Of a stretch of DNA of 64,000 nucleotides, positions 1 through 64,000 are shown in pieces. Under the pieces are notes generated by a model. The model had not been told where the DNA came from, ran no database searches, and saw nothing but the letters and a program-made list of their open reading frames with translations. The DNA comes from a bacterium (GTDB taxonomy: Bacteria; Patescibacteriota; CPR2; UBA1875; JAJYID01). The position numbers and the translations under genes were made by a program. How positions within the stretch are numbered: the stretch's first letter is position 1; every line of letters starts with the position of its first letter. The DNA lies in assembly GCA_030647205.1 (NCBI GenBank), contig JAUSJO010000005.1, positions 10,523 through 74,522 of the forward strand, given 5' to 3'.

Positions 1-615
1 AAGGGAACAAAACTGCTTCTTGGTGCCCAAAACGTGGCGGAGGAGGAGAAAGGTGCTTATACCGGTGAAGTCTCTATCTTAGCGTTGAAGGGCTTCGTCA
101 AATACGTACTTGTTGGGCACTCAGAAAGAAGAAATATTTTCGGAGAAAATGACAAGGTTGTGGCGAAGAAAGCAGAAATAGTTGTCCGTCATGATATGGT
201 GCCGGTGATATGTATCGGTGAGACTCTCCACGAGAGAGAAGATGGTCTTTCAAAGGTGGTTACATTGTCTCAGCTTGAAGCTTCTTGCAAACATCTGACA
301 GGTGAAGAAATAGCAGAGAGCGTCATTGCCTATGAACCTGTTTGGGCTATTGGGACCGGTCAAGTTTGTGATGAGAAGGAGGCGGAGAAAATGGCAGCAG
401 ATATACGTGGGCTCATTCATTCTCTCTATGGGGAAAAGGCAGCTGAGAAGGTCAGAATCCTATATGGCGGAAGTGTGACTGGGAAAAGTGCGAAAGAAAT
501 GAAGGCTGCGAAAAATATTGACGGACTACTTGTTGGTGGCGCCAGTCTTGATCACAAAGAATTTACGGCAATAGTGAAGAATTATAGTTCGGAAATCTCA
601 GTCAAAAAAGGCTAA
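1..615 (+). CDS. tpiA: Triosephosphate isomerase, 5'-partial (gene begins upstream of the window)
   Basis: Frame 1 is open from nt 1 and reads KGTKLLLGAQNVAEEEKGAYTGEVS, with the TIM motifs GAQN and AYTGE. Downstream it reads VLVGHSERR, AYEPVWAIGTG, YGGSV and LVGGASL. The GTG at 34 is an internal codon, not the start. Confidence 0.9.
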   Translation, partial: KGTKLLLGAQNVAEEEKGAYTGEVSILALKGFVKYVLVGHSERRNIFGENDKVVAKKAEIVVRHDMVPVICIGETLHEREDGLSKVVTLSQLEASCKHLTGEEIAESVIAYEPVWAIGTGQVCDEKEAEKMAADIRGLIHSLYGEKAAEKVRILYGGSVTGKSAKEMKAAKNIDGLLVGGASLDHKEFTAIVKNYSSEISVKKG

Positions 616-618
616 TAA

Positions 619-954
619 ATGACAAAAAAAGTTAAAGTTCTTCTTGGAATATTAAGTATTTTACCTCTTATCACTGCTTTTGTAGTGCTTGGTCTTTTTG
701 TATATGCTGAATTTAATACACAGTCTTGGAGTGATGCAGATTTATTATTATTTATTATTGCTATATTGGTTGCTAATATATTCTATTATATGTCTCTTAT
801 TATTTTTATTATTAATATCTTTAAAAACGAAAAAGTACCAAAAAATCTTCAAATTGTCTGGCTTCTGCTTTTTTTGTTCTTTGGATATTATGTATTTCCC
901 GTCTATTGGTACCTATATATTTGGAGAGATAAGAGAGGAGGAGAGAGAAAATGA
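619..954 (+). CDS. Small polytopic membrane protein, PLDc_N-like (phospholipase-D N-terminal-type small membrane protein)
   Basis: ATG is 1 nt after the tpiA stop. The protein is hydrophobic, with the segment IVWLLLFLFFGYYVFPVYWYLYIWRDK. It ends in a 4-nt ATGA overlap with fba, preceded by a GGAGAGAGAAA RBS. The alternative-frame ORF 689..1018 is rejected. Confidence 0.5.
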   Translation: MTKKVKVLLGILSILPLITAFVVLGLFVYAEFNTQSWSDADLLLFIIAILVANIFYYMSLIIFIINIFKNEKVPKNLQIVWLLLFLFFGYYVFPVYWYLYIWRDKRGGERK

Positions 955-1814
955 TTGTTACGGCAAAAGATCTATTAACAAAAGCCAAAGAGGGCAAGTA
1001 CGCTGTCGGGGCGTTTAATACTTCAAGCTTAGAGATAACAAAAGGTATACTTCAGGCAGCGTATGAGCTAAAAACACCGGTTATTATCGAAACCTCGGAA
1101 GGGGAAGCAAACTTTGAAGGGTATCAAGTATTTGTTGATACGGTGCGTGATATAGCGGAGGAATTGGCAATAGACGTGGCAATTAACCTCGACCATGGAA
1201 AAAGTTTGGAATCAGTGAAGTATGCCATCGACTCAGGATACTCTGCTGTACACATAGATTGTTCAAAGATGGATTTAGCAGCTAATACTGATCTAACAAA
1301 ACAGGTAGTAGAAGTTGCTCATGCTCATAAAGTTTCGGTTGAAGGGGAACTGGGATATATAGGAGGAAGTTCGGAGGTGCATGAAGGTGAACAGCCAAAA
1401 CAGGAAATCATATTTACCGATCCGAAGGAGGCAGGGGAGTATATTAAAGCAACAGGGATTGATATCTTTGCCGGTTCATACGGCAATGTTCACGGTATTT
1501 ACAAAAATGAACCAAAACTTGATATAGAGAGAATAAAGAAAATATCCGATGTCTCGGGTATCCCGCTATCTTTACATGGTGGGTCTGGGATACCGGAAGG
1601 CCAGATAAAAGATGCTATTGGCGCAGGTATCTGTAAGATAAATGTAAATACGGAGATAAGAAAAGCATATAGAGAAGCGCTGGATAAAGCTTTAAGAGGG
1701 AAGAATGCGGAAATAGTACCGTATAAGTATCTCCCGGAAGCGATAAACGCTGTCAAAGAAGTGGTAAAAAAGAAAATCACCCTTTTTTCAAACGGCCACA
1801 TTTTTACAGAATAA
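951..1814 (+). CDS. fba: Class II fructose-1,6-bisphosphate (or tagatose-bisphosphate) aldolase
   Basis: N-terminus MIVTAKDLLTKAKEGKYAVGAFN. Later segments include ELKTPVIIETSEGE, LDHG and GSYGNVHG. Length is 287 aa. Confidence 0.85.
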   Translation: MIVTAKDLLTKAKEGKYAVGAFNTSSLEITKGILQAAYELKTPVIIETSEGEANFEGYQVFVDTVRDIAEELAIDVAINLDHGKSLESVKYAIDSGYSAVHIDCSKMDLAANTDLTKQVVEVAHAHKVSVEGELGYIGGSSEVHEGEQPKQEIIFTDPKEAGEYIKATGIDIFAGSYGNVHGIYKNEPKLDIERIKKISDVSGIPLSLHGGSGIPEGQIKDAIGAGICKINVNTEIRKAYREALDKALRGKNAEIVPYKYLPEAINAVKEVVKKKITLFSNGHIFTE

Positions 1815-1843
1815 AAAATTTATTCAACGTCAACTTTATAAAA

Positions 1844-1868
1844 ATTCGGTAGTTTCTACCGGATTTTT
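1844..1868 (+). terminator. Intrinsic terminator after fba
   Basis: AAAAATTCGGTAGTTTCTACCGGATTTTTG gives a 9-bp stem with one mismatch, a 3-nt loop and a T5 run. Confidence 0.5.
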
Positions 1869-2029
1869 GAATATGCGATATTTTTTTGTCCAATATTTTT
1901 TTAATCTAAAAACCCCTTGCATTATGTATGCATAAACTCTATTATTTTATGAGGAAAATAAATATAAAAACCCGCACACTGTTAATAAGGTATGGGTCAA
2001 GCAAAAACAAAAGGTAAACTTGGGGGGAT

Positions 2030-5000
2030 ATGCAAGTTTCAGCATACAAGAGCTTAGTCATAAAGACACTTATTCTAGCAGCCATACTCATGCTTGTGAG
2101 CGGCTCTTTTATTTATTTTATTACCCTCAAAAAAGTTGACCAGAAGTATAAAAACCAGCAAAGCAAGGGCGGCAGCGTACCTATCTCAGCCGAGGGACTC
2201 AAAGACGACTTCATTTCCCTTCAGCAGGAAACAGGCAGTCCGCAAGAAGGTGGCCTAAACATTACAGGCAATATCCAAACGCAAGGTTCTGTACAAGGTT
2301 CATCTGTGAGTGCCGACAGTTTGAATATCGGGAGTCTCTCGGGGACTCTAAAAGCTAACCAGGGAGTAGTCTCCGGAGGAGCCACAACCTCAGATGTGCC
2401 GGAAGGTGACAACCTTTACTATACAGATGAAAGAGCTAGGCAGGCCCAGGGTAGTAGTGCTAAAAATACGGATGATATTACAGAGGGTACAAACAAATAC
2501 TATACAGATGAAAGAGCAAGAAGCTCTATCTCCGGCAGCTCATCAATCAATTACAATTCCACAACCGGTGCTGCTTCTCTCTCAAACAGCGGAGTTACCT
2601 CAGGGACTTATGGTGACAGCACTCATGTCGGACAATTCACAGTAGATGCGCAGGGAAGAGTGACATCAGCAGCAACGGTACTCATTACCGGAGCCGCACC
2701 AACCGGAGCAGCAGGCGGAGATCTCACCGGCAACTATCCAAATCCAACCATCAGCAACTCTTGGGGTGGTACAACAGGGATAAATACACTGGGAACTATC
2801 ACTACCGGAACATGGAACGGCACAGCTATCCAAGACACATACATAGCAACATCAGCCAACTGGAACACGGCTTACTCTGAAAGAAATCAGTGGGACGGCG
2901 GAGCAACAGGACTGGTTGCCGCAACCGGTAGAACTTCCCTTGGTCTTGGATCTTTAGCTACACTGAGCTCTGTTAATAACGGCAACTGGTCAGGAACTGC
3001 TCTTGCAGTTGCAAACGGCGGAACCGGAGCAACTGATGCGGCAGGGGCTAGGACAAATCTGGGGCTAGGCAGTGTCGAGAATACAGCTCTTTCGACTTGG
3101 GCGGGTTCATCGAATATTACGACCCTTGGGACAATAGGGACGGGTATCTGGAATGGTGCAGCCATTCAAGATGCAAATATCGCCTCATCTGCAAACTGGA
3201 ATACGGCCTACTCGGAAAGAAATCAGTGGGATGGAGGTTCGACAGGGCTAACCGCGGTAACCGGTAGAACATCGCTTGGTCTTGGCGATATTGCCACTCA
3301 GAGCTCTTCCGCAGTTTCCATTAGTGGTGGAGCGATCACGGGGACAACAACATTCAACGCCGGGGCAGTAACCTCTTCTGGAGTCGTGCAAGGAACAGCG
3401 GTTATCTCGCCGAGTGTTTATGGGTCGTCATCGGCTTCGGGGAATTTGTCTATCGAAAGTACCTCAAACGCAACCAAGGGTAATATTGCTATTGCTAGCA
3501 ATGGCGGCAATGTTGGTGTAGGTACAGCTACTCCGGATGAAAGGCTAACCATTGCCGGCAATGTAAAACAAGTTGCTTCGGGTAATCCAACTGTTCAGTC
3601 TACTTATACTTCAGGGACGGCCACAGCAGGCGGGGTTTATGTCTCCGGAAACTATGCTTATCTGGCCGCTATGGGCGATGGACTTCTTGTTTCAAATATT
3701 TCAAACCCTTCATCTCCTGTGACGGTCGGGTCATATAACACGGATGGTTACGCCATTGACGTTTATGTCTCCGGCAAGTACGCCTATGTCGGCGAAACAA
3801 ACGGTTTGAAGATTATTGATATTTCAAATCCCGCGGTTCCCACACAAGTTGGTTCGTATGCCACGGCTGGATTGATAGAAAGCGTATATGTCGTAGGCAA
3901 GTACGCCTACCTTGCGAGTAATACCGCCGAAAACAAACTTTTGATAGTTGATATCTCAAACCCGGCCAGCCCGACCTTGAAGGGTTCGTACACTGCGACA
4001 GAAGGACCTGTTGGAGTATATGTAAATGGTAACTACGCTTATATCGCAGAAGGTGACATGAGTGCTCCTTATACATCGTCGCACTTAACGGTTGTAAATA
4101 TTTCAAACCCGGCCAGCCCAACCTTAGCCAGCACAGTTGTTATAAGCGGTGAAGCCGAAGAGGTATACCAGTCCGGAGGATACGTTTATGTTAGTATTTG
4201 GGATAAAGATAGTAACTTAGCATCTCGTATCGAAGTATATGATGTTTCTAATCCATCTGTTGCGCCGGTACTAAAAGACTCACAAACCGTCAGTGGTGAG
4301 GCGGCGTGGGGACTATATGTATCCGGTAAATATGCGTATGTGGCGGTGACAGACGTGACCGATCCCTGGACAGAGTCAAAACTTGAAGTGTTTGACATTT
4401 CCAATCCATCGGCTATTAGCACTATAGGCTCTGTGAGTGTTCTCGGGTCGCCTTGGAACCTGAAGGTATCCGGTAAATACGCATATGTAACAGCCCTTAA
4501 CGCTGCCGGAAGCCCAATGCAGATTATAAATATCAATGGGATGGAAGCATCTGCTCTCAGCGTTGGCAATGTACAAAGTGGTAACATTATAGTGACGGAA
4601 AATATGGATATCGGTAATACGCTCTCTGTCAAAAGCGGCATAAGTGTAGGCAGCCAAGGCATAAACAGTGCGGGAAGGCTGAGTGTAGGCAATGAGGCTT
4701 ATTTTCAGGGTAATGTAGGTATCGGTGATACAACACCTCTTTCGCTCTTTACAGTAGGTAGTGGGGATCTATTCCAGGTTAACTCGTCCGGACAAATCGC
4801 TGCGGTAGCCGGATATACTCAAGGTTCAGGTAACTTCGCCATCTCAGGCGCAGGAACATTTACTACCGGAACAGGGGCGATTTCACTACAGGGGGCAACA
4901 ACGATTGCGGCAGGGAAGAACCTTGCTTTAGCTTCTGGTACAGGTACCTTTGCTCAAACATACACAGGCACTGCGACTGCAGGAACTATTACAGCGAACT

Positions 5001-8000
5001 CACTTACGTCCGGAAAGATTCTATCTCTTACATCTTCCTCTACCGCGGCATCAACGGGAAACACAGGACTGAATATTGCTATATCGGGTGCCAATGGAAC
5101 TGCCGGTATTACGCGTTATGGCATGCAGTCTGCGGTGACGGCCACAGGTGCAACCAGTACCAATGTTGGCGGATATTTCTCAGCTTCCGGGGCAACGAAT
5201 AACTATGGGTTGGTTGTTAGCTCTGGTAGTGTTGGTATCGGCACAGTAACTCCGAACGAAAAACTAACTGTCACTGGCGGGACGATACTACAAACTATTT
5301 CGACTGACCCTGTAGTTGTAGGATCGTTAACTGATGCTGACATGAGTGGTGTTATGGGAGTCAAGGTGGTAGACAGATATGCTTATGCGGCATCGTATAG
5401 TTCAGGTACTCTTACTATTTTAGATGTTTCAAATCCAGCAAGTCCGGTGAAAAAGGGAGTTGCCAGAGGGGTCACGGCTGCAGTTGGTGTACAAGTCGTC
5501 GGTCAGTATGCATATGTAACTGAATATGCCACAGAAGGGGGGATGACGGTGGTTGACGTCTCTAACCCAACTTTACCAGTTGTAGTTGGCAAAGTTGGCG
5601 GTCTAGACCATGCATTGCATATATCTGTGTCAGGTAAATATGCATATGTTACTGCCGCAGGAAATAGCGCGACAGGGAACAAGATGGTTGTTATTGATAT
5701 CTCCAATCCTGAACTGCCAATCATAGTGGGAACCCTTAAAGACGATACGCACTTATACAAGGCCGACGGTCTATGGGTGGCTGGTAAATATGCTTATGTG
5801 GAGTCCCATTATGCTGTGGGAGAGTTAGCTCCGGACCCTGATGCTGACTATCTGAACGTTGTTGATATCTCAGATCCAACCAACCCAACACTAGTGTCGT
5901 CTTACTTAAGGGCTGAGTTTTCTGGAGCCGATGAGATGTATATTTCCGGCAGGTACGCATATCTTTGCGGGCTTTATTCGGACACCTTCTCCGTAGTTGA
6001 TATTTCCAATCCTAAGAGCTTATCAATAGTAGGTTCGGTACAGGATCACACGCGTCTTGACTTCATGCCTTGGACTTATGTGTCCGGTAAATATGCTTAT
6101 GTAGGGGGTAACAGTGGTGTGACAGTGCTGGATATTTCAAATCCAACAGCACCGGTCATAGTCGGAAATAACAACACAGTAACCGGCATTGACGAAGTAT
6201 ATGTATCGGGTAGATACATATATGCCGCAGCAAGTACAAATCTTTCCATATTAGATATTTTTGGTACGGATCTGCCATCTGCAAATATTGGTAATCTCAC
6301 TGTTACGGCCGCTCAGGTTGACGTGAATATAGTCGTCGGAAATGACGCATATGTAAAAAATGGTTTAAATGTAGGTGAAGGTGGGATTTTCACAAATGGC
6401 GAAATAAGCGCAGGCGGAGAAGTTACCACGCCCGGAGTTGTCATCGCAGAAACGATACCTAAGTTGCCTACAACATTCGCTGATTCTGTCGGTTTTGGAA
6501 GTACTACACCCACCTCAGTATTTGTTCAGGGAGAATTTGCATACGTTGTGAACCAGACCTATGATCTTCTTCTCATATATAATAAAGCAGATCTGGGTAC
6601 AGTTCTAGGATTTGTTGCCGTAGGCACCAACGCAAGCGCCAACCCAACATCAGTTTTTGTTCAGGGCAGTTATGCGTATGTAGCAAACAATAATAATGGA
6701 ATCGAGGTATTTGATGTTTCTAACCCGGCCGTACCAGCGAAGCGGGGGAATGCGGGGTTTGCAAGCTATAGCCCCACCTCAGTCTATGTCCAGGGCAACT
6801 ATGCATACTGGGTAAACCAAGCCTATGATTATATTTTGATCCATGATATATCAAACCCGAACTCACTTGTATTTAAAGGGTCGGTGCTCTCCGGCACTGA
6901 TCCCACCTCAGTCTTTGTTCAGGGTAACTATGCTTACATTACTAACAGCGCTGACGGCCTTAAGGTAGTCGATATCTCAAGCCCTACCGCCCCAGTTGAT
7001 GTCGGGAATGTAGGTCTGGCTGGAGCGCTGCCAAAGTCTGTTTATGTCCAAGGCAAGTATGCTTACATGGTCGGTCAAACAGCTGATACGCTCATAGTTT
7101 ATGATGTGTCTAACCCTGTCTCACCTACAAATATTGGCAGTATCGCCGCGGGCACTAATCCTACATCCGTTTTCGTCCAAGGCAGCTATGCCTATGTGAC
7201 CGATAGCGGTAAGCTCAAGGTGTATGACGTTTCTACGCCCAGTGCTCCTGCGAGCTTAGGGGACGTGTCCTCTGGCACAAATCCCACATCAGTTTTTGTT
7301 CAGGGGCAATACGCCTATGTGACCAATACTACTGACCAGCTATACAAGTTTGATATGGGTTCATATAACCAAGGTATTAGCACGGGCGGTCTAGATGTTA
7401 ATAAGGCACATGTTCATGGCAATGTGGATATAGTAACTGATACCGATGCCACGGCTACAGCAGTAAGAACCGGTACTACTGTCACGAGCGTGACTATAAC
7501 AAGTGGCGGTTCCGGGTATACTAAGGTGCCAAACGTATTCTTCAAAGGGGGTGCGGGTAGCGGAGCAGCTGCTCATGCTGTACTTACAAATGGTGTGGTT
7601 ACAAGCATTGTGGTTGATGCTGTTGGGTCTGGGTACACTTCTACCCCGACGGTTTACATAGAAGGGGGGAAAGGATTTTCATATAATGGCGATCTCTTGG
7701 TTGATGTCGCAAAAGTGGCTGGGAATGTAAAGATCATTGTTCCTTTGGCGGATACGACAGATGTTACTCCAAATGTTCATAATACCGCAATAGGATCGGG
7801 AGCATTTAGAGATAATACAACTGGTTACTATAATACAGCCGTGGGTACTGACGCTGGCATGATGTGGACGACTGGTTACTATAATACTGCTCTTGGTGCT
7901 TGCGCCGGAGACCATATACAGGGCGGCTATTCAAACACTGCTGTTGGCATGGGGGCGCTGTCGGGACCGATTGGTGGTACAAGTGCAAGTATGAACTCAG

Positions 8001-9403
8001 CATTTGGAGATAATGCTCTCACATCTAACACTGGCAATGGGAACACAGCTCTTGGCTACCAAGCAGGGAAAGCAAATACATCGGGTGCATATAATACTTT
8101 TATTGGCTATAATGCCGGATATACCGGCACAGCTGCAACGCTTCAGAAGGCGGCGGCCATTGGTTATAATGCTCAAGTCACTCAAGACAGCAGCATAGTC
8201 TTTGGTGGCACTGGTGTAGATGCGGTCAAAGTCGGCATAGGGTTAACAGCACCAACAGAGGTTCTGGATGTAGTAGGCAACATCAACATAAGTTCAGGTA
8301 GTAGCGTTAAAACTAATGGCCAGATATTTTTAAGAAATACAGGGGCCGCAGATTCCCCCGGATATAGCGATTATTCCAATATATTGCTTGGTGTTAATAG
8401 CGGCGCCAATCTTGCTCCAGCCGCAGGATGGTTAGGGGTTGCAAATACTGCAATCGGCAGAAATACGCTAAACGGCGTTACAACGGGTAGTAACAACGTA
8501 GCCATTGGGCTGGGAACAATGAATGGGGCGGGTACTACCGCTACTAGTAATACGGCTCTTGGTATGGGCGCGGGGGCTACTCTTCAGGGCAATCAGAATG
8601 TATTTATAGGTGATAACTCAGGTGGAGCTATTACGGGTTCGGGTAATGTAATGATTGGATATCAGGCCGGCAAACAAGCGGTTCAAACTGCTGTTTCAAA
8701 CAAGCTTTACATAGATAACTCAAATGACTCCACGCCGCTTATTTATGGTGATTTTAGTACTGATGCAATCACTATAAATGGAACCTTGGCATCAGGAACG
8801 GTGAATGGTCAGACCGTATCATCCAGCGCGAACTTTACGGGGACTGTCACGGTGGCTACATCTGTTTCAACTCCAACCATTACAACTTCGGGCGCCGGTA
8901 TATCATTTAACTCAAAGAATTTAACAAATGTGGGAACTATCGCTTCAAGTACTATCAATGGCCAAACTATATCTACATCGGCAAACTTTACCGGCACGCT
9001 CGCAGTTTCAAGTACTTCTTTGTTTAGTGCCAACATAACCGTAAATGGTCACATTATTACGGGTAATGCCAGTGGTACTACTACGGTAGCTGTCGGTGCT
9101 GCTGCAGGAACGGGTGGAAGTGTTGGGGCGAGCATTGTGGGTAATGATACTGCCGGATATGTGACAATTACCACGGGGAACGCTTTAACCACTACCACGG
9201 GCACTATGGCAACCGTTACTTTTGCAAATGCTTATGGGGCTACGCCAAAGGCAGTGATTCTGACGCCGCAAGGCAATACAAACGGATCAAGTGTTAACTA
9301 TTATGTAGGTAGTGCCGGAACTACAACATTTACCATAAATACAGGAACAGTCCCTACGGGTGGAGGTAACACCTATATCTACAACTATATGATTATGCAG
9401 TAG
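2030..9403 (+). CDS. Giant surface protein (2457 aa) with an N-terminal signal-anchor, tail-fibre-like G/T/N-rich repeats, three blocks of LVIVD beta-propeller repeats and C-terminal Hep_Hag-like NTAxG repeats
   Basis: GGGGGG RBS 8 nt upstream. A TM helix lies at residues 12-32. The units GKYAYV...VDISNPASP and SVFVQGxYAYV...DVSNP recur more than 20 times and match the LVIVD consensus. Segments [20 protein letters not shown] and NTAVGxxAG are present. No internal stops over 7.4 kb. Confidence 0.8.
2800..3300 (+). repeat. Intragenic tandem duplication (~165 nt units, ~75% nt identity) encoding [46 protein letters not shown]
   Basis: Read directly: about 2806-2968 versus about 3130-3292. Confidence 0.6.
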
Positions 9404-9579
9404 CATGCTTTATACGGCTATCGATCTGGCACTCTAATTTATAGAATAAATAATTTATTCATCGCCAAAATTTAAATAATTCGGTATTTTTGCCGGATTA
9501 TTTATTTTCTAAATAAACCTTTAAGCCCTTGACTCGTTGGTAGAAAAACCATTATTATTGTGCTGTAATTAAAATAGAT

Positions 9580-12500
9580 ATGATCCTTGGGGTTATGAAG
9601 GCCATAAAAATAAAAAAGCTATTGATAAAATGTTTTCTTCTAGTTGCAGTACTTGTGATTGGTGGGTATTTTTCAGTGTTCCAGCTTGCCATCCAAAAGG
9701 CTGAAGAAGTTCGACATAAAAATCAAACCGAACTCACCAATACAAAACAGAAGTTAGACCAGGATATTCAGGCAGTAAAGAAAGATTTATCTTCATCTAT
9801 AACAAACAGAGGATATACAGAGATGAGCGCAGATCAGTTTACTTCGAAAGAAATAACATCTGGGCAGATTACTTCGGGTCAACTGACAGCATCAAGCGGC
9901 GTAAACATACAGGGTAGTCTTGCGGCAGATAGTCCGGTTCAGTCATCCGCTACTCTGGCGGCAAGTGTAGACCCAGGGACCATTTCCATATATCATGACG
10001 GATCGAACGGACACGTGGAAACTAATAGGGGGAGTATATTTCTTACGCCCGCAAACGGCTATCTAAGATCGGATGGCAATCTTTACCCTAAAACAAACAA
10101 CACTTACAACCTTGGTGTTTCTGGCTGGATGTGGAAAGACATTTACCTCCAAGGGAGTCTCCGGGATAGCGGCAACTCAGCGGCTGGGGTCACTGTTGCA
10201 GATTTGAGAAATGCGAAAAACCATATGTATACAAACGGATCAAGTCACTCTTGGCTTGGCCAAAGCTTAAGGATAGAAAACTCGCCGACGTTTAGGGGAC
10301 TTACATTAAACGGAAACTTATCTCTCGGGACAAATACCTTAACCACTACAAACGCTACGGTTGTAGCCAATCTGAATGCAGACACTTTGGACGGTTATCA
10401 TGCTGCCGATCTTCTAAGCGGAGTTTTGCCTCCCGGGGGAACAACATCTGACTATTTGAGAGGAGACAATACGTGGCAAGCTTTGAATTCATCGGCCGTT
10501 CAGGGTCTTGGGGCACTTGCAACCATTGATACGATTAACAACGGACAATGGTCAGGGACAGCTCTCTCGGTTGCAAATGGTGGTACGGGCGCTACTCTTG
10601 CAGTAGACGCGAGGACGAACCTGGGGCTTGGTACTTTGGCAGTTGAAGATGCCGCAACTTGGGCAGGATCAACGAGCATTGCGACAGTCGGAACCATTAC
10701 GACAGGCACTTGGAACGCAGGAGCCCTAACTTCCTCGGGAGCTATACAGGGCACATCATTGAATATTTTTGGGAACGCTGATGCAACGCATGTTATTGTT
10801 AGGGCGAATGCCACACAAAGTAATACTAATCCGCTTATCAGCATCCAGGCAAGCGATGGTGCAGAACTATTTAGAATTCATTCAGATGATATAGACAATA
10901 TATTCATAGGACGTGACGCAGGTATGAACAATGTTGCAAATCCGAGTACTAGCGCAGGTAACTACAATACTTTTCTGGGATATACTGCAGGAAGGAATAA
11001 TACATCAGGACATTACAATACTTACCTAGGAAACAGATCAGGTGCCCTCACAACCTCGGGAGATCACAATACCTTTGTTGGGATGCAGTCAGGGTATAAC
11101 AACACAACTGGGCAATATAATAATTTTTTTGGCATAACGGCCGGCCAAGACTTAACTGATGGAGATCATAATTTGGCATTAGGTTCTTACGCTCAGTTTG
11201 GTTTGGTAACTGGTGAAAGTAACATGTCTATTGGTAACTATGCAGGCTATAACAGACTTCTGGCTAGAGCGAACATACTACAAGGATACGGCGCTGGCGG
11301 TTCAGGAAAAGCCGGTGCCTATAATACGGCTGTTGGAGATAATACTTTATATAACGATTATACGGGGATGGGTAATGCGTCATTTGGTGCTTATTCTTTA
11401 TATAATAATAAAGGGACAAGTGATAGAAGCATAACCGGTTTTAGCGCCAGTGGTGGAAATACAAAAGTTACGACACTTACTAGTCACGGTCTTCAGGTCA
11501 GTGACTCGGTATTTATAGCATTTAATGATACTACTCAAACTGAAGTTACAAAATCAGGGAAGTACACAGTTTTAACTGTTCCCGATGCCACAAGCTTCAC
11601 AATTAGCAAAACTTACGATTCTGCAAATGATAAGAAGGGATGGTGGGAACGAGGAGCAACCTTCTCTGATAATGGAAGCGGTAAAGTAAGGGTAATTTCA
11701 AACAATCATGGTGTTCCTAACGGAGGCATGGTAGCTCTTGGTTACAGCGGAACCGGAGTTACGGGAGGTTATTATAAGGGCTTGCAGGTGGCAACTCTGG
11801 TTGATGCTAATACATTTGATTTGACAGATCTAAGCTATACAGCAAGCGTTACTTCCGGTTGGTTTTTTTATGAAGATGACGCTATAAATAACACGGCAAT
11901 CGGAACTTTGGCGGGATATGCAAATACTACCGGTATAAATAATACATTTCTTGGATATAAATCAGGAATGACGTCTACTGCGACTCTCCAGAATGCCGCA
12001 GCGATTGGCTACAATGCTCAAGTCACTCAGAATAGCTCCATTGTTCTTGGTGGTACAGGGGCTGACGCTGTTAATATCGGGATAGGGACTACGGCTCCTC
12101 TCGAAAAGATACATGTTGACCATGGTAATATGCGACTTGATCAAGAAGCGGCTCCCGGAGCACTAACAGCAACCGTAACTGCGACAGCGGGCAATCCAAA
12201 TGGTACTTACCAATATGCCGTTACTTTTGTGACCGCCGATGGCGAAACTGAGGCTGGTACCGCTAGTACGGCTGTGTCCCCAGCTCTTAAACAGGTTAGT
12301 TTGACAAATATCCCTCTTGGTTCAAGTAAAGTAACTGCTAGAAAGATTTATAGGAGTTCAGAGGGGGAACATTGGGCGGGATATACAAATAAAGTGAGAA
12401 ATGCCAAACTAGTCACTACTCTTGCCAATAATACAGCGACGACATATACGGATAATGTTGCCGATGGATCGCTTGGCGCCGCCGCCCCATACAATAATAC

Positions 12501-14346
12501 TACCGGAGGAAGTATAATGAACGGCACTGTGACTGTTATGGAAGCAGACCAAGGAGTTACAAGATTAGGCTATAATGCTGGTAGCGTAAATAAGGGTGCG
12601 AGCAATACATTTATAGGGATCAACTCTGGCCAGAACAATACTACGGCTGACTACATAACTGCTGTCGGAATAAATTCTTTACAGTCAAATACTTCAGGTT
12701 GGTACAATGTTGCTCTTGGAGCACATACTCTCTCATCTAATGTTGATGGCTATAGTAATGTTGCTATAGGGACAAACACCTTACATAGTAATGTTTCGGG
12801 AGACAACAATACAGCCGTTGGCACAGATGTTCAAAGAGATACTACTGGCAACAACAACACCTCGATCGGTTCACACTCTTTGCATTTTACTACTACAGGG
12901 AGCAACAATGCTGCTGTTGGAGATTTTTCACTTTATTCAAATCTTACGGGGAGCCGCAACTCTACCAGCGGATCAATGGCTCTCTACTCAAATTCGACTG
13001 GGAGCAATAATTCTGCTATTGGATATTTGTCCCTCTTTAGTAATACTATCGGCGGCTTCAATGTCGCCAACGGCATCGACTCCCTTGGTAGTACAAACCC
13101 GACAGCCAGTGGAACTATAACGGCATTTGCCAACTCTCCTACCGAACCGGGAGTAAAGACCCAGGTGACATCAGCCGGACACGGCAGGTCAAACGGCGCT
13201 CTGGTTACTATTTATGATCCTACCGCTGCCTTTAACTCCTCGGTATATAAAGGTATCTGGGTAATTTCCAATGTCGCAGCAAATACCTTTGATATTACTA
13301 AGGTTTATTCCGCAGAGGCGGCAGGCGGCAGTAAGTGGGTAGTAGGAGGCGGGAATACGGCTCTCGGAGGTTCATCTGGTTATGCTAATACTACCGGTAC
13401 AGGCAATACTTTCCTTGGCTATAACGCAGGGGCTACCTCAACTGCAACCCTCCAAAATGCTACAGCCATCGGATATAACGCTCAGGTTACGGCAAGTAAC
13501 TCTATTGTGCTTGGTGGTACAGGCAGTACAGACTCGGTAAATGTTGGTATTGGAACAACGGCGCCGACGACTATGCTGGATGTCAGACAGTCGGTCAATG
13601 GCACAAATATAGTAAATATCCAGCGTGTCACAGATACCTCACCAACCGGTCATCTTCTAGACTTCAAGACTGCTGCTGGGGGAACATTAACTTACTTTAA
13701 TAGTTACGGAAACTATGTAGGGGTAGCGTTGCAAGAATTGTATACAACAGCTTCACCGACTTACTTTGAGGCTAACTCATGGGTCATACAAGGAAGTGGG
13801 ACAGGTCCTACTAGGATTGGTTCAAGTAATAATAAAAACATAGAGCTTTACCCGCAGGGGACCGGCAGTCTTTTAGTCAAAGGAACGATGGCCGCGCTTG
13901 GGCCAAACAGTTCTGCATATACTGCGTCCAAGTCAACAACGACGATAACTGCAACCGTTGGAACATTTTCGGCTGCCGATGTTGGGAAATACTTTATCTG
14001 GGGTGACTCCGGAGGTACAACAGATAGAATAACAGGATACACAGACGCCACCCACGTTACCGTTGCAGATAGTGGCACCATGACCTCGCAGACAGGATAT
14101 GTAAGAGTAACAAACTTATACGTTACTTTGGCAACTGGCAATATTGGTATAGGTACAAATAATCCAACCGAGAAACTGGAAGTGAATGGTGGTATGCGTT
14201 TAAATACTACAACGGCTAAACCAACCTGTGATGCTACACATCGCGGCACTTTCTGGGTGAACCAAGGCGCAGCAGGAGTTAAGGACGATGTAGAGGTTTG
14301 TGCCAAAGATGCTGCTGACGCCTATGCGTGGAGAACTATTTACTAA
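9580..14346 (+). CDS. Giant surface protein paralog (1588 aa) with N-terminal signal-anchor, tail-fibre-like repeats and Hep_Hag-like repeats; no LVIVD blocks
   Basis: It shares near-identical segments with the 2030..9403 protein: [40 protein letters not shown] (twice), [31 protein letters not shown] and GIGTxxPTEKLxV. The start may instead be the ATG at 9595 (TGGGGT 5 nt upstream). Confidence 0.8.
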   Translation: MILGVMKAIKIKKLLIKCFLLVAVLVIGGYFSVFQLAIQKAEEVRHKNQTELTNTKQKLDQDIQAVKKDLSSSITNRGYTEMSADQFTSKEITSGQITSGQLTASSGVNIQGSLAADSPVQSSATLAASVDPGTISIYHDGSNGHVETNRGSIFLTPANGYLRSDGNLYPKTNNTYNLGVSGWMWKDIYLQGSLRDSGNSAAGVTVADLRNAKNHMYTNGSSHSWLGQSLRIENSPTFRGLTLNGNLSLGTNTLTTTNATVVANLNADTLDGYHAADLLSGVLPPGGTTSDYLRGDNTWQALNSSAVQGLGALATIDTINNGQWSGTALSVANGGTGATLAVDARTNLGLGTLAVEDAATWAGSTSIATVGTITTGTWNAGALTSSGAIQGTSLNIFGNADATHVIVRANATQSNTNPLISIQASDGAELFRIHSDDIDNIFIGRDAGMNNVANPSTSAGNYNTFLGYTAGRNNTSGHYNTYLGNRSGALTTSGDHNTFVGMQSGYNNTTGQYNNFFGITAGQDLTDGDHNLALGSYAQFGLVTGESNMSIGNYAGYNRLLARANILQGYGAGGSGKAGAYNTAVGDNTLYNDYTGMGNASFGAYSLYNNKGTSDRSITGFSASGGNTKVTTLTSHGLQVSDSVFIAFNDTTQTEVTKSGKYTVLTVPDATSFTISKTYDSANDKKGWWERGATFSDNGSGKVRVISNNHGVPNGGMVALGYSGTGVTGGYYKGLQVATLVDANTFDLTDLSYTASVTSGWFFYEDDAINNTAIGTLAGYANTTGINNTFLGYKSGMTSTATLQNAAAIGYNAQVTQNSSIVLGGTGADAVNIGIGTTAPLEKIHVDHGNMRLDQEAAPGALTATVTATAGNPNGTYQYAVTFVTADGETEAGTASTAVSPALKQVSLTNIPLGSSKVTARKIYRSSEGEHWAGYTNKVRNAKLVTTLANNTATTYTDNVADGSLGAAAPYNNTTGGSIMNGTVTVMEADQGVTRLGYNAGSVNKGASNTFIGINSGQNNTTADYITAVGINSLQSNTSGWYNVALGAHTLSSNVDGYSNVAIGTNTLHSNVSGDNNTAVGTDVQRDTTGNNNTSIGSHSLHFTTTGSNNAAVGDFSLYSNLTGSRNSTSGSMALYSNSTGSNNSAIGYLSLFSNTIGGFNVANGIDSLGSTNPTASGTITAFANSPTEPGVKTQVTSAGHGRSNGALVTIYDPTAAFNSSVYKGIWVISNVAANTFDITKVYSAEAAGGSKWVVGGGNTALGGSSGYANTTGTGNTFLGYNAGATSTATLQNATAIGYNAQVTASNSIVLGGTGSTDSVNVGIGTTAPTTMLDVRQSVNGTNIVNIQRVTDTSPTGHLLDFKTAAGGTLTYFNSYGNYVGVALQELYTTASPTYFEANSWVIQGSGTGPTRIGSSNNKNIELYPQGTGSLLVKGTMAALGPNSSAYTASKSTTTITATVGTFSAADVGKYFIWGDSGGTTDRITGYTDATHVTVADSGTMTSQTGYVRVTNLYVTLATGNIGIGTNNPTEKLEVNGGMRLNTTTAKPTCDATHRGTFWVNQGAAGVKDDVEVCAKDAADAYAWRTIY

Positions 14347-14405
14347 CAGCTCCTTTTTGACCTCTCATGGTTTTTGGGTAAATAGGGTTTACTGTTTTTT
14401 TCTTT

Positions 14406-14801
14406 TTGTTCTATAATAAACATATGCATTACTTTAGTTTGGTGCCAACATTTTTCATGTGGTGGTACGGGAGGGGACTAAAAGATCTCTTTAGTTTCTT
14501 GTCGGCTCTTTTTTCATATACAAGCAACATGTTCTCGGTGACCACCCTTTTAAAGACTTTGTTTTCTCCATGGAAGAAGCTAGTCGGTGAGAGGGGAAGA
14601 GGGATAGAGGGGCTCAAGCTATGGCTGGTGGACAATCTTGTTTCTCGGGCAGTTGGTTTCATAGTGCGGCTGTTTATGATAATCTTTTTTCTCATTGTCT
14701 TTATATTATTTGCGTTTTTTGCTGTTTTGGCAGTTATATTCTGGATAGGTATGCCGGTGTTCATTCTTGCAGCTTTTATTTATATATTTATAGGATACTA
14801 A
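14406..14801 (+). CDS. Small membrane protein of unknown function
   Basis: 131-aa ORF with two or three hydrophobic helices and a TATAAT about 10 nt upstream. Its stop is 4 nt before the AAA+ gene start, suggesting co-transcription. The start codon is uncertain. Confidence 0.4.
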   Translation: MFYNKHMHYFSLVPTFFMWWYGRGLKDLFSFLSALFSYTSNMFSVTTLLKTLFSPWKKLVGERGRGIEGLKLWLVDNLVSRAVGFIVRLFMIIFFLIVFILFAFFAVLAVIFWIGMPVFILAAFIYIFIGY

Positions 14802-14805
14802 TAAG

Positions 14806-17325
14806 ATGATAAATCCGGCACAGATAAAATTTACAAAAAGGGCTAGCAGAGTAAATGCGGCAAAGCTAGCTAATATGCTAGGTAAGCATTTTTTCATACT
14901 TGTGCTCGATATCTTTGCTTTTTTAGGAATTTTTGCTGTTCTTTTTCTCCTGGCAGACGGATTTGTGTTGCATGTAGGAGCGCTACTTACCTTACCGTCA
15001 AAGATATTTCTGTTTATTGGGCTCAAATCTTTTGTAATCTCTCTGTTTGTTAAAAGTTATTTTAGGGAGATTGAAGATGGTATTAAGATTCCTGATAATC
15101 CTCCCGCGTATGAAGTCTTTGACATTTGCGACCTTGAGACTATAAGGATCTTGGATTCAATCAATATGACAACTCCTGATGTTATAGACTTTTATAAAAA
15201 GCTTCTCGGGACAAGAAGGGTTGGTTTTATTGCCGATGAGATGGGCATGAATGACGATTTTAACAAGAAGATGTTCTCAGGCTTGCAAAGGGAACAGAAC
15301 ATCTTGCCCCAAGTATTTGCTTATGCCATTGAAAATGCAATAAATGAAAAATCGAAGTTTATTACGGCAGCTGATGTATTTTATGGATTTATAAAGATGA
15401 GTGCTACTTTAGACCAAGCACTTATGTCCATCGAGATAAGTGAGGATGATCTCTCAAATATAATTTTTTGGGCAAACAGCCTTTTCCAGAAAATATACTA
15501 TCCTAAAACGCTGCTTGATAAGTTTCATGCAAAAAATGCCGGTCTGGCTGAGGGTTGGGCATCAGGCTACACCCTTTTCCTTGATAGGTTCAGCACAGAT
15601 ATAACAAACCCGGCTTATTTTGGTAGTTTCTCATCTTTGGGGAGGGAAAAGATACTCGCTCATATGGAGAACACCCTTTCAAAAGAGGCTAAGAACAACT
15701 GTATTTTGACCGGTGAAGCGGGTGCCGGGAAGACTTCTTTGGTTTATGGCTTTGCTGAGAAAATATATTGGGGAGACACAATTCCGGAACTTTCTCACAG
15801 TAGAGTTGTATCTCTTGATGCATCTACACTTCTATCCGGGTCGTCTGATCCGGGCGAAATACACGAAAGACTTCTTGGCGTTTTAAATGATGCGATTCAT
15901 GCGGGCAATGTGATTCTTTTTATAGATAATATTCACGATCTCTTTGCGGGCGGAGGGGAGAAAGTAGGAACCATTGATGCTTCAGAGATCATTGCTCCAT
16001 ATCTGCAAAGCAGTAGTCTTAGAATCATCGGGATTTCGGATAATGCTCATTATCAGACATATATAGTTCCCCATACTCAGATATCCGGCAATATGGAGAG
16101 AATAGAAGTGCCACCGACAGATGAGAACCAAACTGTAAGGATACTTGAGGATCTAAGTCTTTATTTCTCGGGCAAGTTTGGTCTCAGGATTACTTATAAT
16201 GCTCTGAAAGAAGTGTATAAACTTGCCGAAAGATTTGTTGCCGAAAAAGGATTCCCCGCACGCGCTGTCGATATGTTGGAGAATGTTTGTACTTCAGCAA
16301 AGAACTCAGGTAGCAAAGTTTTGGACAGGCATGTAATAGATAAGCTAGCCGAGAGTACACTAAATGTTCCCATCCAGGAAGCCGAGGGTGATGAAAGAGA
16401 AAAGCTTTTGAAGCTGGAAGAGAAGCTTCACTCCAGGGTTATCGGGCAGGATGAGGCGGTAAAGGCTATATCACAAGCTCTGCAACGTGCCAGGACTCAG
16501 GTGACGGACACAAAAAGGCCGATCGGGACGTTTCTTTTCTTGGGTCCGACCGGTGTAGGAAAAACAGAACTTACAAAGGCGCTTGCCTGGGCATATTTTG
16601 GCAATGAAGAAAACATGGTCAGGATGGATATGAACGAGTTCCAAGACGCAGCATCGGTGGATAGGTTTATCGGTCGGCAAATGCCTGGGAGCGAGAAGCT
16701 TGAAGGCGGTGACTTTGTTAAAAAGGTCCGCGAGAAACCGTTTTCAGTTATTCTTCTTGATGAGCTTGAAAAAGCTCATCCGGATATCTTAAATTTATTC
16801 TTGCAAATCTTAGATGAAGGATACTTCACTGATGGTATGGGCTCTAGAGTATCTTTCCAAAACTCTATCATCATTGCCACCTCAAATGCCGGAGCAAACC
16901 TAATCCGTGAGGGGGTTGCCGGCGGCAAGACCTCAGACAGTTTAAAGGGGGAACTGCTGAACTATCTTCAGGCAGAGGGAATTTATAAGCCGGAGTTTTT
17001 GAACAGATTTGACGGGGCAATTGTCTTTAAGCCATTAACAAAGATAGAACTTTTGAAGATTGCCGGGCTGATGTTTGAAAAGACTTGTGCAAGTTTAAGG
17101 CAAAAAGGCTATGTTATTCAGATAGACTCGTCCGCGCTAGAGAAACTGGTAGAGTGGGGGTATCAGCCTGAGTTTGGAGCAAGGCCTATGCGCAGGGTGT
17201 TTCAGGATAAGTTGGAAAGCATGTTGGCGAAGAAGATTTTGGAGGGTACTGTCCAAAAGGGCGCACCTTTCACGGTTAAGCTGACGGATTTGGAGGATAC
17301 AACTCAAGCAGTTGGAAATATGTAA
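14806..17325 (+). CDS. Membrane-anchored ClpA/ClpB-family double AAA+ ATPase (TM hairpin, Clp_N-like repeats, D1 and D2)
   Basis: D1 Walker A is GEAGAGKTS. D1 Walker B reads ILFIDNIHDL, with DN in place of DE. D2 Walker A is LFLGPTGVGKTELTKALA, D2 Walker B is ILLDELEKAH, and the sensor is GARPMRR. TM helices lie at residues about 28-80. There is no long M-domain between D1 and D2 and no IGF/IGL loop. Confidence 0.8.
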   Translation: MINPAQIKFTKRASRVNAAKLANMLGKHFFILVLDIFAFLGIFAVLFLLADGFVLHVGALLTLPSKIFLFIGLKSFVISLFVKSYFREIEDGIKIPDNPPAYEVFDICDLETIRILDSINMTTPDVIDFYKKLLGTRRVGFIADEMGMNDDFNKKMFSGLQREQNILPQVFAYAIENAINEKSKFITAADVFYGFIKMSATLDQALMSIEISEDDLSNIIFWANSLFQKIYYPKTLLDKFHAKNAGLAEGWASGYTLFLDRFSTDITNPAYFGSFSSLGREKILAHMENTLSKEAKNNCILTGEAGAGKTSLVYGFAEKIYWGDTIPELSHSRVVSLDASTLLSGSSDPGEIHERLLGVLNDAIHAGNVILFIDNIHDLFAGGGEKVGTIDASEIIAPYLQSSSLRIIGISDNAHYQTYIVPHTQISGNMERIEVPPTDENQTVRILEDLSLYFSGKFGLRITYNALKEVYKLAERFVAEKGFPARAVDMLENVCTSAKNSGSKVLDRHVIDKLAESTLNVPIQEAEGDEREKLLKLEEKLHSRVIGQDEAVKAISQALQRARTQVTDTKRPIGTFLFLGPTGVGKTELTKALAWAYFGNEENMVRMDMNEFQDAASVDRFIGRQMPGSEKLEGGDFVKKVREKPFSVILLDELEKAHPDILNLFLQILDEGYFTDGMGSRVSFQNSIIIATSNAGANLIREGVAGGKTSDSLKGELLNYLQAEGIYKPEFLNRFDGAIVFKPLTKIELLKIAGLMFEKTCASLRQKGYVIQIDSSALEKLVEWGYQPEFGARPMRRVFQDKLESMLAKKILEGTVQKGAPFTVKLTDLEDTTQAVGNM

Positions 17326-17375
17326 AGAAAAGTGTAAAATTAGTCGTAAGTTAAAGTTTAGAAAGTGGAGGGTTC

Positions 17376-19811
17376 ATGGCAGAAACAAAAAATATACTCT
17401 GGTTTTCAGAGGTTGGAAAAGATGACGGTAAATATGTTGGTGGTAAGGGCGCTAATCTTGGTGAACTGACAAATGCTGGCTTTCCTGTGCCGGGAGGTTT
17501 TATTGTTACCGCGCAGGCATATTTTGATTTTCTTGGGAAAACAGATTTGAAATCTAAAATATCTGAAATTTTAAAGGGATTAAACGTAGAAGATTCAAAA
17601 GACTTGCAAGATAGGGCGGTAAAAGTGCAAGAACTAATCAAAAAAGCGGATTTCCCCGAAGATTTAGCCCATGAAATTGTTCAAAACTATCATAAACTCG
17701 CTAAAGAGACAGGCACCGAGAAGAAAGATCTTTATGTGGCTGTTCGTTCCAGTGCCACGGCTGAAGATTTAGCTGATGCTTCATTTGCCGGTCAGCAAGC
17801 TACTTATTTAAATATCCTAGGCGATATACCGGTTCTTCATGCGGTGCTAAAGTGCTGGGCGTCTCTCTTTGAAGCTAGGGCTATTTACTACCGTGAAGAC
17901 AAAGGGTTTGACCAGTTAGAAGTTGGCATAGCTGTACCGGTTCAGAAGATGGTCAACTCTGAAAAAGCTGGTGTTATGTTCACTATTGACCCGACAAACA
18001 ACGATATGGATCATATTTCAATTGAAGCAGCTTACGGACTTGGCGAGGTGGTGGTTTTGGGCGCCGTAACCCCCGACAGGTATCTGATTGATAAGAAAAC
18101 GAAAGAAATTACTGACAAGGAAATTCATAAGCAAACATGGATGCTAACCCGTGAAGGCGGAGATGCTGATACAGATGATACTACAGATATTTCAAAAAGT
18201 GGCGTGCCGGTGCCTGATGAAAAACAGGATGCACAAAAACTGACTGATGACGAAATTGCACAACTAGTTGAGCTTGCACTAAAGATTGAGGAGCATTATG
18301 GCAAGCCGCAGGATACAGAGTGGGCGACTGAGGGTGGAAAAGTATATATGGTTCAGTCTAGACCAATAACGACGCTTGGCGATAGCGGTGCAACAGACGC
18401 GAGCGCAAACTCGGAACCAGAGGCTCAGACAAGCTCTAGTCCAAGCGCCGGCCAGGATATTTCTCAAGCAGAGATTATCTTAAGGGGATCAGCAGCATCT
18501 GTAGGGCTTAACGGCGGTCCGGTAAAGATTATCCATTCACCAAGCGAAATAGATAAAATCCTTGAAGGCGATGTTTTAGTAACAGAAATGACTACTCCGG
18601 ACTTTGTGCCGGCCATGAAGCGAGCATCGGCAATCGTTACTGATGCAGGAGGAAGAACTTGCCACGCAGCCATAGTATCGCGTGAACTTGGTATCCCTTG
18701 TGTAGTAGGGACGGAAACAGCGACCACAACATTACAAAATTACCCGGAAGTTACCGTAGACGGAAAAACGGGAGCGGTTTATGCGGGACTTATTAAAGTA
18801 AAAGAACAACCAGTTCAAGATCCTGGCCAAGTTGCTAGCCAAGCAGCTCCGATTGTAACGGCGACGAAAATTTACGTTAATCTTGGTGAGCCAGAGTTGG
18901 CAGAAAAGATCGCGGCAAAAGATGTAGATGGAGTCGGACTTTTAAGGGCTGAATTCATTATTATGGAGTCTATCGGCGAACATCCGAAGAAAATGATTAA
19001 AGAAGGTCGGCAGGAAGAATACATTACAAAACTGGCTCAAGGACTTGAAACTTTTGCTCGTGCCTTTGACCCGCGGCCAGTGGTTTACAGAGCAACAGAC
19101 TTTAAAACTAATGAATACAGAGGTCTAAAGGGTGGGGAAGAGTTTGAGCCGGAGGAGGATAATCCGATGATCGGCTATCGCGGTTGTTTCAGGTATTTGA
19201 AAGACCCTGAGGAGTTCTCATTAGAGCTTGAGGCAATTAAACGTGTGAGATCAAACTTCAAAAACCTACATCTTATGATTCCATTTGTAAGGCGTACAGA
19301 TGAATTCCAAAGAGTAAAAGAAATGGTAGAAAACAGCGGACTGAACAAAGCCACCGATCCGGACTTCAAGCTTTGGATAATGGTAGAGGTTCCGTCAGCT
19401 GTCATCGAAATAGAAAAATATTGTCAGATGGGAATTGATGGAGTTTCAATCGGTTCAAACGACCTCACGCAGTTAGCATTGGGGCTGGACAGGGACTCAA
19501 GTACCGTGGCTGAGGAGTTTGATGAGAGATATCCGGTGGTGCAGTGGATGATAAAAAGAACGGTAGAAACTTGCCGCGAATATGGAGTTACTTGTTCTAT
19601 TTGCGGTCAGGCACCGAGCGTTTACCCTGAAGTGGCTCAAAAAATGGTAGAGTATGGTACGACATCAATCTCTGTGAATCCGGATATGATAGAGCAAACC
19701 AGAAAAATGGTAGCGTCAGTAGAAGAAAAGCTGATCTTAAAAGAAATGTCTGATGTTCAACAAAAATTATCCGAGCTGGAGCATAAAATAAGCGAACAAA
19801 CGAACAGTTAG
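17376..19811 (+). CDS. ppsA: Phosphoenolpyruvate synthase (pyruvate, water dikinase)
   Basis: N-terminus GGKGANLGELTNAGFPVPGGFIVT in the ATP-grasp domain. The mobile His domain reads GGRTCHAAIVSRELGIPCVVG. The C-terminal PEP-utilizing domain reads IGSNDLTQLALGLDRDS. Length is 811 aa. Confidence 0.85.
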   Translation: MAETKNILWFSEVGKDDGKYVGGKGANLGELTNAGFPVPGGFIVTAQAYFDFLGKTDLKSKISEILKGLNVEDSKDLQDRAVKVQELIKKADFPEDLAHEIVQNYHKLAKETGTEKKDLYVAVRSSATAEDLADASFAGQQATYLNILGDIPVLHAVLKCWASLFEARAIYYREDKGFDQLEVGIAVPVQKMVNSEKAGVMFTIDPTNNDMDHISIEAAYGLGEVVVLGAVTPDRYLIDKKTKEITDKEIHKQTWMLTREGGDADTDDTTDISKSGVPVPDEKQDAQKLTDDEIAQLVELALKIEEHYGKPQDTEWATEGGKVYMVQSRPITTLGDSGATDASANSEPEAQTSSSPSAGQDISQAEIILRGSAASVGLNGGPVKIIHSPSEIDKILEGDVLVTEMTTPDFVPAMKRASAIVTDAGGRTCHAAIVSRELGIPCVVGTETATTTLQNYPEVTVDGKTGAVYAGLIKVKEQPVQDPGQVASQAAPIVTATKIYVNLGEPELAEKIAAKDVDGVGLLRAEFIIMESIGEHPKKMIKEGRQEEYITKLAQGLETFARAFDPRPVVYRATDFKTNEYRGLKGGEEFEPEEDNPMIGYRGCFRYLKDPEEFSLELEAIKRVRSNFKNLHLMIPFVRRTDEFQRVKEMVENSGLNKATDPDFKLWIMVEVPSAVIEIEKYCQMGIDGVSIGSNDLTQLALGLDRDSSTVAEEFDERYPVVQWMIKRTVETCREYGVTCSICGQAPSVYPEVAQKMVEYGTTSISVNPDMIEQTRKMVASVEEKLILKEMSDVQQKLSELEHKISEQTNS

Positions 19812-19820
19812 GAAGAAAAA

Positions 19821-20582
19821 ATGAGATGTCCAAAATGCGGACAAGAGATGATACATATCAACAATCAGTATATTTGTACTGCTTGTGGTATTGTTGCTAA
19901 TGAATTTTCTCCCAAGCAGCAGGTTTTGGGGGCAATCAAGAAAAAAATGGCTGCCCAGAATACTTCCAAACAAGAGGAGTATGTATCTCCTGTTGCGATA
20001 GCTACAGAACAACCGCAAGCACAACAATATATCCCGCCCAACCCGGCCTCAAAAATCGACCAGCAAGCTTTGGCTGGGATTACTCTAGATCAGATTATTA
20101 AAGAGTTGGCTGCAGGTGCTGTAAAGTTAAACAAGGGTACAACAGATAAAAATGAAGAAGATTATCTGGACTCAGGATCTGAGGGTGAAAAGATTATCCC
20201 TCGGATTGGAACGGAAGGTAAGGAAGTGGCGAGTCAAGATAGTGAAGTACCTCAAAAACAAGTTCAGGCTCCACCCGCACCAGTGCAGGTAGCTCAACCG
20301 GTTCAGTCTGAAGCTATACAGGTAGAAAGCGTTGCACCGGCTAATATGACTTTTCCACCCTCGTCAACGTCTCAAGATACTATGGGGAGTCTCCAGGTTA
20401 GTCAGGTTTTAGAAGGCGATCAGGAGGAGATCTACCCTTCGCATCAGGTAAATCCGATCCTTATAAAAACTTTGATATATGTATTTGTGACATTGGTCCT
20501 GTTTGTGATAGGGTATCTTATATACACAAACCCTGGTGCACGAGGGTTTATAGAGAATACTCTGAAAAATTTAGGGAAATAA
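19821..20582 (+). CDS. Zinc-ribbon protein with a Q/P/A-rich low-complexity linker and a C-terminal TM anchor
   Basis: MRCPKCGQEM...CTACG carries two CxxC pairs. The C-terminal helix reads LIYVFVTLVLFVIGYLIY. Confidence 0.5.
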   Translation: MRCPKCGQEMIHINNQYICTACGIVANEFSPKQQVLGAIKKKMAAQNTSKQEEYVSPVAIATEQPQAQQYIPPNPASKIDQQALAGITLDQIIKELAAGAVKLNKGTTDKNEEDYLDSGSEGEKIIPRIGTEGKEVASQDSEVPQKQVQAPPAPVQVAQPVQSEAIQVESVAPANMTFPPSSTSQDTMGSLQVSQVLEGDQEEIYPSHQVNPILIKTLIYVFVTLVLFVIGYLIYTNPGARGFIENTLKNLGK

Positions 20583-20589
20583 AGTATTT

Positions 20590-21846
20590 ATGAAAATCAA
20601 AGATATCAAAGCGACAGAAATATTAGACTCACGAGGAAACCCAACCGTTTCTGCTTCTGTTAAGCTTGAAAATGGCGTAAGGGCTGAAGCCTCTGTGCCC
20701 AGCGGGGCATCAACAGGAGAGCATGAGGCACACGAGCTTAGAGATGGTGACGAAAACCGATTTTCCGGCAAAGGAGTCTTAAAAGCTTGTGAAAATATCA
20801 ACAAAATCATTGCCCCGAAGCTAACAGGTATGGATGTCTCTGGTCAAACCAAGATTGATGAGGTAATGCTCGAGCTTGACGGTACAAAGAATAAGGAAAA
20901 TCTTGGTGCAAATGCTATCTTAGCTGTTTCGATAGCAACCCTGCGCGCGCATGCGCAAAGCAAACAAAAAGAGCTATTTCAAATAATCGGAGATTCATTT
21001 GGGTTTAATGATTTTAAAATTCCAAAACCTCTTTCGGTGATAATAGAAGGAGGGAAGCATTCTGACTCAAATGCAGATATACAGGAGTATATGATTCAAA
21101 TAGAAGAAGACGATATTAGCCAAGGTTTGAGCCAGATTGAACAGGTGTATCACGCGCTGGAAAAAGTGCTGGCTAACAGCGGCAAGAACACTAATATTGG
21201 ATACGAGGGTGCTTTTGGTCCGGATTTGGCATCTAATCGTGAGGGACTGGACTTAATTATGCAGGCGATAGACAGTTCAGGGATTCCAAAAGAAAAGATA
21301 AAAATAGCGCTTGATGTTGCATCAAGTGAGATCTACGACAAGGAAAGTCAAAAATACCTTTTAAAAAGCGAAAATATGGCTTTGCAGGCCAGTCAGATGG
21401 TTGCTTATTTGGAAGATTTAGTTAGGAATTATCCGATTATTTCTATCGAAGATGGGATGGCAGAGGACGCCATGGAAGACTGGGCGCTTTTAAGTGAGAG
21501 GCTGGGAAAAGATATTATACTTGTTGGGGATGACCTTTTCGTGACAAACGTGGAAAGGATTCGAAAAGGCATTGATAGAAAAGCTGCCAATGCGGTTCTT
21601 ATTAAGCCCAATCAGATAGGAACAGTTACGGAAACTATTGAGGCAATCAAGCTAACAAGATTTGCCGGCTGGGAACCGATAGTGTCACACCGAAGCGGGG
21701 AAACGAATGACACGTTCATCGCCGACCTGGCAGTGGCTGTCGGGGCAAAATACATTAAAGCCGGGGCGCCGGTCAGAGGCGAGAGAGTTGCAAAGTATAA
21801 CAGGCTACTTGAAATATCGGAAAGCCTTAGGAAAGTAAAAAAATAA
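20590..21846 (+). CDS. eno: Enolase
   Basis: N-terminus MKIKDIKATEILDSRGNPTV...SVPSGASTGEHEA. Later segments include IKPNQIGTVTET and SHRSGETND. Confidence 0.95.
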   Translation: MKIKDIKATEILDSRGNPTVSASVKLENGVRAEASVPSGASTGEHEAHELRDGDENRFSGKGVLKACENINKIIAPKLTGMDVSGQTKIDEVMLELDGTKNKENLGANAILAVSIATLRAHAQSKQKELFQIIGDSFGFNDFKIPKPLSVIIEGGKHSDSNADIQEYMIQIEEDDISQGLSQIEQVYHALEKVLANSGKNTNIGYEGAFGPDLASNREGLDLIMQAIDSSGIPKEKIKIALDVASSEIYDKESQKYLLKSENMALQASQMVAYLEDLVRNYPIISIEDGMAEDAMEDWALLSERLGKDIILVGDDLFVTNVERIRKGIDRKAANAVLIKPNQIGTVTETIEAIKLTRFAGWEPIVSHRSGETNDTFIADLAVAVGAKYIKAGAPVRGERVAKYNRLLEISESLRKVKK

Positions 21847-21926
21847 TGCTTTTTTGTGAGATTTGATATATTATCTAGGAAACAGTTATGTTTCAATAGG
21901 AAACAAATAGAAAGGAGGTGAAAAAT

Positions 21927-22277
21927 ATGTTAGCACTACTAGCACAAGCAACTGATGACTTTACAAACACAACGATTGACACAACAAATAGCGCGGCCGC
22001 AACCGGAGTTATTGCCGGCTTGGGGATTTTGTGGCTTGTATTTATGCTTATTTGGCTTGTCACCACTGTATTCTCAATATGGATGTTCATTGATGCTTTG
22101 ATAAGAAAGGATGAAGATTTTGCGACCGGCAGTAAGGTCATGTGGGCTCTTCTGATTTTCTTCTTCAACTTTATCCCTGCCATAATCTATTTCTTTATGG
22201 TAAAGAAAAAGTCAGGACAGAACGGCGGAACAAGTACCCCAACACAAAGTACTGGTGGAACGGACGCTCCCGCTTAA
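21927..22277 (+). CDS. PLDc_N-like small membrane protein, tandem paralog 1
   Basis: AGGAGGTGA RBS, with the ATG 5 nt downstream; the ORF track's GTG at 21918 lies inside the RBS. The motif region reads SIWMFIDALIRKDEDF...KVMWALLIFFFNFIPAIIYFFMVKKKSG. Confidence 0.6.
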   Translation: MLALLAQATDDFTNTTIDTTNSAAATGVIAGLGILWLVFMLIWLVTTVFSIWMFIDALIRKDEDFATGSKVMWALLIFFFNFIPAIIYFFMVKKKSGQNGGTSTPTQSTGGTDAPA

Positions 22278-22392
22278 TTAGATTTGAATTTAAAAGGAAT
22301 CTTCGGGCACGATCCTGAAGGTTCTTTTTATTTTGTTTTAAACCTAGCTCCTTTTTGTTAAAATAAAAGCATAGAGGAAGGAGGTGAGCAAT

Positions 22393-22710
22393 ATGTTAGC
22401 ACTAGCACAAACTGCAAATACAGCAGATACCATGAGCGCAGAACAAGGAATGGCGCTTTTTGCCGGTTTTGGTATTTTGATAGTAGTTATGTTGTTGATA
22501 GCTTTAGTTACATTTGTATTTAGTATTTGGATGATAGTTGATGCGTTCAACAGAAAAGAAGAGGATTTTGCATCGTTAGGCAAAACAGCATGGATTATTA
22601 TTTTGGGTGCAGGAATTTTCCTTGGTTATGGTCTTATTGCCTCAGTAATTTATTTTTTAGTTATAAAGAGGAAATCAGGGAAAACCACCGAGACAAGTTC
22701 TCCAAAGTAG
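22393..22710 (+). CDS. PLDc_N-like small membrane protein, tandem paralog 2
   Basis: Same RBS, with ATGTTAGCACTAG as in paralog 1. The motif region reads SIWMIVDAFNRKEEDF...KTAWIIILGAGIFLGYGLIASVIYFLVIKRKSGK. A terminator-like hairpin plus T-run follows each copy. Confidence 0.6.
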   Translation: MLALAQTANTADTMSAEQGMALFAGFGILIVVMLLIALVTFVFSIWMIVDAFNRKEEDFASLGKTAWIIILGAGIFLGYGLIASVIYFLVIKRKSGKTTETSSPK

Positions 22711-22818
22711 GAACCTCCTTCGGACACAACATCACAATAAAATCTTGAAAAGAACTCTTGTAAAATCTAGGGTTCTTTTTTAGTTATAATTTGGCGCTCA
22801 TTTTGCTACAATAGATAT

Positions 22819-24048
22819 ATGCAAAAGACACTTCTCATTATTCTCGATGGTTTGGGCGATAGGCCGGTAAAAGCATTTGGTGGGAAAACACCGCTTGAGG
22901 CAGCTAGTACGCCGAATATGGATTCTCTCGCTGCGAGTGGGGTATGTGGAGTGATGAACGCCATGCCCAAGGATCTATATCCGACCAGTGAGGAAGCCCA
23001 TCTGGCTATTCTAGGCTATGATTTTAAAGCCGACCACCCGGGGAGAGGAGTTCTGGAGGCACTCGGGATTGGAGTAAAGCTAAAACCGGATGAGCTTGTT
23101 TTTCGCGTTGACTTTGGAACGGTTGATAAAGATTTGAATTTAATAGATGCCCGTGCTGGAGTAATCGAGTCAGTGAAGGATTTATGTAAGGCAGTTGACG
23201 ATGTTGAAGTCGACGGGGTGAAATTTAAGATATATCCATCACTTTTATATAGAGGAGTAATGGTTCTAAGCGGTAATCCCGTTAAGAATTATTTGAAAAA
23301 AAGTAACAGTGCGGTTTCTGATACAGATCCTCATAAGGCGGGCCCACACAAGCTTGGTGTCAGGGTCTTGCACCCCAAATCCTTTGGCGACTCAAAGGAT
23401 GGTAAGACTGTCGCGAGAGCTCTGGAGAGATATCAGTATTTGACTCATGAGATATTAAACGAGCACAAAATCAACAAAAAAAGAGTCAAAAAAGGCAAAC
23501 TACCGGCAAACTTTATATTAACCAGAGGTGGCGGACATATAAAGGATATCGAAAGTTTTAAAGACAAATTCGGACTTAAAAGTGCTTGTATCGCCGGTGC
23601 GCCTCTGTACAAAGGCATCGCCGCTTATATGGGCATGAAAGTGATAAATGTAAAAGGAGCTACGGGCAAGCTCGATACTAGTGTTAAAGCAAAGGTAAAG
23701 GCGACTTTGAAAGCCCTGAAAAAGAACGACTTTGTTTTCCTGCATATCAAAGGTACTGATATGGCGGCCGAAGACTATGGCGATGCGAAGATGAAAAAAG
23801 AGTTTATTGAAAAAATTGACGCGTGTTTTGCGGGCTTAAATAAAGTAAAAAATGTGGTAATATCAGTAACAGGCGATCACGCAACACCATGCGAACTGAA
23901 GGACCACTCAAATGATGTGGTGCCGGTTTTGATTAGCGGTACTAGCATAAGTGATAATACGAAGAAATTTGGTGAGAGTGAGTGCGCACATGGCGGTTTG
24001 GGTCATATATACGGCAAAGATTTTATGAAAATATTACTTGGAGGGTAA
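22819..24048 (+). CDS. apgM: 2,3-bisphosphoglycerate-independent phosphoglycerate mutase, archaeal type
   Basis: N-terminus MQKTLLIILDGLGDRP...TPNMDSLAASG. Later segment ISVTGDHATP. Length is 409 aa. Confidence 0.8.
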   Translation: MQKTLLIILDGLGDRPVKAFGGKTPLEAASTPNMDSLAASGVCGVMNAMPKDLYPTSEEAHLAILGYDFKADHPGRGVLEALGIGVKLKPDELVFRVDFGTVDKDLNLIDARAGVIESVKDLCKAVDDVEVDGVKFKIYPSLLYRGVMVLSGNPVKNYLKKSNSAVSDTDPHKAGPHKLGVRVLHPKSFGDSKDGKTVARALERYQYLTHEILNEHKINKKRVKKGKLPANFILTRGGGHIKDIESFKDKFGLKSACIAGAPLYKGIAAYMGMKVINVKGATGKLDTSVKAKVKATLKALKKNDFVFLHIKGTDMAAEDYGDAKMKKEFIEKIDACFAGLNKVKNVVISVTGDHATPCELKDHSNDVVPVLISGTSISDNTKKFGESECAHGGLGHIYGKDFMKILLGG

Positions 24049-25038
24049 ATGTACGACGTTATAACATTCGGAGGAGCAACCAGAGATGTCTTTTTCAAGA
24101 CGTCAAAAGGAGTGATATTTCCTGATCCCGAAGATGAGCAGGAGAAAATGCTAGCTTTTAAATATGGAGAAAAGATTATTACCGATAATGCTTTGTTTTC
24201 ATTTGGCGGAGGGGCTTTTAATACAGCAGTTTCTCTGGCGAAAATGGGCTTAAAGGCTTCTAGTTGTATCAACATTGGCAGAGACGAGAGCGCGCATTCT
24301 ATTGTTCAGAGGCTTCAAGAAGTGGGTGTTGATACTTGTTTTGTGACGACTGATGCCCAAAATCACACCGCTTTATCCCTAATTGTAATGGACAAAAAAG
24401 ACCATCTTGCTTTCTTGCATCGCGGAGCTAACAATTTTCTAAAATTAAGCGATAAGGAACAAATTAAAAACGCAAAATGGTTCTACATCACCTCCTTGAC
24501 TGGCCAGTCGGCCAATATTTTGCCTGAGCTTGTTAATCTTGCCGCTGAAAACCATATAAAAATTGCTCTAAATCCCGGCGGCGCTCAGTTAAATGGCAAC
24601 TGCAAACAGCTCAGAGGTTTGCTGGACAAAGTTGAACTCCTGCTTTTAAACAGAGAGGAAGCAGAGGAGCTGGCCTGTAGTGAGGAAGCATGTGAAATAA
24701 TAGAAGATAATAACGTTTTGTTGCACAAGGTCCAGAAACTAGGGCCGAAAAGCGTTATTATTACAGAAGGAGAAAAGGGCAGTTACTACTCGGGTGAAGG
24801 TATGGTAAACTTTGAGCCGGCGTTTAAAAAAGACGGATTAGTTGTAGATACAACGGGGGCAGGCGATGCGTTTGGTTCGACATTTTTAGCTTGTATAATA
24901 AAAGTCATGAAGATCCCGGAGGCTCAGAAGATGGCAGCTATAAATGCTGCTCATGTGACGCAATTCATCGGGGCTCAGGACGGTCTTTTGACGGCGGAAG
25001 AAATTGGAGATAAACTAAAAGAAGTAAAGCGGGTATAA
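24049..25038 (+). CDS. PfkB-family carbohydrate kinase (ribokinase/phosphofructokinase-B fold)
   Basis: N-terminal GG motif FGGGAFNTAVSLAKMG and C-terminal DTTGAGDAFGSTFLA. Start overlaps the apgM stop (TAAATG). Confidence 0.75.
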   Translation: MYDVITFGGATRDVFFKTSKGVIFPDPEDEQEKMLAFKYGEKIITDNALFSFGGGAFNTAVSLAKMGLKASSCINIGRDESAHSIVQRLQEVGVDTCFVTTDAQNHTALSLIVMDKKDHLAFLHRGANNFLKLSDKEQIKNAKWFYITSLTGQSANILPELVNLAAENHIKIALNPGGAQLNGNCKQLRGLLDKVELLLLNREEAEELACSEEACEIIEDNNVLLHKVQKLGPKSVIITEGEKGSYYSGEGMVNFEPAFKKDGLVVDTTGAGDAFGSTFLACIIKVMKIPEAQKMAAINAAHVTQFIGAQDGLLTAEEIGDKLKEVKRV

Positions 25039-25039
25039 G

Positions 25040-25855
25040 ATGGTATTATCCAAAATTCCTACAAACACGAGATTTAAAAAGAGTATGGATCCGGGCAAGA
25101 AAAAAATACTTTTTGTTTTGGGCATTATCTTTACTTTGATTGTTATTTTTGGGATCTATAATTTGAAGAAAGTGGTACCGAGCAACAAAGAGAAAATCCC
25201 CGTCAAAATCCAGTCAGGCGACCAGCCGATGGCGAAGAAACTCACTGTCATAGTAAGCGGACCTCTAAATATCAGGAAAGATCATGACGCAAAGAGCGAG
25301 AAGGTGGGGATAATTCCTGACAAAGCAAAAGTAGAAGTTCAAGAGGAGATAGACGGTTGGTATAAGATTTCCTATAGCGGGAAAGACGGCTGGATATCAA
25401 AAAAATATGCCACCCCCGAAGATACGGCGCAGGTTGCTGCACCGGTAGATACTAATACTCAAGCGTTCCAGGGCAGCGGGTATACTTTCAAATATCCAAA
25501 AGATTGGAATATACAGAATTATCCCAAAACGGATGGCACAGTTTGGCTGGCGATAGCGAACAACCAGCTTCCGGCGGATCCGCCAACCGGTTCCTACTTT
25601 ATTCCCGTAGAGCTCAAGGTCTATCCGGCAAGCAAAAAGCCTACAGGCAGCTTCAGAACTGATGCATCGGCGAAAAAGGAGCCTGCGAACGTTGGTGGCG
25701 CAGCCGGGACGAAGTATACCTATGTAAACCAGGATACTTCAACGGAGATAAACGTTGTCGAGTTCGAACACGGCGGCGCTTTGTACGATTTCTATGATAA
25801 TGGAGGGTATTTGGAGGATTTGAACAAAATATTGGCAACGTTCACATTTCTCTAA
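25040..25855 (+). CDS. Membrane-anchored SH3b-domain protein with a conserved C-terminal domain ending in TFTFL
   Basis: TM helix ILFVLGIIFTLIVIFGIY. SH3b-like segment LNIRKDHDAKSEKVGIIPDKAKVEVQEEIDGWYKISYSGKDGWISKKY. It is a paralog of 44499..45569. Confidence 0.6.
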   Translation: MVLSKIPTNTRFKKSMDPGKKKILFVLGIIFTLIVIFGIYNLKKVVPSNKEKIPVKIQSGDQPMAKKLTVIVSGPLNIRKDHDAKSEKVGIIPDKAKVEVQEEIDGWYKISYSGKDGWISKKYATPEDTAQVAAPVDTNTQAFQGSGYTFKYPKDWNIQNYPKTDGTVWLAIANNQLPADPPTGSYFIPVELKVYPASKKPTGSFRTDASAKKEPANVGGAAGTKYTYVNQDTSTEINVVEFEHGGALYDFYDNGGYLEDLNKILATFTFL

Positions 25856-25861
25856 AAAGAT

Positions 25862-27991
25862 ATGCTTAATAATTTCTTTTCGCCGAAATCTATCGCTGTC
25901 ATTGGGGCTTCGCATAATAAAGAGAAGCTTGGTTTTTTGGTGTATGAAAATATCAGAAAGTACGGATTTAAGGGCAAGTTATACGGCGTAAATATAAAAG
26001 GCGGAAAAATTGGCACTCAGAAGCTCTATAAAAGTGTAAATGAGATTACGGGCGACGTTGATCTGGCGGTGATTGTTGTGCCGGCTATAGTCGTGCCGAG
26101 TGTTATCGAGGAATGCGGTAAAAAGGGGATTAACTCGGTCATTATCATTAGCGCGGGATTTGCGGAGACGGGAGCAAACGGCAGGAGGCTTGAAGAACAA
26201 ATAAAAGAAACCGCCCATAAATATAGTATCAGGGTACTCGGGCCAAACTGTCTGGGGATTATAGACAGCTGGTCGAAGATGAACGCATCTTTTGCCGAGA
26301 GTATGCCCGATAAGATGAATATCTCGCTATTTTCACAGTCGGGGGCTATTTGTACTGCTATTCTAGACTGGGCAAATGCCAACTGCATCGGTTTTTCGCG
26401 CTTTATTTCACTTGGAAACAAGCTGGATGTTGATGAAAATGACATTTTACGGTTTTTGGCAGAGGACGAAAAGACCGGAGTTGTCCTCGGATATCTTGAA
26501 AGCATCCATGATGGGACGGTTTTCATGTCTGCGGCAAAAAACCTGTCACTAAAAAAACCCTTCATAGTGGTAAAGTCTGGCACCACGGCGCAAGGCGCAA
26601 AAAGTATCTCTTCCCATACCGGAAGCATTGCCGGTTCTGATCTTGTGACGGACGCAGCTCTCAAAGAAAGCGGAGTGATTCGCGCCGGAAGCCTGGAGGA
26701 TCTCTTTGACCTGGCTAAAATATTTGCCTTTTCTCCTGATATGAAAGGCAAAGGCATCGCCGTTATCTCAAACGCCGGCGGACCGGCCGTAATGCTTGCG
26801 GATGCCATTAGCAAAAGCAGATTAAAGCTAGCCAGGCTTTCAGATAGGACGAGAAAAGTGCTTGAGGAAACATTGCCCCCCGAAGCAAGCGTTCACAATC
26901 CGATAGATGTGATAGGTGACGCAAGGGCTGATAGATACGAAACCGCTCTTGATGAGGTCTTAAAAGACGAAAATGTTGATGGAGTTATAGTTGTTCTTAC
27001 TCCTCAGGTAATGACGGAGATTGAAGTGACGGCGAAGCTCATTGCCGGCATGAAGGAGCGAGGTAAGCCTATCGCAGTTTGCTTTATGGGCGGGGAAAAA
27101 GTAGCTTTAGGACGGGAAATTTTGGAAGAAAAGGAAATTCCTTCATATGATTTTCCTGAAAGAGCCGTAAAAGCTCTCGAGGCGCTGCATGAATACTATG
27201 AGTTTAAGAGCCATGCTACTGGCACGCAGGGAACGTCGCGCAGGGTTCAATTCAATAAAAATAAGGCCGGGAAGATTATCCAAAAAGCATTCTCTATTAA
27301 CACCCAATATATCACTGATGGTGAGGAAAGCGCGTTTGATGTCTTTGACGCTTATGGAATAGAGACGGTAAAAAGGTCGTACGGCGTTAACTTTGACGAG
27401 CTAAAAGAAAAGTCAGATCACGTTGGATTTCCGCTGGCTGTGAAGACTTGCGCCAAAGGCGTGCTGCACAAAACGGATATTGGTGGAGTTAAGATCGGCG
27501 TTAGGAACGATGCGGAGCTTCAAAAAGCATATTTTTCTATTCGGGATAATGTCAGAAGAGCCGGATATGAGGAGGGCTCGGACAGGGTCGATGTCTATAA
27601 AATGGAAAATGACGGGGTAGAAATATTCCTGGGCGCGAAAAAAGACGCAAACTTCGGTCCGCTAATCATCTTTGGCATGGGCGGGATATTCGTAGAGGCG
27701 CTAAAAGATTTTTCATACAGAATTGCACCAGTAACGCACGCAGAAGCGAAGAAAATGATATCTGAGATAAAATCTCAGAAAGTTTTAAACGGTTTCCGGG
27801 GGATGCCGGAAGTAAACCGCGACAAACTTGCAGATGCGATAGTCGGCTTGTCGTGGCTCATGCTCGACTTTCCCGAAATTAAAGAAATAGACATAAACCC
27901 GCTTAAATGTACGGATAAAAAATGCGTGGCGGTGGACGGGAAGATTATTTTGGACTTACAGTCCTCCCATGTGCTAGAATTGATTAAATAA
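25862..27991 (+). CDS. acd: Acetate--CoA ligase (ADP-forming), fused alpha/beta subunits
   Basis: N-terminal CoA-binding segment PKSIAVIGAS...YGVN. Ligase-CoA segment ISNAGGPAVM. C-terminal ATP-grasp region. Length is 709 aa. Confidence 0.8.
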   Translation: MLNNFFSPKSIAVIGASHNKEKLGFLVYENIRKYGFKGKLYGVNIKGGKIGTQKLYKSVNEITGDVDLAVIVVPAIVVPSVIEECGKKGINSVIIISAGFAETGANGRRLEEQIKETAHKYSIRVLGPNCLGIIDSWSKMNASFAESMPDKMNISLFSQSGAICTAILDWANANCIGFSRFISLGNKLDVDENDILRFLAEDEKTGVVLGYLESIHDGTVFMSAAKNLSLKKPFIVVKSGTTAQGAKSISSHTGSIAGSDLVTDAALKESGVIRAGSLEDLFDLAKIFAFSPDMKGKGIAVISNAGGPAVMLADAISKSRLKLARLSDRTRKVLEETLPPEASVHNPIDVIGDARADRYETALDEVLKDENVDGVIVVLTPQVMTEIEVTAKLIAGMKERGKPIAVCFMGGEKVALGREILEEKEIPSYDFPERAVKALEALHEYYEFKSHATGTQGTSRRVQFNKNKAGKIIQKAFSINTQYITDGEESAFDVFDAYGIETVKRSYGVNFDELKEKSDHVGFPLAVKTCAKGVLHKTDIGGVKIGVRNDAELQKAYFSIRDNVRRAGYEEGSDRVDVYKMENDGVEIFLGAKKDANFGPLIIFGMGGIFVEALKDFSYRIAPVTHAEAKKMISEIKSQKVLNGFRGMPEVNRDKLADAIVGLSWLMLDFPEIKEIDINPLKCTDKKCVAVDGKIILDLQSSHVLELIK

Positions 27992-28003
27992 GAGGAAAGG
28001 CAC

Positions 28004-28267
28004 ATGGAGGTACAGAAAATAGAAATAAAAGGATCGGTGCTCGGTTATTATATATCTAGCTTGGCTCATATAGCTTTTGTTGTGCTTATTGCTTGGTTAT
28101 ATCGAGCCTATACACCCACTCTTAAGAATATTAGCGAAATTGTGTATGGGATTGTAGGGGTAATAGGTCTGTCAGTAATGATTGCAACACTCATTCACTA
28201 CTTGCTGTATCTTCAGAAAAAGACTAATAATCCCAAAATCCAGTTAACAAGAGATAAAAAGAAGTAG
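28004..28267 (+). CDS. Small membrane protein (2 TM)
   Basis: 87-aa ORF between acd and porA with two hydrophobic helices. Confidence 0.35.
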   Translation: MEVQKIEIKGSVLGYYISSLAHIAFVVLIAWLYRAYTPTLKNISEIVYGIVGVIGLSVMIATLIHYLLYLQKKTNNPKIQLTRDKKK

Positions 28268-28285
28268 ATTTTATTAGGAGGGTTT

Positions 28286-29353
28286 GTGGCGACTCAAACG
28301 AAAACAAATACAGTTTTGATGACCGGAAATCAGGCGGTAGTGAAGGCAGCTTTGGCTGTTGGCGCCGATATGTTTTCTGGTTACCCGATAACTCCAACAA
28401 CTGAAATTCTTCAAGAGTGGGCAAAAGAAGCTGAAAATAACAAAGATTTAATATTTCTGCAGACTGAGGACGAGCCGGCTGCCGGCTTTGTGATGATCGG
28501 TGGCGTTTCCATGGGCAAAAAGGCGTGGACAGCAACAGCAGGGGTTGGAAACGTGCTCATGCAGGATCCACTCTCTATGGCAGAAGCGATGCGGATGCCG
28601 GTGGTAACCTATATCGGCCAGCGTGGAGGTCCGTCAACAGGTACAGTAGTTTACTCCCAGCAAGAACTGAATTTAACAAGAATGGGCGGAAATGGTGAAG
28701 GATTACGCATAGTTTATGCGCCATGCAGTCTGCAAGAACTTTATGATTTAACGATTAAAGCTTTCAATACAGCTTGGAAATATAGATTTCCAACATTTAT
28801 CCTTTCTGACGGGTACCTAGCAAAAAGCTATGGTGAAGTGGATCTTTGGGATGTGAAGAAAAGCGATATTGTGCCGACCGAGTCAGCATTCCTGAATCCC
28901 AAAACAAGTCCGAATAATATCCGAAACTGTTTCTCCCAGGAGCCGGAACTTTATGATCAGTTACTCAAAGATTTTGATGATTTTGCTAAAATGTCAGAAG
29001 AAGTTGCAGAGTCGGAAACTCTTGGCGACAAAAAATCTCAAATACTGGTTTGCGCATGGGGTGTGGTGGCAAACTCAGCCAAAACGGCTATCGAGGAACT
29101 TCAGAGTCAAGGTATTTCGGTAAAACTATTTAGGCCTATCACGATGAGACCGTTTCCTGCGGAGGCGCTACAGAAAGCAGCTGAAGGAGTTACTGATATC
29201 CTTATTACAGAGTCGGCAAATGGGCAGTTTGGGCGTATTGTTAGAGAAACACTATACGGCGTCTCGGAAGCTGAGATCCACCGCTTATACAAGCCTGCAA
29301 TGGGTGTGATGCCGGAGGAAATACAGACTAGGATTAAGGAGATCAAAAAATGA
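28286..29353 (+). CDS. porA: 2-oxoacid (pyruvate):ferredoxin oxidoreductase, alpha subunit
   Basis: GTG start after AGGAGGG. Segments MTGNQAVVKAALAVGADMFSGYPITPTTEI and VCAWGV. Confidence 0.8.
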   Translation: MATQTKTNTVLMTGNQAVVKAALAVGADMFSGYPITPTTEILQEWAKEAENNKDLIFLQTEDEPAAGFVMIGGVSMGKKAWTATAGVGNVLMQDPLSMAEAMRMPVVTYIGQRGGPSTGTVVYSQQELNLTRMGGNGEGLRIVYAPCSLQELYDLTIKAFNTAWKYRFPTFILSDGYLAKSYGEVDLWDVKKSDIVPTESAFLNPKTSPNNIRNCFSQEPELYDQLLKDFDDFAKMSEEVAESETLGDKKSQILVCAWGVVANSAKTAIEELQSQGISVKLFRPITMRPFPAEALQKAAEGVTDILITESANGQFGRIVRETLYGVSEAEIHRLYKPAMGVMPEEIQTRIKEIKK

Positions 29354-30069
29354 AAAGCCCAAGATTTCCAGATACTATAAAAGAAGTTTCAAAACCGAGT
29401 AATTTTTGCCCCGGATGTGGCCACTCTATCATCTTAAAAGAGCTCGGTAGCCTGATGGCTGATATGAAAATCGAGAAAAAGACTGTTTTTGCGATAGATA
29501 TCGGCTGTTCGCTTCTTGCTTGGGACTACTATGACGTAGATACTTTTCAGACGCATCATGGCAGGACAACAGCGACAGCAGTGGGGATGAAAAGGGCAAA
29601 TCCTGATGCGATTATTCTAGCTTATATGGGTGATGGCGGAGGATATGCGATTGGTCTTCAAAATCTGATTCACGCCTGCTATAGAAATGAAAATATCGCC
29701 GTGATTTTAGTAAACAACACAATGTTTTCGATGACCGGCGGGCAGATGGCGCCAACGACTCTTCCCGGTGAGGTGACGGCCAGCACGCCTGATGGGGTAT
29801 TTACAGAGGATAAGCCTTTTTATGGTCCAGAGATGCTTGCAAGGATTGCCCATGATGGCGCATACATCGCACGGGCGGCTATTTCAAATCCTGGACAGAC
29901 TCAAAGCTACGTGAAAAATGCTATCCAGAATCAGATAGACGGCAAGGGCTTCTCATTTGTTGAGATTTTGTCCTATTGTCCGACAAACTGGAAAACAAAT
30001 GCTGCTGACACGATTAAGTTTTTAGAGGAAATGAAAAAGACATTTCCGGTGGGAGAAATAAAAAAATGA
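29350..30069 (+). CDS. porB: 2-oxoacid:ferredoxin oxidoreductase, beta (TPP-binding) subunit
   Basis: Segments CPGCGH and GDGGGYAIGLQNLIHA. ATGA overlap with porA. Confidence 0.8.
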   Translation: MKSPRFPDTIKEVSKPSNFCPGCGHSIILKELGSLMADMKIEKKTVFAIDIGCSLLAWDYYDVDTFQTHHGRTTATAVGMKRANPDAIILAYMGDGGGYAIGLQNLIHACYRNENIAVILVNNTMFSMTGGQMAPTTLPGEVTASTPDGVFTEDKPFYGPEMLARIAHDGAYIARAAISNPGQTQSYVKNAIQNQIDGKGFSFVEILSYCPTNWKTNAADTIKFLEEMKKTFPVGEIKK

Positions 30070-30632
30070 GAGATTTAAAGAGAATAATAGTGTCAGGTGA
30101 GGGTGGGCAGGGGATACAGGTTATATCCAAAATCCTCGCTACAGCTGCCTATATGTCAGGCAAAAAAATGCTATATGTGCCTAACTACGGTGTAGAGCAA
30201 AGAGGCGGTGCTTCACTCGGATTTGTCCAGATATCAAACGAAGAGATTGGCTTTCCCAAGTTTCAAAATGTCGATATTCTCGTGATTTTAGCAGCGCGCG
30301 CTATCCCTAGAGTCAGGGAGTATATCACAAAAGACACTCTTATTGTTCATGATGAAACTCTTGTTAGCAAAGAGAGCTTAAAAGATATACCAAATCAGAA
30401 AATATCAGTACCGGCGCTTAAAATTGCCGAAGAAAAAATGACAGGCAAGGTTATGAATATGATAGTTCTCGGATTCTTGGCGGATATAGTGGGTGGGATT
30501 AGTATTGATAGTTTAAAAGAAGCGGTAAATGAGAGGCTAGAGGGTAAATATAAGGCAAATCCTGAACTGAAACATTTCAACGAAAGAGCACTAGAGATAG
30601 GGATGGCGGGTATGAAGGAGGCATTGGTATGA
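30066..30632 (+). CDS. porG: 2-oxoacid:ferredoxin oxidoreductase, gamma subunit
   Basis: Segments IIVSGEGGQGIQVISKIL and VPNYGVEQRGG. Start overlaps the porB stop. Confidence 0.75.
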   Translation: MRDLKRIIVSGEGGQGIQVISKILATAAYMSGKKMLYVPNYGVEQRGGASLGFVQISNEEIGFPKFQNVDILVILAARAIPRVREYITKDTLIVHDETLVSKESLKDIPNQKISVPALKIAEEKMTGKVMNMIVLGFLADIVGGISIDSLKEAVNERLEGKYKANPELKHFNERALEIGMAGMKEALV

Positions 30633-30871
30633 GGGACTATAAAGGAGAAACATACTCTGATAACAAGAAAGACTGGACGAACTTTGCTGATCTTTGCAAG
30701 GGCTGTGGGCTATGTATAGAGAAATGCCCCCAAAAATGTCTTGTATTTGATACAAAAAGAACTAATCATTATGGAACCTCTACGGTTAAATGTGATATTG
30801 GCAAGTGCATCGCTTGCGGTATTTGTGAACTCAACTGCCCAGATCAGGCGATAAGGGTAGATAAGAAGTAG
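30629..30871 (+). CDS. porD: 2-oxoacid:ferredoxin oxidoreductase, delta subunit (2x[4Fe-4S] ferredoxin)
   Basis: Segments CKGCGLCIEKCP and CIACGICELNCP. Confidence 0.75.
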   Translation: MRDYKGETYSDNKKDWTNFADLCKGCGLCIEKCPQKCLVFDTKRTNHYGTSTVKCDIGKCIACGICELNCPDQAIRVDKK

Positions 30872-30906
30872 TTGTACACTTACCCGGACAATTAAATTCC
30901 GCTATA

Positions 30907-33021
30907 ATGGAGAACATGGCGGATTTTTTAAATGACTTAAATGATATGCAAAAAGAGGCGGTAAGGCATACCGAAGGGCCTCTTCTTATATTAGCCGGAG
31001 CGGGGAGCGGAAAGACAAAGACGCTTGTTTATCGCATTGCATACTTAATTAGTGATAAAAATGTAGAGCCGGAGAGGATTCTGGCGGTGACATTCACAAA
31101 CAAAGCGGCAAAAGAGATGATTACTCGTGTTGAGAAATTGATTGGTCATACGGGTCGCAGACCTATAATGGGCACGTTTCACTCTATTTGCGCTAAGATT
31201 TTGCGTAAGGAAATAGGTGTTTTGGGCTATAAATCGAGCTTTACTATCTATGACTCTGGCGATTCTCTGCGAGCGGTAAAAATTGCCATGAAGGAGCTCC
31301 AGATTGATGAGAAAAAGATTAATCCGAAAACTATCCGAAACTATATTTCTTCGGCAAAAAATGAGCTGATTGGCTCAGAAGAGTATTCGGCGCTTTCCAA
31401 CGGCTATATCCAGGAAATGGCCGCAAAAGTGTATTTTGAGTACGAAAAGATACTGCAGAAAGCTCATGCGCTTGATTTTGATGATTTAATCATGCGGACT
31501 GTAGAGATATTTCAGAAGTTCCCTGAAGTTCTAGAGAAGTATCGTCGTCAGTTTAAATATATTCATATAGATGAGTATCAGGATACGAACCATGCGCAGT
31601 ATGTTTTTTCTAAACTTTTGGCGGAAAAGTATGGGAATATTTGTGTGGTTGGGGACGACTGGCAGAGCGTCTATGCATTTCGTGGCGCGAACTTCCAGAA
31701 TATTTTAGACTTTGAAAAGGACTATCCGAACACCAAAGTTGTGAAGCTTGAACAAAATTATAGATCAACAAAAACAATTCTAGACGCTGCTCATCATATA
31801 ATAAAAAAGAACGAAAACAGGAGCGATAAAGAGCTTTGGACGCAGAACGTTTTAGGCGTGCCTGTGCTTACTTTTGAGGCTAGAGACGAGGTTGAAGAGG
31901 GAAGATTCATCATTGAAGAGGTCAACAATATGGCACGGGATTTAAGCGATTTTGCTATTTTATATCGCACAAATGCCCAGTCAAGATCACTCGAAGAACA
32001 GTTTCTAAAAGCAGGTATGAAATATCGAATATTCGGTGGGGTTAGGTTCTATGAAAGAAAGGAAGTTAAAGACATCGTTTCGTATCTCAGATTTATCGAA
32101 AATCCTAAAGATTGGGTTAGTTTGGAGCGGATTATAAATGTTCCGGCAAGGGGGATTGGGGCAGTTTCACTTACGAAACTGAAAGATTTATTTCTTGAGC
32201 TAGAGTTAAAAGAAATTCTAGACAAAGTTATAGAAGAAAAGATACTTTCAGCTAAAACCGCTGCTAAATTCGAGGAATTTATGAAGCTGATTATGAAGCT
32301 TCAAGAAGAAAAAGATACGATGCAGATAACCAAATTCATCGAGCATGTTATGAAAAAGAGCGGATACTATGATTCGCTGGATGATAAAACAATTCAGGGC
32401 GAGGAAAGGCAGGAAAACTTGAAGGAGCTTCTTTCTGTGGCTGAGGAATATGCGAAAGATAATGAGAAACTAACCCTCGGTGATTTTCTTGAGGAGGTGG
32501 CACTGATTTCTGATCTGGATAACTACTCTGAGGACGAAAAGTCGGTAACTTTGATGACATTACATTCGGCGAAGGGCCTGGAATTTCCGGTTGTTTTTAT
32601 TACCGGCATGGAAGAGGGCATCTTTCCGCATTCAAGGAGCCAGCTAGACTTTGAAGAGATGGAAGAGGAGAGAAGACTTGCATATGTCGGTATCACGAGG
32701 GCGGAGGAAAGAGTATACCTAATAAATGCTCGTAGGCGGCTCCTATATGGAAACTACCAAACAAGTCCTGTGTCTAGATTTATTTCAGATATCCCGGGCG
32801 AGTTTAGGAAAAATATCAATAGATTTGAAACAGGGCTAGATGCCAAAATTTATGAGAAAAAAATCCCGCAGTTTATGCCGGGAGAAAAAGTTTTGCATGA
32901 TAAATTTGGCGCAGGGATTGTACAAGACGTGAAAGGTGATGAGATGACTGTGTCGTTTGAAAAGTTAGTTGGGGTAAAAGTTCTCTCGACCATTTATGCG
33001 CCGATAGAGAAGATAAATTAA
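30907..33021 (+). CDS. pcrA: ATP-dependent DNA helicase PcrA/UvrD family
   Basis: Segments LNDMQKEAV, LILAGAGSGKTKTL, VTFTNKAAKEM, DEYQDTN and VGDDWQSVYAFRGA. Length is 704 aa. Confidence 0.85.
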   Translation: MENMADFLNDLNDMQKEAVRHTEGPLLILAGAGSGKTKTLVYRIAYLISDKNVEPERILAVTFTNKAAKEMITRVEKLIGHTGRRPIMGTFHSICAKILRKEIGVLGYKSSFTIYDSGDSLRAVKIAMKELQIDEKKINPKTIRNYISSAKNELIGSEEYSALSNGYIQEMAAKVYFEYEKILQKAHALDFDDLIMRTVEIFQKFPEVLEKYRRQFKYIHIDEYQDTNHAQYVFSKLLAEKYGNICVVGDDWQSVYAFRGANFQNILDFEKDYPNTKVVKLEQNYRSTKTILDAAHHIIKKNENRSDKELWTQNVLGVPVLTFEARDEVEEGRFIIEEVNNMARDLSDFAILYRTNAQSRSLEEQFLKAGMKYRIFGGVRFYERKEVKDIVSYLRFIENPKDWVSLERIINVPARGIGAVSLTKLKDLFLELELKEILDKVIEEKILSAKTAAKFEEFMKLIMKLQEEKDTMQITKFIEHVMKKSGYYDSLDDKTIQGEERQENLKELLSVAEEYAKDNEKLTLGDFLEEVALISDLDNYSEDEKSVTLMTLHSAKGLEFPVVFITGMEEGIFPHSRSQLDFEEMEEERRLAYVGITRAEERVYLINARRRLLYGNYQTSPVSRFISDIPGEFRKNINRFETGLDAKIYEKKIPQFMPGEKVLHDKFGAGIVQDVKGDEMTVSFEKLVGVKVLSTIYAPIEKIN

Positions 33022-33032
33022 CATAGTTTGTC

Positions 33033-33052
33033 ATTCCCGCGGAGGCGGGAAT
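33033..33052 (+). terminator. Hairpin after pcrA (8-bp GC-rich stem, 4-nt loop), possible terminator
   Basis: ATTCCCGC-GGAG-GCGGGAAT. The downstream U-tract is weak. Confidence 0.35.
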
Positions 33053-33486
33053 CTAGTCTTCCTTTAATATAATTTCCACTTTTTTAGAAAAAGTCATTTT
33101 AGTAATTACTTTTTGATAGCAAAAAATCATTTATCCACTTTTGTTTGGGCAAAAGTGGAGCAAAACCCACCGACTAGCACTACGAAATAGATAAAACTAA
33201 TAAAAATTTATCATTCAAAACACGAAGCGTTTCACTAGAGCGTGCTTTTGTCCTAAAGGAACATTCTAAATTTTTAAGTTTTATTAACGACGTAAAGCGA
33301 GAGATGTAAAAAGTAATCTTTTTATATCTGAGCCGAGGAGTTAAAATATTTAACTATTTCTCCGTGATGTCGGGAAGACTCAATCCTCTCTTTGGAAAAA
33401 TCACGCCGGGGAATACGCGCGCTCCTTCAATTAGATATCCAATAAGAAAATACAAATCCAACAACCGCGACATCCCATAAAAGTCC

Positions 33487-33515
33487 TTGACATGGGATAG
33501 GCAAATCAGTAGAAT
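33487..33515 (+). promoter_or_regulatory. Near-consensus sigma70-type promoter (TTGACA-17-TAGAAT)
   Basis: TTGACA at 33487-33492, a 17-nt spacer, and TAGAAT at 33510-33515. Confidence 0.6.
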
Positions 33516-33555
33516 AGTCCGCGTACCTATAAAAAGCAGGTAGGACACGGGTGAT

Positions 33556-34809
33556 TTGGGCAAAACAAAAACAAACCCTCTAGATTCTCTATTATTAAAG
33601 AGGCAGGTGTTTATTTTACTAGGCAGAACGAAAAATTATTTTTTCAATTCTCATCTAAAAATCAATTCAGCAATATCGCTTCTGGCATTTATGCCACTTT
33701 TTGCGGTTGCCTTCTCGACAAATCCGGTTAAAAACGGAAGTGTTATAAATGGCGTGGAAACTCCGCTTCATGTAGTTTGTGATGGGAATGTTTATGATAC
33801 TAAGACAAAGGCAAATGTTGTCAGCGAAGCCCTCAAAGGAACGGACTGCGGATATAATGAAAACGATCTTGTTTCTCCGGCGCCGGAAACTAAGCTAGAC
33901 GGTGCTCTCGCAGATATTTTTGTGACGAAAGCGACTCCGGTAACAGTAGTGGATGGCGGCAATGTCATAATGGCAAAAAGCGCATATAAAACTGCTGCTG
34001 ATATTTTAAAACAACTAAAGATTACAGTATTTACGGAAGATAAGGTTTCGTCAGAACTTATCATGTCGGACTTTGGAGATAACGGCTTGGGGCAGAAGAT
34101 TACAATTATCAGAACCCCGGCTGTTATTTTAGAGGCCGATGGAAAAATTGCAGAAGTCAGGACCTCAAAAGGAACAGTGAGCGACTTTCTGGCGGAAAAA
34201 AAGATTACTCTTGGTTCAAAAGATGAGGTGGTTCCTGCGGTAACGTCTGTGATTAGCCGTGGTATGAAGGTTACCGTGACCAGAGTAACTGAAACTGATG
34301 TTACTGAAGATGAGGTTATTCCTTTTAGTACCATTGAGAAGAAAGATTTTAATGTATATCAAGGGCAAACCAGCGTAGAGTCAGAAGGTCTAAACGGCTT
34401 GAAGAGAAAAGTTTCCAGAGTCGTAAACAGAAATGGTGTCCTGGCGAGCAAGACTCTTCTATCTGAAACAGTCATTCAAGCTTCAAAGAATAAAGTAGTT
34501 GTAATCGGCGTAAAGCCTTATGGTCACCAAGAACTTTGGGCAATAATGGTAGCAGCTGGAGCACAATGGGGTGTCGACCCATCACAAATTTATCGGGTTG
34601 GAATGTGTGAAAGTGGTCTCACTCCTTCTAGAGTAGGCATGGCTTATGGTCTAATGCAGTACCAGAAGCCAACTTGGGTAAATGGGAGTAATAAGTATCC
34701 GGGTGGTAGATTTCGAGGAGCATCTATTTTTGATCCCACAGCCCAGATATATGTAACAGCTTGGAAGGTTTCCACAAATGGATGGAGAGAATGGACTTGT
34801 AAACCGTAG
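33556..34809 (+). CDS. RpfB-like secreted protein (DUF348-type repeats, G5 domain, C-terminal Rpf/transglycosylase-like domain)
   Basis: Rpf-like segment MCESGLTPSRVGMAYGLMQYQKPTW. G5-like region around GLKRKVSRVV. Signal-like hydrophobic segment ISLLAFMPLFAVAFS. The TTG start at 33556 is uncertain. Confidence 0.65.
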   Translation: MGKTKTNPLDSLLLKRQVFILLGRTKNYFFNSHLKINSAISLLAFMPLFAVAFSTNPVKNGSVINGVETPLHVVCDGNVYDTKTKANVVSEALKGTDCGYNENDLVSPAPETKLDGALADIFVTKATPVTVVDGGNVIMAKSAYKTAADILKQLKITVFTEDKVSSELIMSDFGDNGLGQKITIIRTPAVILEADGKIAEVRTSKGTVSDFLAEKKITLGSKDEVVPAVTSVISRGMKVTVTRVTETDVTEDEVIPFSTIEKKDFNVYQGQTSVESEGLNGLKRKVSRVVNRNGVLASKTLLSETVIQASKNKVVVIGVKPYGHQELWAIMVAAGAQWGVDPSQIYRVGMCESGLTPSRVGMAYGLMQYQKPTWVNGSNKYPGGRFRGASIFDPTAQIYVTAWKVSTNGWREWTCKP

Positions 34810-34860
34810 GTAGATTAGTGGGTTAATGGGTGAGTAGGCAAATAGGTTGAAATTGTTTTC

Positions 34861-34905
34861 AAGGACAGTTCTTGCAGGAATGTAAGGACTGTCCTTTTTG
34901 GTTTT
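34861..34905 (+). terminator. Intrinsic terminator after the rpfB-like gene
   Basis: AAGGACAGT...ACTGTCCTT gives a 9-bp stem followed by TTTTTGGTTTTGTTT. Confidence 0.55.
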
Positions 34906-35026
34906 GTTTGAGCCTTGATTGATCATTGGCACTTGATATTTGATTATTGAATAGACCCGAGTGTAATTATGGTAGCTAAGTAAGGTAAAATCAGCTATAA
35001 TGAGCAGGTAATCTAGAAGGAAACTC

Positions 35027-35902
35027 GTGGATTTAACAAACATTTTAGAACTAAAGAAACTCTTAAAAACCTATGGAGCTTGGCCGAATAAAGATTTGGG
35101 CCAGCATTTTTTGACTGACAAAAATGTTCTAGAGAAAATGATTGAAACGGCCGATTTAAATAAAAATGATGTCGTGGTTGAGGTCGGGCCGGGGATTGGC
35201 ATTATGACGAAGGAGCTCGCCAAAAGAGCCAAGAAGGTTCATGCGATAGAGATTGATCCTAAGATTGCCGAAATACTTTCGACCATATGCGTTCAATATC
35301 CGAACTTGAAGATTGTGAGGGGGGATATCAGGGACTTTGACCCGAAAGGCATCGGCAGGTACAAGGTGGTGGCAAATCTGCCTTACTATATAACCTCGCA
35401 TATAATAAAGAAATTTTTGGAAGAAAAGAACAAACCGGAAACAATAACGGTTTTGATACAGAGAGAAGTTGCTGAGCGTATTTGCGCCAAGCCGGGGAGG
35501 ATGAGCATACTGGCGGTTGCCGTTCAGTTTTATGGTATACCGGAAATAAAGGAGCTCGTGTCGCCGCTGGCATTTTTCCCATCACCGAAAGTATACTCTG
35601 CAATTTTGAAGATAAAAGTTTTCAAAGAGCCGCTTTTTGAGGGCGTTAATACAAAAGCATTTTTCCGTTTGGTAAAAGCGGGATTTGGCGAGAAGAGAAA
35701 GATGCTTGCAAACTCTATGTCCGGTGGTCTGGGGATTGAGAAAGAGTTGGCGGAAAAGCTTCTGCGGGGAGCCGGCGTGGAGCCGATGCTCCGGGCGGAG
35801 AGGTTGTCGCTGGATGATTGGCGCAGAATTTATCTTGTATTTACAAAATATTTAAAACTTGGAGATGTCCATGAAAAGGCTACGGATAAAAGTGATTGGT
35901 GA
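35027..35902 (+). CDS. rsmA: 16S rRNA (adenine1518/1519-N6)-dimethyltransferase
   Basis: GTG start. Segments GQHFLTDKNVL, VVEVGPGIGIMTKEL and NLPYYITS. Confidence 0.85.
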   Translation: MDLTNILELKKLLKTYGAWPNKDLGQHFLTDKNVLEKMIETADLNKNDVVVEVGPGIGIMTKELAKRAKKVHAIEIDPKIAEILSTICVQYPNLKIVRGDIRDFDPKGIGRYKVVANLPYYITSHIIKKFLEEKNKPETITVLIQREVAERICAKPGRMSILAVAVQFYGIPEIKELVSPLAFFPSPKVYSAILKIKVFKEPLFEGVNTKAFFRLVKAGFGEKRKMLANSMSGGLGIEKELAEKLLRGAGVEPMLRAERLSLDDWRRIYLVFTKYLKLGDVHEKATDKSDW

Positions 35903-36140
35903 TGTTCAGGGTGTTTTCTATCGATTTAGCGCAAAGATAGTCGCGGATGACGCCGGAATAACCGGTTGGGCGCAAAATGAGCCCGATGGCAGCGTTTCTA
36001 TGGTTATAGAAGGTAAAGATGAGGTACTAGAGAAATTCACGCAGTGGGCAGAGGAAGGCTCGCCAATGGCCGCGGTAGAGAAAGTTTTGGTGTCAGAGGA
36101 AGAGTATACAGGTGAGTTTAAAAAGTTTGAGGTTAAATAA
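35871..36140 (+). CDS. acyP: Acylphosphatase
   Basis: Sequence MKRLRIKVIGDVQGVFYRF...GWAQNEPDGSV...EG. It overlaps the rsmA 3' end by at least 32 nt in another frame. The ORF-track start at 35859 is also possible. Confidence 0.75.
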   Translation: MKRLRIKVIGDVQGVFYRFSAKIVADDAGITGWAQNEPDGSVSMVIEGKDEVLEKFTQWAEEGSPMAAVEKVLVSEEEYTGEFKKFEVK

Positions 36141-36793
36141 TGTTATATATAGTTTCCACTCCAATAGGCAATCTTTCCGATATAACCTTGAGAGCGCTTG
36201 AAGTGCTTAAAGAAGTTGATTTGATCGCCTGTGAAGACACAAGACATACGAAGATACTTTTGGACAAGTATGAAATTGATAAGAAGTTAATAAGCTATCA
36301 TCAGCACTCGGGCGAGGCGAAGATAGCCCAGATAATCGGTTTGCTTGAAGAAGGTAAAGATGTGGCAATTGTGACTGATGCAGGCACGCCCGGGATATCC
36401 GACCCGGGAAGCAAGTTGATAAAAAAGGCGATTGAGGCTCATATTGACGTTACCTCCATACCGGGACCGGCCGCTTTTACATCGGCACTATCGGTAAGCG
36501 GGTTTGATACATCAGAGTTTGTGTTCATAGGGTTCCTCCCACATAAAAAAGGTAGGCAAACAAAGCTTAATGGGATTGCCGGGGAGAAAAGGACAGTAGC
36601 GTTGTATGAGTCGGTTCATCGAATAAATAAATTGCTCGGAGAATTAAACGAGGTAATACCCGACAGAGACATATGCGTAACACGTGAGCTAACCAAGAAA
36701 TTTGAGGAAATTTATCGTGGAAAACCGGGTGAGATTGAGGGTAAAGTAAAAGAAAAAGGCGAGTTTGCGGTCGTAATAGAAGGGAAGAAATGA
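36140..36793 (+). CDS. rsmI: 16S rRNA (cytidine1402-2'-O)-methyltransferase
   Basis: N-terminus MLYIVSTPIGNLSDITLRALEVLKEVDLIACEDTRHT. Later segment GTPGISDPG. Confidence 0.85.
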   Translation: MLYIVSTPIGNLSDITLRALEVLKEVDLIACEDTRHTKILLDKYEIDKKLISYHQHSGEAKIAQIIGLLEEGKDVAIVTDAGTPGISDPGSKLIKKAIEAHIDVTSIPGPAAFTSALSVSGFDTSEFVFIGFLPHKKGRQTKLNGIAGEKRTVALYESVHRINKLLGELNEVIPDRDICVTRELTKKFEEIYRGKPGEIEGKVKEKGEFAVVIEGKK

Positions 36794-37404
36794 TAAAAAC
36801 AATTATTTTTGATAACCATGGGGTTATAACATCCAGTACCAGAGATGGAGCAACGGAAAAGTTCTCCCATTTTTTGGGCGTGAGCTATGACGAGTTTGAA
36901 CGTGTTTGGGATACCCTTGAAGGCGATGTTGATGAGGGGAAGATTACAAACGAGGAATTCTTGCTAGAGTTGATGGCGAAAACTGGCTCCCATAAAGATA
37001 TCGAGGGGTTTAGAAAACTTTATTTTTCCAGCTACTATCCAAAGAAGGATGTTCAGGAGTTTGCGAAGGAACTTGGCAAGAAATTTGAAATAGTGCTTCT
37101 AACCAACTTTAGTGATGCTTTCGACGAAGCTAATAAGAGATGGCAGCTTGAAAAAATATTTGGAGATAAAATATTTGTTTCGGGGAAACTTAGGATGAGA
37201 AAGCCCAATGATGATATTTACCTGTATGTTTTGAAAAAGCTAGGGAAGAGACCGGAGGAAACAGTATTCATAGATGATAATCCTGAGTTTATCGAAACGG
37301 CGAAGCGGCTTGGGATGCATACAATCCTCTTCAAATCGCTTAAACAGGCAGAAAAGGGCCTAGAAAATATACTCAAGGACGATTATGCCAAAAAAACCGA
37401 CTAA
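36790..37404 (+). CDS. HAD-superfamily hydrolase, tandem paralog 1
   Basis: Motif I IIFDNHGVI. C-terminal segment RKPNDDIY...FIDDN. Confidence 0.7.
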   Translation: MIKTIIFDNHGVITSSTRDGATEKFSHFLGVSYDEFERVWDTLEGDVDEGKITNEEFLLELMAKTGSHKDIEGFRKLYFSSYYPKKDVQEFAKELGKKFEIVLLTNFSDAFDEANKRWQLEKIFGDKIFVSGKLRMRKPNDDIYLYVLKKLGKRPEETVFIDDNPEFIETAKRLGMHTILFKSLKQAEKGLENILKDDYAKKTD

Positions 37405-38020
37405 AGAGAAAAAAATAAAAGTTATTATTTTTGATAATAATGGAGTTTTGACTACAAACGATAGTGAAGACGGATACAATAAAGTGGCCGAATTTTTGGA
37501 GGTAGAAACTCATGTTTTGAAGCCGGTTTGGTCGGGGGAACTTGCTCAAGCATTGGATGAGGGCAAGATAACTTGTGATGATTTCTTGAAAAATGTTATG
37601 TCCATGGTCGGGGCAGAAAAGGACCTGGATGATTTTCGCAGCTTCTACCTTGGTAGATACGTGCAAAAGCATGAGGTGAGAGATTTCGCGAAAAGGATCG
37701 GTAATGATTTTGAGATAGCGCTTCTTACGAACTTCGGTGATGGTTTCCACGAGTTCAACAAAAGGTGGAAACTCGAAGAGATATTTGAAGAAGATAAGAT
37801 ATTTCTTTCTTGTGATATGAAAATGAGAAAGCCGAATGATGATATTTTTCTTTCCGCGCTTGAAAGTCTTGGTAGGAAGCCGGAAGAAGCGGTTTTTATA
37901 GACGATAATCACGATAATATAGATACAGCCGGAAGGCTGGGGATGGCTACAATATTGTTTGAATCGCTAGAACAAGTGGAAAAAGACCTCCAAAATATAT
38001 TACAATACGATTATGCCTAA
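37385..38020 (+). CDS. HAD-superfamily hydrolase, tandem paralog 2
   Basis: Motif I VIIFDNNGVL. C-terminal segment RKPNDDIF...FIDDN. About 50% identical to paralog 1. Confidence 0.7.
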   Translation: MPKKPTKEKKIKVIIFDNNGVLTTNDSEDGYNKVAEFLEVETHVLKPVWSGELAQALDEGKITCDDFLKNVMSMVGAEKDLDDFRSFYLGRYVQKHEVRDFAKRIGNDFEIALLTNFGDGFHEFNKRWKLEEIFEEDKIFLSCDMKMRKPNDDIFLSALESLGRKPEEAVFIDDNHDNIDTAGRLGMATILFESLEQVEKDLQNILQYDYA

Positions 38021-39488
38021 AAAGTTTTACATAGCAACATCTATACCTTATGCTAACGGAGCGCCTCACATGGGTCATCCGCTTGATCCTTTGTACGCGG
38101 ATGTTTTGGCTAGATATTATCGCAGCAATGGGTACGATGTGTTTTTCCTTGTTGGTTTGGATGAAAATGGGCAGACCGTATACAACAAAGCAAAGTGTGC
38201 CGGGGTTCCTATCGAAGATTTTGTCGAGGAAATCAGATCAAAGTTTATTCAAATGCACGAGAAAATAAATGACACTTACGATGGATTTATTAGAACAACT
38301 GATGAGAAAAATCACTGGCCAACCGCGCAAGAAATTTGGAAAAGGGCGCAAGATAATGGCGATATTTATAAGAAAAACTACAAAGGCTTGTATTGCGTTG
38401 GTTGTGAGGAGTTCAAACTGGAAAGGGATCTGGTTGACGGCAAATGTCCGGATCATCTGACAAAACCGGAAGAGATAGAGGAAGAGAACTACTTTTTTGC
38501 TCTTTCAAAGTATCAGGATTTTCTCTTGGATTTATTTGATAAGAATAAAGATTTTGTATATCCGCAAAATAAATATAATGAGGCGTATCAGATCATAAAA
38601 GGCGGACTTGAGGACGTCAGTATTTCTCGGCCGAAGACACGGCTTCCGTGGGGAGTGCCTGTGCCGGGCGATGATGATCATGTGATGTATGTCTGGTTTG
38701 ACGCTCTGACGAATTATCTCTCAGGAATAGGTTTTACATCCGACAAGAAAAAGTTTGAAAAATACTGGCCGGCAGATATTCAAATAGTGGGTAAAGATAA
38801 TAACAAATGGCACTCCATACTCTGGCCGGCAATGCTGAAATCTGCAGGACTTGAAATACCTAAAAAAATATTGGTTCATAGCTATGTACTAGCAAAGGGT
38901 AATGTGAAGATGAGTAAAACCATCGGCAATGTAGTTGACCCAATAGAAATGATAGACAAGTACGGCGCAGATGCATTTCGCTACTTCATCCTTTCGAAGA
39001 TACCTATCGATACGGATGGCGCATTTGACGAGGATCATTTCAGAGAGGTGTATAACTCAGAGTTGTCAAATAAGTTGGGAAATCTTCTGCAAAGGACGAT
39101 CTCAATGATTAACCGTTACGATGTAAAAATACCAAAGTCAGAAAAAAAGGAACTCCGAGATGCTTTGCTAGATAATCTGAGTAAAACAAAAATGACCTTA
39201 CGTGAACAGGTAAACGAGGAAACTGAACTGTTGCGTTTTGGTAATGCCTTGTCCCTTATATGGACACATGGGGTCGATGTTTTAAACGAATATTTTGAAA
39301 AAAACAAACCTTGGGAAATCGCAAAGAGTAATCCGGAAAAAGCAGCAAAAGTTCTTCAAGATGTCCATGGATCTCTGCTGGTAATCGCGGGACTACTAGT
39401 GCCCTTTATGCCCGAAACATCGGAAAAAATGAAAGAACAACTTAAGACTCTAAAACCAGAACCGCTATTTCCCAGGCTAGAAAAATGA
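38013..39488 (+). CDS. metG: Methionyl-tRNA synthetase (short form)
   Basis: HIGH region PYANGAPHMGH and KMSKS region VKMSKTIGN. Segment CVGCEEF. Length is 491 aa. Confidence 0.85.
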   Translation: MPKKFYIATSIPYANGAPHMGHPLDPLYADVLARYYRSNGYDVFFLVGLDENGQTVYNKAKCAGVPIEDFVEEIRSKFIQMHEKINDTYDGFIRTTDEKNHWPTAQEIWKRAQDNGDIYKKNYKGLYCVGCEEFKLERDLVDGKCPDHLTKPEEIEEENYFFALSKYQDFLLDLFDKNKDFVYPQNKYNEAYQIIKGGLEDVSISRPKTRLPWGVPVPGDDDHVMYVWFDALTNYLSGIGFTSDKKKFEKYWPADIQIVGKDNNKWHSILWPAMLKSAGLEIPKKILVHSYVLAKGNVKMSKTIGNVVDPIEMIDKYGADAFRYFILSKIPIDTDGAFDEDHFREVYNSELSNKLGNLLQRTISMINRYDVKIPKSEKKELRDALLDNLSKTKMTLREQVNEETELLRFGNALSLIWTHGVDVLNEYFEKNKPWEIAKSNPEKAAKVLQDVHGSLLVIAGLLVPFMPETSEKMKEQLKTLKPEPLFPRLEK

Positions 39489-39523
39489 TAGATTCTCGTT
39501 TCGGCGAGAAGAGAGGGTAAAAA

Positions 39524-40738
39524 ATGATTCAGCATATAAGTCATCATTTATATCGAGGCAGAAAAAACACAGAACTTAACGAAATATATTTTTCCATGGG
39601 TTTTTATACCTTTGCGCTTTCACTGATCATGGTTTTTATCCCCATTTACTTTTATAGCTTGGGTTATGCGTTGCGGGAGATACTTTCTTATTACATTTTT
39701 GTTTATTCATTTTTGGCGATTGGGGTTGTCCTTGCCGGCTGGCTTGTTACGCGTTTCGGGGCAAAACATATTATAGCTTTGAGCTTGCCTATAACCGCCA
39801 TTAGTTTTGTCCTCTTGCTGACCTTAGGTACTTATCATTGGCCGATTTGGATTATTGCTTTTCTTTATGGTATCTCCCAAGCATTCTATTGGGTGGCATA
39901 TCATGATGATTTTTCAAAGGCAAAGCATAGGAAAGCTGCTGGCAAGGAAGTTGGTAGAATGCATGTTTTTACTGCCGTGGCCGGAGCCTTTGGACCGATT
40001 ATCGGAGGATTTGTCGGCCAGGCGATGGGACTTCCTTTCATGATGGGCATCACAGCATTTCTTTTAATCATTGCTGTCGTGCCACTTTTTAAGACCTCGG
40101 AAATTACAAAAAGAAGACCAATACAGAAAGAGAACTTTGATATAAAAAAGAATTGGAAGGATATAGTGTCATATGGCGGTCTTGGTGTGGAAACAACGGC
40201 ATCCGGTATTATCTGGCCGCTTTTTGTATTCATTTTAGTCGGCAATTTTGTCAAAGTAGGATCGATCACGACGATCGCTCTTTTAGTGATGATCGCAGTA
40301 ACTGTTTATGTAGGCAAGATGACTGACAAATATGAAAAAAGAAAAGTCTTGAGGGCTGGCGGTATTATAAACTTTGTCGGCTGTTCGTTGAGGACTTTAG
40401 CTACAAGCCTAAATCTTGCTTATATAATTAGCATTTTGTCGTCTACAGCGTTTATCTTTATAAACATCCCTTTTGTATCCGAATACTATTTGCGGGCAGA
40501 TGAAGAGCCAAGGATAGAGTACATTATGTCCATGGAAGTAGGGATTAACTTGATGAGAGTGCTGGGATTCTCGATGTTATTTATTTCCACGTTTTTTTTG
40601 AATACAAAAATGGTATTGGTTTTAGGGTTCGCTCTCGGTGCTGCCGGTGTGCTCCTATCGATGAATATAGGTAAGAGCAGCAGAAAAGAAAAGGCGAAGA
40701 TAAAAGTTCAAAGAGAAGTTGCAAGGGCAGGGGCATGA
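39524..40738 (+). CDS. Polytopic membrane transporter-like protein (MFS-like), tandem paralog 1
   Basis: 404 aa with about 10-12 hydrophobic helices. C-terminus KVQREVARAGA. Confidence 0.5.
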   Translation: MIQHISHHLYRGRKNTELNEIYFSMGFYTFALSLIMVFIPIYFYSLGYALREILSYYIFVYSFLAIGVVLAGWLVTRFGAKHIIALSLPITAISFVLLLTLGTYHWPIWIIAFLYGISQAFYWVAYHDDFSKAKHRKAAGKEVGRMHVFTAVAGAFGPIIGGFVGQAMGLPFMMGITAFLLIIAVVPLFKTSEITKRRPIQKENFDIKKNWKDIVSYGGLGVETTASGIIWPLFVFILVGNFVKVGSITTIALLVMIAVTVYVGKMTDKYEKRKVLRAGGIINFVGCSLRTLATSLNLAYIISILSSTAFIFINIPFVSEYYLRADEEPRIEYIMSMEVGINLMRVLGFSMLFISTFFLNTKMVLVLGFALGAAGVLLSMNIGKSSRKEKAKIKVQREVARAGA

Positions 40739-41949
40739 ATAACTTAATGCATCAACACCTGCATCAGAGGGGCAGGAACAAGGAGCTGAATGAAATGTAT
40801 CTTTCGATGACTCTTCGAACTTTCGGATTGTCGTTGATTGCTATTTTTATCCCAATCTATCTCTATAATCTAGGATTTTCCTTAAGGGACATTCTCTTAT
40901 ATTACATAATGACAAACTTTTTTCAGATTTTCGGTGACTTTTTTGCCGGGAAAGCGATCGGCAGGTTTGGAGCAAAACATGTCATGATCTTAAGTTATCC
41001 GGTACTCCTCATACATCTTTCGATGCTTGTGACACTTAGTACTTACCATTGGCCACTTTGGCTTTTAGCTATTCCCGGTGCCTTGTCTTTAAATCTTTTT
41101 TGGCCGGCTTATCATGACGATTTTTCTAAGGCAAAAGACAAAAAATCAACCGGCAAACAGGTAGGAAAACTTCTGATACTTATTGAATCGGTTGGTGCAC
41201 TTGGCCCCATCACAGGAGGTATAGTTGCTCAAACATTTGGGGTAAAGTATGGCATTATCACTGCAATGATCATTGCTATGGCTGCGGTTATTCCGCTTTT
41301 AGGCAAAAAAGAAATTACAAAAAAGCGACCGCTTGATTTAAAGAAATTTTTGATAAGGGAAAACTATAAAGACATGATTGCTTATGGAGGCATAAGTATG
41401 GAAGGCATGGCTATCTCTGTTGCTTGGCCGCTTCTCCTTTTCTTTGTAATCGGAAACTATGCGCGTATTGGCTCTATCGCAACCATTTCTCTTCTTGTGA
41501 CGATTGCACTGTCTATATTTATAGGTAAAGCGGTGGATAAATATAAAAAAGAGAATGTTCTGAGGGTTTCGAGTGTTATCAACTTCTTCACTTCTTTCTC
41601 CAGGGTCTTAGTAAGCAGCATAAACTCAGCATATATTATCGGTATAATCTCTTCGCTATCGCATATAGTTCTCTGGGTGCCTTTTTTCTCACAGTACTAC
41701 CTCCATGCCGATAGAAGCCCGAGAACCGAATATATTGTAGAAATGGAGATGTCTGTTGATGTTTTCCGTATGTTGAGTCTGGCTGTTCTATTCGCTTGCA
41801 CGTATTTCTTTGATGTTAAAACTACGTTGATTACAGGGATAGTTATAGGCGCCATTGGCACGTTACTTACAATGCTGATTACAAGTTCCACTAAGAAACA
41901 GGCTAAAGAAATTCGGGTTCAAAGAGAGGTCGCAAAGGTTAGGCCGTGA
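40735..41949 (+). CDS. Polytopic membrane transporter-like protein (MFS-like), tandem paralog 2
   Basis: Same length (404 aa) and the same N-terminal motif: RGRNKELNEMYLSM versus RGRKNTELNEIYFSM. C-terminus RVQREVAKVRP. ATGA overlap with paralog 1. Confidence 0.5.
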   Translation: MNNLMHQHLHQRGRNKELNEMYLSMTLRTFGLSLIAIFIPIYLYNLGFSLRDILLYYIMTNFFQIFGDFFAGKAIGRFGAKHVMILSYPVLLIHLSMLVTLSTYHWPLWLLAIPGALSLNLFWPAYHDDFSKAKDKKSTGKQVGKLLILIESVGALGPITGGIVAQTFGVKYGIITAMIIAMAAVIPLLGKKEITKKRPLDLKKFLIRENYKDMIAYGGISMEGMAISVAWPLLLFFVIGNYARIGSIATISLLVTIALSIFIGKAVDKYKKENVLRVSSVINFFTSFSRVLVSSINSAYIIGIISSLSHIVLWVPFFSQYYLHADRSPRTEYIVEMEMSVDVFRMLSLAVLFACTYFFDVKTTLITGIVIGAIGTLLTMLITSSTKKQAKEIRVQREVAKVRP

Positions 41950-42704
41950 TAGATACGCACGCACATCTCAATTTCTACCATTTTCAAAATGATATTGATG
42001 AAGTCATTGAAAAATCTTTTGCAAAAGGCCTAGAAGATATTATTTTAGTCGGAACAAATGTTGAGACTAGTAAAATAGCGGTGGAAATGGCGGAAAAAAA
42101 TGAGAAGCTTTTTGCTACGGTCGGAGTTCATCCGCAGGAGATTGATGAAGCAAAAGAATTTCCCAAGATAGAAGCACTCGCCAATAATAAGAATGTCGTT
42201 GCAATAGGAGAAACGGGGCTGGACTACTACAGGTTAGGTGAAAATCTGGAGGAGGGGAAAAGAGCTCAGAAAGAGCTTCTCTTGAGTCATATCAAGTTGG
42301 CGAAAGATAGGGATCTTCCATTAATTTTCCATAATCGGGATAGTCATGAAGACTTTTACCAAATCGTTAAAGACAAAGATGTAAGAGGCGTCATCCATTG
42401 TTATACTGGTAATGTAGATTTTGCCAAGAAGATACTAGATTTGGGGTTCATGATATCTTTTACCGGCATTATTACTTTTGACAGAGGCGAGAATCTTATT
42501 GAAGTGATAAAGAAAGTTCCACTTGAAAAAATCATGGTGGAAACGGATGCTCCTTATTTATCCCCGGTTCCGTACAGGGGCAAGAGATGCGAGCCCTGGA
42601 TGGTGAAGGAAGTTATTCAGAAAATTGCCGATATCAAGGAATTGACTTTTCGTGAGGTGGAAGAAAAAACTTCTTCTAACGCAAAAGTTTTTTTTGGGAT
42701 ATAA
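41946..42704 (+). CDS. tatD: TatD-family metal-dependent DNase/hydrolase
   Basis: N-terminus MIDTHAHLNF. Later segments GVHP, GETGLDY, IFHNRD and ETDAPYL. Confidence 0.8.
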   Translation: MIDTHAHLNFYHFQNDIDEVIEKSFAKGLEDIILVGTNVETSKIAVEMAEKNEKLFATVGVHPQEIDEAKEFPKIEALANNKNVVAIGETGLDYYRLGENLEEGKRAQKELLLSHIKLAKDRDLPLIFHNRDSHEDFYQIVKDKDVRGVIHCYTGNVDFAKKILDLGFMISFTGIITFDRGENLIEVIKKVPLEKIMVETDAPYLSPVPYRGKRCEPWMVKEVIQKIADIKELTFREVEEKTSSNAKVFFGI

Positions 42705-42738
42705 TCAAAGCATAAGAACAAAATAGAGGGAAATTATT

Positions 42739-44475
42739 ATGTTTAAAAAGTTTTTAGCGTTTACAATATTGTCTCTTTTTTCATCAGTTAGCATCGTTCA
42801 TGCTGATGGGATGGTTCTTCCTCGAGAGGGCAACTACTATACCCATGAAGCAGACCAAAAAGCTGCTATCTTCTTCAAAAATAACAGGGAGGATATGTAT
42901 CTATCGATTGGAACTAAGGGTAGCGCAAATGAATTTGCATGGATAGTGCCTACGCCTTCCAAGCCAGATGTCAACGAGGCTCCATCGGATCTATTCAACG
43001 ATCTTGATAAAAAAACTCAAAAAAAGGACAAGCTTTATGAGAAAATATTTAAATGGCTTGGGATAGACAGTGGCGGTTCTGGATATAGCGACGAAATTCC
43101 ATCTGGTAATGTTGATATTAGCGTAGGTACTAAATCTCAAAGCAGTACAGTTAGGGTTGTTGAGCAAAAATATAACCTGGGTATGTATGATACGGCAACC
43201 CTCAAATCTGAAAAAGCAGATGATCTATATGAGTGGCTAAAAGATAATAACTATAATGTTCCGGAAAACGGTACATCAATTTTGGAAGAATATATTTCAA
43301 AGGGCTGGTATTTTGTAGCAATGAAAATATCTGATGATTATAAAACTGATAAGGTGCGGTCGGAGATACTTTCGAGCAATGTAAGGCCAATCAAACTTAG
43401 TTTTGACAGTAGCAAAATGACTTTTCCGCTAAAGATATCGTCTATTGAGGCTAGCACTGGAAATAACACTCTTACAGAGATCGAAAATAAGATTTTTTCA
43501 GAGATGTCTCTTCCGCCGGAAACGACGGTTGCTTCTAACCGATTGATTTCAGCGGGGATAGAGCAAAGTAAAATCACCGAATGGAAGAGTATGTATCAAG
43601 AGTATTTACAAACAAAGGATCCAAAGATCATAAAGGATGATATCCATAAGACAGTTTCTGGTCTCGCTGCTTATGGAATAGAAAGGCTGAAAATAGCCTA
43701 TGGAACCTCATATCAATCCAACTATGATCAGGTCAGTATTTTGTTGTATGTATTTACTAATAATAGGGTCGATGCGGATAACTATAACGCGACCACTCAG
43801 TATGCATCAAAGATGTCGGAGAGGGCAATAAAGAAAATATCGGTAGACCAAAACTGGACAACCCCAGCAGGAGGCTTTTATCTGACTAAGCTCAGGATAT
43901 CATTGGCGAAACAAGGCATGACGAAAGATTTGCTCTTTAAGACTGCGATGGACCAAAAGTCTGTGAATACCGGATCAATGACCATTTTTGAATGGATTCT
44001 CACTTTACTTCTTATATTATCACTGCTTTTATATGCCCCGTTCATTTTATTCGTTAAAATTGCTCCTTGGTTTTTAATCTTGCTCTATGTGGCCTACCTT
44101 GTTACATTTATTTCTTTGCTTGTTAGGCAGTTTATGTCCGCCAAAAGTATTAGCCGTAAGATGCTTATAGTCGAGAGCCATCTCCTAAGTATTATATATT
44201 TCCCAATTGTGGCAATCGTTGGCTTGTCAATATACGCTCAGTTTGACTCTTATGCAGATACTAGCCAGCCATTTATATTTATTATCCCGGCACTTGCCAG
44301 TTTAGTTTTTAGTTTGATTACTGTATTCTTATTACGCACGCTTCAGCTAAGGGTTCTTAGAAAGAGAGAAGAGGGCAGCCAAAACCTTTTAAAGCAAGGA
44401 GAGCTGGAAGCGAAAATAAAAAAACTAGAAGAAGAAACAGAAGTTTTAAGAAGTAAATTAGATAAAAAAAATTAA
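42739..44475 (+). CDS. Secreted/membrane protein of unknown function (signal peptide, large extracytoplasmic domain, C-terminal TM helices and coiled coil)
   Basis: Signal peptide MFKKFLAFTILSLFSSVSIVHA. Three hydrophobic helices near residues 420-530. C-terminal coiled coil LEAKIKKLEEETEVLRSKL. Confidence 0.4.
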   Translation: MFKKFLAFTILSLFSSVSIVHADGMVLPREGNYYTHEADQKAAIFFKNNREDMYLSIGTKGSANEFAWIVPTPSKPDVNEAPSDLFNDLDKKTQKKDKLYEKIFKWLGIDSGGSGYSDEIPSGNVDISVGTKSQSSTVRVVEQKYNLGMYDTATLKSEKADDLYEWLKDNNYNVPENGTSILEEYISKGWYFVAMKISDDYKTDKVRSEILSSNVRPIKLSFDSSKMTFPLKISSIEASTGNNTLTEIENKIFSEMSLPPETTVASNRLISAGIEQSKITEWKSMYQEYLQTKDPKIIKDDIHKTVSGLAAYGIERLKIAYGTSYQSNYDQVSILLYVFTNNRVDADNYNATTQYASKMSERAIKKISVDQNWTTPAGGFYLTKLRISLAKQGMTKDLLFKTAMDQKSVNTGSMTIFEWILTLLLILSLLLYAPFILFVKIAPWFLILLYVAYLVTFISLLVRQFMSAKSISRKMLIVESHLLSIIYFPIVAIVGLSIYAQFDSYADTSQPFIFIIPALASLVFSLITVFLLRTLQLRVLRKREEGSQNLLKQGELEAKIKKLEEETEVLRSKLDKKN

Positions 44476-44498
44476 AACCTTTTTGAGGGAGGCATATC

Positions 44499-45569
44499 AT
44501 GGCGAAGAAAAAAGAAGAAAAGCCTGAAGAGGCTAAGGAAGAAAAATCAGAGAATATCGTAGAGGAAGAAAAATCCGAAGAAAAAGTCAAAGAAAAAGAC
44601 TATAACAGTATTTTTGACGATGACTATGATCCGGATAACGATAAAGATTCCGGTGATGAAGAAAATATTGAAGAAGATCCAAAATCCGATGAGGTAGAAG
44701 CTGAAACTGAGCCTGAAGAAGAAGTGGTAGAAGAGGAACCGGAAGCTGAGGAAGAGGATGAAGTTGTACCAGAAGTAAAAGAAGAAAAGCCTCAAAAACA
44801 AGAGAAAAAGACCATTAAAAAGAAGTCAAAAGGATCTTCAAAGAAAAAGATTTTGATAGCTCTCGCAATACTTTTAGCACTACTTCTTGGTGCTTTTGGC
44901 GGTTATCTCTATTTTAAAAGTTCAAACAAACCAAAAGAGGAGTCAAAACCAGTCGAAACGACAACAACAACTCCGCCGGAAACCAAGGCACCGGAAAAAA
45001 CTGTTTATATTACAGCAGACGGTGGTCTTAATATGCGCGAAGACACAAGTTCAAGTTCCAAATCTTTGGCCGTAATACCAAATGGTACGAAGCTAACCGT
45101 TTTAGAAGAGAAAGATGGTTGGTATAAGGTAGAGTATAACGGGCAAACCGGCTGGGTTTCAAAGGATTTTGTGTCAGAAACAAAACCAGCTGATATGAAA
45201 ACGTATACAGGCACCGGACAGGTAGCTGAAAATCCGAAGTTTTCGGTAAAATATCCATCTGACTGGACTATAGATGACTACAAAATCAGTAAAACAGATG
45301 GCGGGAAAACTTATGCAATAGTTCTCGGTGCAGGCGGACATGGTGGTAATGATGATCCGGCTATCGTAAACACTCAAGAAGATGTAACGGTAAATGGTGT
45401 AGCAGGAAAGAAAAGTATATCTAAAAAGGATGGTAAAATAGTAGCTATTTACACGCAATTTTTGAAGGGAGACGGATATATCAATATTGAGTTCAGCCCG
45501 CCGGCTGGCTATGAGGAAGCATATATTGATATCTATAACAAAATAGTCGAGACATTCAAGTTTCTCTAA
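44499..45569 (+). CDS. Membrane-anchored SH3b-domain protein with an acidic E/K-rich N-terminus; paralog of 25040..25855
   Basis: TM helix ILIALAILLALLLGAFGGYLYF. SH3b-like segment LNMREDTSSSSKSLAVIPNGTKLTVLEEKDGWYKVEYNGQTGWVSKDF. C-terminus ends ETFKFL. Confidence 0.6.
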   Translation: MAKKKEEKPEEAKEEKSENIVEEEKSEEKVKEKDYNSIFDDDYDPDNDKDSGDEENIEEDPKSDEVEAETEPEEEVVEEEPEAEEEDEVVPEVKEEKPQKQEKKTIKKKSKGSSKKKILIALAILLALLLGAFGGYLYFKSSNKPKEESKPVETTTTTPPETKAPEKTVYITADGGLNMREDTSSSSKSLAVIPNGTKLTVLEEKDGWYKVEYNGQTGWVSKDFVSETKPADMKTYTGTGQVAENPKFSVKYPSDWTIDDYKISKTDGGKTYAIVLGAGGHGGNDDPAIVNTQEDVTVNGVAGKKSISKKDGKIVAIYTQFLKGDGYINIEFSPPAGYEEAYIDIYNKIVETFKFL

Positions 45570-45587
45570 AAGGTCAGGAGGGTAAAA

Positions 45588-46976
45588 GTGGAAAATGAAA
45601 ATCAACCGCAGCCAAATATTGATGGTATAAGGCCAAACATCGTGCAACCAAGTGGTAGTAGTCCGGCTCCTCAACAAGAGCCTGTTTCCAGTCCGCAGGG
45701 TTTGTTTCAAGAGCCGGAGTTCAAAAAACCGCAAAAATCTTCAAAGAAAAGGATAATAATTCTAGCTGTTACCTTGGCAGCCTTGATTATTGGCGGCGGT
45801 ACGGTATTGGGGATCTGGTCTTATCTTGGTAATCAGGCAAAAATGAAAAAAACCGAGACAAAAACGGCAACCCAAAGTGAAAAACCAAAGGAAGCTGCCA
45901 CAGTGGTTAGCGGCAGATTGAAGGATTATATCTATACAGTCAAAGAACAAAATGTGGCAAACAGTAGTGGCGTTTTCGAAAAAACAATTACAAAAATAGG
46001 CGCGTATGATAGTAAGGATGGCCATTTAGTAAAGGAGTTTGCCTATGAAAGTAAGCTTGGTAATGGTGAAAACAAGGAAACCATAGACAACTTTCAAGTA
46101 GTTGGGAATAACCTTTATGCTAGGTCATCGGTTGTCAAAATCCCGGGGCAAAGGGTGTATCTTGGGATTATAAAGTTTGATGGTAAGGAGAGGAAAGAGG
46201 TAGTTAAGTTTAGTCAAACTGATAGTCTAGATCGTTTTAGAGTTTCCCCTGATGAGAAATATATTGCATGGGGGTCTTTCGCAACCGGTGCGGACGGTAT
46301 GATGACCTTAAACCTGTCCGACATCAACGGAACACTGATAAAAAAACTGAGGCAAGTATCAGGAGGCAGTACGGTGAACTATAGCAGTTTAAACCCATTC
46401 TATTGGTCCAGTGACGGTAAAAATATCTATTACATAGAACAAGGTGGCGGAAGAGGCGGGTATGTGCTGTTTGGAAACTCATATACTGATGTAGTTTCAA
46501 AGATCAATATTGAAAGCGGCAGCGAGATAGTTTTCAACAGCAATAAGGATATTGGGTATGACAATATAGACTCTTTGGAAAACTTGTATTTCAAGAAGGA
46601 TGATCGAGCCGCAGATAGTGGCGCAATAATCATAAAGAATAAATCCGGGGATCTGGTCAAAGAAGTACCGATCACAAAATATTGGCCCAACCAAAGATCT
46701 GGCAACTTTGTCAGAAATGGTGACGAAATCTATTTCGCTGTTGCGAAGGGTAACCCTGATAATGAAGAGTTCAAGCTGATCAAGCATGATTTGAAAACAA
46801 GCAAAGATGAAGAGATGACGGATGTTAAGGGGTTCTATTTTCCTCAGTTCATGTATGACGAGTCTAACCTATTAATAACGAAAATGAACTCATTGGTACT
46901 CTTTAATGTAAGGGAGAAGAAAGAGAAGAAGCTGCTAGAGTGGACCGCCGAAGATGCATTGACCATATTGAACTAA
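45588..46976 (+). CDS. Bitopic protein with a P/Q-rich N-terminus, a TM helix and a PD40/WD40-like beta-propeller ectodomain
   Basis: TM helix IIILAVTLAALIIGGGTVLGIW. Segments SPDEKYIAWGS and SSDGKNIYYIE resemble TolB-type PD40 repeats. Confidence 0.45.
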   Translation: MENENQPQPNIDGIRPNIVQPSGSSPAPQQEPVSSPQGLFQEPEFKKPQKSSKKRIIILAVTLAALIIGGGTVLGIWSYLGNQAKMKKTETKTATQSEKPKEAATVVSGRLKDYIYTVKEQNVANSSGVFEKTITKIGAYDSKDGHLVKEFAYESKLGNGENKETIDNFQVVGNNLYARSSVVKIPGQRVYLGIIKFDGKERKEVVKFSQTDSLDRFRVSPDEKYIAWGSFATGADGMMTLNLSDINGTLIKKLRQVSGGSTVNYSSLNPFYWSSDGKNIYYIEQGGGRGGYVLFGNSYTDVVSKINIESGSEIVFNSNKDIGYDNIDSLENLYFKKDDRAADSGAIIIKNKSGDLVKEVPITKYWPNQRSGNFVRNGDEIYFAVAKGNPDNEEFKLIKHDLKTSKDEEMTDVKGFYFPQFMYDESNLLITKMNSLVLFNVREKKEKKLLEWTAEDALTILN

Positions 46977-46997
46977 AATTGTTGACAAAAGTTAGAT

Positions 46998-47032
46998 AAA
47001 AAGTTACCCTAGATGTAGGGTAACTTTTTATT
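46998..47032. terminator. Strong bidirectional intrinsic terminator
   Basis: AAAAAGTTACCCTA-GATG-TAGGGTAACTTTTT gives a 14-bp perfect stem with an A-run 5' and a T-run 3'. Confidence 0.7.
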
Positions 47033-47042
47033 TGGAGAAAAT

Positions 47043-47258
47043 ATGAAAGAAAAATTTATTACAACAAATGAACTGGCAAATGATGCCTCAAAGATTCTAA
47101 AAGGTCTAAAAAAGGGTGAAGGTGTGGTAGTCCTTAGGTACTCTGATCCTGTTGGGGTTCTTATTTCCTATGATGACTATAAAAAACTGATGAACCTTGA
47201 GTCAGATTTTGTTTCAGAATGCAAAACCTGTTTGGGAACTATAAGGAGGAAGGCATAA
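47043..47258 (+). CDS. Phd/YefM-like small protein (antitoxin-type fold) translationally coupled to iscS
   Basis: 71 aa. The segment ITTNELANDASKILKGLKKGEGVVVLRYSDPVGVLISYDDYKKL resembles Phd/YefM. A C-terminal CKTC pair is present. Its TAA stop overlaps the iscS ATG (TAATG). A GGAG RBS precedes it. Confidence 0.35.
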   Translation: MKEKFITTNELANDASKILKGLKKGEGVVVLRYSDPVGVLISYDDYKKLMNLESDFVSECKTCLGTIRRKA

Positions 47259-48430
47259 TGATATATCTTGATAATGCTGCTACCACACCGGTTAGCGGCT
47301 CAGTTTTAGATGCTATGAAACCGTATTTCAGTGAGAAATACGGTAATCCTTCCAGTATTTATAAAGTCGGTCAGGAGGCAAGGTCAGCACTTGAGCATGC
47401 GCGAGAAGAGGCAGCAAAGCTGCTTGGGGCGAGTCCGAAAGAAATTATCTTTACGTCAGGTGCTACAGAGTCAAACAACCTTGCTTTAAAAGGTGTAGCT
47501 TTTTATTGGTCGCAAGTTTTAGATGTTAAGCCTCATATCATAGTCAGTTCTATCGAGCATCACTCTGTTTTGGATGTGGCCGAGTATTTAGAAAAGAACT
47601 TTGGATTTGAAATAACGAAATTGCCAGTTTCAGAAGAGGGAATAGTAGACCCAAAAGAATTGGAAAAATCAATCAGGGAAAATACGGCGTTAGTTTCTAT
47701 AATGTACGGGAACAATGAAATTGGCTCTATCCAGCCGATCGGAGAATTGTCGCAAATTGTCAGAAAAGCGAATGAAGGTCGGGAAAACAAGATTACGTTT
47801 CATACTGACGCAGTCCAGGCGTTTCAGTACCTCGATACTAATGTGAACGATTTGGATGTAGGTATGCTTTCCCTGACCGGTCACAAATTCTATGGACCAA
47901 AAGGAGTCGGGCTTCTTTATGTGAGAGACGGAGTGAAATTCCTACCGCAAACTCAAGGCGGTTCTCAAGAAAGAAAGAGAAGAGCCGGGACGGAAAATGT
48001 GCCATATATTGTCGGGATGGTCGAGGCGATGAAAAATGCAAATAAATCCGGGAAAGAAATATCGGTTTTAAGAGATTATTTAGTCGAGAGTATTACAAAG
48101 GAAATTCCGGACGTGGTTTTGACAGGGCCGAAAGACAACACAAAAAGATTGCCGCATATTGCCGGATTTATTTTCAAGAAAATAGAGGGAGAGTCGATCC
48201 TTATCAATCTAGATTTACTAGGTATCGCCGCTTCTAGCGGTTCGGCTTGCACATCGGGTAGTCTGGCATCATCGCATGTTTTAACTGCTATGGGTTATGA
48301 TGATTTGTTGGCTCACGGTTCCATCCGATTTAGCCTAGGAAAAATGAATTCGCGTGATGATGTAGATGAGCTAATGAAACATTTGCCACAAATTGTAGAA
48401 AAACTAAGAGGAATGAGCCCGATAAAATAA
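47258..48430 (+). CDS. iscS: Cysteine desulfurase (NifS/IscS class)
   Basis: AAGGAGGAAGG RBS. N-terminus MIYLDNAATTP. PLP lysine region HKFYGPKG. Catalytic loop SSGSACTSGS. The ORF-track start at 47219 is an in-frame 5' extension. Confidence 0.85.
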   Translation: MIYLDNAATTPVSGSVLDAMKPYFSEKYGNPSSIYKVGQEARSALEHAREEAAKLLGASPKEIIFTSGATESNNLALKGVAFYWSQVLDVKPHIIVSSIEHHSVLDVAEYLEKNFGFEITKLPVSEEGIVDPKELEKSIRENTALVSIMYGNNEIGSIQPIGELSQIVRKANEGRENKITFHTDAVQAFQYLDTNVNDLDVGMLSLTGHKFYGPKGVGLLYVRDGVKFLPQTQGGSQERKRRAGTENVPYIVGMVEAMKNANKSGKEISVLRDYLVESITKEIPDVVLTGPKDNTKRLPHIAGFIFKKIEGESILINLDLLGIAASSGSACTSGSLASSHVLTAMGYDDLLAHGSIRFSLGKMNSRDDVDELMKHLPQIVEKLRGMSPIK

Positions 48431-48440
48431 GGAGATAAAT

Positions 48441-48824
48441 ATGAGCGATATGTATTCAAAAGAAGTTATGGACCACTTTATGAACCCGAGGAATGTCGGA
48501 GAGATTAAAGATGCTAGCGGCGTGGGTGAAAAAGGCAACCCGACCTGCGGTGATATCATGAAAATGTATATCAAAGTCGGTAAAAAGGATGGTAAGGAGA
48601 TTATCGAGGATATTAAATTCCAAACTTTTGGCTGTGGTGCAGCAGTAGCAACATCAAGTATGATTACGGAAATGGTAAAGGGTAAAACTCTTGATGAAGC
48701 AGAGAAGATTACTAATGAGCAAGTCGCGAAAGCTCTTGGCGGACTTCCTCCCATCAAGATGCATTGTTCAAACTTAGCGGCAAATGCGCTTCATGATGCG
48801 ATTGAAAATTATAGGAAGAAGTAG
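48441..48824 (+). CDS. iscU: Fe-S cluster assembly scaffold IscU/NifU-like
   Basis: Segments NPRNVGE, GNPTCGD, FQTFGCGAAVA and MHCSNLA. Confidence 0.85.
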   Translation: MSDMYSKEVMDHFMNPRNVGEIKDASGVGEKGNPTCGDIMKMYIKVGKKDGKEIIEDIKFQTFGCGAAVATSSMITEMVKGKTLDEAEKITNEQVAKALGGLPPIKMHCSNLAANALHDAIENYRKK

Positions 48825-48904
48825 AATTTTTCCAGGTTTCTTGTGTAGATTTTTGTTAAATAACCACTTTCAATAGGGTATAAACTTATGTTAATCTAGA
48901 GGAT

Positions 48905-49861
48905 ATGAATTGGGTTGATTTAGTCATTGTCTTGTTTGTCCTATATTTCCTGGTGATGGGGTATTTCCAGGGCTTTTTGCGTGGGACCATAGAACTTGTC
49001 GGACTTGTTATGTCTCTTCTTCTTGCTTGGAGGTTTTATCCTGGGATCACACAAACAGTCAGCGCTAAGTTCGGGTTCCCTCTTTCTATCGCTAAAATTA
49101 CCAGCTTTGCCCTTATCTGGTTTATTTTGTATCTGACTTACTACTTTGCTTCTTCATATGGTTACAAAAAAATACCTAAAAAAATAAAAGAATCAAAATA
49201 TAATCGTTTTGGCGGAGGTGCGCCGGCACTGGTGAAGGGGGTGGTGATGTCTGCCTTTTTGCTGATATTGATAATGGTTTTACCCATTCCTACTAAATAC
49301 CGCGAGGATATCTCAAACTCTAGGATAGGTGGTAATCTCGTAAAACATAGTGAGAATGTCGAGAATATCATGCAAAAAGAGTTTGGCGGAGCGGTTGATG
49401 AAACCCTCACTTTTTTGACGGTCAAGCAAGGTAGCGACGAAACGACAAATCTTGGTTTTAAATCAACAAAAACTTCTGTTGATGAAATGAGTGAAACAAG
49501 GATGCTTGATATGGTGAACGAAGAGCGCACATCCCGGGGGTTAAACGCACTTGTGATGGACAAAAAACTGCAGGAAGTCGCAAGGGATCACTCGAAGGAT
49601 ATGTTCGAGAACGGGTATTTTTCGCACACTTCTCTTGACGGTAAGTCGCCGTTTGACAGGATGCATGATGCAGGGATTACGTTTTTAGCTGCAGGAGAGA
49701 ATCTGGCTCTTGCCCCTAATGTAGACATTGCCCATAGTGGTCTTATGAACAGTCCCGGGCACAGAGCGAATATCTTAACGGGTGAGTTTAATAAAGTTGG
49801 CATAGGAGTAATAGACGGTGGGACATATGGCAAAATGTTCTCACAAGAGTTTACTGATTGA
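48905..49861 (+). CDS. CvpA-family membrane domain fused to a C-terminal CAP/SCP (PR-1-like) domain
   Basis: N-terminus has 4 TM helices, with CvpA-like MNWVDLVIVLFVLYFLVMGYFQGF. C-terminal segments MVNEERTSRGLNAL, GYFSHTS and GHRANIL are CAP/YkwD-like. Confidence 0.6.
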   Translation: MNWVDLVIVLFVLYFLVMGYFQGFLRGTIELVGLVMSLLLAWRFYPGITQTVSAKFGFPLSIAKITSFALIWFILYLTYYFASSYGYKKIPKKIKESKYNRFGGGAPALVKGVVMSAFLLILIMVLPIPTKYREDISNSRIGGNLVKHSENVENIMQKEFGGAVDETLTFLTVKQGSDETTNLGFKSTKTSVDEMSETRMLDMVNEERTSRGLNALVMDKKLQEVARDHSKDMFENGYFSHTSLDGKSPFDRMHDAGITFLAAGENLALAPNVDIAHSGLMNSPGHRANILTGEFNKVGIGVIDGGTYGKMFSQEFTD

Positions 49862-50445
49862 TGGGTATAAAGTGGATTAAAAAGCTGGTTAAGCTTGTCA
49901 TAGTTATTGTGGTTTTGGCGGTTATTTTTCTTTTTGGTGCGTCACTGTATCTGTCCCCACAGAGCAAGCTTGAAAAAGCCGATACAATAGTAGTGATTTC
50001 AGGAGGCGATACGGATGCAAGGATAAATGAGGGTGTGGCGCTATACATGGATGGTTTCTCTGATAGAATAATTTTTTCCGGGGCGGCGGCTGAGGGGGAT
50101 ATCTCAAATGCATCGGCAATGAAAAATATTGCGATGAGAAAAGGGGTTCCGGCAAAAGCTATTTTGATAGAAGAAGATTCCAAAACAACCGAAGAAAATG
50201 CCAAGGATGTGGCGAAAATCATAAATAGTAATGGATTTAAAAGCATGATCCTTGTTACATCTCCATACCATCAGAGAAGGGCATATGAGGCGTTCAGAGG
50301 CGCTCTAGGCAAAGACTTTAAGATTATCAACCATAGCGCTAAGGATAGTCAGTGGCGCAAGGCTGACTGGTGGAGTAACTCAGAAGCAAGATTTTTGACG
50401 ATCGGGGAAGTATTGAAAAATCTCTATGCGCTCGTGAATAAATAG
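49858..50445 (+). CDS. DUF218 (YdcF/SanA/ElyC-like) protein
   Basis: N-terminal TM. Segments IVVISGG, IIFSG and LVTSPYHQRRA. ATGA overlap with the cvpA-CAP gene. Confidence 0.7.
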   Translation: MMGIKWIKKLVKLVIVIVVLAVIFLFGASLYLSPQSKLEKADTIVVISGGDTDARINEGVALYMDGFSDRIIFSGAAAEGDISNASAMKNIAMRKGVPAKAILIEEDSKTTEENAKDVAKIINSNGFKSMILVTSPYHQRRAYEAFRGALGKDFKIINHSAKDSQWRKADWWSNSEARFLTIGEVLKNLYALVNK

Positions 50446-50464
50446 ATTTGTTGCATTTGTATAC

Positions 50465-50493
50465 TTGAAAGCCAATTTCTTTGGCGATATAAT
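50465..50493 (+). promoter_or_regulatory. Consensus-like promoter TTGAAA-17-TATAAT upstream of trxA
   Basis: TTGAAA at 50465-50470 and TATAAT at 50488-50493. Confidence 0.6.
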
Positions 50494-50563
50494 GGATTTT
50501 GTCTTTAGGATTTTGGGGGCGAAAAATATTAAATAAAACCCTATACGGGGGAGAAGGAGCAAA

Positions 50564-50884
50564 ATGAGTGAAGTAGTACTGACAGACAAAAACTTTGAAA
50601 GTGAGGTTTTGAAAGGTAACGGTGTGGTTTTGGTTGATTTCTGGGCTCCTTGGTGTGGACCCTGCCGTATGCTGGGGCCAGTCGTAGAGGAACTAGCAAA
50701 AGATTTTGAAGGCAAAGCAAAAGTTGGTAAGGTTAATGTTGATGAAAGCCCCCAAACTGCTGGGCAATATGGTGTAATGAGTATACCGACTATATTGATA
50801 TTTAAAGATGGTAGTCCTGTCGAAACTTTTGTTGGCGTCCAGCCGAAAGAGGTTCTTGCAGACAAGCTGAAATCTTTAATTTAG
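50564..50884 (+). CDS. trxA: Thioredoxin
   Basis: Segments VLVDFWAPWCGPCRMLGP and GVMSIPT. Confidence 0.95.
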   Translation: MSEVVLTDKNFESEVLKGNGVVLVDFWAPWCGPCRMLGPVVEELAKDFEGKAKVGKVNVDESPQTAGQYGVMSIPTILIFKDGSPVETFVGVQPKEVLADKLKSLI

Positions 50885-50890
50885 TATAAA

Positions 50891-51934
50891 ATGAAGAAAA
50901 AAATACTAGTGGCTATGTCGGGAGGGGTGGACTCTTCGGTAGCCGCTTATCTTTTGAAGGAAGAGGGGTATGAAGTTATCGGCGTGACGATGAAGCTTTT
51001 TTGCTACGCGGAAAAAGGCGCTACTTCGAGGTCATGCTGCAGTCTTGAGGCAATAAATGACGCAAAACAGGTGTGCGAAAAACTTGGGATTCCTCATTAT
51101 GTCGTAGACTATGAAAAGGAGTTTGAAAGAGAGGTTATAGAAGATTTTGTTAATGAGTATAAGGGGGGTAGGACACCAAACCCATGTATCCGCTGTAATC
51201 AGCTTATAAAGTTTGAATATTTGCTTAAAAAAGCGCAGGAGTTAGGCTGCGACTTTTTGGCGACGGGGCATTATGCGAGGATTTCTGATGCCAAACTGCT
51301 GAAAGGAATAGATTCTGCCAAGGACCAAACATACTTTCTCTACAGGCTAAACCAAGAACAGTTGTCAAAAATAAAGTTTCCATTAGGGGATCTTAAAAAA
51401 TCAGAGGCAAGAAGTGTTGCAAAAGAAGCAGGATTAAAGATAGCTGAAAAGGCAGATAGTCAGGAAATATGTTTTATTGATACAGATGTGCCGGATTTTC
51501 TGAAAGGTAAAATCGAGGTTAAAGGTGGTGATATCTTGGATAAAGACGGCAAGAAAATTGGCAATCATGAAGGAGTGCCATTTTATACAATTGGCCAGCG
51601 AAAGGGCCTCGGAGGAGGATTTGAGGTACCGATGTATGTGATCGGTGTTGATGTGACTAAAAATACAGTTACAGTTGGCAAAGAGGAGGATTTATACGAA
51701 AAAGAAGCGGCTTTTGATGAAGAAGTCTGGATTTCGGGTGAGCTGCCGATTGGCAAGAAATTAACTGCAGTGATTCGCTACAATATGGAAGAAAAGGAAA
51801 TCGCCAACTTAGAAAAATTAGATGGAAAATACAAAGCCATTTTTAAAGATAATGTTCGGGCGGTAACGCCGGGGCAGTCGATAGTTTTCTACGCAGACAA
51901 TGAGTGCTTAGGCGGGGGTATTATAACTAAATAA
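50891..51934 (+). CDS. mnmA: tRNA-specific 2-thiouridylase
   Basis: N-terminal PP-loop [20 protein letters not shown]. Later segments GHYAR and QTYFL. Confidence 0.85.
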
Positions 51935-51936
51935 GC

Positions 51937-51965
51937 TTGACTGAGCTGACGTTGTGTGATATCAT
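51937..51965 (+). promoter_or_regulatory. Promoter TTGACT-17-TATCAT
   Basis: TTGACT at 51937-51942 and TATCAT at 51960-51965, directly after the mnmA stop. Confidence 0.5.
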
Positions 51966-52008
51966 TCGTGTCCTTTCGACATAACTTGCACATCTTCTAA
52001 AGGTGGTG

Positions 52009-52299
52009 ATGAAAATGACAGAGGAAGCACTAACAGAGGAAGAGACGCAAGAAGTAGAAGAGCTCTTCGAAAAAGATACATTAGTTGACGACCCCCATCG
52101 AGAGTCCATCAAGTTGGCAACAATTGAACTGGTGAAGATGGCAAAAGATAATATCGCACTTGGTGATCTTGCCAAGACGTCTCAACAGCTTCTCAAGAAC
52201 TTTCGTTTTGAGAACTTGTCTGGGAAGATTGATATCAATCATTATCTACAAACGGTGTGGGGGAGGAGTAACAATGGTGGAGCAAGCAAGAATAAATAA
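52009..52299 (+). CDS. Hypothetical acidic small protein
   Basis: AAAGGTGGTG RBS. Candidate starts are GTG 52003, ATG 52009 and ATG 52015. No recognisable domain. Confidence 0.4.
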   Translation: MKMTEEALTEEETQEVEELFEKDTLVDDPHRESIKLATIELVKMAKDNIALGDLAKTSQQLLKNFRFENLSGKIDINHYLQTVWGRSNNGGASKNK

Positions 52300-52308
52300 G
52301 TCGAAAGA

Positions 52309-52355
52309 AAGGGCATTTGAAATTGAGGTGGTATATCTCAAAGACAAATGCCCTT
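52309..52355 (+). other. Long hairpin (11-bp stem AAGGGCATTTG/CAAATGCCCTT, ~25-nt loop) after the 52009 ORF; no U-tract
   Basis: Read directly from the sequence. It may be a terminator variant or a processing/stability element. Confidence 0.4.
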
Positions 52356-52364
52356 AACCTATGC

Positions 52365-52394
52365 TTGACAATTTTCTTAAATTCGTGCTAAAAT
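52365..52394 (+). promoter_or_regulatory. Promoter TTGACA-18-TAAAAT
   Basis: TTGACA at 52365-52370 and TAAAAT at 52389-52394. Confidence 0.55.
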
Positions 52395-52451
52395 GCGGGT
52401 CCTTTTAGGAGTTTTTAAAAAAACGAATTCACCCCGGAGGAGGTGAGAACC

Positions 52452-52772
52452 TTGGATAACACTGTTGCAATAAAACCGAAAAAGGCAGTTGATAAGTTCT
52501 TCAGTACTAATGAGATAGACCACTATCGTATAGTGGAAATGAAAAAGCGTGTTGTGGAGTTTATCTCCGTCTGCAGACAGGCAGGGGAGTTAGTCAACAG
52601 GGAGCCGAACAGAAAAGCGGAAGTTGTGTCTCACATGGAAACACAAAGAGACAGGTTGTTGCATGATTACTATGGAAACAACGGAAACGGAGAAAAAGCG
52701 CAAGTGAAAGAGTTTCTAAACCAAGTCATCAACAATCGTGGGAGGCTATATGAGATACGGCGAGGCAAATAA
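52452..52772 (+). CDS. Hypothetical 106-aa protein with a probable TTG start
   Basis: GGAGGAGGTGA RBS, 5 nt, then TTG. The ORF-track GTG at 52443 lies inside the RBS. No recognisable domain; the protein is basic and contains YYGNNGNGEKAQ. Confidence 0.45.
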   Translation: MDNTVAIKPKKAVDKFFSTNEIDHYRIVEMKKRVVEFISVCRQAGELVNREPNRKAEVVSHMETQRDRLLHDYYGNNGNGEKAQVKEFLNQVINNRGRLYEIRRGK

Positions 52773-52838
52773 CTCCAAAAAGTAGGGGCGTCTAAGGTGG
52801 TCGTAAAGACTCATCGCGGGTGCCCTTTCTTTTTATAC

Positions 52839-52866
52839 TTGATTCTTATGGCAATTTTGATAAAAT
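52839..52866 (+). promoter_or_regulatory. Promoter TTGATT-16-TAAAAT for the alaS leader
   Basis: TTGATT at 52839-52844 and TAAAAT at 52861-52866. This gives a leader of about 195 nt before alaS. Confidence 0.5.
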
Positions 52867-53003
52867 ATTACTTGGCAAATTTGAAAAAAGTCGCAATCCG
52901 TGGCTTTTTATATTTGAGCACATCGTTTCTGATAAGAAACAGAATGACGATAAATCGTTAGACAACTAGAAAAGGGTTAGTGACGACTAGCCTAAGGAGG
53001 GCA

Positions 53004-53034
53004 AAGGTGGCAAGTAAGTCACCTTGTTCTTTTA
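53004..53034 (+). terminator. Leader terminator/attenuator immediately upstream of alaS
   Basis: AAGGTG-(10 nt)-CACCTT followed by GTTCTTTTA, ending 34 nt before the alaS ATG. GGTGGCA overlaps the 5' arm. Confidence 0.45.
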
Positions 53035-53067
53035 TAAGGGCATTTTTTATAGTAAAATAAGCAGGTA

Positions 53068-54873
53068 ATGACATCAAACGAGTTGCGGCAAAAATTTCTA
53101 GATTTCTTTGAGGAAAAGGGGCATAAGGTTATCCCTTCAGCTTCGCTCGTGCCCGAAAACGACCCCTCGGTACTATTTACAACTGCCGGCATGCATCCTC
53201 TGGTTCCTTATATAATGGGAGAAGCGCATCCTAAGGGTAAGAGATTAACCGATTCACAGAAGTGCATCCGAACAGATGATATCGAAGAAGTTGGTGACAA
53301 AGTTCATCACACTTTCTTTGAAATGCTCGGAAACTGGTCATTCGGCGATTATTTCAAAGAAGATGCCATAAAATATAGCTATGAATTTTTAACAGATAAA
53401 AAATGGCTTGGAATAGATAAAGAAAAATTAGCGGTCACAGTTTTTGAAGGTGACAAAGATGCGCCATTTGACGAAGAATCATATAATATCTGGGTTTCCC
53501 TTGGGATTTCAAAAGGAAGAATTGCAAAGTTAGGCAAGAAAGACAACTGGTGGGGTCCAGCCGGTGAAACCGGTCCATGCGGATCTGACACGGAGATGTT
53601 TTACTGGTCAGGTAAAGAAAAAGCACCCGAGAAGTTTGATCCTGAAGATGAGCGCTGGGTTGAGATTTGGAATGATGTTTTCATGCAGTACAACAAAAAA
53701 GCCGATGGTACCTTTGAGCCATTGAAACAGAAAAATGTTGATACGGGTATGGGCTTAGAAAGAACATTAGCGGTGCTAAATGGGGTAGATGATGACTACC
53801 AGACCGATTTGTTTCTGCCGATAACTCAGAAAGTTGAAGAAATATCAGGCAAGAAGTATGAGGAGAATAAAAAAGAATTTTGTATAATCGCTGATCACTT
53901 GCGGGCGGCAGTTTTTGCCATTGATGACGGGGTTGTGCCTTCAAATAAGCAAGCTGGTTACATTATCCGCCGCTTAATTCGCCGCGCTATTGTAAAAGGG
54001 CATCAGCTGGGAATAAATGAAAACTTTACAGTCGACTTTGTAGATATTGTGGCAAAAATTTACGAAGGCGTTTACAAGTTAGATACAGATACAGTTAAAA
54101 AAGAACTGCAATCCGAGGAAGAAAAGTTTAGAAAGACACTGAAATTAGGATTAAGGATGTTTGAAAAAACCATTGGTGACGCTGTCGGTTTTGGCGTGGT
54201 TGGATCGGCGGTTGTTGGTGAAGAACCAAAGATAACAGGCAAGGAATCTTTTGACTTATATCAAACTTATGGTTTTCCGCTCGAGTTAACTAAAGAAATT
54301 GCTACTGAAAAGGGATTAAAGATAGACGAAAAGGGATTTGAAGAAGAATTCAAAAAGCATCAGGAGCTTTCACGGACGGCTTCTGCAGGGATGTTTAAAG
54401 GAGGCTTGGCTGACAACTCTGAGGCAAGTACAAAGTATCATACCGCAGCACACCTTCTCTTGGCTGGCCTGCAGGATGTCTTGGGGGATCATGTGCATCA
54501 GAGAGGTTCGAATATCACTCCAGAGAGATTGCGGCTCGACTTCTCTCATCCCGATAAACTTACTGATGAAGAGAGAAAAGCGGTAGAGGATTGGGTAAAT
54601 GACAAGATAGAGAAGAAGCTAGAAGTTCACCTTGATGAATGTGATCCGAAGACAGCAAAAAGCAAGGGCGCAGAGGGCGAATTTATCGAAAAATATGGAG
54701 ATAGGGTCAAGGTATATAGCATAGGCGGGGATTTAGATTCAAAAGATGCTATATCAAAGGAGATTTGCGGTGGGCCTCATATAAAAAATACTTCGGAGCT
54801 CGGCCACTTCAGAATCAAGAACGAAACATCGAGTTCCAAGGGCGTGAGAAGAATAAAGGCAGTATTGGAGTAA
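53068..54873 (+). CDS. alaS: Alanyl-tRNA synthetase, compact form (catalytic, tRNA-recognition and editing domains; no C-Ala domain)
   Basis: N-terminal segments FLDFFEEKGH, LFTTAGM, WSFGDYFK and DTGMGLER. The editing domain has HTAAHLL and CGGPH. Only 601 aa. Confidence 0.85.
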   Translation: MTSNELRQKFLDFFEEKGHKVIPSASLVPENDPSVLFTTAGMHPLVPYIMGEAHPKGKRLTDSQKCIRTDDIEEVGDKVHHTFFEMLGNWSFGDYFKEDAIKYSYEFLTDKKWLGIDKEKLAVTVFEGDKDAPFDEESYNIWVSLGISKGRIAKLGKKDNWWGPAGETGPCGSDTEMFYWSGKEKAPEKFDPEDERWVEIWNDVFMQYNKKADGTFEPLKQKNVDTGMGLERTLAVLNGVDDDYQTDLFLPITQKVEEISGKKYEENKKEFCIIADHLRAAVFAIDDGVVPSNKQAGYIIRRLIRRAIVKGHQLGINENFTVDFVDIVAKIYEGVYKLDTDTVKKELQSEEEKFRKTLKLGLRMFEKTIGDAVGFGVVGSAVVGEEPKITGKESFDLYQTYGFPLELTKEIATEKGLKIDEKGFEEEFKKHQELSRTASAGMFKGGLADNSEASTKYHTAAHLLLAGLQDVLGDHVHQRGSNITPERLRLDFSHPDKLTDEERKAVEDWVNDKIEKKLEVHLDECDPKTAKSKGAEGEFIEKYGDRVKVYSIGGDLDSKDAISKEICGGPHIKNTSELGHFRIKNETSSSKGVRRIKAVLE

Positions 54874-54875
54874 AA

Positions 54876-55400
54876 ATGGCACAGGAATATGAAACACAAG
54901 TTCTAGATATCAATGTTCAGGAAATTGAGAGAAAAATTCGAGCACTAGGTGCCAAGGAAGAGTCTGAAATATTACAAAAAAGATGGGTTTACTATATTGA
55001 CGAGGCCAGCTGGATCCGTTTGCGCCAAGTTGGTGAAAAGGCGATGGTTTGCTACAAAAACAGACCCGATGCAAAGATTTCAGGTACAGAAGAAATTGAA
55101 ATAGAGGTAAGCGACTTTGAAGAGGCTGCAAAGATGCTTTCAAAGTTAGGCTTCTACACGGATAAATATTATCAAGAAAACAAAAGAAGGTTATTTTTGA
55201 TTGATGGAGTAGAAGTGAGCATTGATACCTGGCCTCAGATACCGCCTTATCTAGAGATAGAGGCCGAAAGTGAAGAAAAGGTAAACGAAATCTTAAAGAA
55301 ACTTGGTTTGGAAGGTAAAGACGTCGGTCACTTGGGTACCAATAAGATTTATCATAAATATGACATTGATCTTCATTCCATAAAAGAGCTGACTTTTTAG
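54876..55400 (+). CDS. CYTH-domain protein (CyaB/thiamine-triphosphatase-like triphosphate tunnel metalloenzyme)
   Basis: GGAG RBS. The ATG is 2 nt after the alaS stop. Sequence MAQEYETQVLDINVQEIERKIRALGAKE...IRLRQ...EIEIEV...YLEIE. The ORF-track start at 54765 is an extension overlapping alaS. Confidence 0.6.
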   Translation: MAQEYETQVLDINVQEIERKIRALGAKEESEILQKRWVYYIDEASWIRLRQVGEKAMVCYKNRPDAKISGTEEIEIEVSDFEEAAKMLSKLGFYTDKYYQENKRRLFLIDGVEVSIDTWPQIPPYLEIEAESEEKVNEILKKLGLEGKDVGHLGTNKIYHKYDIDLHSIKELTF

Positions 55401-55413
55401 TGAAACGAAAGAT

Positions 55414-55452
55414 ACAAGAAAAAGCCGGGCGTAAACGCCCGGCTTTGGTTTT
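55414..55452. terminator. Bidirectional intrinsic terminator between convergent genes
   Basis: AAAAAGCCGGGCG-TAAA-CGCCCGGCTTTGGTTTT gives a 9-bp GC stem flanked by A- and T-runs. Confidence 0.7.
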
Positions 55453-55458
55453 AAGGTA

Positions 55459-55986
55459 CTAACTGAAAATAGCTTTCACTATTTCCTTTGGTTTTTCCAT
55501 GGCTCCGATCCCTCTGTCGCCGCAGGCAAGGATTGCATGTCGTGGCATGATAACCTTCAGATTTGGCAGAATCTTTAAGGATTCCAGATTTCTCTGAAGG
55601 ATTGGGTTTTCCCACATTTTGGTATTCATCGCCGGAGCGATAAAAATGGGAGTTTCTGCTGGGATAGCTGCCAAAACGGTAGTGGCAAGATCATCAGCGA
55701 TGCCGTTTGCCATTTTGCCGATGAAGTTGTAGGTTGCCGGAGCAACCAGTACCAGGTCGGCCCATTTCGCAAGTTCGATATGTTCAATGTCAGATTTTTC
55801 TGACCCAAACATTTCTGTCTGCGTGGGATGGCCGGAAAGGGCAGAGAATGTGAGCGGGGCGACGAACTGAGTTGCCCCGCGGGTCATTACGACCCGCACA
55901 TCATGTCCCTTTGCTTTTATCCTCCCGACAACTTCACACGATTTATATACGGCGATTCCGCCCGTTACGACAAGTAGCACATTCAT
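55459..55986 (-). CDS. coaC: Phosphopantothenoylcysteine decarboxylase (flavoprotein), stand-alone
   Basis: N-terminus MNVLLVVTGGIAVYK. Later segment PAMN. Confidence 0.8.
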   Translation of the reverse strand: MNVLLVVTGGIAVYKSCEVVGRIKAKGHDVRVVMTRGATQFVAPLTFSALSGHPTQTEMFGSEKSDIEHIELAKWADLVLVAPATYNFIGKMANGIADDLATTVLAAIPAETPIFIAPAMNTKMWENPILQRNLESLKILPNLKVIMPRHAILACGDRGIGAMEKPKEIVKAIFS

Positions 55987-56725
55987 TTTCCTCCCTCCTT
56001 TTTAACTCCCAGTCGATTACATTAAATACTCTCGATGCCAGCAGTTTGCGCTTATCCACGATCTTCATTTCATCAGATCCCAGGATAATCGCCGGCGGGA
56101 TGCCGTTTTGTGATCCATGCAGGTCATTTGCGACAATCAGGTCGGCGCCTGAAGCAACCCGGCTCTTTTCTGCGATGTCAATCAGCTCTTCGTAGGTTCT
56201 ATCCACCTCGAGCTTGAACTTTACAAGGAAGACATCGGGATCCCATTTCTTTACAAAATCAACGATTTTTTCTGTCCGTTCCATAGTGACGGTCAGCTCG
56301 GGCAGATCTGACTTGATCTTGCCGGGGATATTATCTACTTCTTTGAAAAGCCGCATTCCCGGAGCGAGATTCAGGCCACTGTCTTTTACCTCGACGAGCT
56401 GCTTGACATTATGTCCATAGTCGGAGACTGCGGCGGAGTGGATGACAATGTCATATCTTCCGGAAGAAATCTCCTCTTCCATTGCCTTCTTCAGGCCGTC
56501 AAATGTGGTGTAGGGTCGGGCTGACAGGTTGATAACCCTTCTTGCATAGTTGATTCTCGGGTTATACAGAAGGGTCGTTTCAGCACCCATCTCAGCGAAG
56601 TGCTTTGCCATCTTGATGCCGGTATTGCCGGTGAAAATGTTTGTCATTACTCGCACATCATCTATTTTTGTCCATGTGCTACCCGCAGTGATGAGCACTC
56701 TCTTTTTCGTTATGCTTGCTCTCAT
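55943..56725 (-). CDS. coaB: Phosphopantothenate--cysteine ligase, stand-alone
   Basis: Segments VLITAGST.TKIDDVR and AAVSDY. It overlaps coaC by 44 nt. Confidence 0.75.
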   Translation of the reverse strand: MRASITKKRVLITAGSTWTKIDDVRVMTNIFTGNTGIKMAKHFAEMGAETTLLYNPRINYARRVINLSARPYTTFDGLKKAMEEEISSGRYDIVIHSAAVSDYGHNVKQLVEVKDSGLNLAPGMRLFKEVDNIPGKIKSDLPELTVTMERTEKIVDFVKKWDPDVFLVKFKLEVDRTYEELIDIAEKSRVASGADLIVANDLHGSQNGIPPAIILGSDEMKIVDKRKLLASRVFNVIDWELKRREENECATCRNGRNRRI

Positions 56726-57347
56726 GGCTTCTCCTTTCTTGCATGTTATCGATATGCGTGTTGATTCTCTCGAGAACTTCCGGGGTTATAAATCTCGGCT
56801 TAATCTCGAGTTTTTTGTCGATGTTCGCCGACATTTTGCCTTCAGAGATGACAAAGTTGGGTGATTTCTTATAATTCGTTTTGCCATCCCATGGATACGC
56901 CCGGTTGTCGAGCGGATCATGCGGCACGTCACCTTCCAGTGTTCGGTCTCTTGTAGCATCAGTGGCAATCCATTCTCCATTTAGATACACATATGCGAAT
57001 ATGTGAGTTGTAACCGGAGAGATCTTCTCGTAGAAGTCAGGACTGCTTACGTCAAGGAGGGCACTTTTTCGGATCTTCATGGTGCCATAGGCCGCGGGAA
57101 TTCCCGCGGCTCTAAGAATTGCTATCTGGAGGTTTGCTTTGTTGGTACACATACCATATCGCTTATCTAACGTTTCTGAAGCTTTTACGTTCCAGAAATC
57201 GAAGCGATAGGGAACATAGGAGATGAATTTCCAGACATTGACTGCTGTTTTTGTTTCATCCTTTCCCTCGAGCTCTCTGGCTTTTGCCTTGATCTCAGGG
57301 TTTTGGCAGTCGCAATATCTGGTCTTTTCAAGATATTCCGACAACAT
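56679..57347 (-). CDS. Transglutaminase-like cysteine protease family protein
   Basis: Segment RYGMCTNKANLQIAILRAAGIPA carries the Cys. Segments HIFAYVYLNGEWIATDATRD carry the His and Asp. Confidence 0.65.
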   Translation of the reverse strand: MLSEYLEKTRYCDCQNPEIKAKARELEGKDETKTAVNVWKFISYVPYRFDFWNVKASETLDKRYGMCTNKANLQIAILRAAGIPAAYGTMKIRKSALLDVSSPDFYEKISPVTTHIFAYVYLNGEWIATDATRDRTLEGDVPHDPLDNRAYPWDGKTNYKKSPNFVISEGKMSANIDKKLEIKPRFITPEVLERINTHIDNMQERRSHESKHNEKESAHHCG

Positions 57348-57834
57348 AGTTGTCCTCCTCTCCTTTCAGGTATTCGATTACACTTCTTGGTACATACCTC
57401 TTCAGGTCCAGCCCTTTTTCGAGGAGGAATCTGACGGATGTAGAGCTTACATGTATATGATCCTGTTTTGGCGGGATAAAGATATTTGCGATATTTTCGT
57501 CCAGCGCCTGGTTGTTGAAGTGCAGGAATAGTTCGGTCTCGAAGTCAGTGTTTAACCGTACCCCTCTGATCATAGCTGTTGCTCCGTGCTTTCTTGCTAC
57601 GTTGACCGCCAAATCTTCAGAGGCGACTACTTTGACATTTTTGATCCCATACTCTTTGACTGCAGTTTCGATCATTTTCACCCTTTGCTCAGTTTGGAAC
57701 ATTGGTTGCTTATCGGGATTGACCAGAATCGCAACGCATACTTCCGAAAAGAGTTTGGAAACGGTTTCAATAACGTCCATGTGTCCCAAGGTGATGGGAT
57801 CAAATGTCCCCGGGTATAGAGCTGTGGTATTCAT
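57328..57834 (-). CDS. coaD: Phosphopantetheine adenylyltransferase
   Basis: Segments ALYPGTFDPITLGHMDVIE and ISSTSVR. Confidence 0.9.
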   Translation of the reverse strand: MNTTALYPGTFDPITLGHMDVIETVSKLFSEVCVAILVNPDKQPMFQTEQRVKMIETAVKEYGIKNVKVVASEDLAVNVARKHGATAMIRGVRLNTDFETELFLHFNNQALDENIANIFIPPKQDHIHVSSTSVRFLLEKGLDLKRYVPRSVIEYLKGEEDNYVVGIS

Positions 57835-58420
57835 CGTTTTCCTCCTTTATCTTGTTATATAGCTCCATTACGCTTTCTCTCATTTCGGCTAAACTGCCGT
57901 CTGTTCGGATAATGTAGTTCGAGTGTCTTTCCTTGTAACCAATGTCAAACTGATTGTTCAGCCGGTTTATGATTTTTTCATCTGTATAACCCCTCTTGCG
58001 TAGACGGTTTTTTTGTTTTTCTTCGTCGCAGGTGACACAAATTATTTTATCGAAACGACCCTGGCTTTGTGTTTCAAAGATAATGGCGGATTCAATAATG
58101 AAAATGCCATGTTCTTTGCGGGTGATAAGCTCCTCAGTTTTTTCCCAGACGAGAGGATGAACGATCGATTCCATTTGCCTAAGTAGGCGTTTGTTTTTGA
58201 AAACAATTTTTCCGAGCGTTCTCCTGTCGAGTTTACCGTTAACAGTGACTCTTGGACCGAAAACTTGACGGAGCTTTCTCGTTATCTCGGGGCTTTCCAT
58301 AACTTCATGAGCCAACTTGTCCATTTCGACAGTTACTATATCCTCAATTTCTTTGAAGAAAGATAGCGCTGTGCTTTTGCCGCAACCCATGTTGCCGGTT
58401 AGTCCGTAAACTGCTTTCAT
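57800..58420 (-). CDS. coaE: Dephospho-CoA kinase
   Basis: N-terminus MKAVYGLTGNMGCGKST. Confidence 0.85.
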   Translation of the reverse strand: MKAVYGLTGNMGCGKSTALSFFKEIEDIVTVEMDKLAHEVMESPEITRKLRQVFGPRVTVNGKLDRRTLGKIVFKNKRLLRQMESIVHPLVWEKTEELITRKEHGIFIIESAIIFETQSQGRFDKIICVTCDEEKQKNRLRKRGYTDEKIINRLNNQFDIGYKERHSNYIIRTDGSLAEMRESVMELYNKIKEENDEYHSSIPGDI

Positions 58421-58435
58421 CTTTTCCTCCTTTCT

Positions 58436-58834
58436 CTAGAAAAGGAATCTGGCAATCAGCCACAAGAGGAAGAAGTGCATAGTGTTATCAACAACTGTGT
58501 AAACTATGCAGGAGAAACTGAGGTCAATTTCTCGGTATTTTTCCTTGCTTGTGTAGGCTGTTACGAAGTTTCTTCCCTTGATCATGTCCAGCCATTTTGA
58601 CGCCAGACTCCATCTGTCGATAGGGTAGTGGCTCAAAAAAACCAGGGCGAAGATCAGGATGTTGAACTTCCAAAGAAAAGTCATAACTGTGATCGTATAG
58701 ACTGCTGAATGAAAAGCGCATATAAGCGCGCCGTTCAATCCTTTTTCGCCTTTAGCGAGAGCCATCTTCTTTGTCTGAAACATGTAATCGCCGAAAAGAT
58801 GACCCAAGATCAGGCGGATATAGATATCTTCCAT
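58436..58834 (-). CDS. DUF3307-like membrane protein
   Basis: Motif LGHLFGDYMFQT and hydrophobic helices. AGGAG RBS. Confidence 0.5.
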   Translation of the reverse strand: MEDIYIRLILGHLFGDYMFQTKKMALAKGEKGLNGALICAFHSAVYTITVMTFLWKFNILIFALVFLSHYPIDRWSLASKWLDMIKGRNFVTAYTSKEKYREIDLSFSCIVYTVVDNTMHFFLLWLIARFLF

Positions 58835-58890
58835 GGTTTTCTCCTTTCTTTATTTAGTTGTCAAAGTTCATAGGAACATTATCTTTCTTA

Positions 58891-58927
58891 TTGCATATAT
58901 GTACAATCTGTCGTACAATAGCGACAA
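58891..58927 (+). promoter_or_regulatory. trmB promoter (TTGCAT-17-TACAAT) with an inverted repeat TGTCG-N8-CGACA overlapping the -10 box
   Basis: TTGCAT at 58891-96 and TACAAT at 58914-19. The inverted-repeat arms are 58909-13 and 58922-26. A direct repeat GTACAAT is at 58901-07 and 58913-19. Confidence 0.5.
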
Positions 58928-58947
58928 CACTTTAAAAAGAGGTTACA

Positions 58948-59730
58948 ATGATAGAAACATTATCAAAACTGGGATTATCAAAGAACGAAGCTCTAGTTTA
59001 TGCCGCTTTGATATCTCACTCTCCTGCAGGAGCTTCTTATTTATCCAAGAAATGTGCCTTAGCGAGAAGCAGTGTGTATACGGCGCTTGCAAGTTTGACC
59101 GCAAAAGGTCTTGTCGGAACATCGTATAAAAATGAAATAAAACAGTTTGTAGCTGAAGATTTAAGCGCTGTCAAAGAAATGCTTGAAAAAGAGAGGTTGG
59201 AAACGGAAAAAAGACTCCAGCTTTTTGAGAAGGAACAAAGCGCGCTTCAAATGCTAAAGGCCGATTGGCTCAAAGTGCCAAATATCGTTATATTTGAAGG
59301 CCAAGAAGGTCTTAAAAAGACGTATATGTCTATGATGCGACAAATAGAACCGGGTTCTGTAATGTATGTGATAAGAGATGAGTTTGTTTGGCATCCCTCG
59401 TGGCACTTCATTTTTGAGAAAGAGTGGCACAAAAAAGTAAAGAGCATCAAGGCAGAAAAAGATATTCAGACTAAGCTGTTGGTCAACGACTCGAAAGAAG
59501 AAAGGATTAACCAGGAACTTTATGAAAAAAGGAAGGGTCTTGCAGTTCGCTTTTTGCCAAAGGATGACAGGCTGGAAAAATTCGCCATATATATAAACAA
59601 AGACACTTTTGCGATGCTTTCATTTGAGAAAGGCAATATGGTCGGGGTAAAAATAACAAATAAAAACTTGGCAGAGAACAATATCAAGATTTTCAAGTCG
59701 CTTTGGGATAAGTCGAAGAAACTAAAATAA
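58948..59730 (+). CDS. trmB: TrmB-family transcriptional regulator
   Basis: N-terminal wHTH LGLSKNEALVYAALISHSPAGASYLSKKCALARSSVYTALASLTAKGLV. A C-terminal sensor-like domain follows. Confidence 0.65.
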   Translation: MIETLSKLGLSKNEALVYAALISHSPAGASYLSKKCALARSSVYTALASLTAKGLVGTSYKNEIKQFVAEDLSAVKEMLEKERLETEKRLQLFEKEQSALQMLKADWLKVPNIVIFEGQEGLKKTYMSMMRQIEPGSVMYVIRDEFVWHPSWHFIFEKEWHKKVKSIKAEKDIQTKLLVNDSKEERINQELYEKRKGLAVRFLPKDDRLEKFAIYINKDTFAMLSFEKGNMVGVKITNKNLAENNIKIFKSLWDKSKKLK

Positions 59731-59776
59731 TTTCAGCTTTGATATTTTCTCTGAAACCCTATACAATTAAACAGTA

Positions 59777-61036
59777 ATGAAGAAGTTAATTGCAAGCGCC
59801 TTAAAACGAAAACCGAAAGACCCCGTCTATGTCGCTCTCGACATTGGTACGGAGTTTGTTAAGGCTCTGGTTTTTAAGATCGAAAATGGCAAGGCTGTGG
59901 TGCGCGGAGTTGGCAGGCAGAGGCAGCGTCTCGGTGATATGCATGGCGGGGCGGTGACGGATATTTCCGGCTGTGTAGAAAACTGCGCCAAAGCGCTTGA
60001 TGTGGCTGAGGAGCAAGCGGGAATGATTTCCGACTATGCGGTTATAGGTATTGCCGGTGAACTGGTGAAGGGAACAACGACAACGGTTCATTATGAAAGG
60101 CTGAAGCCAAAAACGCGGATTGACTATAACGAACTCAAAAATATCGTGAATAAAGTTCAGTGGAAGGCTTTTGATGCTGCACGTCAGCAGCTTGCGTGGG
60201 AAACGGGGCATGAGGAAGTCGATGTGAAGCTGGTAAATGCATCTATAGTTGACGTTAAAATAGACGGCTACCGTGTGACAAATCCGATGGGTTTTCAGGG
60301 AAAAGATGTAAGCGTTGGGGTATTTAATGCTTTTGCGCCGCTTGTTCACCTCGGAGCGCTTCAAACTATCGCATCTGACCTAGATTTAGATTTACTTTCA
60401 ATCGCGGCTGAGCCGTATGCGGTAGCAAAAAGTGTTGGTAGTGAAGAGGCAGGCGAGTTCAGTGCGATATTTATAGATATAGGTGGCGGAACGTCAGACG
60501 TTGCCGTGGTTCGAAATGGCGGACTTGAAGGGACAAAGATGTTTGCCATCGGAGGTAGAAGCTTTACTAAAAGGCTTTCCCAGGTCTTAAATGTATCATT
60601 TGCCAAAGCCGAACAGATTAAACTAGCCTATTCTAAGGGCGATTTAGAAGAGAAGAGCGAGAAGCAGATTCGTGAAGCACTGGAAGCTGATGCCGAAGTT
60701 TGGCTTTCCGGAATAGAGCTTTCGCTCTCAGAGTTTTCAAATGTTGATCTTCTGCCATCGAGAATCATGCTTTGCGGAGGTGGTTCGGCACTTCCTGAGA
60801 TTAAAAAAGCGCTTGAAAAGTCAGGCTGGTACAAGGATTTGCCATTTGCAAAAAAACCGCAGGTGAGCTTTATAAGCCCAGATGAAGTAAATAATGTAAT
60901 AGATAAAACGGGTGAGATAAAAAATCAACAAGACATAACACCTATGGGTCTTGCAAATTTGGCTTTAAATATTGAAACCGAAGAAGACGTTTTGCCATCG
61001 ATCTTGTCAAAAGCCGTCAAGGTAATGCAGAACTAG
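59777..61036 (+). CDS. Actin-like ATPase, FtsA-like (could alternatively be a PilM-type protein)
   Basis: Segments VALDIGTEFVKALV, IGIAGE, IFIDIGGGTSDVAVV and IMLCGGGS. Length is 419 aa. Confidence 0.55.
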   Translation: MKKLIASALKRKPKDPVYVALDIGTEFVKALVFKIENGKAVVRGVGRQRQRLGDMHGGAVTDISGCVENCAKALDVAEEQAGMISDYAVIGIAGELVKGTTTTVHYERLKPKTRIDYNELKNIVNKVQWKAFDAARQQLAWETGHEEVDVKLVNASIVDVKIDGYRVTNPMGFQGKDVSVGVFNAFAPLVHLGALQTIASDLDLDLLSIAAEPYAVAKSVGSEEAGEFSAIFIDIGGGTSDVAVVRNGGLEGTKMFAIGGRSFTKRLSQVLNVSFAKAEQIKLAYSKGDLEEKSEKQIREALEADAEVWLSGIELSLSEFSNVDLLPSRIMLCGGGSALPEIKKALEKSGWYKDLPFAKKPQVSFISPDEVNNVIDKTGEIKNQQDITPMGLANLALNIETEEDVLPSILSKAVKVMQN

Positions 61037-61072
61037 TTTATGTTGAACGTTAAGTGTAGAATATAACAAACT

Positions 61073-62716
61073 ATGGAACGAAAAATATTATATTTAGAAA
61101 TCGATGAAGAGATAACCTCAGTTATCGACCGCTTGAAGAAAACGGCTGAGGCTGATATTCATTTGGTTGTGCCAAAGGAGGCTGCGCTTCTACAAAGTAT
61201 TGTTAATCTTAAGCTTTTAAAAAGACAGGCAGATACTTTAGGAAAACAAATCCAGATTATTACACATGACAAGGTTGGAAGAAACCTGGCTGAACAGGTT
61301 GGTATAAGCAGTGCATCAAGAGTGGGCGAAGAAGCGAAGATGCCCGTGGAACCGGTTCAAGAGCCTGAAGCAGAGATTCAATATAAAGAAAAAGAACCTG
61401 TGGTAGAGGAAACAAAAGAAGTAGTTTTCAAAAAAGGCGCGGTGCTTGATAAGAGCGAGAAAGAAAAGACGCCATATTTGCCGAAAGAGGAAGAACCAAA
61501 AGGCAAAGGTGTAGACAAAGACGTGCAGAAAAAGAAAATGAGCGAACTTTTGCCGAAATTTCCTCATAAAAAGTTCATTATCCTTGCTTCTGTCATCGGA
61601 CTCCTGCTCTTGATATTCCTTTATGTGTATATTCCAATGACGAATATCAAGATAAAGGTGCTCTCAGAGAAACAGGATATGAGCACCACCATAACAGTTG
61701 ATCAGAATACAAAAGAAGTGAACCAATCTTCTGATACTATTCCCGGAGATTTAATCACCGTGGACAAAACAGTAACGAAGAAATATCAGTCTACGGGAAA
61801 GAAAAATATCGGGGCAAAGGCGCAAGGGACTATAACCGTGAAAAATGCGTATAGCACACTTTCTCAGACTTTAGTTGCAGGGACCAGATTTGAGGCAAAT
61901 GGGCTTGTGTTTAGAACCCAGTCTGATGTTGATGTGCCGGGATATACAGATTCTGGTGGGGGAAATATTACACCTGGAACGGCCAATGTAAGCGCTATAG
62001 CAGATAGCGCGGGGGATCAATATAATATCTCATCGTCATCTTTTCGTATTCCTGCCTTTTCCGGAACGGCTAAGTATGACAAAATAACAGGTTCAACTGC
62101 CTCAGCTATGGCAGGAGGATCTACAAAAGAGGTAAAAGTGGTCAGCGCATCTGATATCTCTGATGCTAAAAAGGCCTTCGGTGATGATGCGAAGAATGAG
62201 ATTAAAAAAGAAGGTCAGGATAAGATGAAGCAAGACGAAACGTTGGGTGATAATGCTCAGAAAGTTACGGTCGGGACACTTTCTGTTTCAAAAAGTGCTG
62301 ACGATGAGGCAGACGACTTTACTGTTTCGGCGCCTACAACATTTAGGGGTCTTGCGTACAAAAAAGACGATCTTACAAAAGTTGTGTTTGAAGATTTCAA
62401 GAGTAAAACAGGGCCAAACAAGCAAATATTAGAAGATAAACTGGATGGTGCTGATGTAAGCTTTAATGACATTAACCTTGAGAAAGGGACTGCTTCTGGA
62501 GATGTCAAAGCATCGTTGCATCTAGGGACAAAGATAGATGAGCAAAAGCTAAAAGTTGAGATTAGTGGTCAAAGCGAACAAAAAGCAAGGGATTACATCA
62601 CGCATCTGGATGGTATTGACTCTGTAGACATGAGTTTCTTCCCGGGATTCTGGAAGAAGGTTTCACGACTAAAAAGCCATATATATATCAAAACGGAGTT
62701 CGCTGAGAAGCAGTAA
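61073..62716 (+). CDS. Bitopic protein of unknown function (cytoplasmic N-domain, one TM, large extracytoplasmic domain)
   Basis: 547 aa. TM helix FIILASVIGLLLLIFLYVYI at about residue 170. No recognisable domain. Confidence 0.4.
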   Translation: MERKILYLEIDEEITSVIDRLKKTAEADIHLVVPKEAALLQSIVNLKLLKRQADTLGKQIQIITHDKVGRNLAEQVGISSASRVGEEAKMPVEPVQEPEAEIQYKEKEPVVEETKEVVFKKGAVLDKSEKEKTPYLPKEEEPKGKGVDKDVQKKKMSELLPKFPHKKFIILASVIGLLLLIFLYVYIPMTNIKIKVLSEKQDMSTTITVDQNTKEVNQSSDTIPGDLITVDKTVTKKYQSTGKKNIGAKAQGTITVKNAYSTLSQTLVAGTRFEANGLVFRTQSDVDVPGYTDSGGGNITPGTANVSAIADSAGDQYNISSSSFRIPAFSGTAKYDKITGSTASAMAGGSTKEVKVVSASDISDAKKAFGDDAKNEIKKEGQDKMKQDETLGDNAQKVTVGTLSVSKSADDEADDFTVSAPTTFRGLAYKKDDLTKVVFEDFKSKTGPNKQILEDKLDGADVSFNDINLEKGTASGDVKASLHLGTKIDEQKLKVEISGQSEQKARDYITHLDGIDSVDMSFFPGFWKKVSRLKSHIYIKTEFAEKQ

Positions 62717-63117
62717 TGGGAAAGTTTATAGCACTCGACATTGGAGAAAAAAGAGTTGGAGTGGCCCATAGTGATGATATGGGGAGCTTCGCTTTCCCCC
62801 TTATGACGCTAAATGCTGACGAGAACATTGGCGCCGAGCTAGACAAAGTCATTCATGATGAAAAGCCTGAGAAGATAGTTGTGGGGCAGCCCCGTAATAT
62901 GGATGGAACGCTGGGGTTTCAGGCCGAAAGAGTGAAGGAATTTGTAAAAAAGTATCTTACGAGTTATGATACTTTGGTTGACTATGAAGATGAGTCGGTA
63001 ACTTCCATAGAAGCTGAAAAATTGATGAAAATGGAAGGCAAAGACCCTCGAAAGGAAAAAAGTCTAATAGATATGTACGCGGCAAAAATAATATTAGAAA
63101 GTTACTTAGAGAGATGA
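62716..63117 (+). CDS. ruvX: Holliday-junction resolvase-like YqgF/RuvX
   Basis: N-terminus MGKFIALDIGEKRVGVAHSD. Later segment IVVGQPRNMDGT. Start overlaps the previous stop. Confidence 0.85.
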   Translation: MGKFIALDIGEKRVGVAHSDDMGSFAFPLMTLNADENIGAELDKVIHDEKPEKIVVGQPRNMDGTLGFQAERVKEFVKKYLTSYDTLVDYEDESVTSIEAEKLMKMEGKDPRKEKSLIDMYAAKIILESYLER

Positions 63118-64000
63118 TGTTGAATACAAATTTTGTCCAGAAAGAAAAAAAATTGTGGATTGAAAAGAAGAGATTCTTTATTCCAATTATTTTTGTTGTT
63201 TTAATCTTTCTTGGTTCGATTTTTAGTGTATTCTATGTCGATACTCGGGTCAAAAAGCCCATGTCAGGGAGCGCCCAAGAAGTGCAGTTCACGGTTGTAA
63301 AAGGTGAAAGTACTACAGAAATCAGCAAAGATTTGGAACAAAAAGGTATTGTTCAAAACTCATTTATCTTTCTTTTGTACCTAAAATATAAGGGGCAGGG
63401 TACCTTAGTTCAGGCAGGTGACTACAAAATAGCCAAAAATCTGACAATGATTCAGGTACTGGATATCATTACTCAAGGCAAGATAACAAGCAGTAAAATT
63501 ACCTTTCCCGAAGGTTGGACGAATAAACAGATTGAGGAGGAAATAGTAAAAAAAGGTATTGGTAGTAGCGAGGATGCCAAAAATGCGATCAACAAAAAAT
63601 ATAACTACGATTTCCTGAAAGAAAGTCCAAGCGGCGATCTGCAGGGATTTCTCTTCCCGGATACTTACTTTGTATCATCAAGGCCGACTTCGCAAGAGGT
63701 GATAGATAAGATGCTAAAAGAGTTTTCGGATAAGGCTGACCAAAAGATCCGTGCCGGAGCGGGCAAACAAGGTTTAGACTATTATCAAATACTGACTCTT
63801 GCCTCGATCGTTGAGAGGGAAGTGACAAGCAGTGAGGATAAGAAAAAAGTGGCAAGTGTCTTTATAAACAGATTAAACATTGGTATGAAACTGGACTCCT
63901 GCGCTACGGTTGAATATGTTTTGGGCACAAATAAAAGGATTTTATCTGAAGATGATATCAGCATAGATTCTCCATATAATACATATAAAAATACAGGACT
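63114..64000 (+). CDS. mltG: Endolytic murein transglycosylase MltG (YceG family), 3'-partial
   Basis: ATGA overlap with ruvX. N-terminal TM helix. Segments QFTVVKGEST, AGDYKI, FPEGWTNKQI, LQGFLFPDTY and ASIVEREV. The gene runs off the end of the window. Confidence 0.75.
   Translation, partial: MMLNTNFVQKEKKLWIEKKRFFIPIIFVVLIFLGSIFSVFYVDTRVKKPMSGSAQEVQFTVVKGESTTEISKDLEQKGIVQNSFIFLLYLKYKGQGTLVQAGDYKIAKNLTMIQVLDIITQGKITSSKITFPEGWTNKQIEEEIVKKGIGSSEDAKNAINKKYNYDFLKESPSGDLQGFLFPDTYFVSSRPTSQEVIDKMLKEFSDKADQKIRAGAGKQGLDYYQILTLASIVEREVTSSEDKKKVASVFINRLNIGMKLDSCATVEYVLGTNKRILSEDDISIDSPYNTYKNTG

Follow-up and report, generated by a model that had tools for sequence, protein, structure and literature searches.

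The question raised by this locus is whether four neighbouring genes, encoding two giant surface proteins, a small membrane protein and a membrane-anchored double-AAA+ ATPase, work together or merely stand together. They lie in a 64,000-nucleotide stretch of a Patescibacteria contig (the window), and the initial annotation read them as one surface module, in which the ATPase might serve the giants as their dedicated chaperone or unfoldase. The genes themselves are not in doubt. An ORF check found all four on the plus strand, at the coordinates first assigned to them, and the set of two anchored giants, a small membrane protein and a double-AAA+ ATPase is not a chance observation. It was also correctly noted that the arrangement fits no described secretion or chaperone system. 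Our analysis favours a different explanation, to which we assign a probability of roughly 0.6, namely that unrelated giants lie beside a conserved small protein and a membrane ATPase that does not thread its substrates.

Giant surface protein 1 (2457 aa) occupies positions 2030 to 9403 (+) and giant surface protein 2 (1588 aa) positions 9580 to 14346 (+). Between them, at 9473 to 9558 (+), a terminator-like hairpin (9473-9504, a 14-bp stem with a T tail) is followed by a promoter-like site (9529-9558); both are pattern matches only, and they suggest that the giants are separate transcription units. Another promoter-like site, TTTACT-18-TATAAT (14388 to 14417, +; again only a pattern match), ends 6 nt 5' of the ATG of the small gene and may be the own promoter of the small gene and the ATPase gene. 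The small membrane partner protein is encoded at 14424 to 14801 (+) and the ATPase (839 aa) at 14806 to 17325 (+), starting 4 nt past the small-gene stop codon. An Rfam scan of the window gave no match.

The two giants are composed of recurring modules. An N-terminal signal-anchor heads giant 1, which further contains tail-fibre-like segments, LVIVD beta-propellers in three blocks, YadA-head-like NTAxG repeats and motifs of the form GIGTxxPxxKLxV. Its propellers, proposed from the outset, are well supported by 16 LVIVD repeats (Pfam PF08309, 411 bits, E 2e-126) and 19 G.YAY blades grouped as three blocks, and its choice-of-anchor-B score (TIGR04312, 104.8 bits) lies above the cut-off of 100. 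Giant 2, also with an N-terminal signal-anchor, contains a single tail-fibre-like segment; it has 13 of the NTAxG repeats, GIGTxxPxxKLxV three times and no LVIVD repeats. The suggestion of phage-tail-fibre-type repeats was borne out in both proteins: a tail-fibre-like segment of giant 1 resembles the tail fibre of phage SU10 (7z47_D, PDB sequence search, E 2e-7), and giant 2 resembles PHROG tail-spike family 4636 (E 5e-35) as well as PHROG virion-protein families, a PDB sequence search with giant 2 giving no match. The term 'Hep_Hag-like' is acceptable as a resemblance and not as a family match, as the Pfam YadA_head model hit giant 2 only, and weakly, scoring 18.7 bits where the cut-off is 25 (E 0.0023). 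Pfam found no YadA-anchor beta-barrel domain in either giant, and neither can be classed as a trimeric autotransporter adhesin. An outer-membrane anchor is not expected in a Patescibacterium. Each giant starts with a single hydrophobic segment, in agreement with the N-terminal anchoring that had been claimed. The two share three stretches of about 80 aa at about 65% identity and NTAxG repeat regions at about 30%, so that 'paralogous' is justified for these modules and not beyond them. Motifs of these giants include ANGGTGAT and, in giant 1, LVIVD.

Giant 1 thus shares propellers and an anchor-B domain with LVIVD/choice-of-anchor-B surface proteins, and segments of both giants have counterparts in phage tail fibres and spikes. 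Unlike phage fibres, however, the giants are chromosomal, carry an N-terminal anchor and are encoded among housekeeping genes; no phage genes were found near them, their neighbours being glycolysis genes. Their domain order is unlike even that of the giants of the closest relatives (loci L001 and L004), which have only modules in common with them. The GC content of the giant genes is raised (0.46-0.49 versus about 0.40); we considered this as a sign of horizontal transfer and found it uninformative, since a composition rich in Gly, Thr, Ser and Ala accounts for it. The giants are lineage-specific, mosaic and fast-evolving surface fibres, and probably adhesins of an epibiotic Patescibacterium. 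They are the more ordinary part of the locus, variable adhesin-type fibres being expected in an epibiont.

Comparison of related loci speaks against the four genes being one module. Only the two closest relatives (L001 and L004, at 79% and 69% identity) encode giants in the neighbourhood of the ATPase, within 10 kb, and even there phosphoribosyltransferase, Y1 transposase or HTH genes intervene. No protein of >1000 aa is encoded near the ATPase or the small gene in 16 further contexts (flanks of 6-10 kb, with three short contigs giving less). Relatives at 54-56% identity have the order gap-pgk-tpi-fba-[small]-[ATPase]-ppdk-eno, and in L006 and on the P0014 contig fba is followed directly by the small gene and the ATPase, the giants being absent. 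The idea of a module presupposed that ATPase and giants would co-localise in other genomes, and by synteny they essentially do not. As far as gene order can tell, the giants are most likely a recent local insertion into a glycolysis gene string that is otherwise conserved, placed after fba and before the gene that follows it, and their position beside the ATPase is then a local accident of genome history. As they lie within 10 kb again in the two closest relatives, a lineage-specific functional link to the pair is possible.

The small gene and the ATPase gene are adjacent in all 15 informative loci. The former was seen directly upstream of the latter in L001, L004, L006, L007, L008, L011, L012, L013, L024, L057, L088 and L089, and in a reciprocal check the ATPase followed immediately downstream in 3/3 small-protein homologues picked from long contigs. 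Moreover, the two proteins are fused to a single polypeptide four times (L009, 888 aa; L037, 829 aa; P0029; P0242). A functional tie between the ATPase and the small membrane protein just upstream of it is well founded on this adjacency and these fusions. The contig scan relied on a D1-region pattern, AGN[VI]IL[FV][IL]D, that fits Firmicutes ClpC too, and only about 10 of its 80 loci belong to Patescibacteria. We consider it highly probable that the small gene and the ATPase gene are a real two-gene unit of which the giants are independent; the unit is self-contained, sometimes fused and conserved across Patescibacteria. A tie of the pair to glycolysis, suggested by the fba and ppdk flanks, was discarded, this context being confined to the present clade.

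The small protein most likely starts at ATG 14424 (125 aa) and not at TTG 14406, because its 99%-identical homologue P0271 has 125 aa and begins with MHYFS. Its N-terminal helices, which are cytoplasmic, bear the invariant motifs WWYG.G, FS..L..TLFSPW(K/R) and DNLVSR.VGF..R. The C-terminal half is hydrophobic over about 45 residues, enough for two TM spans; its topology is uncertain, because AF2 models this half as one long helix and not as a hairpin. A homologue search (E<=1e-3) yielded 695 representative clusters, and no Pfam or NCBIfam model matched even at E<=5 when five diverse members were used. The small membrane protein noticed directly downstream of the giants therefore represents a genuine, unannotated family of about 700 clusters.

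The double-AAA+, Clp-family identity of the ATPase was confirmed. Pfam recognised AAA_2 (E 7.5e-45), ClpB_D2-small (E 4.8e-19) and AAA_lid_9 (E 7e-9), phmmer against PDB gave T. thermophilus ClpB (E 4e-120), and Foldseek matched both ClpC and ClpB (probability 1.0, E 7e-49). With two AAA+ modules, ClpB_D2-small and similarity of both sequence and fold, the protein belongs to the class-1 Clp/Hsp100 ATPases. In its AF2 model (pLDDT 82) a body resembling ClpC/ClpB is preceded by the TM hairpin and a helical N-domain. The N-terminal hairpin (residues ~28-86; 14887 to 15063, +) comprises family-conserved hydrophobic helices 28-55 and 59-91, modelled as a helical hairpin by AF2; TM segments are present in all full-length family members, and the hairpin is kept down to 30% identity. 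The proposed membrane anchoring was supported. The basic N-terminal tail implies a putative N-in/C-in topology. The N-domain (residues ~100-232; 15103 to 15501, +) is all-helical, with eight or nine helices in the AF2 model, and stands at the place equivalent to Clp_N; 3' of it comes the family-specific motif W(A/T)SGYTxxLDxFS. The Clp_N model PF02861 does not match the window ATPase and is recorded in the distant members P0033, P0035-P0038, P0042 and P0044, and the N-domain is probably derived from Clp_N.

Catalytic and substrate-handling motifs were tabulated for 46 family members and four canonical controls, ClpB, ClpC and ClpV among them. In the D1 module (15577 to 16320, +) Walker A is intact (GEAGAGKTS) and Walker B reads FIDNIH, with Asn in place of the catalytic Glu; across the 46 members this Glu is kept in about 5, and the Walker A Lys is changed to Arg in about 20. 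The D2 module with ClpB_D2-small (16393 to 17289, +) has intact and family-conserved Walker A and B, sensor 1, NRFD arginine finger and GAR sensor 2. The pore loops are altered in both modules: D1 has SGSSDPGEIH where the canonical loop is AGAKYRGEFE, and D2 has GRQMPGSEKLEGG where the canonical loop is GAPPGYVGYEEGG. The pore-loop tyrosines (KYR in D1, GYVG in D2), one or both of which each control carries, occur in none of the 46 members, nor does an aromatic residue at either position, and the D2 loop of distant members is 4-6 residues shorter. By these motifs the ATPase falls outside the functional definition of Clp/Hsp100 unfoldases, and its D1 does not count as catalytically competent. 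In the alignment, a gap of about 120 residues replaces the M-domain in all family members. The ClpP-binding [ILVM]-G-[FL] loop is absent from the window ATPase, with one chance match among the 46, whereas the ClpC-like control P0048 has LGF; a UVR domain is missing too.

The ATPase therefore fits none of the named Clp families, its equivalog scores reaching about one third of the NCBIfam cut-offs. It scored 476 bits against 1232 for ClpB/Hsp104 (TIGR03346) and has no M-domain, 416 against 993 for ClpA/ClpC (TIGR02639) and has no ClpP loop, and 380 against 885 for ClpV/TssH (TIGR03345). Neither the window nor the related loci contained T6SS genes. What it shares with ClpC, ClpA and ClpB are the paired AAA+ modules, AAA_lid_9, ClpB_D2-small, the presumed Clp_N-derived N-domain and the intact D2 motifs; what sets it apart are the TM hairpin, an obligate small membrane partner, the loss of the pore-loop tyrosines, M-domain, UVR domain and ClpP loop, and a D1 in which the Walker B Glu and, in many relatives, also the Walker A Lys are replaced. 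The window displays every feature that defines the new pair, that is the hairpin, W(A/T)SGYTxxLDxFS, pore loops free of tyrosine, and an upstream or fused small gene with TLFSPW(K/R) and DNLVSR.

Other AAA+ systems resemble the pair in part. ClpV (TssH), an Hsp100 devoted to a single structural client, has a D1 pore loop without tyrosine as well (AGASMKGEFE in control P0120), but it keeps GYVG in D2, is soluble and is always encoded with T6SS genes. FtsH and Msp1/ATAD1 place an AAA+ ring on the cytoplasmic face with N-terminal TM helices as a tether; however, they belong to the classic AAA clade, with one module and aromatic pore loops (and a protease domain in FtsH), so that homology is limited to the AAA+ fold. 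Another parallel is Torsin, a relative of Clp that is associated with a membrane, has no aromatic pore loops, relies on cofactors in the membrane and whose cellular client is unknown (PMC5425593). Torsin with LAP1/LULL1, found in the eukaryotic ER and nuclear envelope, has Clp/Hsp100 relationship, membrane association, non-aromatic pore loops and a membrane-protein cofactor in common with our pair. Nevertheless, Torsins have a single AAA+ module, reside in the lumen of the ER and obtain their arginine finger from the cofactor, having none themselves, whereas the window ATPase has two modules, lies on the cytoplasmic side and has its own arginine finger; its partner, in contrast to the Torsin cofactors, is only 125 aa long and has no AAA+-like fold. 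Because the arginine finger is kept, the active site is complete without the partner, unlike that of Torsin. We regard the likeness as a functional analogy only and claim no specific common ancestry. Literature searches for TM-anchored Clp/Hsp100 proteins, or for this ATPase family in CPR, returned no description.

A probable counterpart exists in the cultivated Saccharibacterium Southlakia epibionticum. SEML1_0700 is an 860-aa AAA ATPase without Clp_N, overlapped by an upstream gene, SEML1_0701, for a 127-aa protein; judged by domain coordinates, length and gene arrangement, and not by sequence, the two are probably the orthologous pair. In a Tn-seq study both genes show the same call pattern, NE, NE, GD (PMC10633639, Table S1), which amounts to a matching mild fitness defect of the probable orthologues. 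A homologue search with P0047 as query returned no Southlakia-named protein. This organism also encodes a canonical ClpC (SEML1_0512) and ClpP (SEML1_0493); SEML1_0512 was considered as the orthologue and set aside, its two Clp_N domains and UVR domain marking it as canonical ClpC, and SEML1_0700 fits instead.

What, then, might the pair do? Most likely it is an AAA+ pair of the membrane with a housekeeping role throughout Patescibacteria, acting without canonical threading. The ATPase would form a hexamer whose hairpins hold it to the membrane on the cytoplasmic side, and the small protein would dock on the region of the hairpin and N-domain. D1 could be a nucleotide-binding assembly ring and D2 the sole motor. 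As the threading loops are gone, the ATPase would not unfold processively; it may rather work as a clamp or switch driven by ATP, remodelling or releasing a client associated with the membrane, nearer to Torsin and its cofactors than to ClpB or ClpC. This remodelling mechanism, which we deduce from missing motifs, is offered tentatively, and a non-aromatic pore loop could still grip substrates. With similar reserve, and at less than even odds, we suggest that the pair is a membrane AAA+ machine not described before and already present in the ancestor of Patescibacteria. It would be a bacterial counterpart of Torsin and cofactor that aids epibiotic fitness, with a Clp-derived ATPase that abandoned threading and acts on the membrane by way of its own membrane partner.

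If the loops do grip, the pair might be a quality-control unfoldase that translocates polypeptides through its ring and so pulls damaged or mis-inserted proteins from the bilayer, much as FtsH or Msp1 do but without a protease, the small protein being an adaptor or substrate gate. The hairpin tether combined with a complete, presumably active D2 ring, the retained, probably Clp_N-derived N-domain, conservation in tiny genomes and the mild defect of the probable orthologues would all suit such an extractor. Against it stand the shortened D2 loops of distant members, the missing ClpP loop and the lack of any aromatic pore-loop residue in 46 proteins, because the tyrosines are required for processive unfolding by Clp/Hsp100 (PMC5425593); we thus think it rather unlikely. 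The small partner, with its roughly 700 homologous clusters, invariant motifs and fusions, is hardly a spurious ORF, and an ordinary cytosolic ClpC, ClpB or ClpA with a mispredicted N-terminus next to such an ORF is extremely improbable. The best PDB matches are indeed ClpB and ClpC, yet a hairpin conserved to 30% identity, equivalog scores far under every cut-off and the motif table, lacking pore-loop tyrosines, M-domain, UVR domain and ClpP loop, contradict that possibility, and a Saccharibacterium has canonical ClpC in addition.

The proposal of a dedicated chaperone or unfoldase that assembles or turns over the giant fibres has some appeal, since all genes are close by on one strand, the two nearest relatives too have giants upstream of the pair, and their N-terminal membrane anchors would be within reach of a membrane-tethered ATPase. 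It is, however, largely refuted by the 16 contexts in which the pair has no giants and by the unrelated genes, including a transposase, that intervene in L001 and L004. The promoter-like site before the small gene and the contrast between mosaic, fast-evolving giants and a conserved pair also argue against it. Furthermore, the fibres fold on the exterior of the cell, where the cytoplasmic ATPase and the small protein expose almost nothing, and the loops needed for threading are missing. Such a role is therefore improbable.

The preferred reading, a conserved non-threading pair beside unrelated giants, would make a tethered Clp/Hsp100 protein with a degenerate D1 and no threading loops stand at odds with the textbook view of this family, and could give access, in a tractable bacterial system, to Clp-like ATPases that do not thread, of which Torsin is the best-known example. 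Patescibacterial genomes measure about 1 Mb; if the orthology holds, a 2.9-kb pair is kept in the cultivated Saccharibacterium beside canonical ClpC and ClpP. Annotation should be corrected as well, as hundreds of proteins of the ATPase family are labelled 'ClpC' and the partner is labelled 'hypothetical protein'.

The 839-aa ATPase encoded at 14806-17325 (+ strand) is clearly homologous to the Clp/Hsp100 family (phmmer against ClpB, E 4e-120), with ClpC and ClpB as its best Foldseek matches. Its scores reach about a third of the cut-off for each of the NCBIfam equivalogs ClpA, ClpB, ClpV, ClpK and ClpG. We compared it in one alignment with canonical ClpB, ClpC-like and ClpV sequences and with relatives as distant as 29% identity, and scored 46 family members for motifs. 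The initial annotation had described a membrane anchor formed by an N-terminal TM hairpin, and this holds for the whole family, as the hydrophobic hairpin is found in every full-length member and no TM segment is found in the four canonical controls. These controls have the pore-loop tyrosines (the ClpV one in D2), which are retained in neither AAA+ module, D1 or D2, of any of the 46 family members. The D1 loop of the window protein reads SGSSDPGEIH where the canonical one is AGAKYRGEFE, and its D2 loop reads GRQMPGSEKLEGG in place of GAPPGYVGYEEGG; in distant members the D2 loop is also 4-6 residues shorter. D1 is degenerate, with FIDNIH as Walker B in the window protein, the Walker B Glu left in only about five of the 46 and the Walker A Lys replaced by Arg in about 20. 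In D2, the Walker A and B motifs, sensor 1, the NRFD arginine finger and the GAR sensor 2 are conserved family-wide. The alignment revealed neither an M-domain nor a ClpP-binding loop in the family, and a W(A/T)SGYTxxLDxFS motif upstream of D1 is specific to it. An ordinary ClpC, to which the ATPase is close in Foldseek, is ruled out by the conserved hairpin, the missing tyrosines, M-domain and ClpP loop, and the sub-cut-off scores, and we give this reading practically no weight.

The AF2 model, built from 43 family sequences (pLDDT 82), has helices at 28-55 and 59-91, an all-helical N-domain (residues 104-231) and a ClpC-like body; a Clp_N match is still recognisable in several distant members. 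Because the N-terminal tail is basic and a basic stretch follows the second helix, the positive-inside rule would imply that both ends of the protein are cytoplasmic.

Only 4 nt separate the ATPase start from the stop of the preceding gene, which ends at 14801 and encodes a small membrane protein. Its start is likely the ATG at 14424 (125 aa), and a 99%-identical 125-aa database protein begins at the same Met. A homologue of this gene lies directly 5' of the ATPase gene in every Patescibacteria locus with upstream DNA (12 loci: L001, L004, L006, L007, L008, L011, L012, L013, L024, L057, L088 and L089), and the two are fused, with the small protein at the ATPase N-terminus, in loci L009 and L037 and in proteins P0029 and P0242. 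Conversely, when three small-protein homologues were selected solely because their contigs were long, each proved to be followed by a family ATPase gene that abuts or overlaps it. Nothing further is conserved among the neighbours of the pair across the compared loci. The pairing is thus obligate, and the small protein is the real partner of the ATPase. Exhaustive phmmer at E<=1e-3 gave 695 representative clusters of small-protein relatives, almost all 115-135 aa long, with the invariant motifs WWYG.G, FS..L..TLFSPW, DNLVSR.VGF..R and, in the last hydrophobic segment, W...P. No Pfam or NCBIfam model matched the protein, and its source label is 'hypothetical protein'. A pattern scan, whose promoter-like sites did not exceed shuffles and are weak evidence, placed a promoter-like -10 box TATAAT ending at 14417, 6 nt before the ATG; if real, this arrangement (14388-14426) would give the pair a leaderless or nearly leaderless mRNA.

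In two Saccharimonadia-like loci (L090, 5315-5956; L091, 5326-5961) the pair is immediately preceded by a Lactamase_B_3 (metallo-hydrolase) gene, and in a third, unrelated locus (L007, 7047-7673) such a gene lies 2 kb upstream of the pair, which may represent a second, weaker association.

Upstream of the pair, on the same strand, are the ORFs of giant 1 (2030-9403, 2457 aa) and giant 2 (9580-14346, 1588 aa), so that all four ORFs initially annotated are present. Both giants start with one hydrophobic segment. Giant 1 has 16 LVIVD repeats (Pfam, E 2e-126) and exceeds the cut-off of the choice-of-anchor-B model; by motif count it contains 19 propeller blades in three blocks, three RTxLGLG segments, three GIGTxxPxxKLxV motifs and ten NTAxG repeats, and its residues 326-382 match the phage SU10 tail fibre (7z47_D, E 2e-7). 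Giant 2 is without LVIVD; its matches are to PHROG families of tail spikes and virion proteins (E 5e-35 to 5e-24). The earlier description of these proteins was correct, except that 'Hep_Hag-like' denotes resemblance only (the YadA_head match of giant 2 is below cut-off) and that they are paralogous in modules, not end to end: three modules of about 80 aa are shared at about 65% identity, with weaker similarity across the NTAxG regions. Between the giants the pattern scan found a terminator-like hairpin and a promoter-like site, which are likewise weak evidence. Giants of this type are nothing unusual in such an organism.

It had been proposed that the four genes form one surface module, with the ATPase as a chaperone or unfoldase dedicated to the fibres. 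Yet only the two nearest relatives (ATPase identity 79% and 69%) have giants upstream of the pair. Even there, other genes intervene (phosphoribosyltransferase and Y1 transposase, or HTH and DUF4325), and only some modules are shared with the window giants. At 54-56% identity the order is gap-pgk-tpi-fba-small gene-ATPase-ppdk-x-eno, with no giant, and in all other contexts no protein above 1000 aa occurs near the pair (flanks of 6-10 kb, less on three short contigs). The giants are independent of the pair and not part of that unit; the simplest reading is that one sub-lineage gained them by insertion between fba and the pair. The module is not supported, and a fibre-specific chaperone is very improbable. 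In the closest relative, the Y1 (IS200/IS605-type) transposase between giants and pair (L001, 8888-9508; L002, 150-770) has a position consistent with rearrangement at this site.

The pair is well supported as a Clp/Hsp100 variant that has its own dedicated membrane partner and is conserved throughout Patescibacteria; it is apparently undescribed before, as no published TM-anchored Clp/Hsp100 pair was found in the literature searched. As to how it works, we tentatively favour (at roughly 0.35) a non-threading mechanism. The ATPase hexamer would be tethered to the cytoplasmic side of the membrane, with D1 as a nucleotide-binding, largely non-hydrolysing assembly ring, D2 as the motor and the small protein docked in the region of the hairpin and N-domain. 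With the threading tyrosines missing family-wide, its action on a membrane-associated client might be non-processive, clamp- or switch-like. A membrane-protein extractor that still threads, with non-aromatic loops, seems unlikely given that loss, and we rank it lower. Torsin, a Clp-related, membrane-associated ATPase without aromatic pore loops and dependent on membrane cofactors (PMC5425593), is the known precedent for such an ATPase; here, however, the arginine finger is kept and the partner is unrelated to the Torsin cofactors LAP1 or LULL1. To a Clp specialist, such loss of motifs combined with membrane pairing would come as a surprise, and both are directly testable in Saccharibacteria, which are now genetically tractable.

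Tn-seq data exist for the cultivated Saccharibacterium Southlakia epibionticum (Tables S1 and S2 in PMC10633639). Its SEML1_0700 is an 860-aa 'AAA family ATPase' (AAA_2 544-706, ClpB_D2-small 713-792) without Clp_N, whose start is overlapped by the 127-aa hypothetical gene SEML1_0701; from this architecture and arrangement we infer that they belong to the pair families. Their Tn-seq calls are identical (NE, NE, GD), and their read counts fall with passaging, 4124 to 1638 for SEML1_0700 and 258 to 51 for SEML1_0701 (PMC10633639). The genome also encodes a canonical ClpC (SEML1_0512, two Clp_N domains and UVR) and ClpP (SEML1_0493) (PMC10633639). If the assignment is correct, the pair is dispensable yet beneficial in co-culture, and additional to the normal Clp system.

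An ATPase of the Saccharibacteria subfamily (P0369) lies on a 557-kb contig labelled 'Nevskiaceae bacterium' at NCBI, probably a Patescibacteria contig that was mis-binned or mislabelled; were the label right, this would be a rare case beyond Patescibacteria.

The region is surrounded by + strand housekeeping genes, as is typical for a Patescibacteria (CPR) chromosome, and the nearest homologues of its proteins come from Patescibacteria metagenome bins. Window genes include tpiA, fba, a PEP-utilising enzyme, enolase, apgM, pfkB, ADP-forming acyl-CoA synthetase, pyruvate:ferredoxin oxidoreductase, UvrD, tRNA synthetases and a CoA-biosynthesis block. The latter (55459-58420), which includes a transglutaminase-core protein, is the sole minus-strand block; it has separate, overlapping Flavoprotein/CoaC and DFP/CoaB ORFs, CoaD-like and CoaE, and GC and AT skew are locally reversed there. 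Between tpiA and fba, a strongly hydrophobic 111-aa ORF (619-954) may be lineage-specific or spurious, since relatives have tpi directly next to fba (L006 and the P0014 contig). A 253-aa protein (19821-20582) without a Pfam match starts with a zinc-ribbon-like CxxC...CxxC stretch, continues through low-complexity sequence and ends in a TM segment, and an unannotated gene of 226-352 aa occupies the equivalent ppdk-enolase position in L001, L004, L006 and the P0014 contig. Between enolase and apgM, two visibly similar small membrane proteins (21918-22277, 119 aa; 22384-22710, 108 aa) are encoded in tandem and share FSIWM..DA..RK.EDF; L001 has a single counterpart with a weak DUF2516 match.

Follow-up and report, generated by a model that had tools for sequence, protein, structure and literature searches.

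A giant mosaic protein with three LVIVD cassettes, a candidate surface fibre or adhesin in a patescibacterial genome

A giant gene among housekeeping genes

We analysed a 64-kb stretch of DNA, referred to here as the window, in which one open reading frame runs from an ATG through 2457 codons with 0 internal stops (Table 1). An in-frame TAA lies 5′ of the ATG at 2015-2017, and the frame therefore has no upstream extension; a G-rich run immediately precedes the start codon. NCBI lists an identical protein, 'MAG: hypothetical protein Q7S53_03085 [bacterium]', encoded on a contig of 279,812 bp. AlaRS from the same genome shares 80% identity with a Patescibacteria protein and, going by sequence, the source genome belongs to the Patescibacteria (CPR).

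The neighbours of the gene in the window (TIM, FBA, ClpB-like, PPDK, enolase and similar) are all housekeeping genes, including those of glycolysis, and its GC3 of 0.395 falls inside their range of 0.35-0.475. Both observations support the sequence-only reading of the DNA, which had taken the gene to be chromosomal. Synteny with the glycolysis genes was not conserved across 73 related loci. A second giant surface protein gene, paralogous to the first, follows directly downstream. We also considered whether the gene could be the target of a diversity-generating retroelement and rejected this: neither a reverse transcriptase nor a template/variable repeat pair occurs in the window, and no near-identical repeat involves the 3′ end of the gene.

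Table 1. Features of the 2457-aa protein gene and its flanks (positions in the window; aa, residues of the 2457-aa protein unless stated)
Feature	Residues	Position	Strand	Evidence
Complete gene, 2457-aa protein		2030..9403	+	stop TAG 9401-9403
Family-conserved N-terminal region, juxtamembrane motif [19 protein letters not shown]	1-130	2030..2419	+	alignment
Only hydrophobic segment, putative signal-anchor/transmembrane helix	~9-33	2054..2128	+	Kyte-Doolittle
Two copies of fibre-type motif '[13 protein letters not shown]'		2393..2520	+	repeat D9, 74% DNA identity
N-terminal fibre-like shaft	130-504	2417..3541	+	SU10 match, repeats
LVIVD propeller cassette 1, blades ~521-835	505-870	3542..4639	+	Pfam, alignment, AF2, Foldseek
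Ser/Thr/Gly/Ala-rich spacer between propellers 1 and 2, VGIGTxTPxEKLTV end	836-1079	4535..5266	+	alignment
LVIVD propeller cassette 2	1080-1445	5267..6364	+	Pfam, alignment, cassette HMM
LVIVD propeller cassette 3, SVFVQGxYAYV variant	1466-1815	6425..7474	+	motif, alignment, cassette HMM
Tandem 'SGGSGYT...P.V' region	~1815-1904	7472..7741	+	phrog_460, alignment
Two 'NTAxG' repeat blocks	1905-2075 and 2130-2270	7742..8839	+	tblastn, cassette comparison
Short fibre repeats 'INGQTxSxSANFTGTxxV'	2270-2344	8837..9061	+	sequence, alignment
Conserved C-terminal beta-sandwich domain, putative distal tip	2345-2457	9062..9400	+	AF2, family search
Terminator-like hairpin and T-run, 3′ of gene		9473..9504	+	consensus scan only
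Promoter-like site, 5′ of the 1588-aa neighbour gene		9529-9558		consensus scan
Adjacent paralogous giant surface protein, 1588 aa, N-terminal helix		9580..14346	+	shared cassettes

LVIVD units in three blocks of seven

The sequence-only reading had assigned repeats of the protein to the LVIVD family, placed them in three blocks (residues 540-830, 1090-1420 and 1500-1790) and singled out a variant, SVFVQGxYAYV, in the third. The family assignment was right, since Pfam LVIVD (PF08309) matched the protein in 17 stretches, its 411.4 bits (E=2.2e-126) far exceeding the cut-off of 20.2. Motif search and alignment bore out the limits of the blocks and the variant, and resolved 21 units, exactly seven per block. 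Each unit spans 42-50 aa and carries the motif G-x-Y-A-Y ... (L/V)xVxD(I/V)SNP. Its G-x-Y-A-Y part starts at residues 540, 582, 623, 667, 716, 766 and 815 in block 1, at ~1115, 1158, 1202, 1252, 1307, 1353 and 1394 in block 2, and at 1501, 1546, 1589, 1632, 1675, 1718 and 1759 in block 3. Such a 3 x 7 pattern is not attributable to chance.

Blocks of seven or eight blades had been proposed; seven stands and eight does not. Besides the seven units in every block, the AF2 model of residues 505-870 is a closed seven-bladed beta-propeller of 28 strands (7 x 4), so that block 1 is predicted to fold as anticipated (pLDDT 84.8, pTM 0.86). Foldseek searches with this model returned 7-bladed propellers (E 1e-11, TM ~0.68); the matches are generic, at ~10% identity, and include ligand-binding seven-bladed propellers. 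We know of no LVIVD propeller with a demonstrated ligand, and membership of PF08309 therefore gives no function.

Identities between blades were flat, at 31-41% within as well as between blocks, and there is thus no evidence for recent blade amplification or duplication of a whole propeller. Cassette 2 found its best partners in P0002 and P0005 (42-43% identity), and cassette 3 in P0022 and P0051; cassette 3 also matched phrog_22523 (E=9.5e-32). The protein scored 104.8 bits with the choice-of-anchor B model TIGR04312 (364 positions; cut-off 100), a sum over three stretches of which the best, located in cassette 2, covers profile positions 51-224 only. As its name suggests, this family is expected to carry a C-terminal sorting/anchor signal; none is present in the 2457-aa protein, which ends ...YIYNYMIMQ.

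Membrane anchor, fibre-like regions and terminal domain

Hydropathy above 1.6 on the Kyte-Doolittle scale was confined to 19-aa windows starting at residues 3-18 and was found nowhere else in the protein. The charge distribution around this putative helix is ambiguous, with more Lys after it than before; the helix of the 1588-aa neighbour has a clear positive-inside N-flank. A sortase or S-layer anchoring signal, for which a check had been suggested, was not found: there is no LPXTG-like motif near the C-terminus, no C-terminal hydrophobic segment, and no SLH or other wall-binding domain among Pfam matches, which leaves the N-terminal helix alone. A type IV pilin-like N-terminus was discarded on inspection, since no motif of the G/F-T-L-I-E type is present. 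Residues 1-130 share 51-63% identity with P0022, P0048, P0049 and P0002. The ~2,400 residues that follow the helix contain almost no cysteine (0.1% Cys) and abundant Gly, Thr, Ser and Ala.

Likeness to phage fibres had been claimed for the N-terminal 450 and the C-terminal 600 residues; it held for parts of each stretch and not for the whole. Within the shaft, residues 149-382 matched the 'putative tail fiber' of phage SU10 (7z47_D, E=1.7e-9). The shaft also contains GGTGAxDAAxARxNLGLG motifs and a ~70-aa unit present twice (repeat D3, nt 2760-2971 and 3096-3307). Towards the C-terminus, the likeness resides in residues 1908-2256 and in the last ~110 residues. With the former, tblastn retrieved tail fibre or tailspike genes from 32 phage records at 30-45% identity (E 1e-6 to 1e-11), the phages being Pelagibacter, Roseobacter, SPO1-like, Achromobacter and E. 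coli phages. Each NTAxG block in this region ends in a motif, either VGIGxTAP or LYIDNS...PLIYGDF, and the region shares 61-77% identity with P0009. The preceding SGGSGYT...P.V region is common only to P0009 and P0071 among the compared relatives, and phrog_460 matched over residues 1800-1953 (E=3.6e-11). Between propellers 1 and 2, residues 925-1075 are a mosaic cassette, since they share 75% identity with a segment of an unrelated giant protein, P0067.

The terminal domain was modelled by AF2 with 7 strands at moderate confidence (pLDDT 71). Its family comprises 5,932 cluster representatives, in which the domain is C-terminal in every case and unannotated. It is found as well in small proteins on phage-like contigs, beside a tail protein and an endolysin, and a search of BFVD retrieved uncultured Caudovirales proteins (E 6e-7 and 1.9e-5). 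A PDB sequence search with the C-terminal 667 aa gave 0 matches at E<=10. The best PDB matches of the terminal-domain profile, a beta-agarase module (E 0.013) and Mu gp45 (E 1.1), were non-significant, and Foldseek of the domain against the PDB returned nothing below E 0.5. An H-type lectin or gp53-like fold had been suspected from a sequence motif; only 1-2 of 50 family members weakly matched those Pfam models, 2ccv and 4mtm ranked low in Foldseek, and we assign the domain to no fold.

Relatives, proposed role and alternatives

Relatives were collected by an alignment-based scan of genome contigs with the juxtamembrane motif as search pattern. They belong mostly to Saccharibacteria, Uhrbacteria, Paceibacterota and other CPR, a taxon list biased by the search patterns. 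Their N- and C-termini are conserved and their middle is mosaic; the same scaffold accommodates between one and three propeller cassettes, which are of LVIVD, Kelch or FG-GAP type. A 355-position cassette HMM matched related giant proteins over its full length, from once to three times each. Their genes often lie in tandem arrays. The 2457-aa protein, itself a singleton cluster, thus joins a kind already seen in Patescibacteria as one more example and brings no new principle. Giants named 'tail fiber domain-containing protein' by NCBI (P0083, P0105, and P0053/P0054 with three LVIVD blocks) come from the same lineage, fall in the same size range and likewise combine fibre repeats with LVIVD cassettes that match the cassette HMM end to end. 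Peptidase_S74 (PF13884), an intramolecular chaperone of phage endosialidase-type fibres, is present in P0053, P0054, P0083 and P0084, whereas Pfam found none in the 2457-aa protein, which ends in a different beta-sandwich domain.

On balance, we favour with modest confidence the view that the protein is a type-II-anchored, cassette-shuffled mosaic surface fibre or adhesin of Patescibacteria. The single N-terminal helix would hold it in the cytoplasmic membrane in type II orientation, with ~2,400 residues projecting outward. Proceeding from the membrane, these would form a shaft of phage-tail-fibre type, three spaced seven-bladed LVIVD propellers, an NTAxG region resembling a beta-roll and, at the end, the ~110-residue beta-sandwich. 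Ligands would probably be bound by the propellers and the distal domain, and the protein would therefore act as a multivalent adhesin towards the surface of another cell or a matrix. By analogy with phage modules it is possibly trimeric. The family would diversify through cassette swaps between its conserved ends.

To our knowledge, apart from type IV pili and a handful of 'adhesins' from Tn-seq, little has been established about how the ultrasmall Patescibacteria find and hold their hosts. Giant mosaic surface proteins are obvious candidates for determinants of host range. Cultivated Patescibacteria are obligate episymbionts (PMC12206443), and in the Saccharibacterium Southlakia epibionticum Tn-seq identified 'multiple adhesins' needed for epibiotic growth (Wang et al. 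2023, PMC10633639). Together with the architecture, these observations on cultivated members make a host-attachment adhesin plausible (PMC12206443, PMC10633639). These envelope 'adhesins' of Southlakia belong to the same phylum-level lineage and have the same proposed role, that of epibiont surface proteins binding host-associated structures. They differ in carrying VCBS, dockerin and FN3 domains, and their role derives from Tn-seq whereas that of the 2457-aa protein is proposed from architecture.

A structural envelope or S-layer-type protein, providing a coat or spacing layer with no specific ligand recognition, appears unlikely. The first descriptions of LVIVD repeats came from Methanosarcina cell-surface proteins, and the repeat was defined in archaeal and bacterial ones (Adindla et al. 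2004, PMC2447325); the Gly/Thr/Ser/Ala-rich, cysteine-poor composition is typical for surface-layer proteins, and two such giant genes lie in tandem. However, Pfam found no wall-binding domain in the protein, and it contains modules of phage receptor-binding-protein type. Its singleton status and its highly mosaic family without conserved synteny also make up a pattern closer to that of variable recognition proteins than to that of a conserved lattice protein. Compared with the LVIVD surface proteins, it is alike in unit length, motif and predicted propellers and presumably in its extracytoplasmic location; it differs in setting three seven-bladed cassettes in a phage-fibre-like scaffold and in having an N-terminal helix as its sole anchor.

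Still less likely is a surface-anchored degradative enzyme that would cleave, and not just bind, cell wall or polysaccharide of the host or the environment, either as a depolymerase like those of tailspikes or by means of a catalytic propeller. Some phage matches to residues 1908-2256 are annotated as tailspike or endo-N-acetylneuraminidase, but they fall in the repeat region, outside any catalytic domain. A catalytic propeller, the Sphingobium phosphotriesterase 5hrm, is found among the Foldseek matches, which are generic at ~10% identity, and the weak SBP56 matches (20.8) stay under the cut-off of 34. The terminal-domain profile points weakly to a beta-agarase module, whereas Pfam and NCBIfam searches returned no glycosidase, lyase or peptidase family.

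We consider it very improbable that the gene encodes the tail fibre of an integrated prophage, tailocin or contractile injection system, an interpretation largely refuted by genomic context. Several modules are indeed homologous to phage fibres and spikes, with PHROG matches, but no phage, baseplate, sheath, integrase or lysis gene occurs within the window, the neighbours are housekeeping genes, GC3 is that of the host genes and the protein has an N-terminal membrane helix. In addition, when 50,697 GenBank phage records were searched (E<=1e-5), none matched the LVIVD blocks.

A decayed pseudogene, which the sequence-only reading had named as one refuting outcome (through an internal stop or frameshift), or an assembly artefact has a negligible probability, and we found no point in favour of either: the frame is intact over 7,374 nt, it is kept in 21/21 repeats, whose hydrophobic cores are conserved, the fold prediction is confident, full-length relatives exist, and DNA-level repeats inside the gene are only 60-78% identical, which makes mis-joining or collapse unlikely.

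With phage fibres and tailspikes (SU10 7z47; Pelagibacter HTVC111P; SPO1 gp2.52 / CampHawk), the favoured surface fibre shares local homology in residues 149-382 and 1908-2256, and with uncultured-phage proteins homology in the C-terminal domain; cassette mosaicism is common to both. Unlike them, it is encoded on a chromosome without phage neighbours, bears a membrane helix and is 3-10 times longer. A more speculative extension, which we regard as doubtful, is that of a 'cellular tail fibre': episymbionts would recognise hosts via a membrane-anchored fibre whose shaft and tip come from the pool of phage receptor-binding modules, with interchangeable propeller heads (LVIVD, Kelch, FG-GAP) inserted along it. 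If so, cassette exchange, possibly with phages, would set and shift the host range of the symbiont, and the C-terminal domain family would be a widespread receptor-binding tip common to phages and cells. Phage-type fibre parts and swappable propellers suggest a testable route for the evolution of specificity, and the unannotated C-terminal domain, with thousands of clusters in phage-like and cellular contexts, offers structural work and binding assays a concrete starting point.

Finally, the NTAxG blocks resemble the YadA-head or left-handed beta-roll units of trimeric autotransporter adhesins. The anchor of those adhesins is C-terminal, whereas that of the 2457-aa protein is N-terminal; Pfam detected no YadA anchor barrel, and the C-terminus was modelled as a small beta-sandwich. 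Hep_Hag, also suggested earlier, gave no match, nor did YadA (Pfam, E<=0.1), and the protein is not a member of the YadA/Hep_Hag family. In the 1588-aa neighbour, YadA_head reached 18.7 bits, below the cut-off of 25. The NTAxG cassettes of this neighbour are 65-66% identical, and its shaft-type cassette 64% identical, to those of the 2457-aa protein.

LVIVD repeats and propeller cassettes

The repeats of the 2457-aa giant protein had been ascribed to the LVIVD family, and a Pfam search bore this out: LVIVD (PF08309; cut-off 20.2 bits) matched 17 stretches with 411 bits (E=2.2e-126), and the related Beta_propel model likewise exceeded its own cut-off. A motif scan and alignment of the units identified 21 repeats of consensus xVYVxGxYAYV...LxVxDISNPxxP, arranged as three blocks of seven; the block limits and, in block 3, the SVFVQGxYAYV variant agree with the original description. 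Where seven or eight blades had been proposed, seven was correct, since each block holds seven units and the AlphaFold2 model of block 1 (aa 505-870, run on 17 aligned cassette sequences; pLDDT 84.8, pTM 0.86) comprises 28 strands, in seven blades of four. Foldseek comparison of this model with the PDB retrieved seven-bladed propellers (beta-TrCP, TLE1, BamB and a Sphingobium phosphotriesterase; E~1e-11, TM~0.65-0.70) at just ~10% identity. On the modelling we consider the predicted propeller fold of the blocks settled; no function is deducible from it.

An HMM of 355 positions, built from the three blocks plus flanks, gave one to three full-length matches per related giant protein. These end-to-end matches indicate that the propeller, with flanking VGIGTxxP...LTV and post-propeller motifs, forms a discrete cassette. 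Blade identities (31-41%) were equally flat inside and between blocks, and DNA repeats in the gene were merely 60-78% identical; the blocks are therefore old, with no sign of recent amplification. Block 3 also matched phrog_22523 (unknown function), and TIGR04312 'Choice-of-anchor B' came narrowly above its cut-off (104.8 against 100) only when three partial stretches were summed.

Phage-like modules, putative anchor and mosaicism

Both ends of the protein had been likened to phage fibres. This held for the N-terminal shaft, which locally, at aa 149-382, resembles the phage SU10 'putative tail fiber' (7z47_D; E=1.7e-9) by way of GGTGAxDAAxARxNLGLG-type repeats. It held also for the 'NTAxG' repeat region (aa 1908-2256), which matched tail fibre, tailspike or appendage genes of 32 GenBank phage records (30-45% identity, E 1e-6 to 1e-11), including Pelagibacter, Roseobacter, SPO1-like Bacillus, Achromobacter and E. 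coli phages. In addition, phrog_460 matched aa 1800-1953. The LVIVD segments had zero matches in GenBank phage records at E<=1e-5. The Hep_Hag check came back negative: Pfam returned no Hep_Hag, YadA_head, YadA anchor, SLH or Peptidase_S74, and the protein differs from YadA/Hep_Hag adhesins in matching neither their head repeats nor their anchor.

The giant protein (Cys 0.1%, Gly+Thr+Ser+Ala 46%) has a single hydrophobic segment, at aa ~9-33, whose flanking charges are ambiguous. Sortase or S-layer anchoring, raised by the sequence-only reading, found no support, as there is no LPXTG, C-terminal hydrophobic tail, C-terminal sorting signal or SLH match. The downstream 1588-aa paralogue carries its own N-terminal helix, with a clearly positive-inside N-flank; the two proteins have 64-66% identical cassettes in common, and the paralogue matches PHROG tail-spike and virion-structural families. 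It also contains many 'NTxxG' repeats and a Cys-containing C-terminal segment.

In its closest relatives (P0022, P0002, P0005 and P0051) the N-terminus (helix plus [19 protein letters not shown]) and the last ~110 residues are conserved and the middles diverge. Compared segment by segment, best-matching relative and identity differed widely: P0048/P0049 for the N-terminus (62-73%), P0067 for spacer aa 925-1075 (75%), P0002/P0005 for block 2 (42-43%), P0022 for block 3 (41%), P0009 for aa 1905-2270 (61-77%) and P0002 for the C-terminal domain (73%). We read these alignments as cassette mosaicism of the same sort as in phage fibres. Kelch propellers occur inside the same scaffold in two relatives (P0072, P0091), and FG-GAP and LVIVD occur together in a 3385-aa protein of locus L018. 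Such combinations of LVIVD with Kelch or FG-GAP propellers on a like scaffold, seen in related giant proteins of Saccharibacteria and Paceibacterota, hint that one propeller cassette can be exchanged for another. Some relatives end in Peptidase_S74 instead.

Pattern scanning, with each species represented by one genome, gave 73 loci, a list biased by the patterns used, mostly in Saccharibacteria/Saccharimonadales, Uhrbacteria, Paceibacterota, Peribacteria and other CPR, with a minority in Babeliales, DPANN-like archaea and other MAGs. Loci matching through to the C-terminal domain were chiefly Saccharibacteria. Flanking genes showed no synteny across related loci; tandem giant genes recurred (1162+847+1209+2343 aa at L013; 3385+1622 aa at L018). 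Databases already contain the components and general architecture, for example in LVIVD-bearing Patescibacteria entries named 'tail fiber domain-containing protein' and in P0053/P0054, which like the giant protein have three LVIVD blocks.

The C-terminal domain

The conserved C-terminus (...VNGHIITGN...[18 protein letters not shown]...TTFTINTG...YxYxYMVMQ) matched no Pfam, NCBIfam or PHROG model, and recurs in short proteins (212-272 aa). Searching 1.84 billion cluster representatives with its profile returned 5,932 carriers at E<=1e-3, of which 2,420 also passed E<=1e-10, with lengths from 138 to 2,909 aa. Among the best 150 of the 5,932, all 150 bore the domain at the extreme C-terminus, mostly ending hydrophobic-hydrophobic-Q/E, usually V[IVM]Q. 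AF2 modelled it, with moderate confidence (pLDDT 71, pTM 0.63), as a beta-sandwich of seven strands; neither Foldseek nor a profile search gave a significant PDB match, and two uncultured Caudovirales proteins in BFVD resembled it (E 6e-7 and 1.9e-5, 31% identity). A few members weakly match Pfam Gp53-like_C or H_lectin, which is insufficient for assigning the fold.

Two small carriers sit on phage-like contigs: P0123 lies directly 3' of a phrog_1887 'tail protein' match, with an amidase endolysin ~5 kb further on, and short ORFs lacking annotation make up the 54-kb contig of P0124, where HNH and HTH genes also occur. The domain is a candidate new family common to phage-like and cellular proteins, and this large, always-terminal, unannotated family is the most useful by-product of the analysis. 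On phage-like contig L075 a small carrier immediately follows a ~549-aa protein matching phrog_1887 'tail protein'; on L074, also phage-like, a 207-aa HNH gene lies between the carrier and a ~549-aa protein. The carriers have 229 or 250 aa, a 118-aa protein follows in both, and the arrangement resembles a tail module conserved within a group of phages yet to be characterised.

Putative role and genomic setting

The best reading makes the giant protein an extended, mosaic fibre on the cell surface, anchored in the membrane, and a putative multivalent adhesin, with three propellers and a distal beta-sandwich as likely binding elements. It would have type II topology, be surface-exposed, possibly trimerise, and bind ligands. 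Host attachment is argued from published work: cultivated Patescibacteria live as obligate episymbionts (PMC12206443), Southlakia requires 'multiple adhesins' for its epibiotic growth (PMC10633639), and the literature treats LVIVD proteins as surface proteins (PMC2447325; bioRxiv 10.1101/2022.05.06.490989). That it is a 'cellular tail fibre' determining host range seems rather unlikely, and would if true be considerably more interesting. A structural or S-layer role and a degradative enzyme are weaker readings than the adhesin. A prophage fibre is largely refuted by the 64-kb window, which contains no phage or integrase gene (nor any tRNA or reverse transcriptase gene), and a pseudogene by 2457 codons from an ATG with zero internal stops.

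The remaining genes of the window are all housekeeping (among them TIM, class II FBA, ClpB-like ATPase, PPDK/PEP synthase, enolase, iPGM, PfkB, ADP-forming acetyl-CoA synthetase, POR, UvrD/PcrA, KsgA, MetRS, AlaRS, TatD, MnmA and CoA biosynthesis genes). The G+C excess of the two giant genes is confined to codon position 2 and GC3 (0.395) lies within that of the neighbours (0.35-0.475), indicating amino-acid composition rather than foreign origin; the chromosomal location claimed earlier thus stands. AlaRS is 80% and 65% identical to 'Patescibacteria group bacterium' proteins and ~60-63% to those of Pacebacteria, Komeilibacteria, Daviesbacteria, Moraniibacteriota and Falkowbacteria, and by these identities the genome belongs to CPR/Patescibacteria. 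At NCBI the identical sequence is found on a 279,812-bp contig under the name 'MAG: hypothetical protein Q7S53_03085 [bacterium]'.

Features of the window and of related loci
Feature	Position	Strand	Size	Remarks
Giant gene	2030..9403	+	2457 aa	Q7S53_03085
LVIVD blocks 1, 2, 3	residues ~540-830, 1090-1420, 1500-1790
C-terminal domain	9062-9400		aa 2345-2457
Second giant gene	9580..14346	+	1588 aa	Q7S53_03090, next gene, directly downstream
In-frame TAA	2015-2017			excludes longer N-terminus
Codons directly 5' of ATG	2018-2029			T-W-G-D
Terminator-like hairpin	9473-9504			between giant genes; consensus match only
Promoter-like site	9529-9558			between giant genes; consensus match only
Glycolysis run	34-1814, 14806-25038			broken by giant genes
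SH3_3-domain proteins	25040-25855, 44499-45569
SH3_3 repeat copies	25337-25401, 45099-45163		65 nt	75% identity
Minus-strand block	55459-58420	-		sole such block
ORF	619-954		111 aa	no significant Pfam/NCBIfam family
ORF	45588-46976		462 aa	no significant Pfam/NCBIfam family
ORF	61073-62716		547 aa	no significant Pfam/NCBIfam family
FtsA-like ORF	59777-61036			below FtsA and PilM cut-offs
L018 protein	L018 8093-18250		3385 aa	FG-GAP and LVIVD
L075 carrier module	L075 3044-5407
L074 carrier module	L074 170-3196

A G-rich run lies just 5' of the giant gene's ATG, where homologues with longer annotated N-termini read ...(R/L)GDMQ; either a G-rich ribosome-binding region may be kept at the DNA level, or the homologue starts may be called too far upstream. 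The giant genes lie between TIM and FBA upstream and the ClpB-like ATPase, PPDK/PEP synthase, enolase, iPGM and PfkB kinase downstream, an arrangement not found at related loci. The two SH3_3 proteins share a DNA repeat and are probably paralogous wall-binding proteins. GC and AT skew flip locally at the minus-strand block. Its products are CoA biosynthesis proteins (a cytidylyltransferase-like protein, dephospho-CoA kinase and the Flavoprotein/DFP halves, which occupy separate ORFs) together with a transglutaminase-like protein.

What the first reader, a model, noticed from the sequence alone, without database searches (positions are those of the whole stretch)
14806..17325. Clp-family ATPase with degenerate D1 Walker B, no M-domain, no ClpP-docking loop and a TM anchor
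D1 has an intact Walker A (GEAGAGKTS) but reads ILFIDNIHDL where ClpA/B/C have DE. That substitution resembles hydrolysis-dead trap mutants. D2 is canonical (LLDELEKAH, GARPMRR). The D1-D2 linker is short, so there is no ClpB/ClpC coiled-coil M-domain. No IGF/IGL tripeptide follows the D2 TSN motif, so the protein is unlikely to dock ClpP. Two N-terminal TM helices precede Clp_N-like repeats.
Basis: partly seen in the sequence, partly recalled or inferred. Interest (0 to 1): 0.65.

Follow-up and report, generated by a model that had tools for sequence, protein, structure and literature searches.

The report
Membrane-anchored Clp-like ATPase with partner
This gene encodes a membrane-tethered relative of the ClpB/ClpC protein-unfolding machines, found only in the ultra-small Patescibacteria (CPR), in which one of the two motor rings is dead, the usual substrate-gripping tyrosines are missing, and a small uncharacterised membrane protein is always encoded next to it or fused to it.

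Summary
ORF 14806-17325 (839 aa) is a two-ring Hsp100/Clp ATPase. Its D1 Walker B reads D-N instead of D-E. It has no M-domain and no ClpP-docking loop. It carries an N-terminal two-helix membrane hairpin followed by a divergent Clp_N-like domain.

The tools added four things.
1. D1 is broadly degenerate: it also lacks both arginine fingers and the pore-loop tyrosine.
2. D2 keeps every catalytic motif in more than 200 relatives, but its GYVG pore loop is replaced by a non-aromatic loop (PGSEKLEGG).
3. These features define a large family. Every member that carries an organism name is a Patescibacteria MAG.
4. A roughly 125-aa membrane protein with no Pfam or PDB match (14424-14801) lies directly upstream in 38 of 39 related loci. 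It is fused to the ATPase in several lineages.

The most likely reading is a ClpP-independent, DnaK-independent, two-component membrane machine driven by D2. Its substrate handling is probably non-canonical, and its client is unknown. Probable orthologues in cultured Southlakia epibionticum (SEML1_0700 and SEML1_0701) share the same mild Tn-seq fitness phenotype. I class it as a new variant of a known kind, of moderately high interest.

The parts
14388..14417 (+). Promoter-like site TTTACT-18 nt-TATAAT (10 of 12 matches). It ends 6 nt before the partner gene's ATG, so the mRNA may be leaderless or have a very short leader.
   Evidence: consensus scan only, not proof of function; sequence. No promoter-like site lies between the two genes.
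14424..14801 (+). Partner gene: a 125-aa small membrane protein of an uncharacterised family. Invariant motifs are WWYG, LFxPW, DNxxSRxxGxxxR and WxxxP. The ORF list starts it at TTG 14406, but homologues start at MHY, which corresponds to ATG 14424.
   Evidence: alignments, 16 invariant columns; no Pfam family. AF2 pLDDT 87.6, all-helical; no PDB fold match; immediately upstream of the ATPase in 38 of 39 related loci; fused to the ATPase in several lineages.
14806..17325 (+). Clp/Hsp100-like two-ring AAA+ ATPase, 839 aa. Its start lies 4 nt after the partner's stop codon, so the two genes form an operon.
14887..15078 (+). N-terminal transmembrane helical hairpin (aa 28-91). It is preceded by a basic N-terminus, which predicts an N-in/C-in topology.
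   Evidence: Hydropathy. AF2 helices 28-53 and 59-91. Present in all full-length family members and absent from the ClpB/ClpC/ClpV references.
15115..15498 (+). Helical N-domain (aa 104-231), a divergent Clp_N-like repeat domain.
   Evidence: hhalign against canonical Clp_N: probability 93%, E 2.6e-7. There is no direct Pfam hit. Some distant family members do carry PF02861.
15556..15573 (+). Family-signature motif WASGYT (aa 251-256) in the linker between the N-domain and D1. It is invariant or nearly so in the family and absent from canonical Clp proteins.
   Evidence: A genome scan with this motif returned only Patescibacteria MAGs or MAGs titled only 'bacterium'. The motif overlaps the AF2 low-confidence segment 244-252.
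15712..15738 (+). D1 Walker A GEAGAGKTS (aa 303-311), intact.
   Evidence: Lys is retained in 49 of 87 family members and in 115 of 115 of the Saccharimonadales branch.
15913..15942 (+). D1 Walker B ILFIDNIHDL (aa 370-379). N375 (nt 15928-15930) replaces the catalytic Glu.
   Evidence: At this position the family has D 34, N 31, E 16, G 3 and others.
16672..16710 (+). D2 pore-loop hairpin GRQMPGSEKLEGG (aa 623-635). It occupies the place of ClpB GAPPGYVGYEEGG and contains no aromatic residue.
   Evidence: There is no aromatic residue in 80 of 87 and 112 of 115 relatives. The AF2 model keeps the beta-hairpin at 624-633.
16753..16779 (+). D2 Walker B LLDELEKAH (aa 650-658), canonical.
   Evidence: D652 and E653 are invariant in 87 of 87 and 115 of 115 relatives.
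17035..17271 (+). ClpB_D2-small C-terminal domain (aa 744-822), including sensor-2 GARPMRR.
   Evidence: PF10431, E 4.8e-19.

Best explanation
The two genes 14424-14801 and 14806-17325 encode a Patescibacteria-specific, two-component membrane machine.

Shown: the large subunit is an Hsp100/Clp-fold double-ring AAA+ ATPase. A two-helix N-terminal hairpin holds it at the membrane. D1 keeps a nucleotide-binding P-loop in this clade, but it has lost the catalytic Glu, both arginine fingers and the pore-loop tyrosine. D2 keeps every catalytic element. The protein has no M-domain and no ClpP-docking loop. A small, highly conserved membrane protein is always co-encoded with it and is fused to its N-terminus in some lineages.

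Inferred: the protein forms a hexamer whose N-terminal, substrate-entry face points at the cytoplasmic side of the membrane. D1 acts as an ATP-binding assembly or scaffold ring, and D2 is the only motor. The partner is a stoichiometric subunit of the membrane-proximal cap. The machine works independently of ClpP and DnaK. Because both rings lack aromatic pore loops, I infer that it does not thread polypeptides processively the way ClpB, ClpC or ClpA do. It more probably uses D2 ATP hydrolysis to remodel, release or assemble a specific membrane-associated client, which could be the partner or something bound to it. The client is unknown.
For: Fold and domains: Pfam AAA_2, ClpB_D2-small and AAA_lid_9. 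Best PDB sequence matches are ClpB and ClpC. AF2 pLDDT is 85, and Foldseek target TM-scores are about 0.8 to ClpC/ClpB chains.

D1 decay: Walker B Glu survives in only 16 of 87 members, Arg fingers in 1 or 2 of 87, the pore-loop Tyr in 0 of 87, and Walker A Lys in 49 of 87.

D2 integrity: Walker A Lys, Walker B D-E, sensor-1 Asn, the Arg finger and sensor-2 Arg are invariant in 87 of 87 and 115 of 115 relatives.

Pore loop: the D2 loop has no aromatic residue in 80 of 87 and 112 of 115 relatives, yet the loop sequence is conserved within clades.

No M-domain and no ClpP loop.

Membrane hairpin: present in all full-length members.

Partner: it lies directly upstream on the same strand in 38 of 39 loci spanning Parcubacteria/Paceibacterota, Shapirobacteria and Saccharimonadales. 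It is fused to the ATPase in L022 and in P0028, P0029, P0114, P0131, P0132, P0135, P0136 and P0142. No other neighbour is conserved across clades.

Genetics: in Southlakia epibionticum the probable orthologue pair SEML1_0700/0701 shows the identical Tn-seq pattern, NE, NE, GD (PMC10633639 Table S1).
Against: No biochemical or structural data exist for any member. Hexamer formation, topology and the partner interaction are all inferred.

Loss of the pore-loop tyrosines does not prove absence of threading. Other residues could grip substrate, for example the conserved Leu in PGSEKLEGG or the aromatic WASGYT motif near the pore entrance.

In the Saccharimonadales branch the D1 Walker B is a conserved D-D with an intact GKT, so D1 may keep slow hydrolysis or a regulatory nucleotide cycle in that branch.

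The assignment of SEML1_0700/0701 to this family rests on length, Pfam coordinates and gene arrangement, not on a sequence comparison.
Confidence: 0.55

Rival explanations
1. It is a membrane-protein dislocase or quality-control unfoldase, similar in logic to FtsH or Msp1 but without a protease domain. The hexamer would thread misfolded or mislocalised membrane proteins out of the bilayer through its central pore, and the partner would act as a substrate adaptor or recruitment factor.
For: The N-terminal TM anchor places the entry face of the ring against the membrane. The D2 motor is fully intact. A Clp_N-like domain is available for substrate or adaptor binding. Disruption causes a mild fitness cost rather than lethality in the probable Southlakia orthologues, which fits a quality-control role.
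Against: No ring has an aromatic pore loop. In characterised Hsp100, FtsH and Msp1 enzymes these residues are required for translocation (established knowledge). The D2 loop is acidic and polar.
Confidence: 0.22
2. It is a membrane-localised general disaggregase or chaperone of the ClpB, ClpG or ClpL type that simply lost the M-domain because it acts on its own.
For: D2 is most similar to ClpB D2 (about 46% identity to ClpB proteins over the D2 region; the top NCBIfam hit is ClpB). Stand-alone disaggregases without DnaK coupling exist (ClpG, ClpL; established knowledge).
Against: Scores are far below the cut-offs for ClpB, ClpG and ClpK: 476, 390 and 397 bits against cut-offs of 1232, 1900 and 1900. 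D1 is inactive, whereas ClpB, ClpG and ClpL need both rings and their pore-loop tyrosines (established knowledge). An obligate membrane anchor and partner are not features of any known disaggregase.
Confidence: 0.1
3. It is an ATP-dependent motor or gate of a membrane translocation or assembly device for envelope or surface proteins. The analogy is to HSP101 in the PTEX translocon or ClpV in type VI secretion, with the 6 + 6 membrane hairpins forming the membrane part.
For: Twelve hairpins per hexamer (inferred) could form a membrane ring. Giant predicted surface proteins lie directly upstream in the window and in L001 and L005. Patescibacteria depend on surface structures for their epibiotic lifestyle (PMC10633639).
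Against: The giant-protein neighbours are not conserved in most loci. In the Paceibacteria-type loci the module sits between rplJ/rplL and the mraZ-rsmH division cluster. No secretion-system genes co-occur. There are no pore-loop aromatics.
Confidence: 0.08
4. The database annotation is right: it is a ClpA/ClpC-type ATP-binding subunit that feeds ClpP.
For: [quoted passage not shown] The lack of an M-domain and the single-piece alignment resemble ClpA. Saccharibacteria do encode ClpP.
Against: There is no IGF, IGL, LGF or VGF loop at the docking position in 85 of 87 members, and the two LGF occurrences lie at a non-homologous position near the Arg finger. The ClpA score of 416 bits is below the cut-off of 993. 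S. epibionticum has a separate canonical ClpC with a double Clp_N and a UVR motif.
Confidence: 0.03

Closest known systems
ClpB / Hsp104 (class I Hsp100 disaggregase)
   Same: It has a two-ring AAA+ architecture with AAA_lid_9, AAA_2 and the ClpB_D2-small domain. D2 is the closest sequence match (top NCBIfam and PDB hits). There is no ClpP-docking loop.
   Different: It has no M-domain coiled coil, being 123 residues shorter between the rings. The D1 catalytic Glu and Arg fingers are lost. Neither ring has a pore-loop Tyr. It has an N-terminal membrane hairpin and an obligate small membrane partner. It scores 476 bits against the 1232-bit family cut-off.
ClpA
   Same: It has two rings directly joined without an M-domain. 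The distance from Walker B1 to Walker A2 is about 211 residues, and it aligns to ClpA in a single stretch.
   Different: It has no IGL ClpP-binding loop, an inactive D1, no GYVG, and a membrane anchor. It scores 416 bits against the 993-bit cut-off.
ClpV (TssH) of type VI secretion
   Same: It is a ClpP-independent Hsp100 specialised for one dedicated client. The D1 pore loop of the ClpV reference (P0120) also lacks Tyr.
   Different: ClpV keeps an M-domain-length insert (335 residues between the motifs), an active D1 and the D2 GYVG loop. ClpV is soluble and encoded in T6SS clusters, and none is present here.
NSF D2 / p97 D1-type non-hydrolysing rings (established knowledge)
   Same: One ring of a tandem AAA+ protein binds nucleotide but serves mainly for assembly, while the other ring is the motor.
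   Different: They belong to a different AAA+ clade. Here the inactive ring is the membrane-proximal D1, and in many members it has even lost the P-loop Lys.
Torsins with LAP1/LULL1 (established knowledge)
   Same: They are Clp-D2-related AAA+ proteins without aromatic pore loops. They act at a membrane and depend on a small membrane-spanning partner protein.
   Different: Torsins are single-ring, lumenal, eukaryotic proteins that lack their own Arg finger, which the cofactor supplies. Here the D2 Arg finger is invariant and the protein has two rings.
ClpI of Actinomycetota (PMC10149685)
   Same: It is another lineage-restricted double-ring Clp class recognised bioinformatically, and some of its subtypes lack the ClpP-binding LGF motif.
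   Different: According to that paper's abstract, ClpI keeps intact ATPase modules and unfolding/translocation motifs and has an M-domain. It has no membrane anchor or partner.

Membership tests
Hsp100/Clp class I (double-ring) superfamily | Two AAA+ modules with AAA_lid_9 between them, an AAA_2-type D2 and the ClpB_D2-small C-terminal domain | tested here: met
   Pfam PF07724 E 7.5e-45, PF10431 E 4.8e-19, PF17871 E 7e-9. Foldseek gives target TM-scores of about 0.8 to ClpC/ClpB chains.
ClpB | Long coiled-coil M-domain inserted in the D1 small subdomain (the DnaK-coupling element) | tested here: not met
   The Walker B1 to Walker A2 spacing is 211 residues against 334 in the ClpB references. 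ClpB aligns in two pieces that skip its residues ~432-528. The AF2 model has no long coiled coil.
ClpB | Both rings catalytically competent (Walker B Glu, Arg fingers) with pore-loop tyrosines (KYRGE in D1, GYVG in D2) | tested here: not met
   N375 replaces the Glu, RR is replaced by GN, KYRGE by SSDPGE, and GYVG by PGSEK.
ClpB | NCBIfam equivalog score at or above the cut-off (TIGR03346, 1232 bits) | tested here: not met
   476 bits.
ClpA / ClpC / ClpE (ClpP partners) | A ClpP-docking [ILVM]-G-[FL] loop after D2 sensor-1 | tested here: not met
   It is absent in the query and in 85 of 87 relatives, and the ClpC references show LGF or VGF plus an insert at that site.
ClpC | A short M-domain with a UVR-like motif and a canonical double Clp_N | tested here: not met
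   Spacing is 211 residues against 271 in ClpC. There is no PF02151 or PF02861 hit. The N-domain is related to Clp_N only at the profile level.
ClpA | NCBIfam equivalog score at or above the cut-off (TIGR02639, 993 bits) | tested here: not met
   416 bits.
ClpV / TssH | Encoded with type VI secretion genes, and TIGR03345 score at or above 885 bits | tested here: not met
   380 bits. No T6SS families were found among the window ORFs or in the related loci.
ClpG / ClpK stand-alone disaggregases | NCBIfam exception-model score at or above 1900 bits | tested here: not met
   390 and 397 bits.
The Patescibacteria TM-anchored Clp-like family defined here | An N-terminal TM hairpin, a W[AS][SF]GYT motif before D1, a degenerate D1, an invariant D2 catalytic set, a non-aromatic D2 pore loop, and the partner gene adjacent or fused | tested here: met
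Functional AAA+ hexamer at the membrane | Hexamerisation, D2 ATPase activity, membrane insertion, and physical binding of the partner | not testable with these tools
   This needs biochemistry or multimer structure prediction. Only a monomer AF2 model was available.

The most novel reading that the evidence does not exclude
This is a previously unrecognised class of Hsp100 machine that spans multiple Patescibacteria lineages. It would be a two-subunit, membrane-embedded AAA+ complex with a pseudo-ATPase D1 ring, and it would do ATP-driven work without aromatic pore loops. That implies a mechanism other than hand-over-hand polypeptide threading, for example partner-mediated remodelling of a membrane or envelope component that is specific to these ultra-small episymbiotic bacteria.
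Probability: 0.3. Interest if true: 0.8.

Novelty: new variant of a known kind. Interest (0 to 1): 0.62.

Why it matters
Hsp100/Clp proteins are textbook threading machines, and their pore-loop tyrosines and dual active rings are considered essential.

This is a large natural family. It has more than 200 non-redundant sequences spread over several Patescibacteria lineages. The D2 ATPase has been kept under strict selection, while the D1 catalytic site, both grips, the M-domain and the ClpP loop have been discarded. In exchange the family gained a membrane anchor and an obligate partner. That combination tests how much of the canonical mechanism is dispensable.

It also gives a functional handle on two 'hypothetical' or mis-annotated genes in a major part of microbial dark matter. 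The probable orthologues sit in a genetically tractable Saccharibacterium and tolerate transposon insertions, so the hypothesis can be tested directly.

Tried and rejected
I replaced it with the ATPase-specific WASGYT region (A3).
- Pfam scans of the partner gave no family, both alone and for all 37 aligned members at E up to 1. Foldseek of its AF2 model against the PDB gave nothing.
- phmmer of ATPase residues 1-265 against 1.84 billion representatives found only 35 hits, nearly all Clp-sized proteins or fragments of them. A single-sequence search therefore does not link the N-terminus to anything else.
- I first suspected that SEML1_0512 of S. epibionticum was the orthologue. Table S2 of the paper shows it is a canonical ClpC with a double Clp_N and a UVR motif. 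SEML1_0700 fits instead.
- I tested whether any neighbour other than the partner is conserved. PPDK and enolase follow the module only in the near clade. rplJ/rplL upstream and mraZ-rsmH-ftsL downstream flank it only in the Paceibacteria-type loci. Nothing is shared across clades, so I draw no functional inference from those neighbours.
- Literature searches for a prior description of a membrane-anchored or CPR-specific Hsp100 found none. One query was rejected for syntax.
- The window contains no tRNA and no Rfam features.
- No clpP, clpX or second Clp ATPase is present among the 46 window ORFs of at least 120 aa that I treated as real genes. The rest of the genome could not be examined.
Full report
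**1. The observation**

ORF 14806-17325 (+) encodes 839 aa. Pfam finds an AAA_2 D2 module (aa 571-736), ClpB_D2-small (744-822), AAA_lid_9 (440-529) and a P-loop around aa 279-320. It finds no Clp_N.

Against solved structures, ClpB aligns in two pieces. Query 258-541 matches T. thermophilus ClpB 152-432, and query 513-821 matches 528-834. ClpA aligns in one piece, with query 257-827 matching 167-736. In those alignments ILFIDNIHDL lies exactly over ClpB ILFIDELHTV. N375 therefore replaces the Walker B glutamate, and no shifted Glu exists.

The spacing from D1 Walker B to D2 Walker A is 211 residues. It is 334-335 in the ClpB and ClpV references and 271 in the ClpC references, so there is no M-domain. 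Between D2 sensor-1 (TSNAG) and the Arg finger (NRFD) there is no [ILVM]G[FL] tripeptide and no insert. The ClpC references carry LGF or VGF at that point.

Hydropathy gives a Kyte-Doolittle peak of 2.9 over residues 24-64 and a second segment up to residue 86. The AF2 model has mean pLDDT 85.2 and places helices at 28-53 and 59-91. Together these indicate a membrane hairpin. The N-terminus before the hairpin is basic, which by the positive-inside rule predicts an N-in/C-in topology with the ATPase in the cytoplasm. That topology is an inference.

A profile of the family's residues 88-262 matches a profile of canonical Clp_N domains with hhalign probability 93% and E 2.6e-7. 'Clp_N-like' is therefore right, even though Pfam misses it.

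**2.

D1 is degenerate well beyond Walker B. The pore-loop motif KYRGE is SSDPGE here. The arginine-finger pair in ERRF is G-N.

D2 keeps Walker A, Walker B, sensor-1, the Arg finger and sensor-2. Its pore loop is different: GAPPGYVGYEEGG in the references is GRQMPGSEKLEGG here, with no aromatic residue. The AF2 model still shows the beta-hairpin at 624-633 that carries this loop.

**3. It is a family, not an oddity**

The homologue search returned about 50 relatives. Those with source names are labelled Patescibacteria, Staskawiczbacteria or Saccharimonadales.

I collected 87 non-redundant members from those hits and from fetched loci.

| Feature | Members that keep it (of 87) |
|---|---|
| All five D2 catalytic positions | 87 |
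| D1 Walker B Glu | 16 |
| D1 Arg fingers | 1 (first position), 2 (second position) |
| D1 pore-loop Tyr | 0 |
| D1 Walker A Lys | 49 |
| Any aromatic residue in the D2 pore loop | 7 |

At the D1 Walker B Glu position the other members have D (34), N (31), G (3) and a few other residues. In the D2 pore loop, the seven aromatic residues sit at scattered positions.

A separate set of 115 full-length Saccharimonadales members shows the same picture.
- The D2 motifs are present in 115 of 115.
- D1 Walker A GK[TS] is present in 115 of 115 (GKT in 112).
- D1 Walker B is D-D in 112 of 115.
- There are no Arg fingers.
- The D2 loop is of the type ADAAQDQHSLTA, with aromatics in only 3 of 115.
- An N-terminal hydrophobic hairpin is present in 115 of 115.

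The TM hairpin is present in all full-length members and in none of the ClpB, ClpC or ClpV references.

A motif W[AS][SF]GYT just before D1 is a family signature. I scanned one genome per GTDB species (185,579 species) with [GA][EKQ]xWASGYT[IL]. The scan returned 34 confirmed loci, all MAGs. Most are titled Parcubacteria/Paceibacterota, Staskawiczbacteria, Shapirobacteria, 'Patescibacteria group' or 'Candidatus Saccharibacteria'. A few are titled only 'bacterium'.

**4. The partner gene**

A small ORF ends 4 nt before the ATPase start codon. Homologues begin at MHY, so the real start is ATG 14424 and the protein is 125 aa.

An HMM built from five such ORFs (alignment A2) hits an ORF directly upstream on the same strand in 38 of 39 other loci available at that point. 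The single miss, L036, is a contig that is cut at the ATPase start. In L011 another ORF is inserted between the two genes. The Saccharimonadales locus L040, fetched afterwards, also has the partner upstream, with E 3.8e-22.

In L022 (Shapirobacteria) the partner and the ATPase form one reading frame, and the partner replaces the ATPase's own hairpin. The partner domain also sits at the N-terminus of P0028, P0029, P0114, P0131, P0132, P0135, P0136 and P0142. Adjacency combined with repeated fusion is classical evidence that two proteins act as one unit.

The partner family has 44 clusters in the 5.8-billion-protein database, and every named one is 'hypothetical'. It has 16 invariant positions, which fall in the motifs WWYG, LFxPW, DNxxSRxxGxxxR and WxxxP. 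It has no Pfam match. Its AF2 model is confident and all-helical, with pLDDT 87.6. It has no PDB fold match.

In the fusions, the segment after the partner's hydrophobic stretch runs straight into the cytoplasmic ATPase. The partner's C-terminus must therefore be cytoplasmic. This suggests a hairpin or re-entrant membrane insertion with a conserved cytosolic face. That is an inference.

**5. Genomic context**

The window carries housekeeping genes. In order they are:
- TIM and class II aldolase;
- two giant proteins of 2457 aa (LVIVD repeats) and 1588 aa;
- the partner and the ATPase;
- PPDK/PEP synthase, a 253-aa unknown protein, enolase, iPGM and PfkB;
- ADP-forming acyl-CoA synthetase, POR, UvrD, MetRS, IscS/NifU, AlaRS, CoA biosynthesis genes and FtsA.

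There is no ClpP, ClpX or second Clp ATPase in the 64 kb.

PPDK and enolase follow the module only in close relatives. In many of the more distant (Paceibacteria-type) loci the module lies between rplJ/rplL and mraZ-rsmH-ftsL. Only the partner is conserved across clades.

A promoter-like TTTACT-18-TATAAT ends 6 nt before the partner's ATG, and no such site lies between the two genes. This fits a two-gene operon, but it is only a consensus match.

**6. Experimental hook from the literature**

Table S1 and Table S2 of Wang et al., Cell 2023 (PMC10633639) list two adjacent genes in Southlakia epibionticum. SEML1_0700 is an 'AAA family ATPase' of 860 aa with AAA_2 at 544-706 and D2-small at 713-792, and it has no Clp_N. 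SEML1_0701 is a 127-aa hypothetical protein that overlaps the upstream end of SEML1_0700. Both are scored not essential at T0 and T1 and 'growth defect' at T2.

The same genome has ClpP (SEML1_0493) and a canonical ClpC with a double Clp_N and a UVR motif (SEML1_0512), and both are non-essential.

The assignment of SEML1_0700/0701 to this family is an inference. It rests on architecture, gene arrangement and the abundance of the family in Saccharimonadales. I could not compare the sequences themselves.

**7. Mechanism**

Shown: the protein has an Hsp100 fold. It has a membrane hairpin. D1 lacks its catalytic and grip residues. D2 keeps a complete catalytic set but has no aromatic pore loop. 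There is no M-domain and no ClpP loop. A partner is always co-encoded and is sometimes fused.

Inferred from established knowledge of AAA+ proteins: the protein forms a hexamer with its N-terminal face against the membrane. D1 serves as a nucleotide-binding assembly ring, comparable to NSF D2. D2 is the sole motor. The machine is independent of ClpP and DnaK. Polypeptide threading is either absent or non-canonical.

The client is unknown. The leading rival is a threading membrane-protein dislocase, which the topology favours and the pore loops disfavour.

**8. Comparison with known families and novelty**

The protein belongs to the class I Hsp100 superfamily. It fails the tested defining features of ClpB, ClpA, ClpC, ClpV and ClpG/ClpK (and the membership table).

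Literature searches found no description of a membrane-anchored or CPR-specific Hsp100. The nearest precedent for a bioinformatically defined new Clp class is ClpI, and according to its abstract ClpI keeps intact ATPase modules and unfolding motifs.

I rate this a new variant of a known kind. It is well supported as a family, and its function is open.

Noticed in passing
window 2030-9403 (+) and 9580-14346 (+): Two giant predicted proteins lie directly upstream of the module and interrupt a string of glycolysis genes. One is 2457 aa with 10 LVIVD repeats and a beta-propeller. The other is 1588 aa with an N-terminal hydrophobic segment, repetitive Asn/Gly/Thr-rich sequence and no Pfam hit. L001 and L005 also carry proteins of more than 1200 aa upstream. 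These may be surface adhesins of an episymbiont.
   Followed up: partly
window 19821-20582 (+): A 253-aa ORF between PPDK and enolase has an N-terminal CxxC...CxxC zinc-ribbon-like motif, a low-complexity middle and a C-terminal TM helix, and no Pfam hit. An unannotated ORF occupies the same slot in L001 (15405-16085) and L003 (10967-11923).
   Followed up: no
L022 1220-2461; proteins P0028, P0029, P0114, P0131, P0132, P0135, P0136, P0142: These are natural fusions of the small partner protein to the N-terminus of the Clp-like ATPase. In L022 (Shapirobacteria) the partner replaces the ATPase's own TM hairpin and part of its N-domain.
   Followed up: partly
L011 1136-1513 and 2425-4971: This is the only locus where the partner and the ATPase are separated. 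The gap is about 900 nt and contains an ORF of about 290 aa.
   Followed up: no
window 14388-14417: A promoter-like TTTACT-18-TATAAT ends only 6 nt before the partner's ATG, which suggests a leaderless or near-leaderless transcript.
   Followed up: no
whole window: GC skew is positive in 31 of the 32 2-kb windows, and almost all genes are on the + strand. The exception is a CoA-biosynthesis block at about 55459-58834 on the - strand, where the skew turns negative (56001-58000). This fits a leading-strand position. No tRNA or Rfam feature is found in the 64 kb.
   Followed up: no
L004, L013-L039 (Paceibacteria-type loci): In about 18 loci the module lies between the rplJ-rplL ribosomal protein genes and the mraZ-rsmH-ftsL division/cell-wall cluster, often with a small 119-aa membrane-protein ORF just upstream. 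In S. epibionticum the probable orthologues abut murT/gatD. I treated this as clade-level synteny, but a link to the cell envelope is not excluded.
   Followed up: partly
Saccharimonadales relatives P0049, P0198-P0316: In this branch the D1 Walker B is a conserved D-D (112 of 115) and Walker A GKT is fully intact. In the other branches the position drifts and the P-loop Lys is often Arg. D1 may keep a nucleotide-dependent role in Saccharimonadia that has been lost elsewhere.
   Followed up: partly
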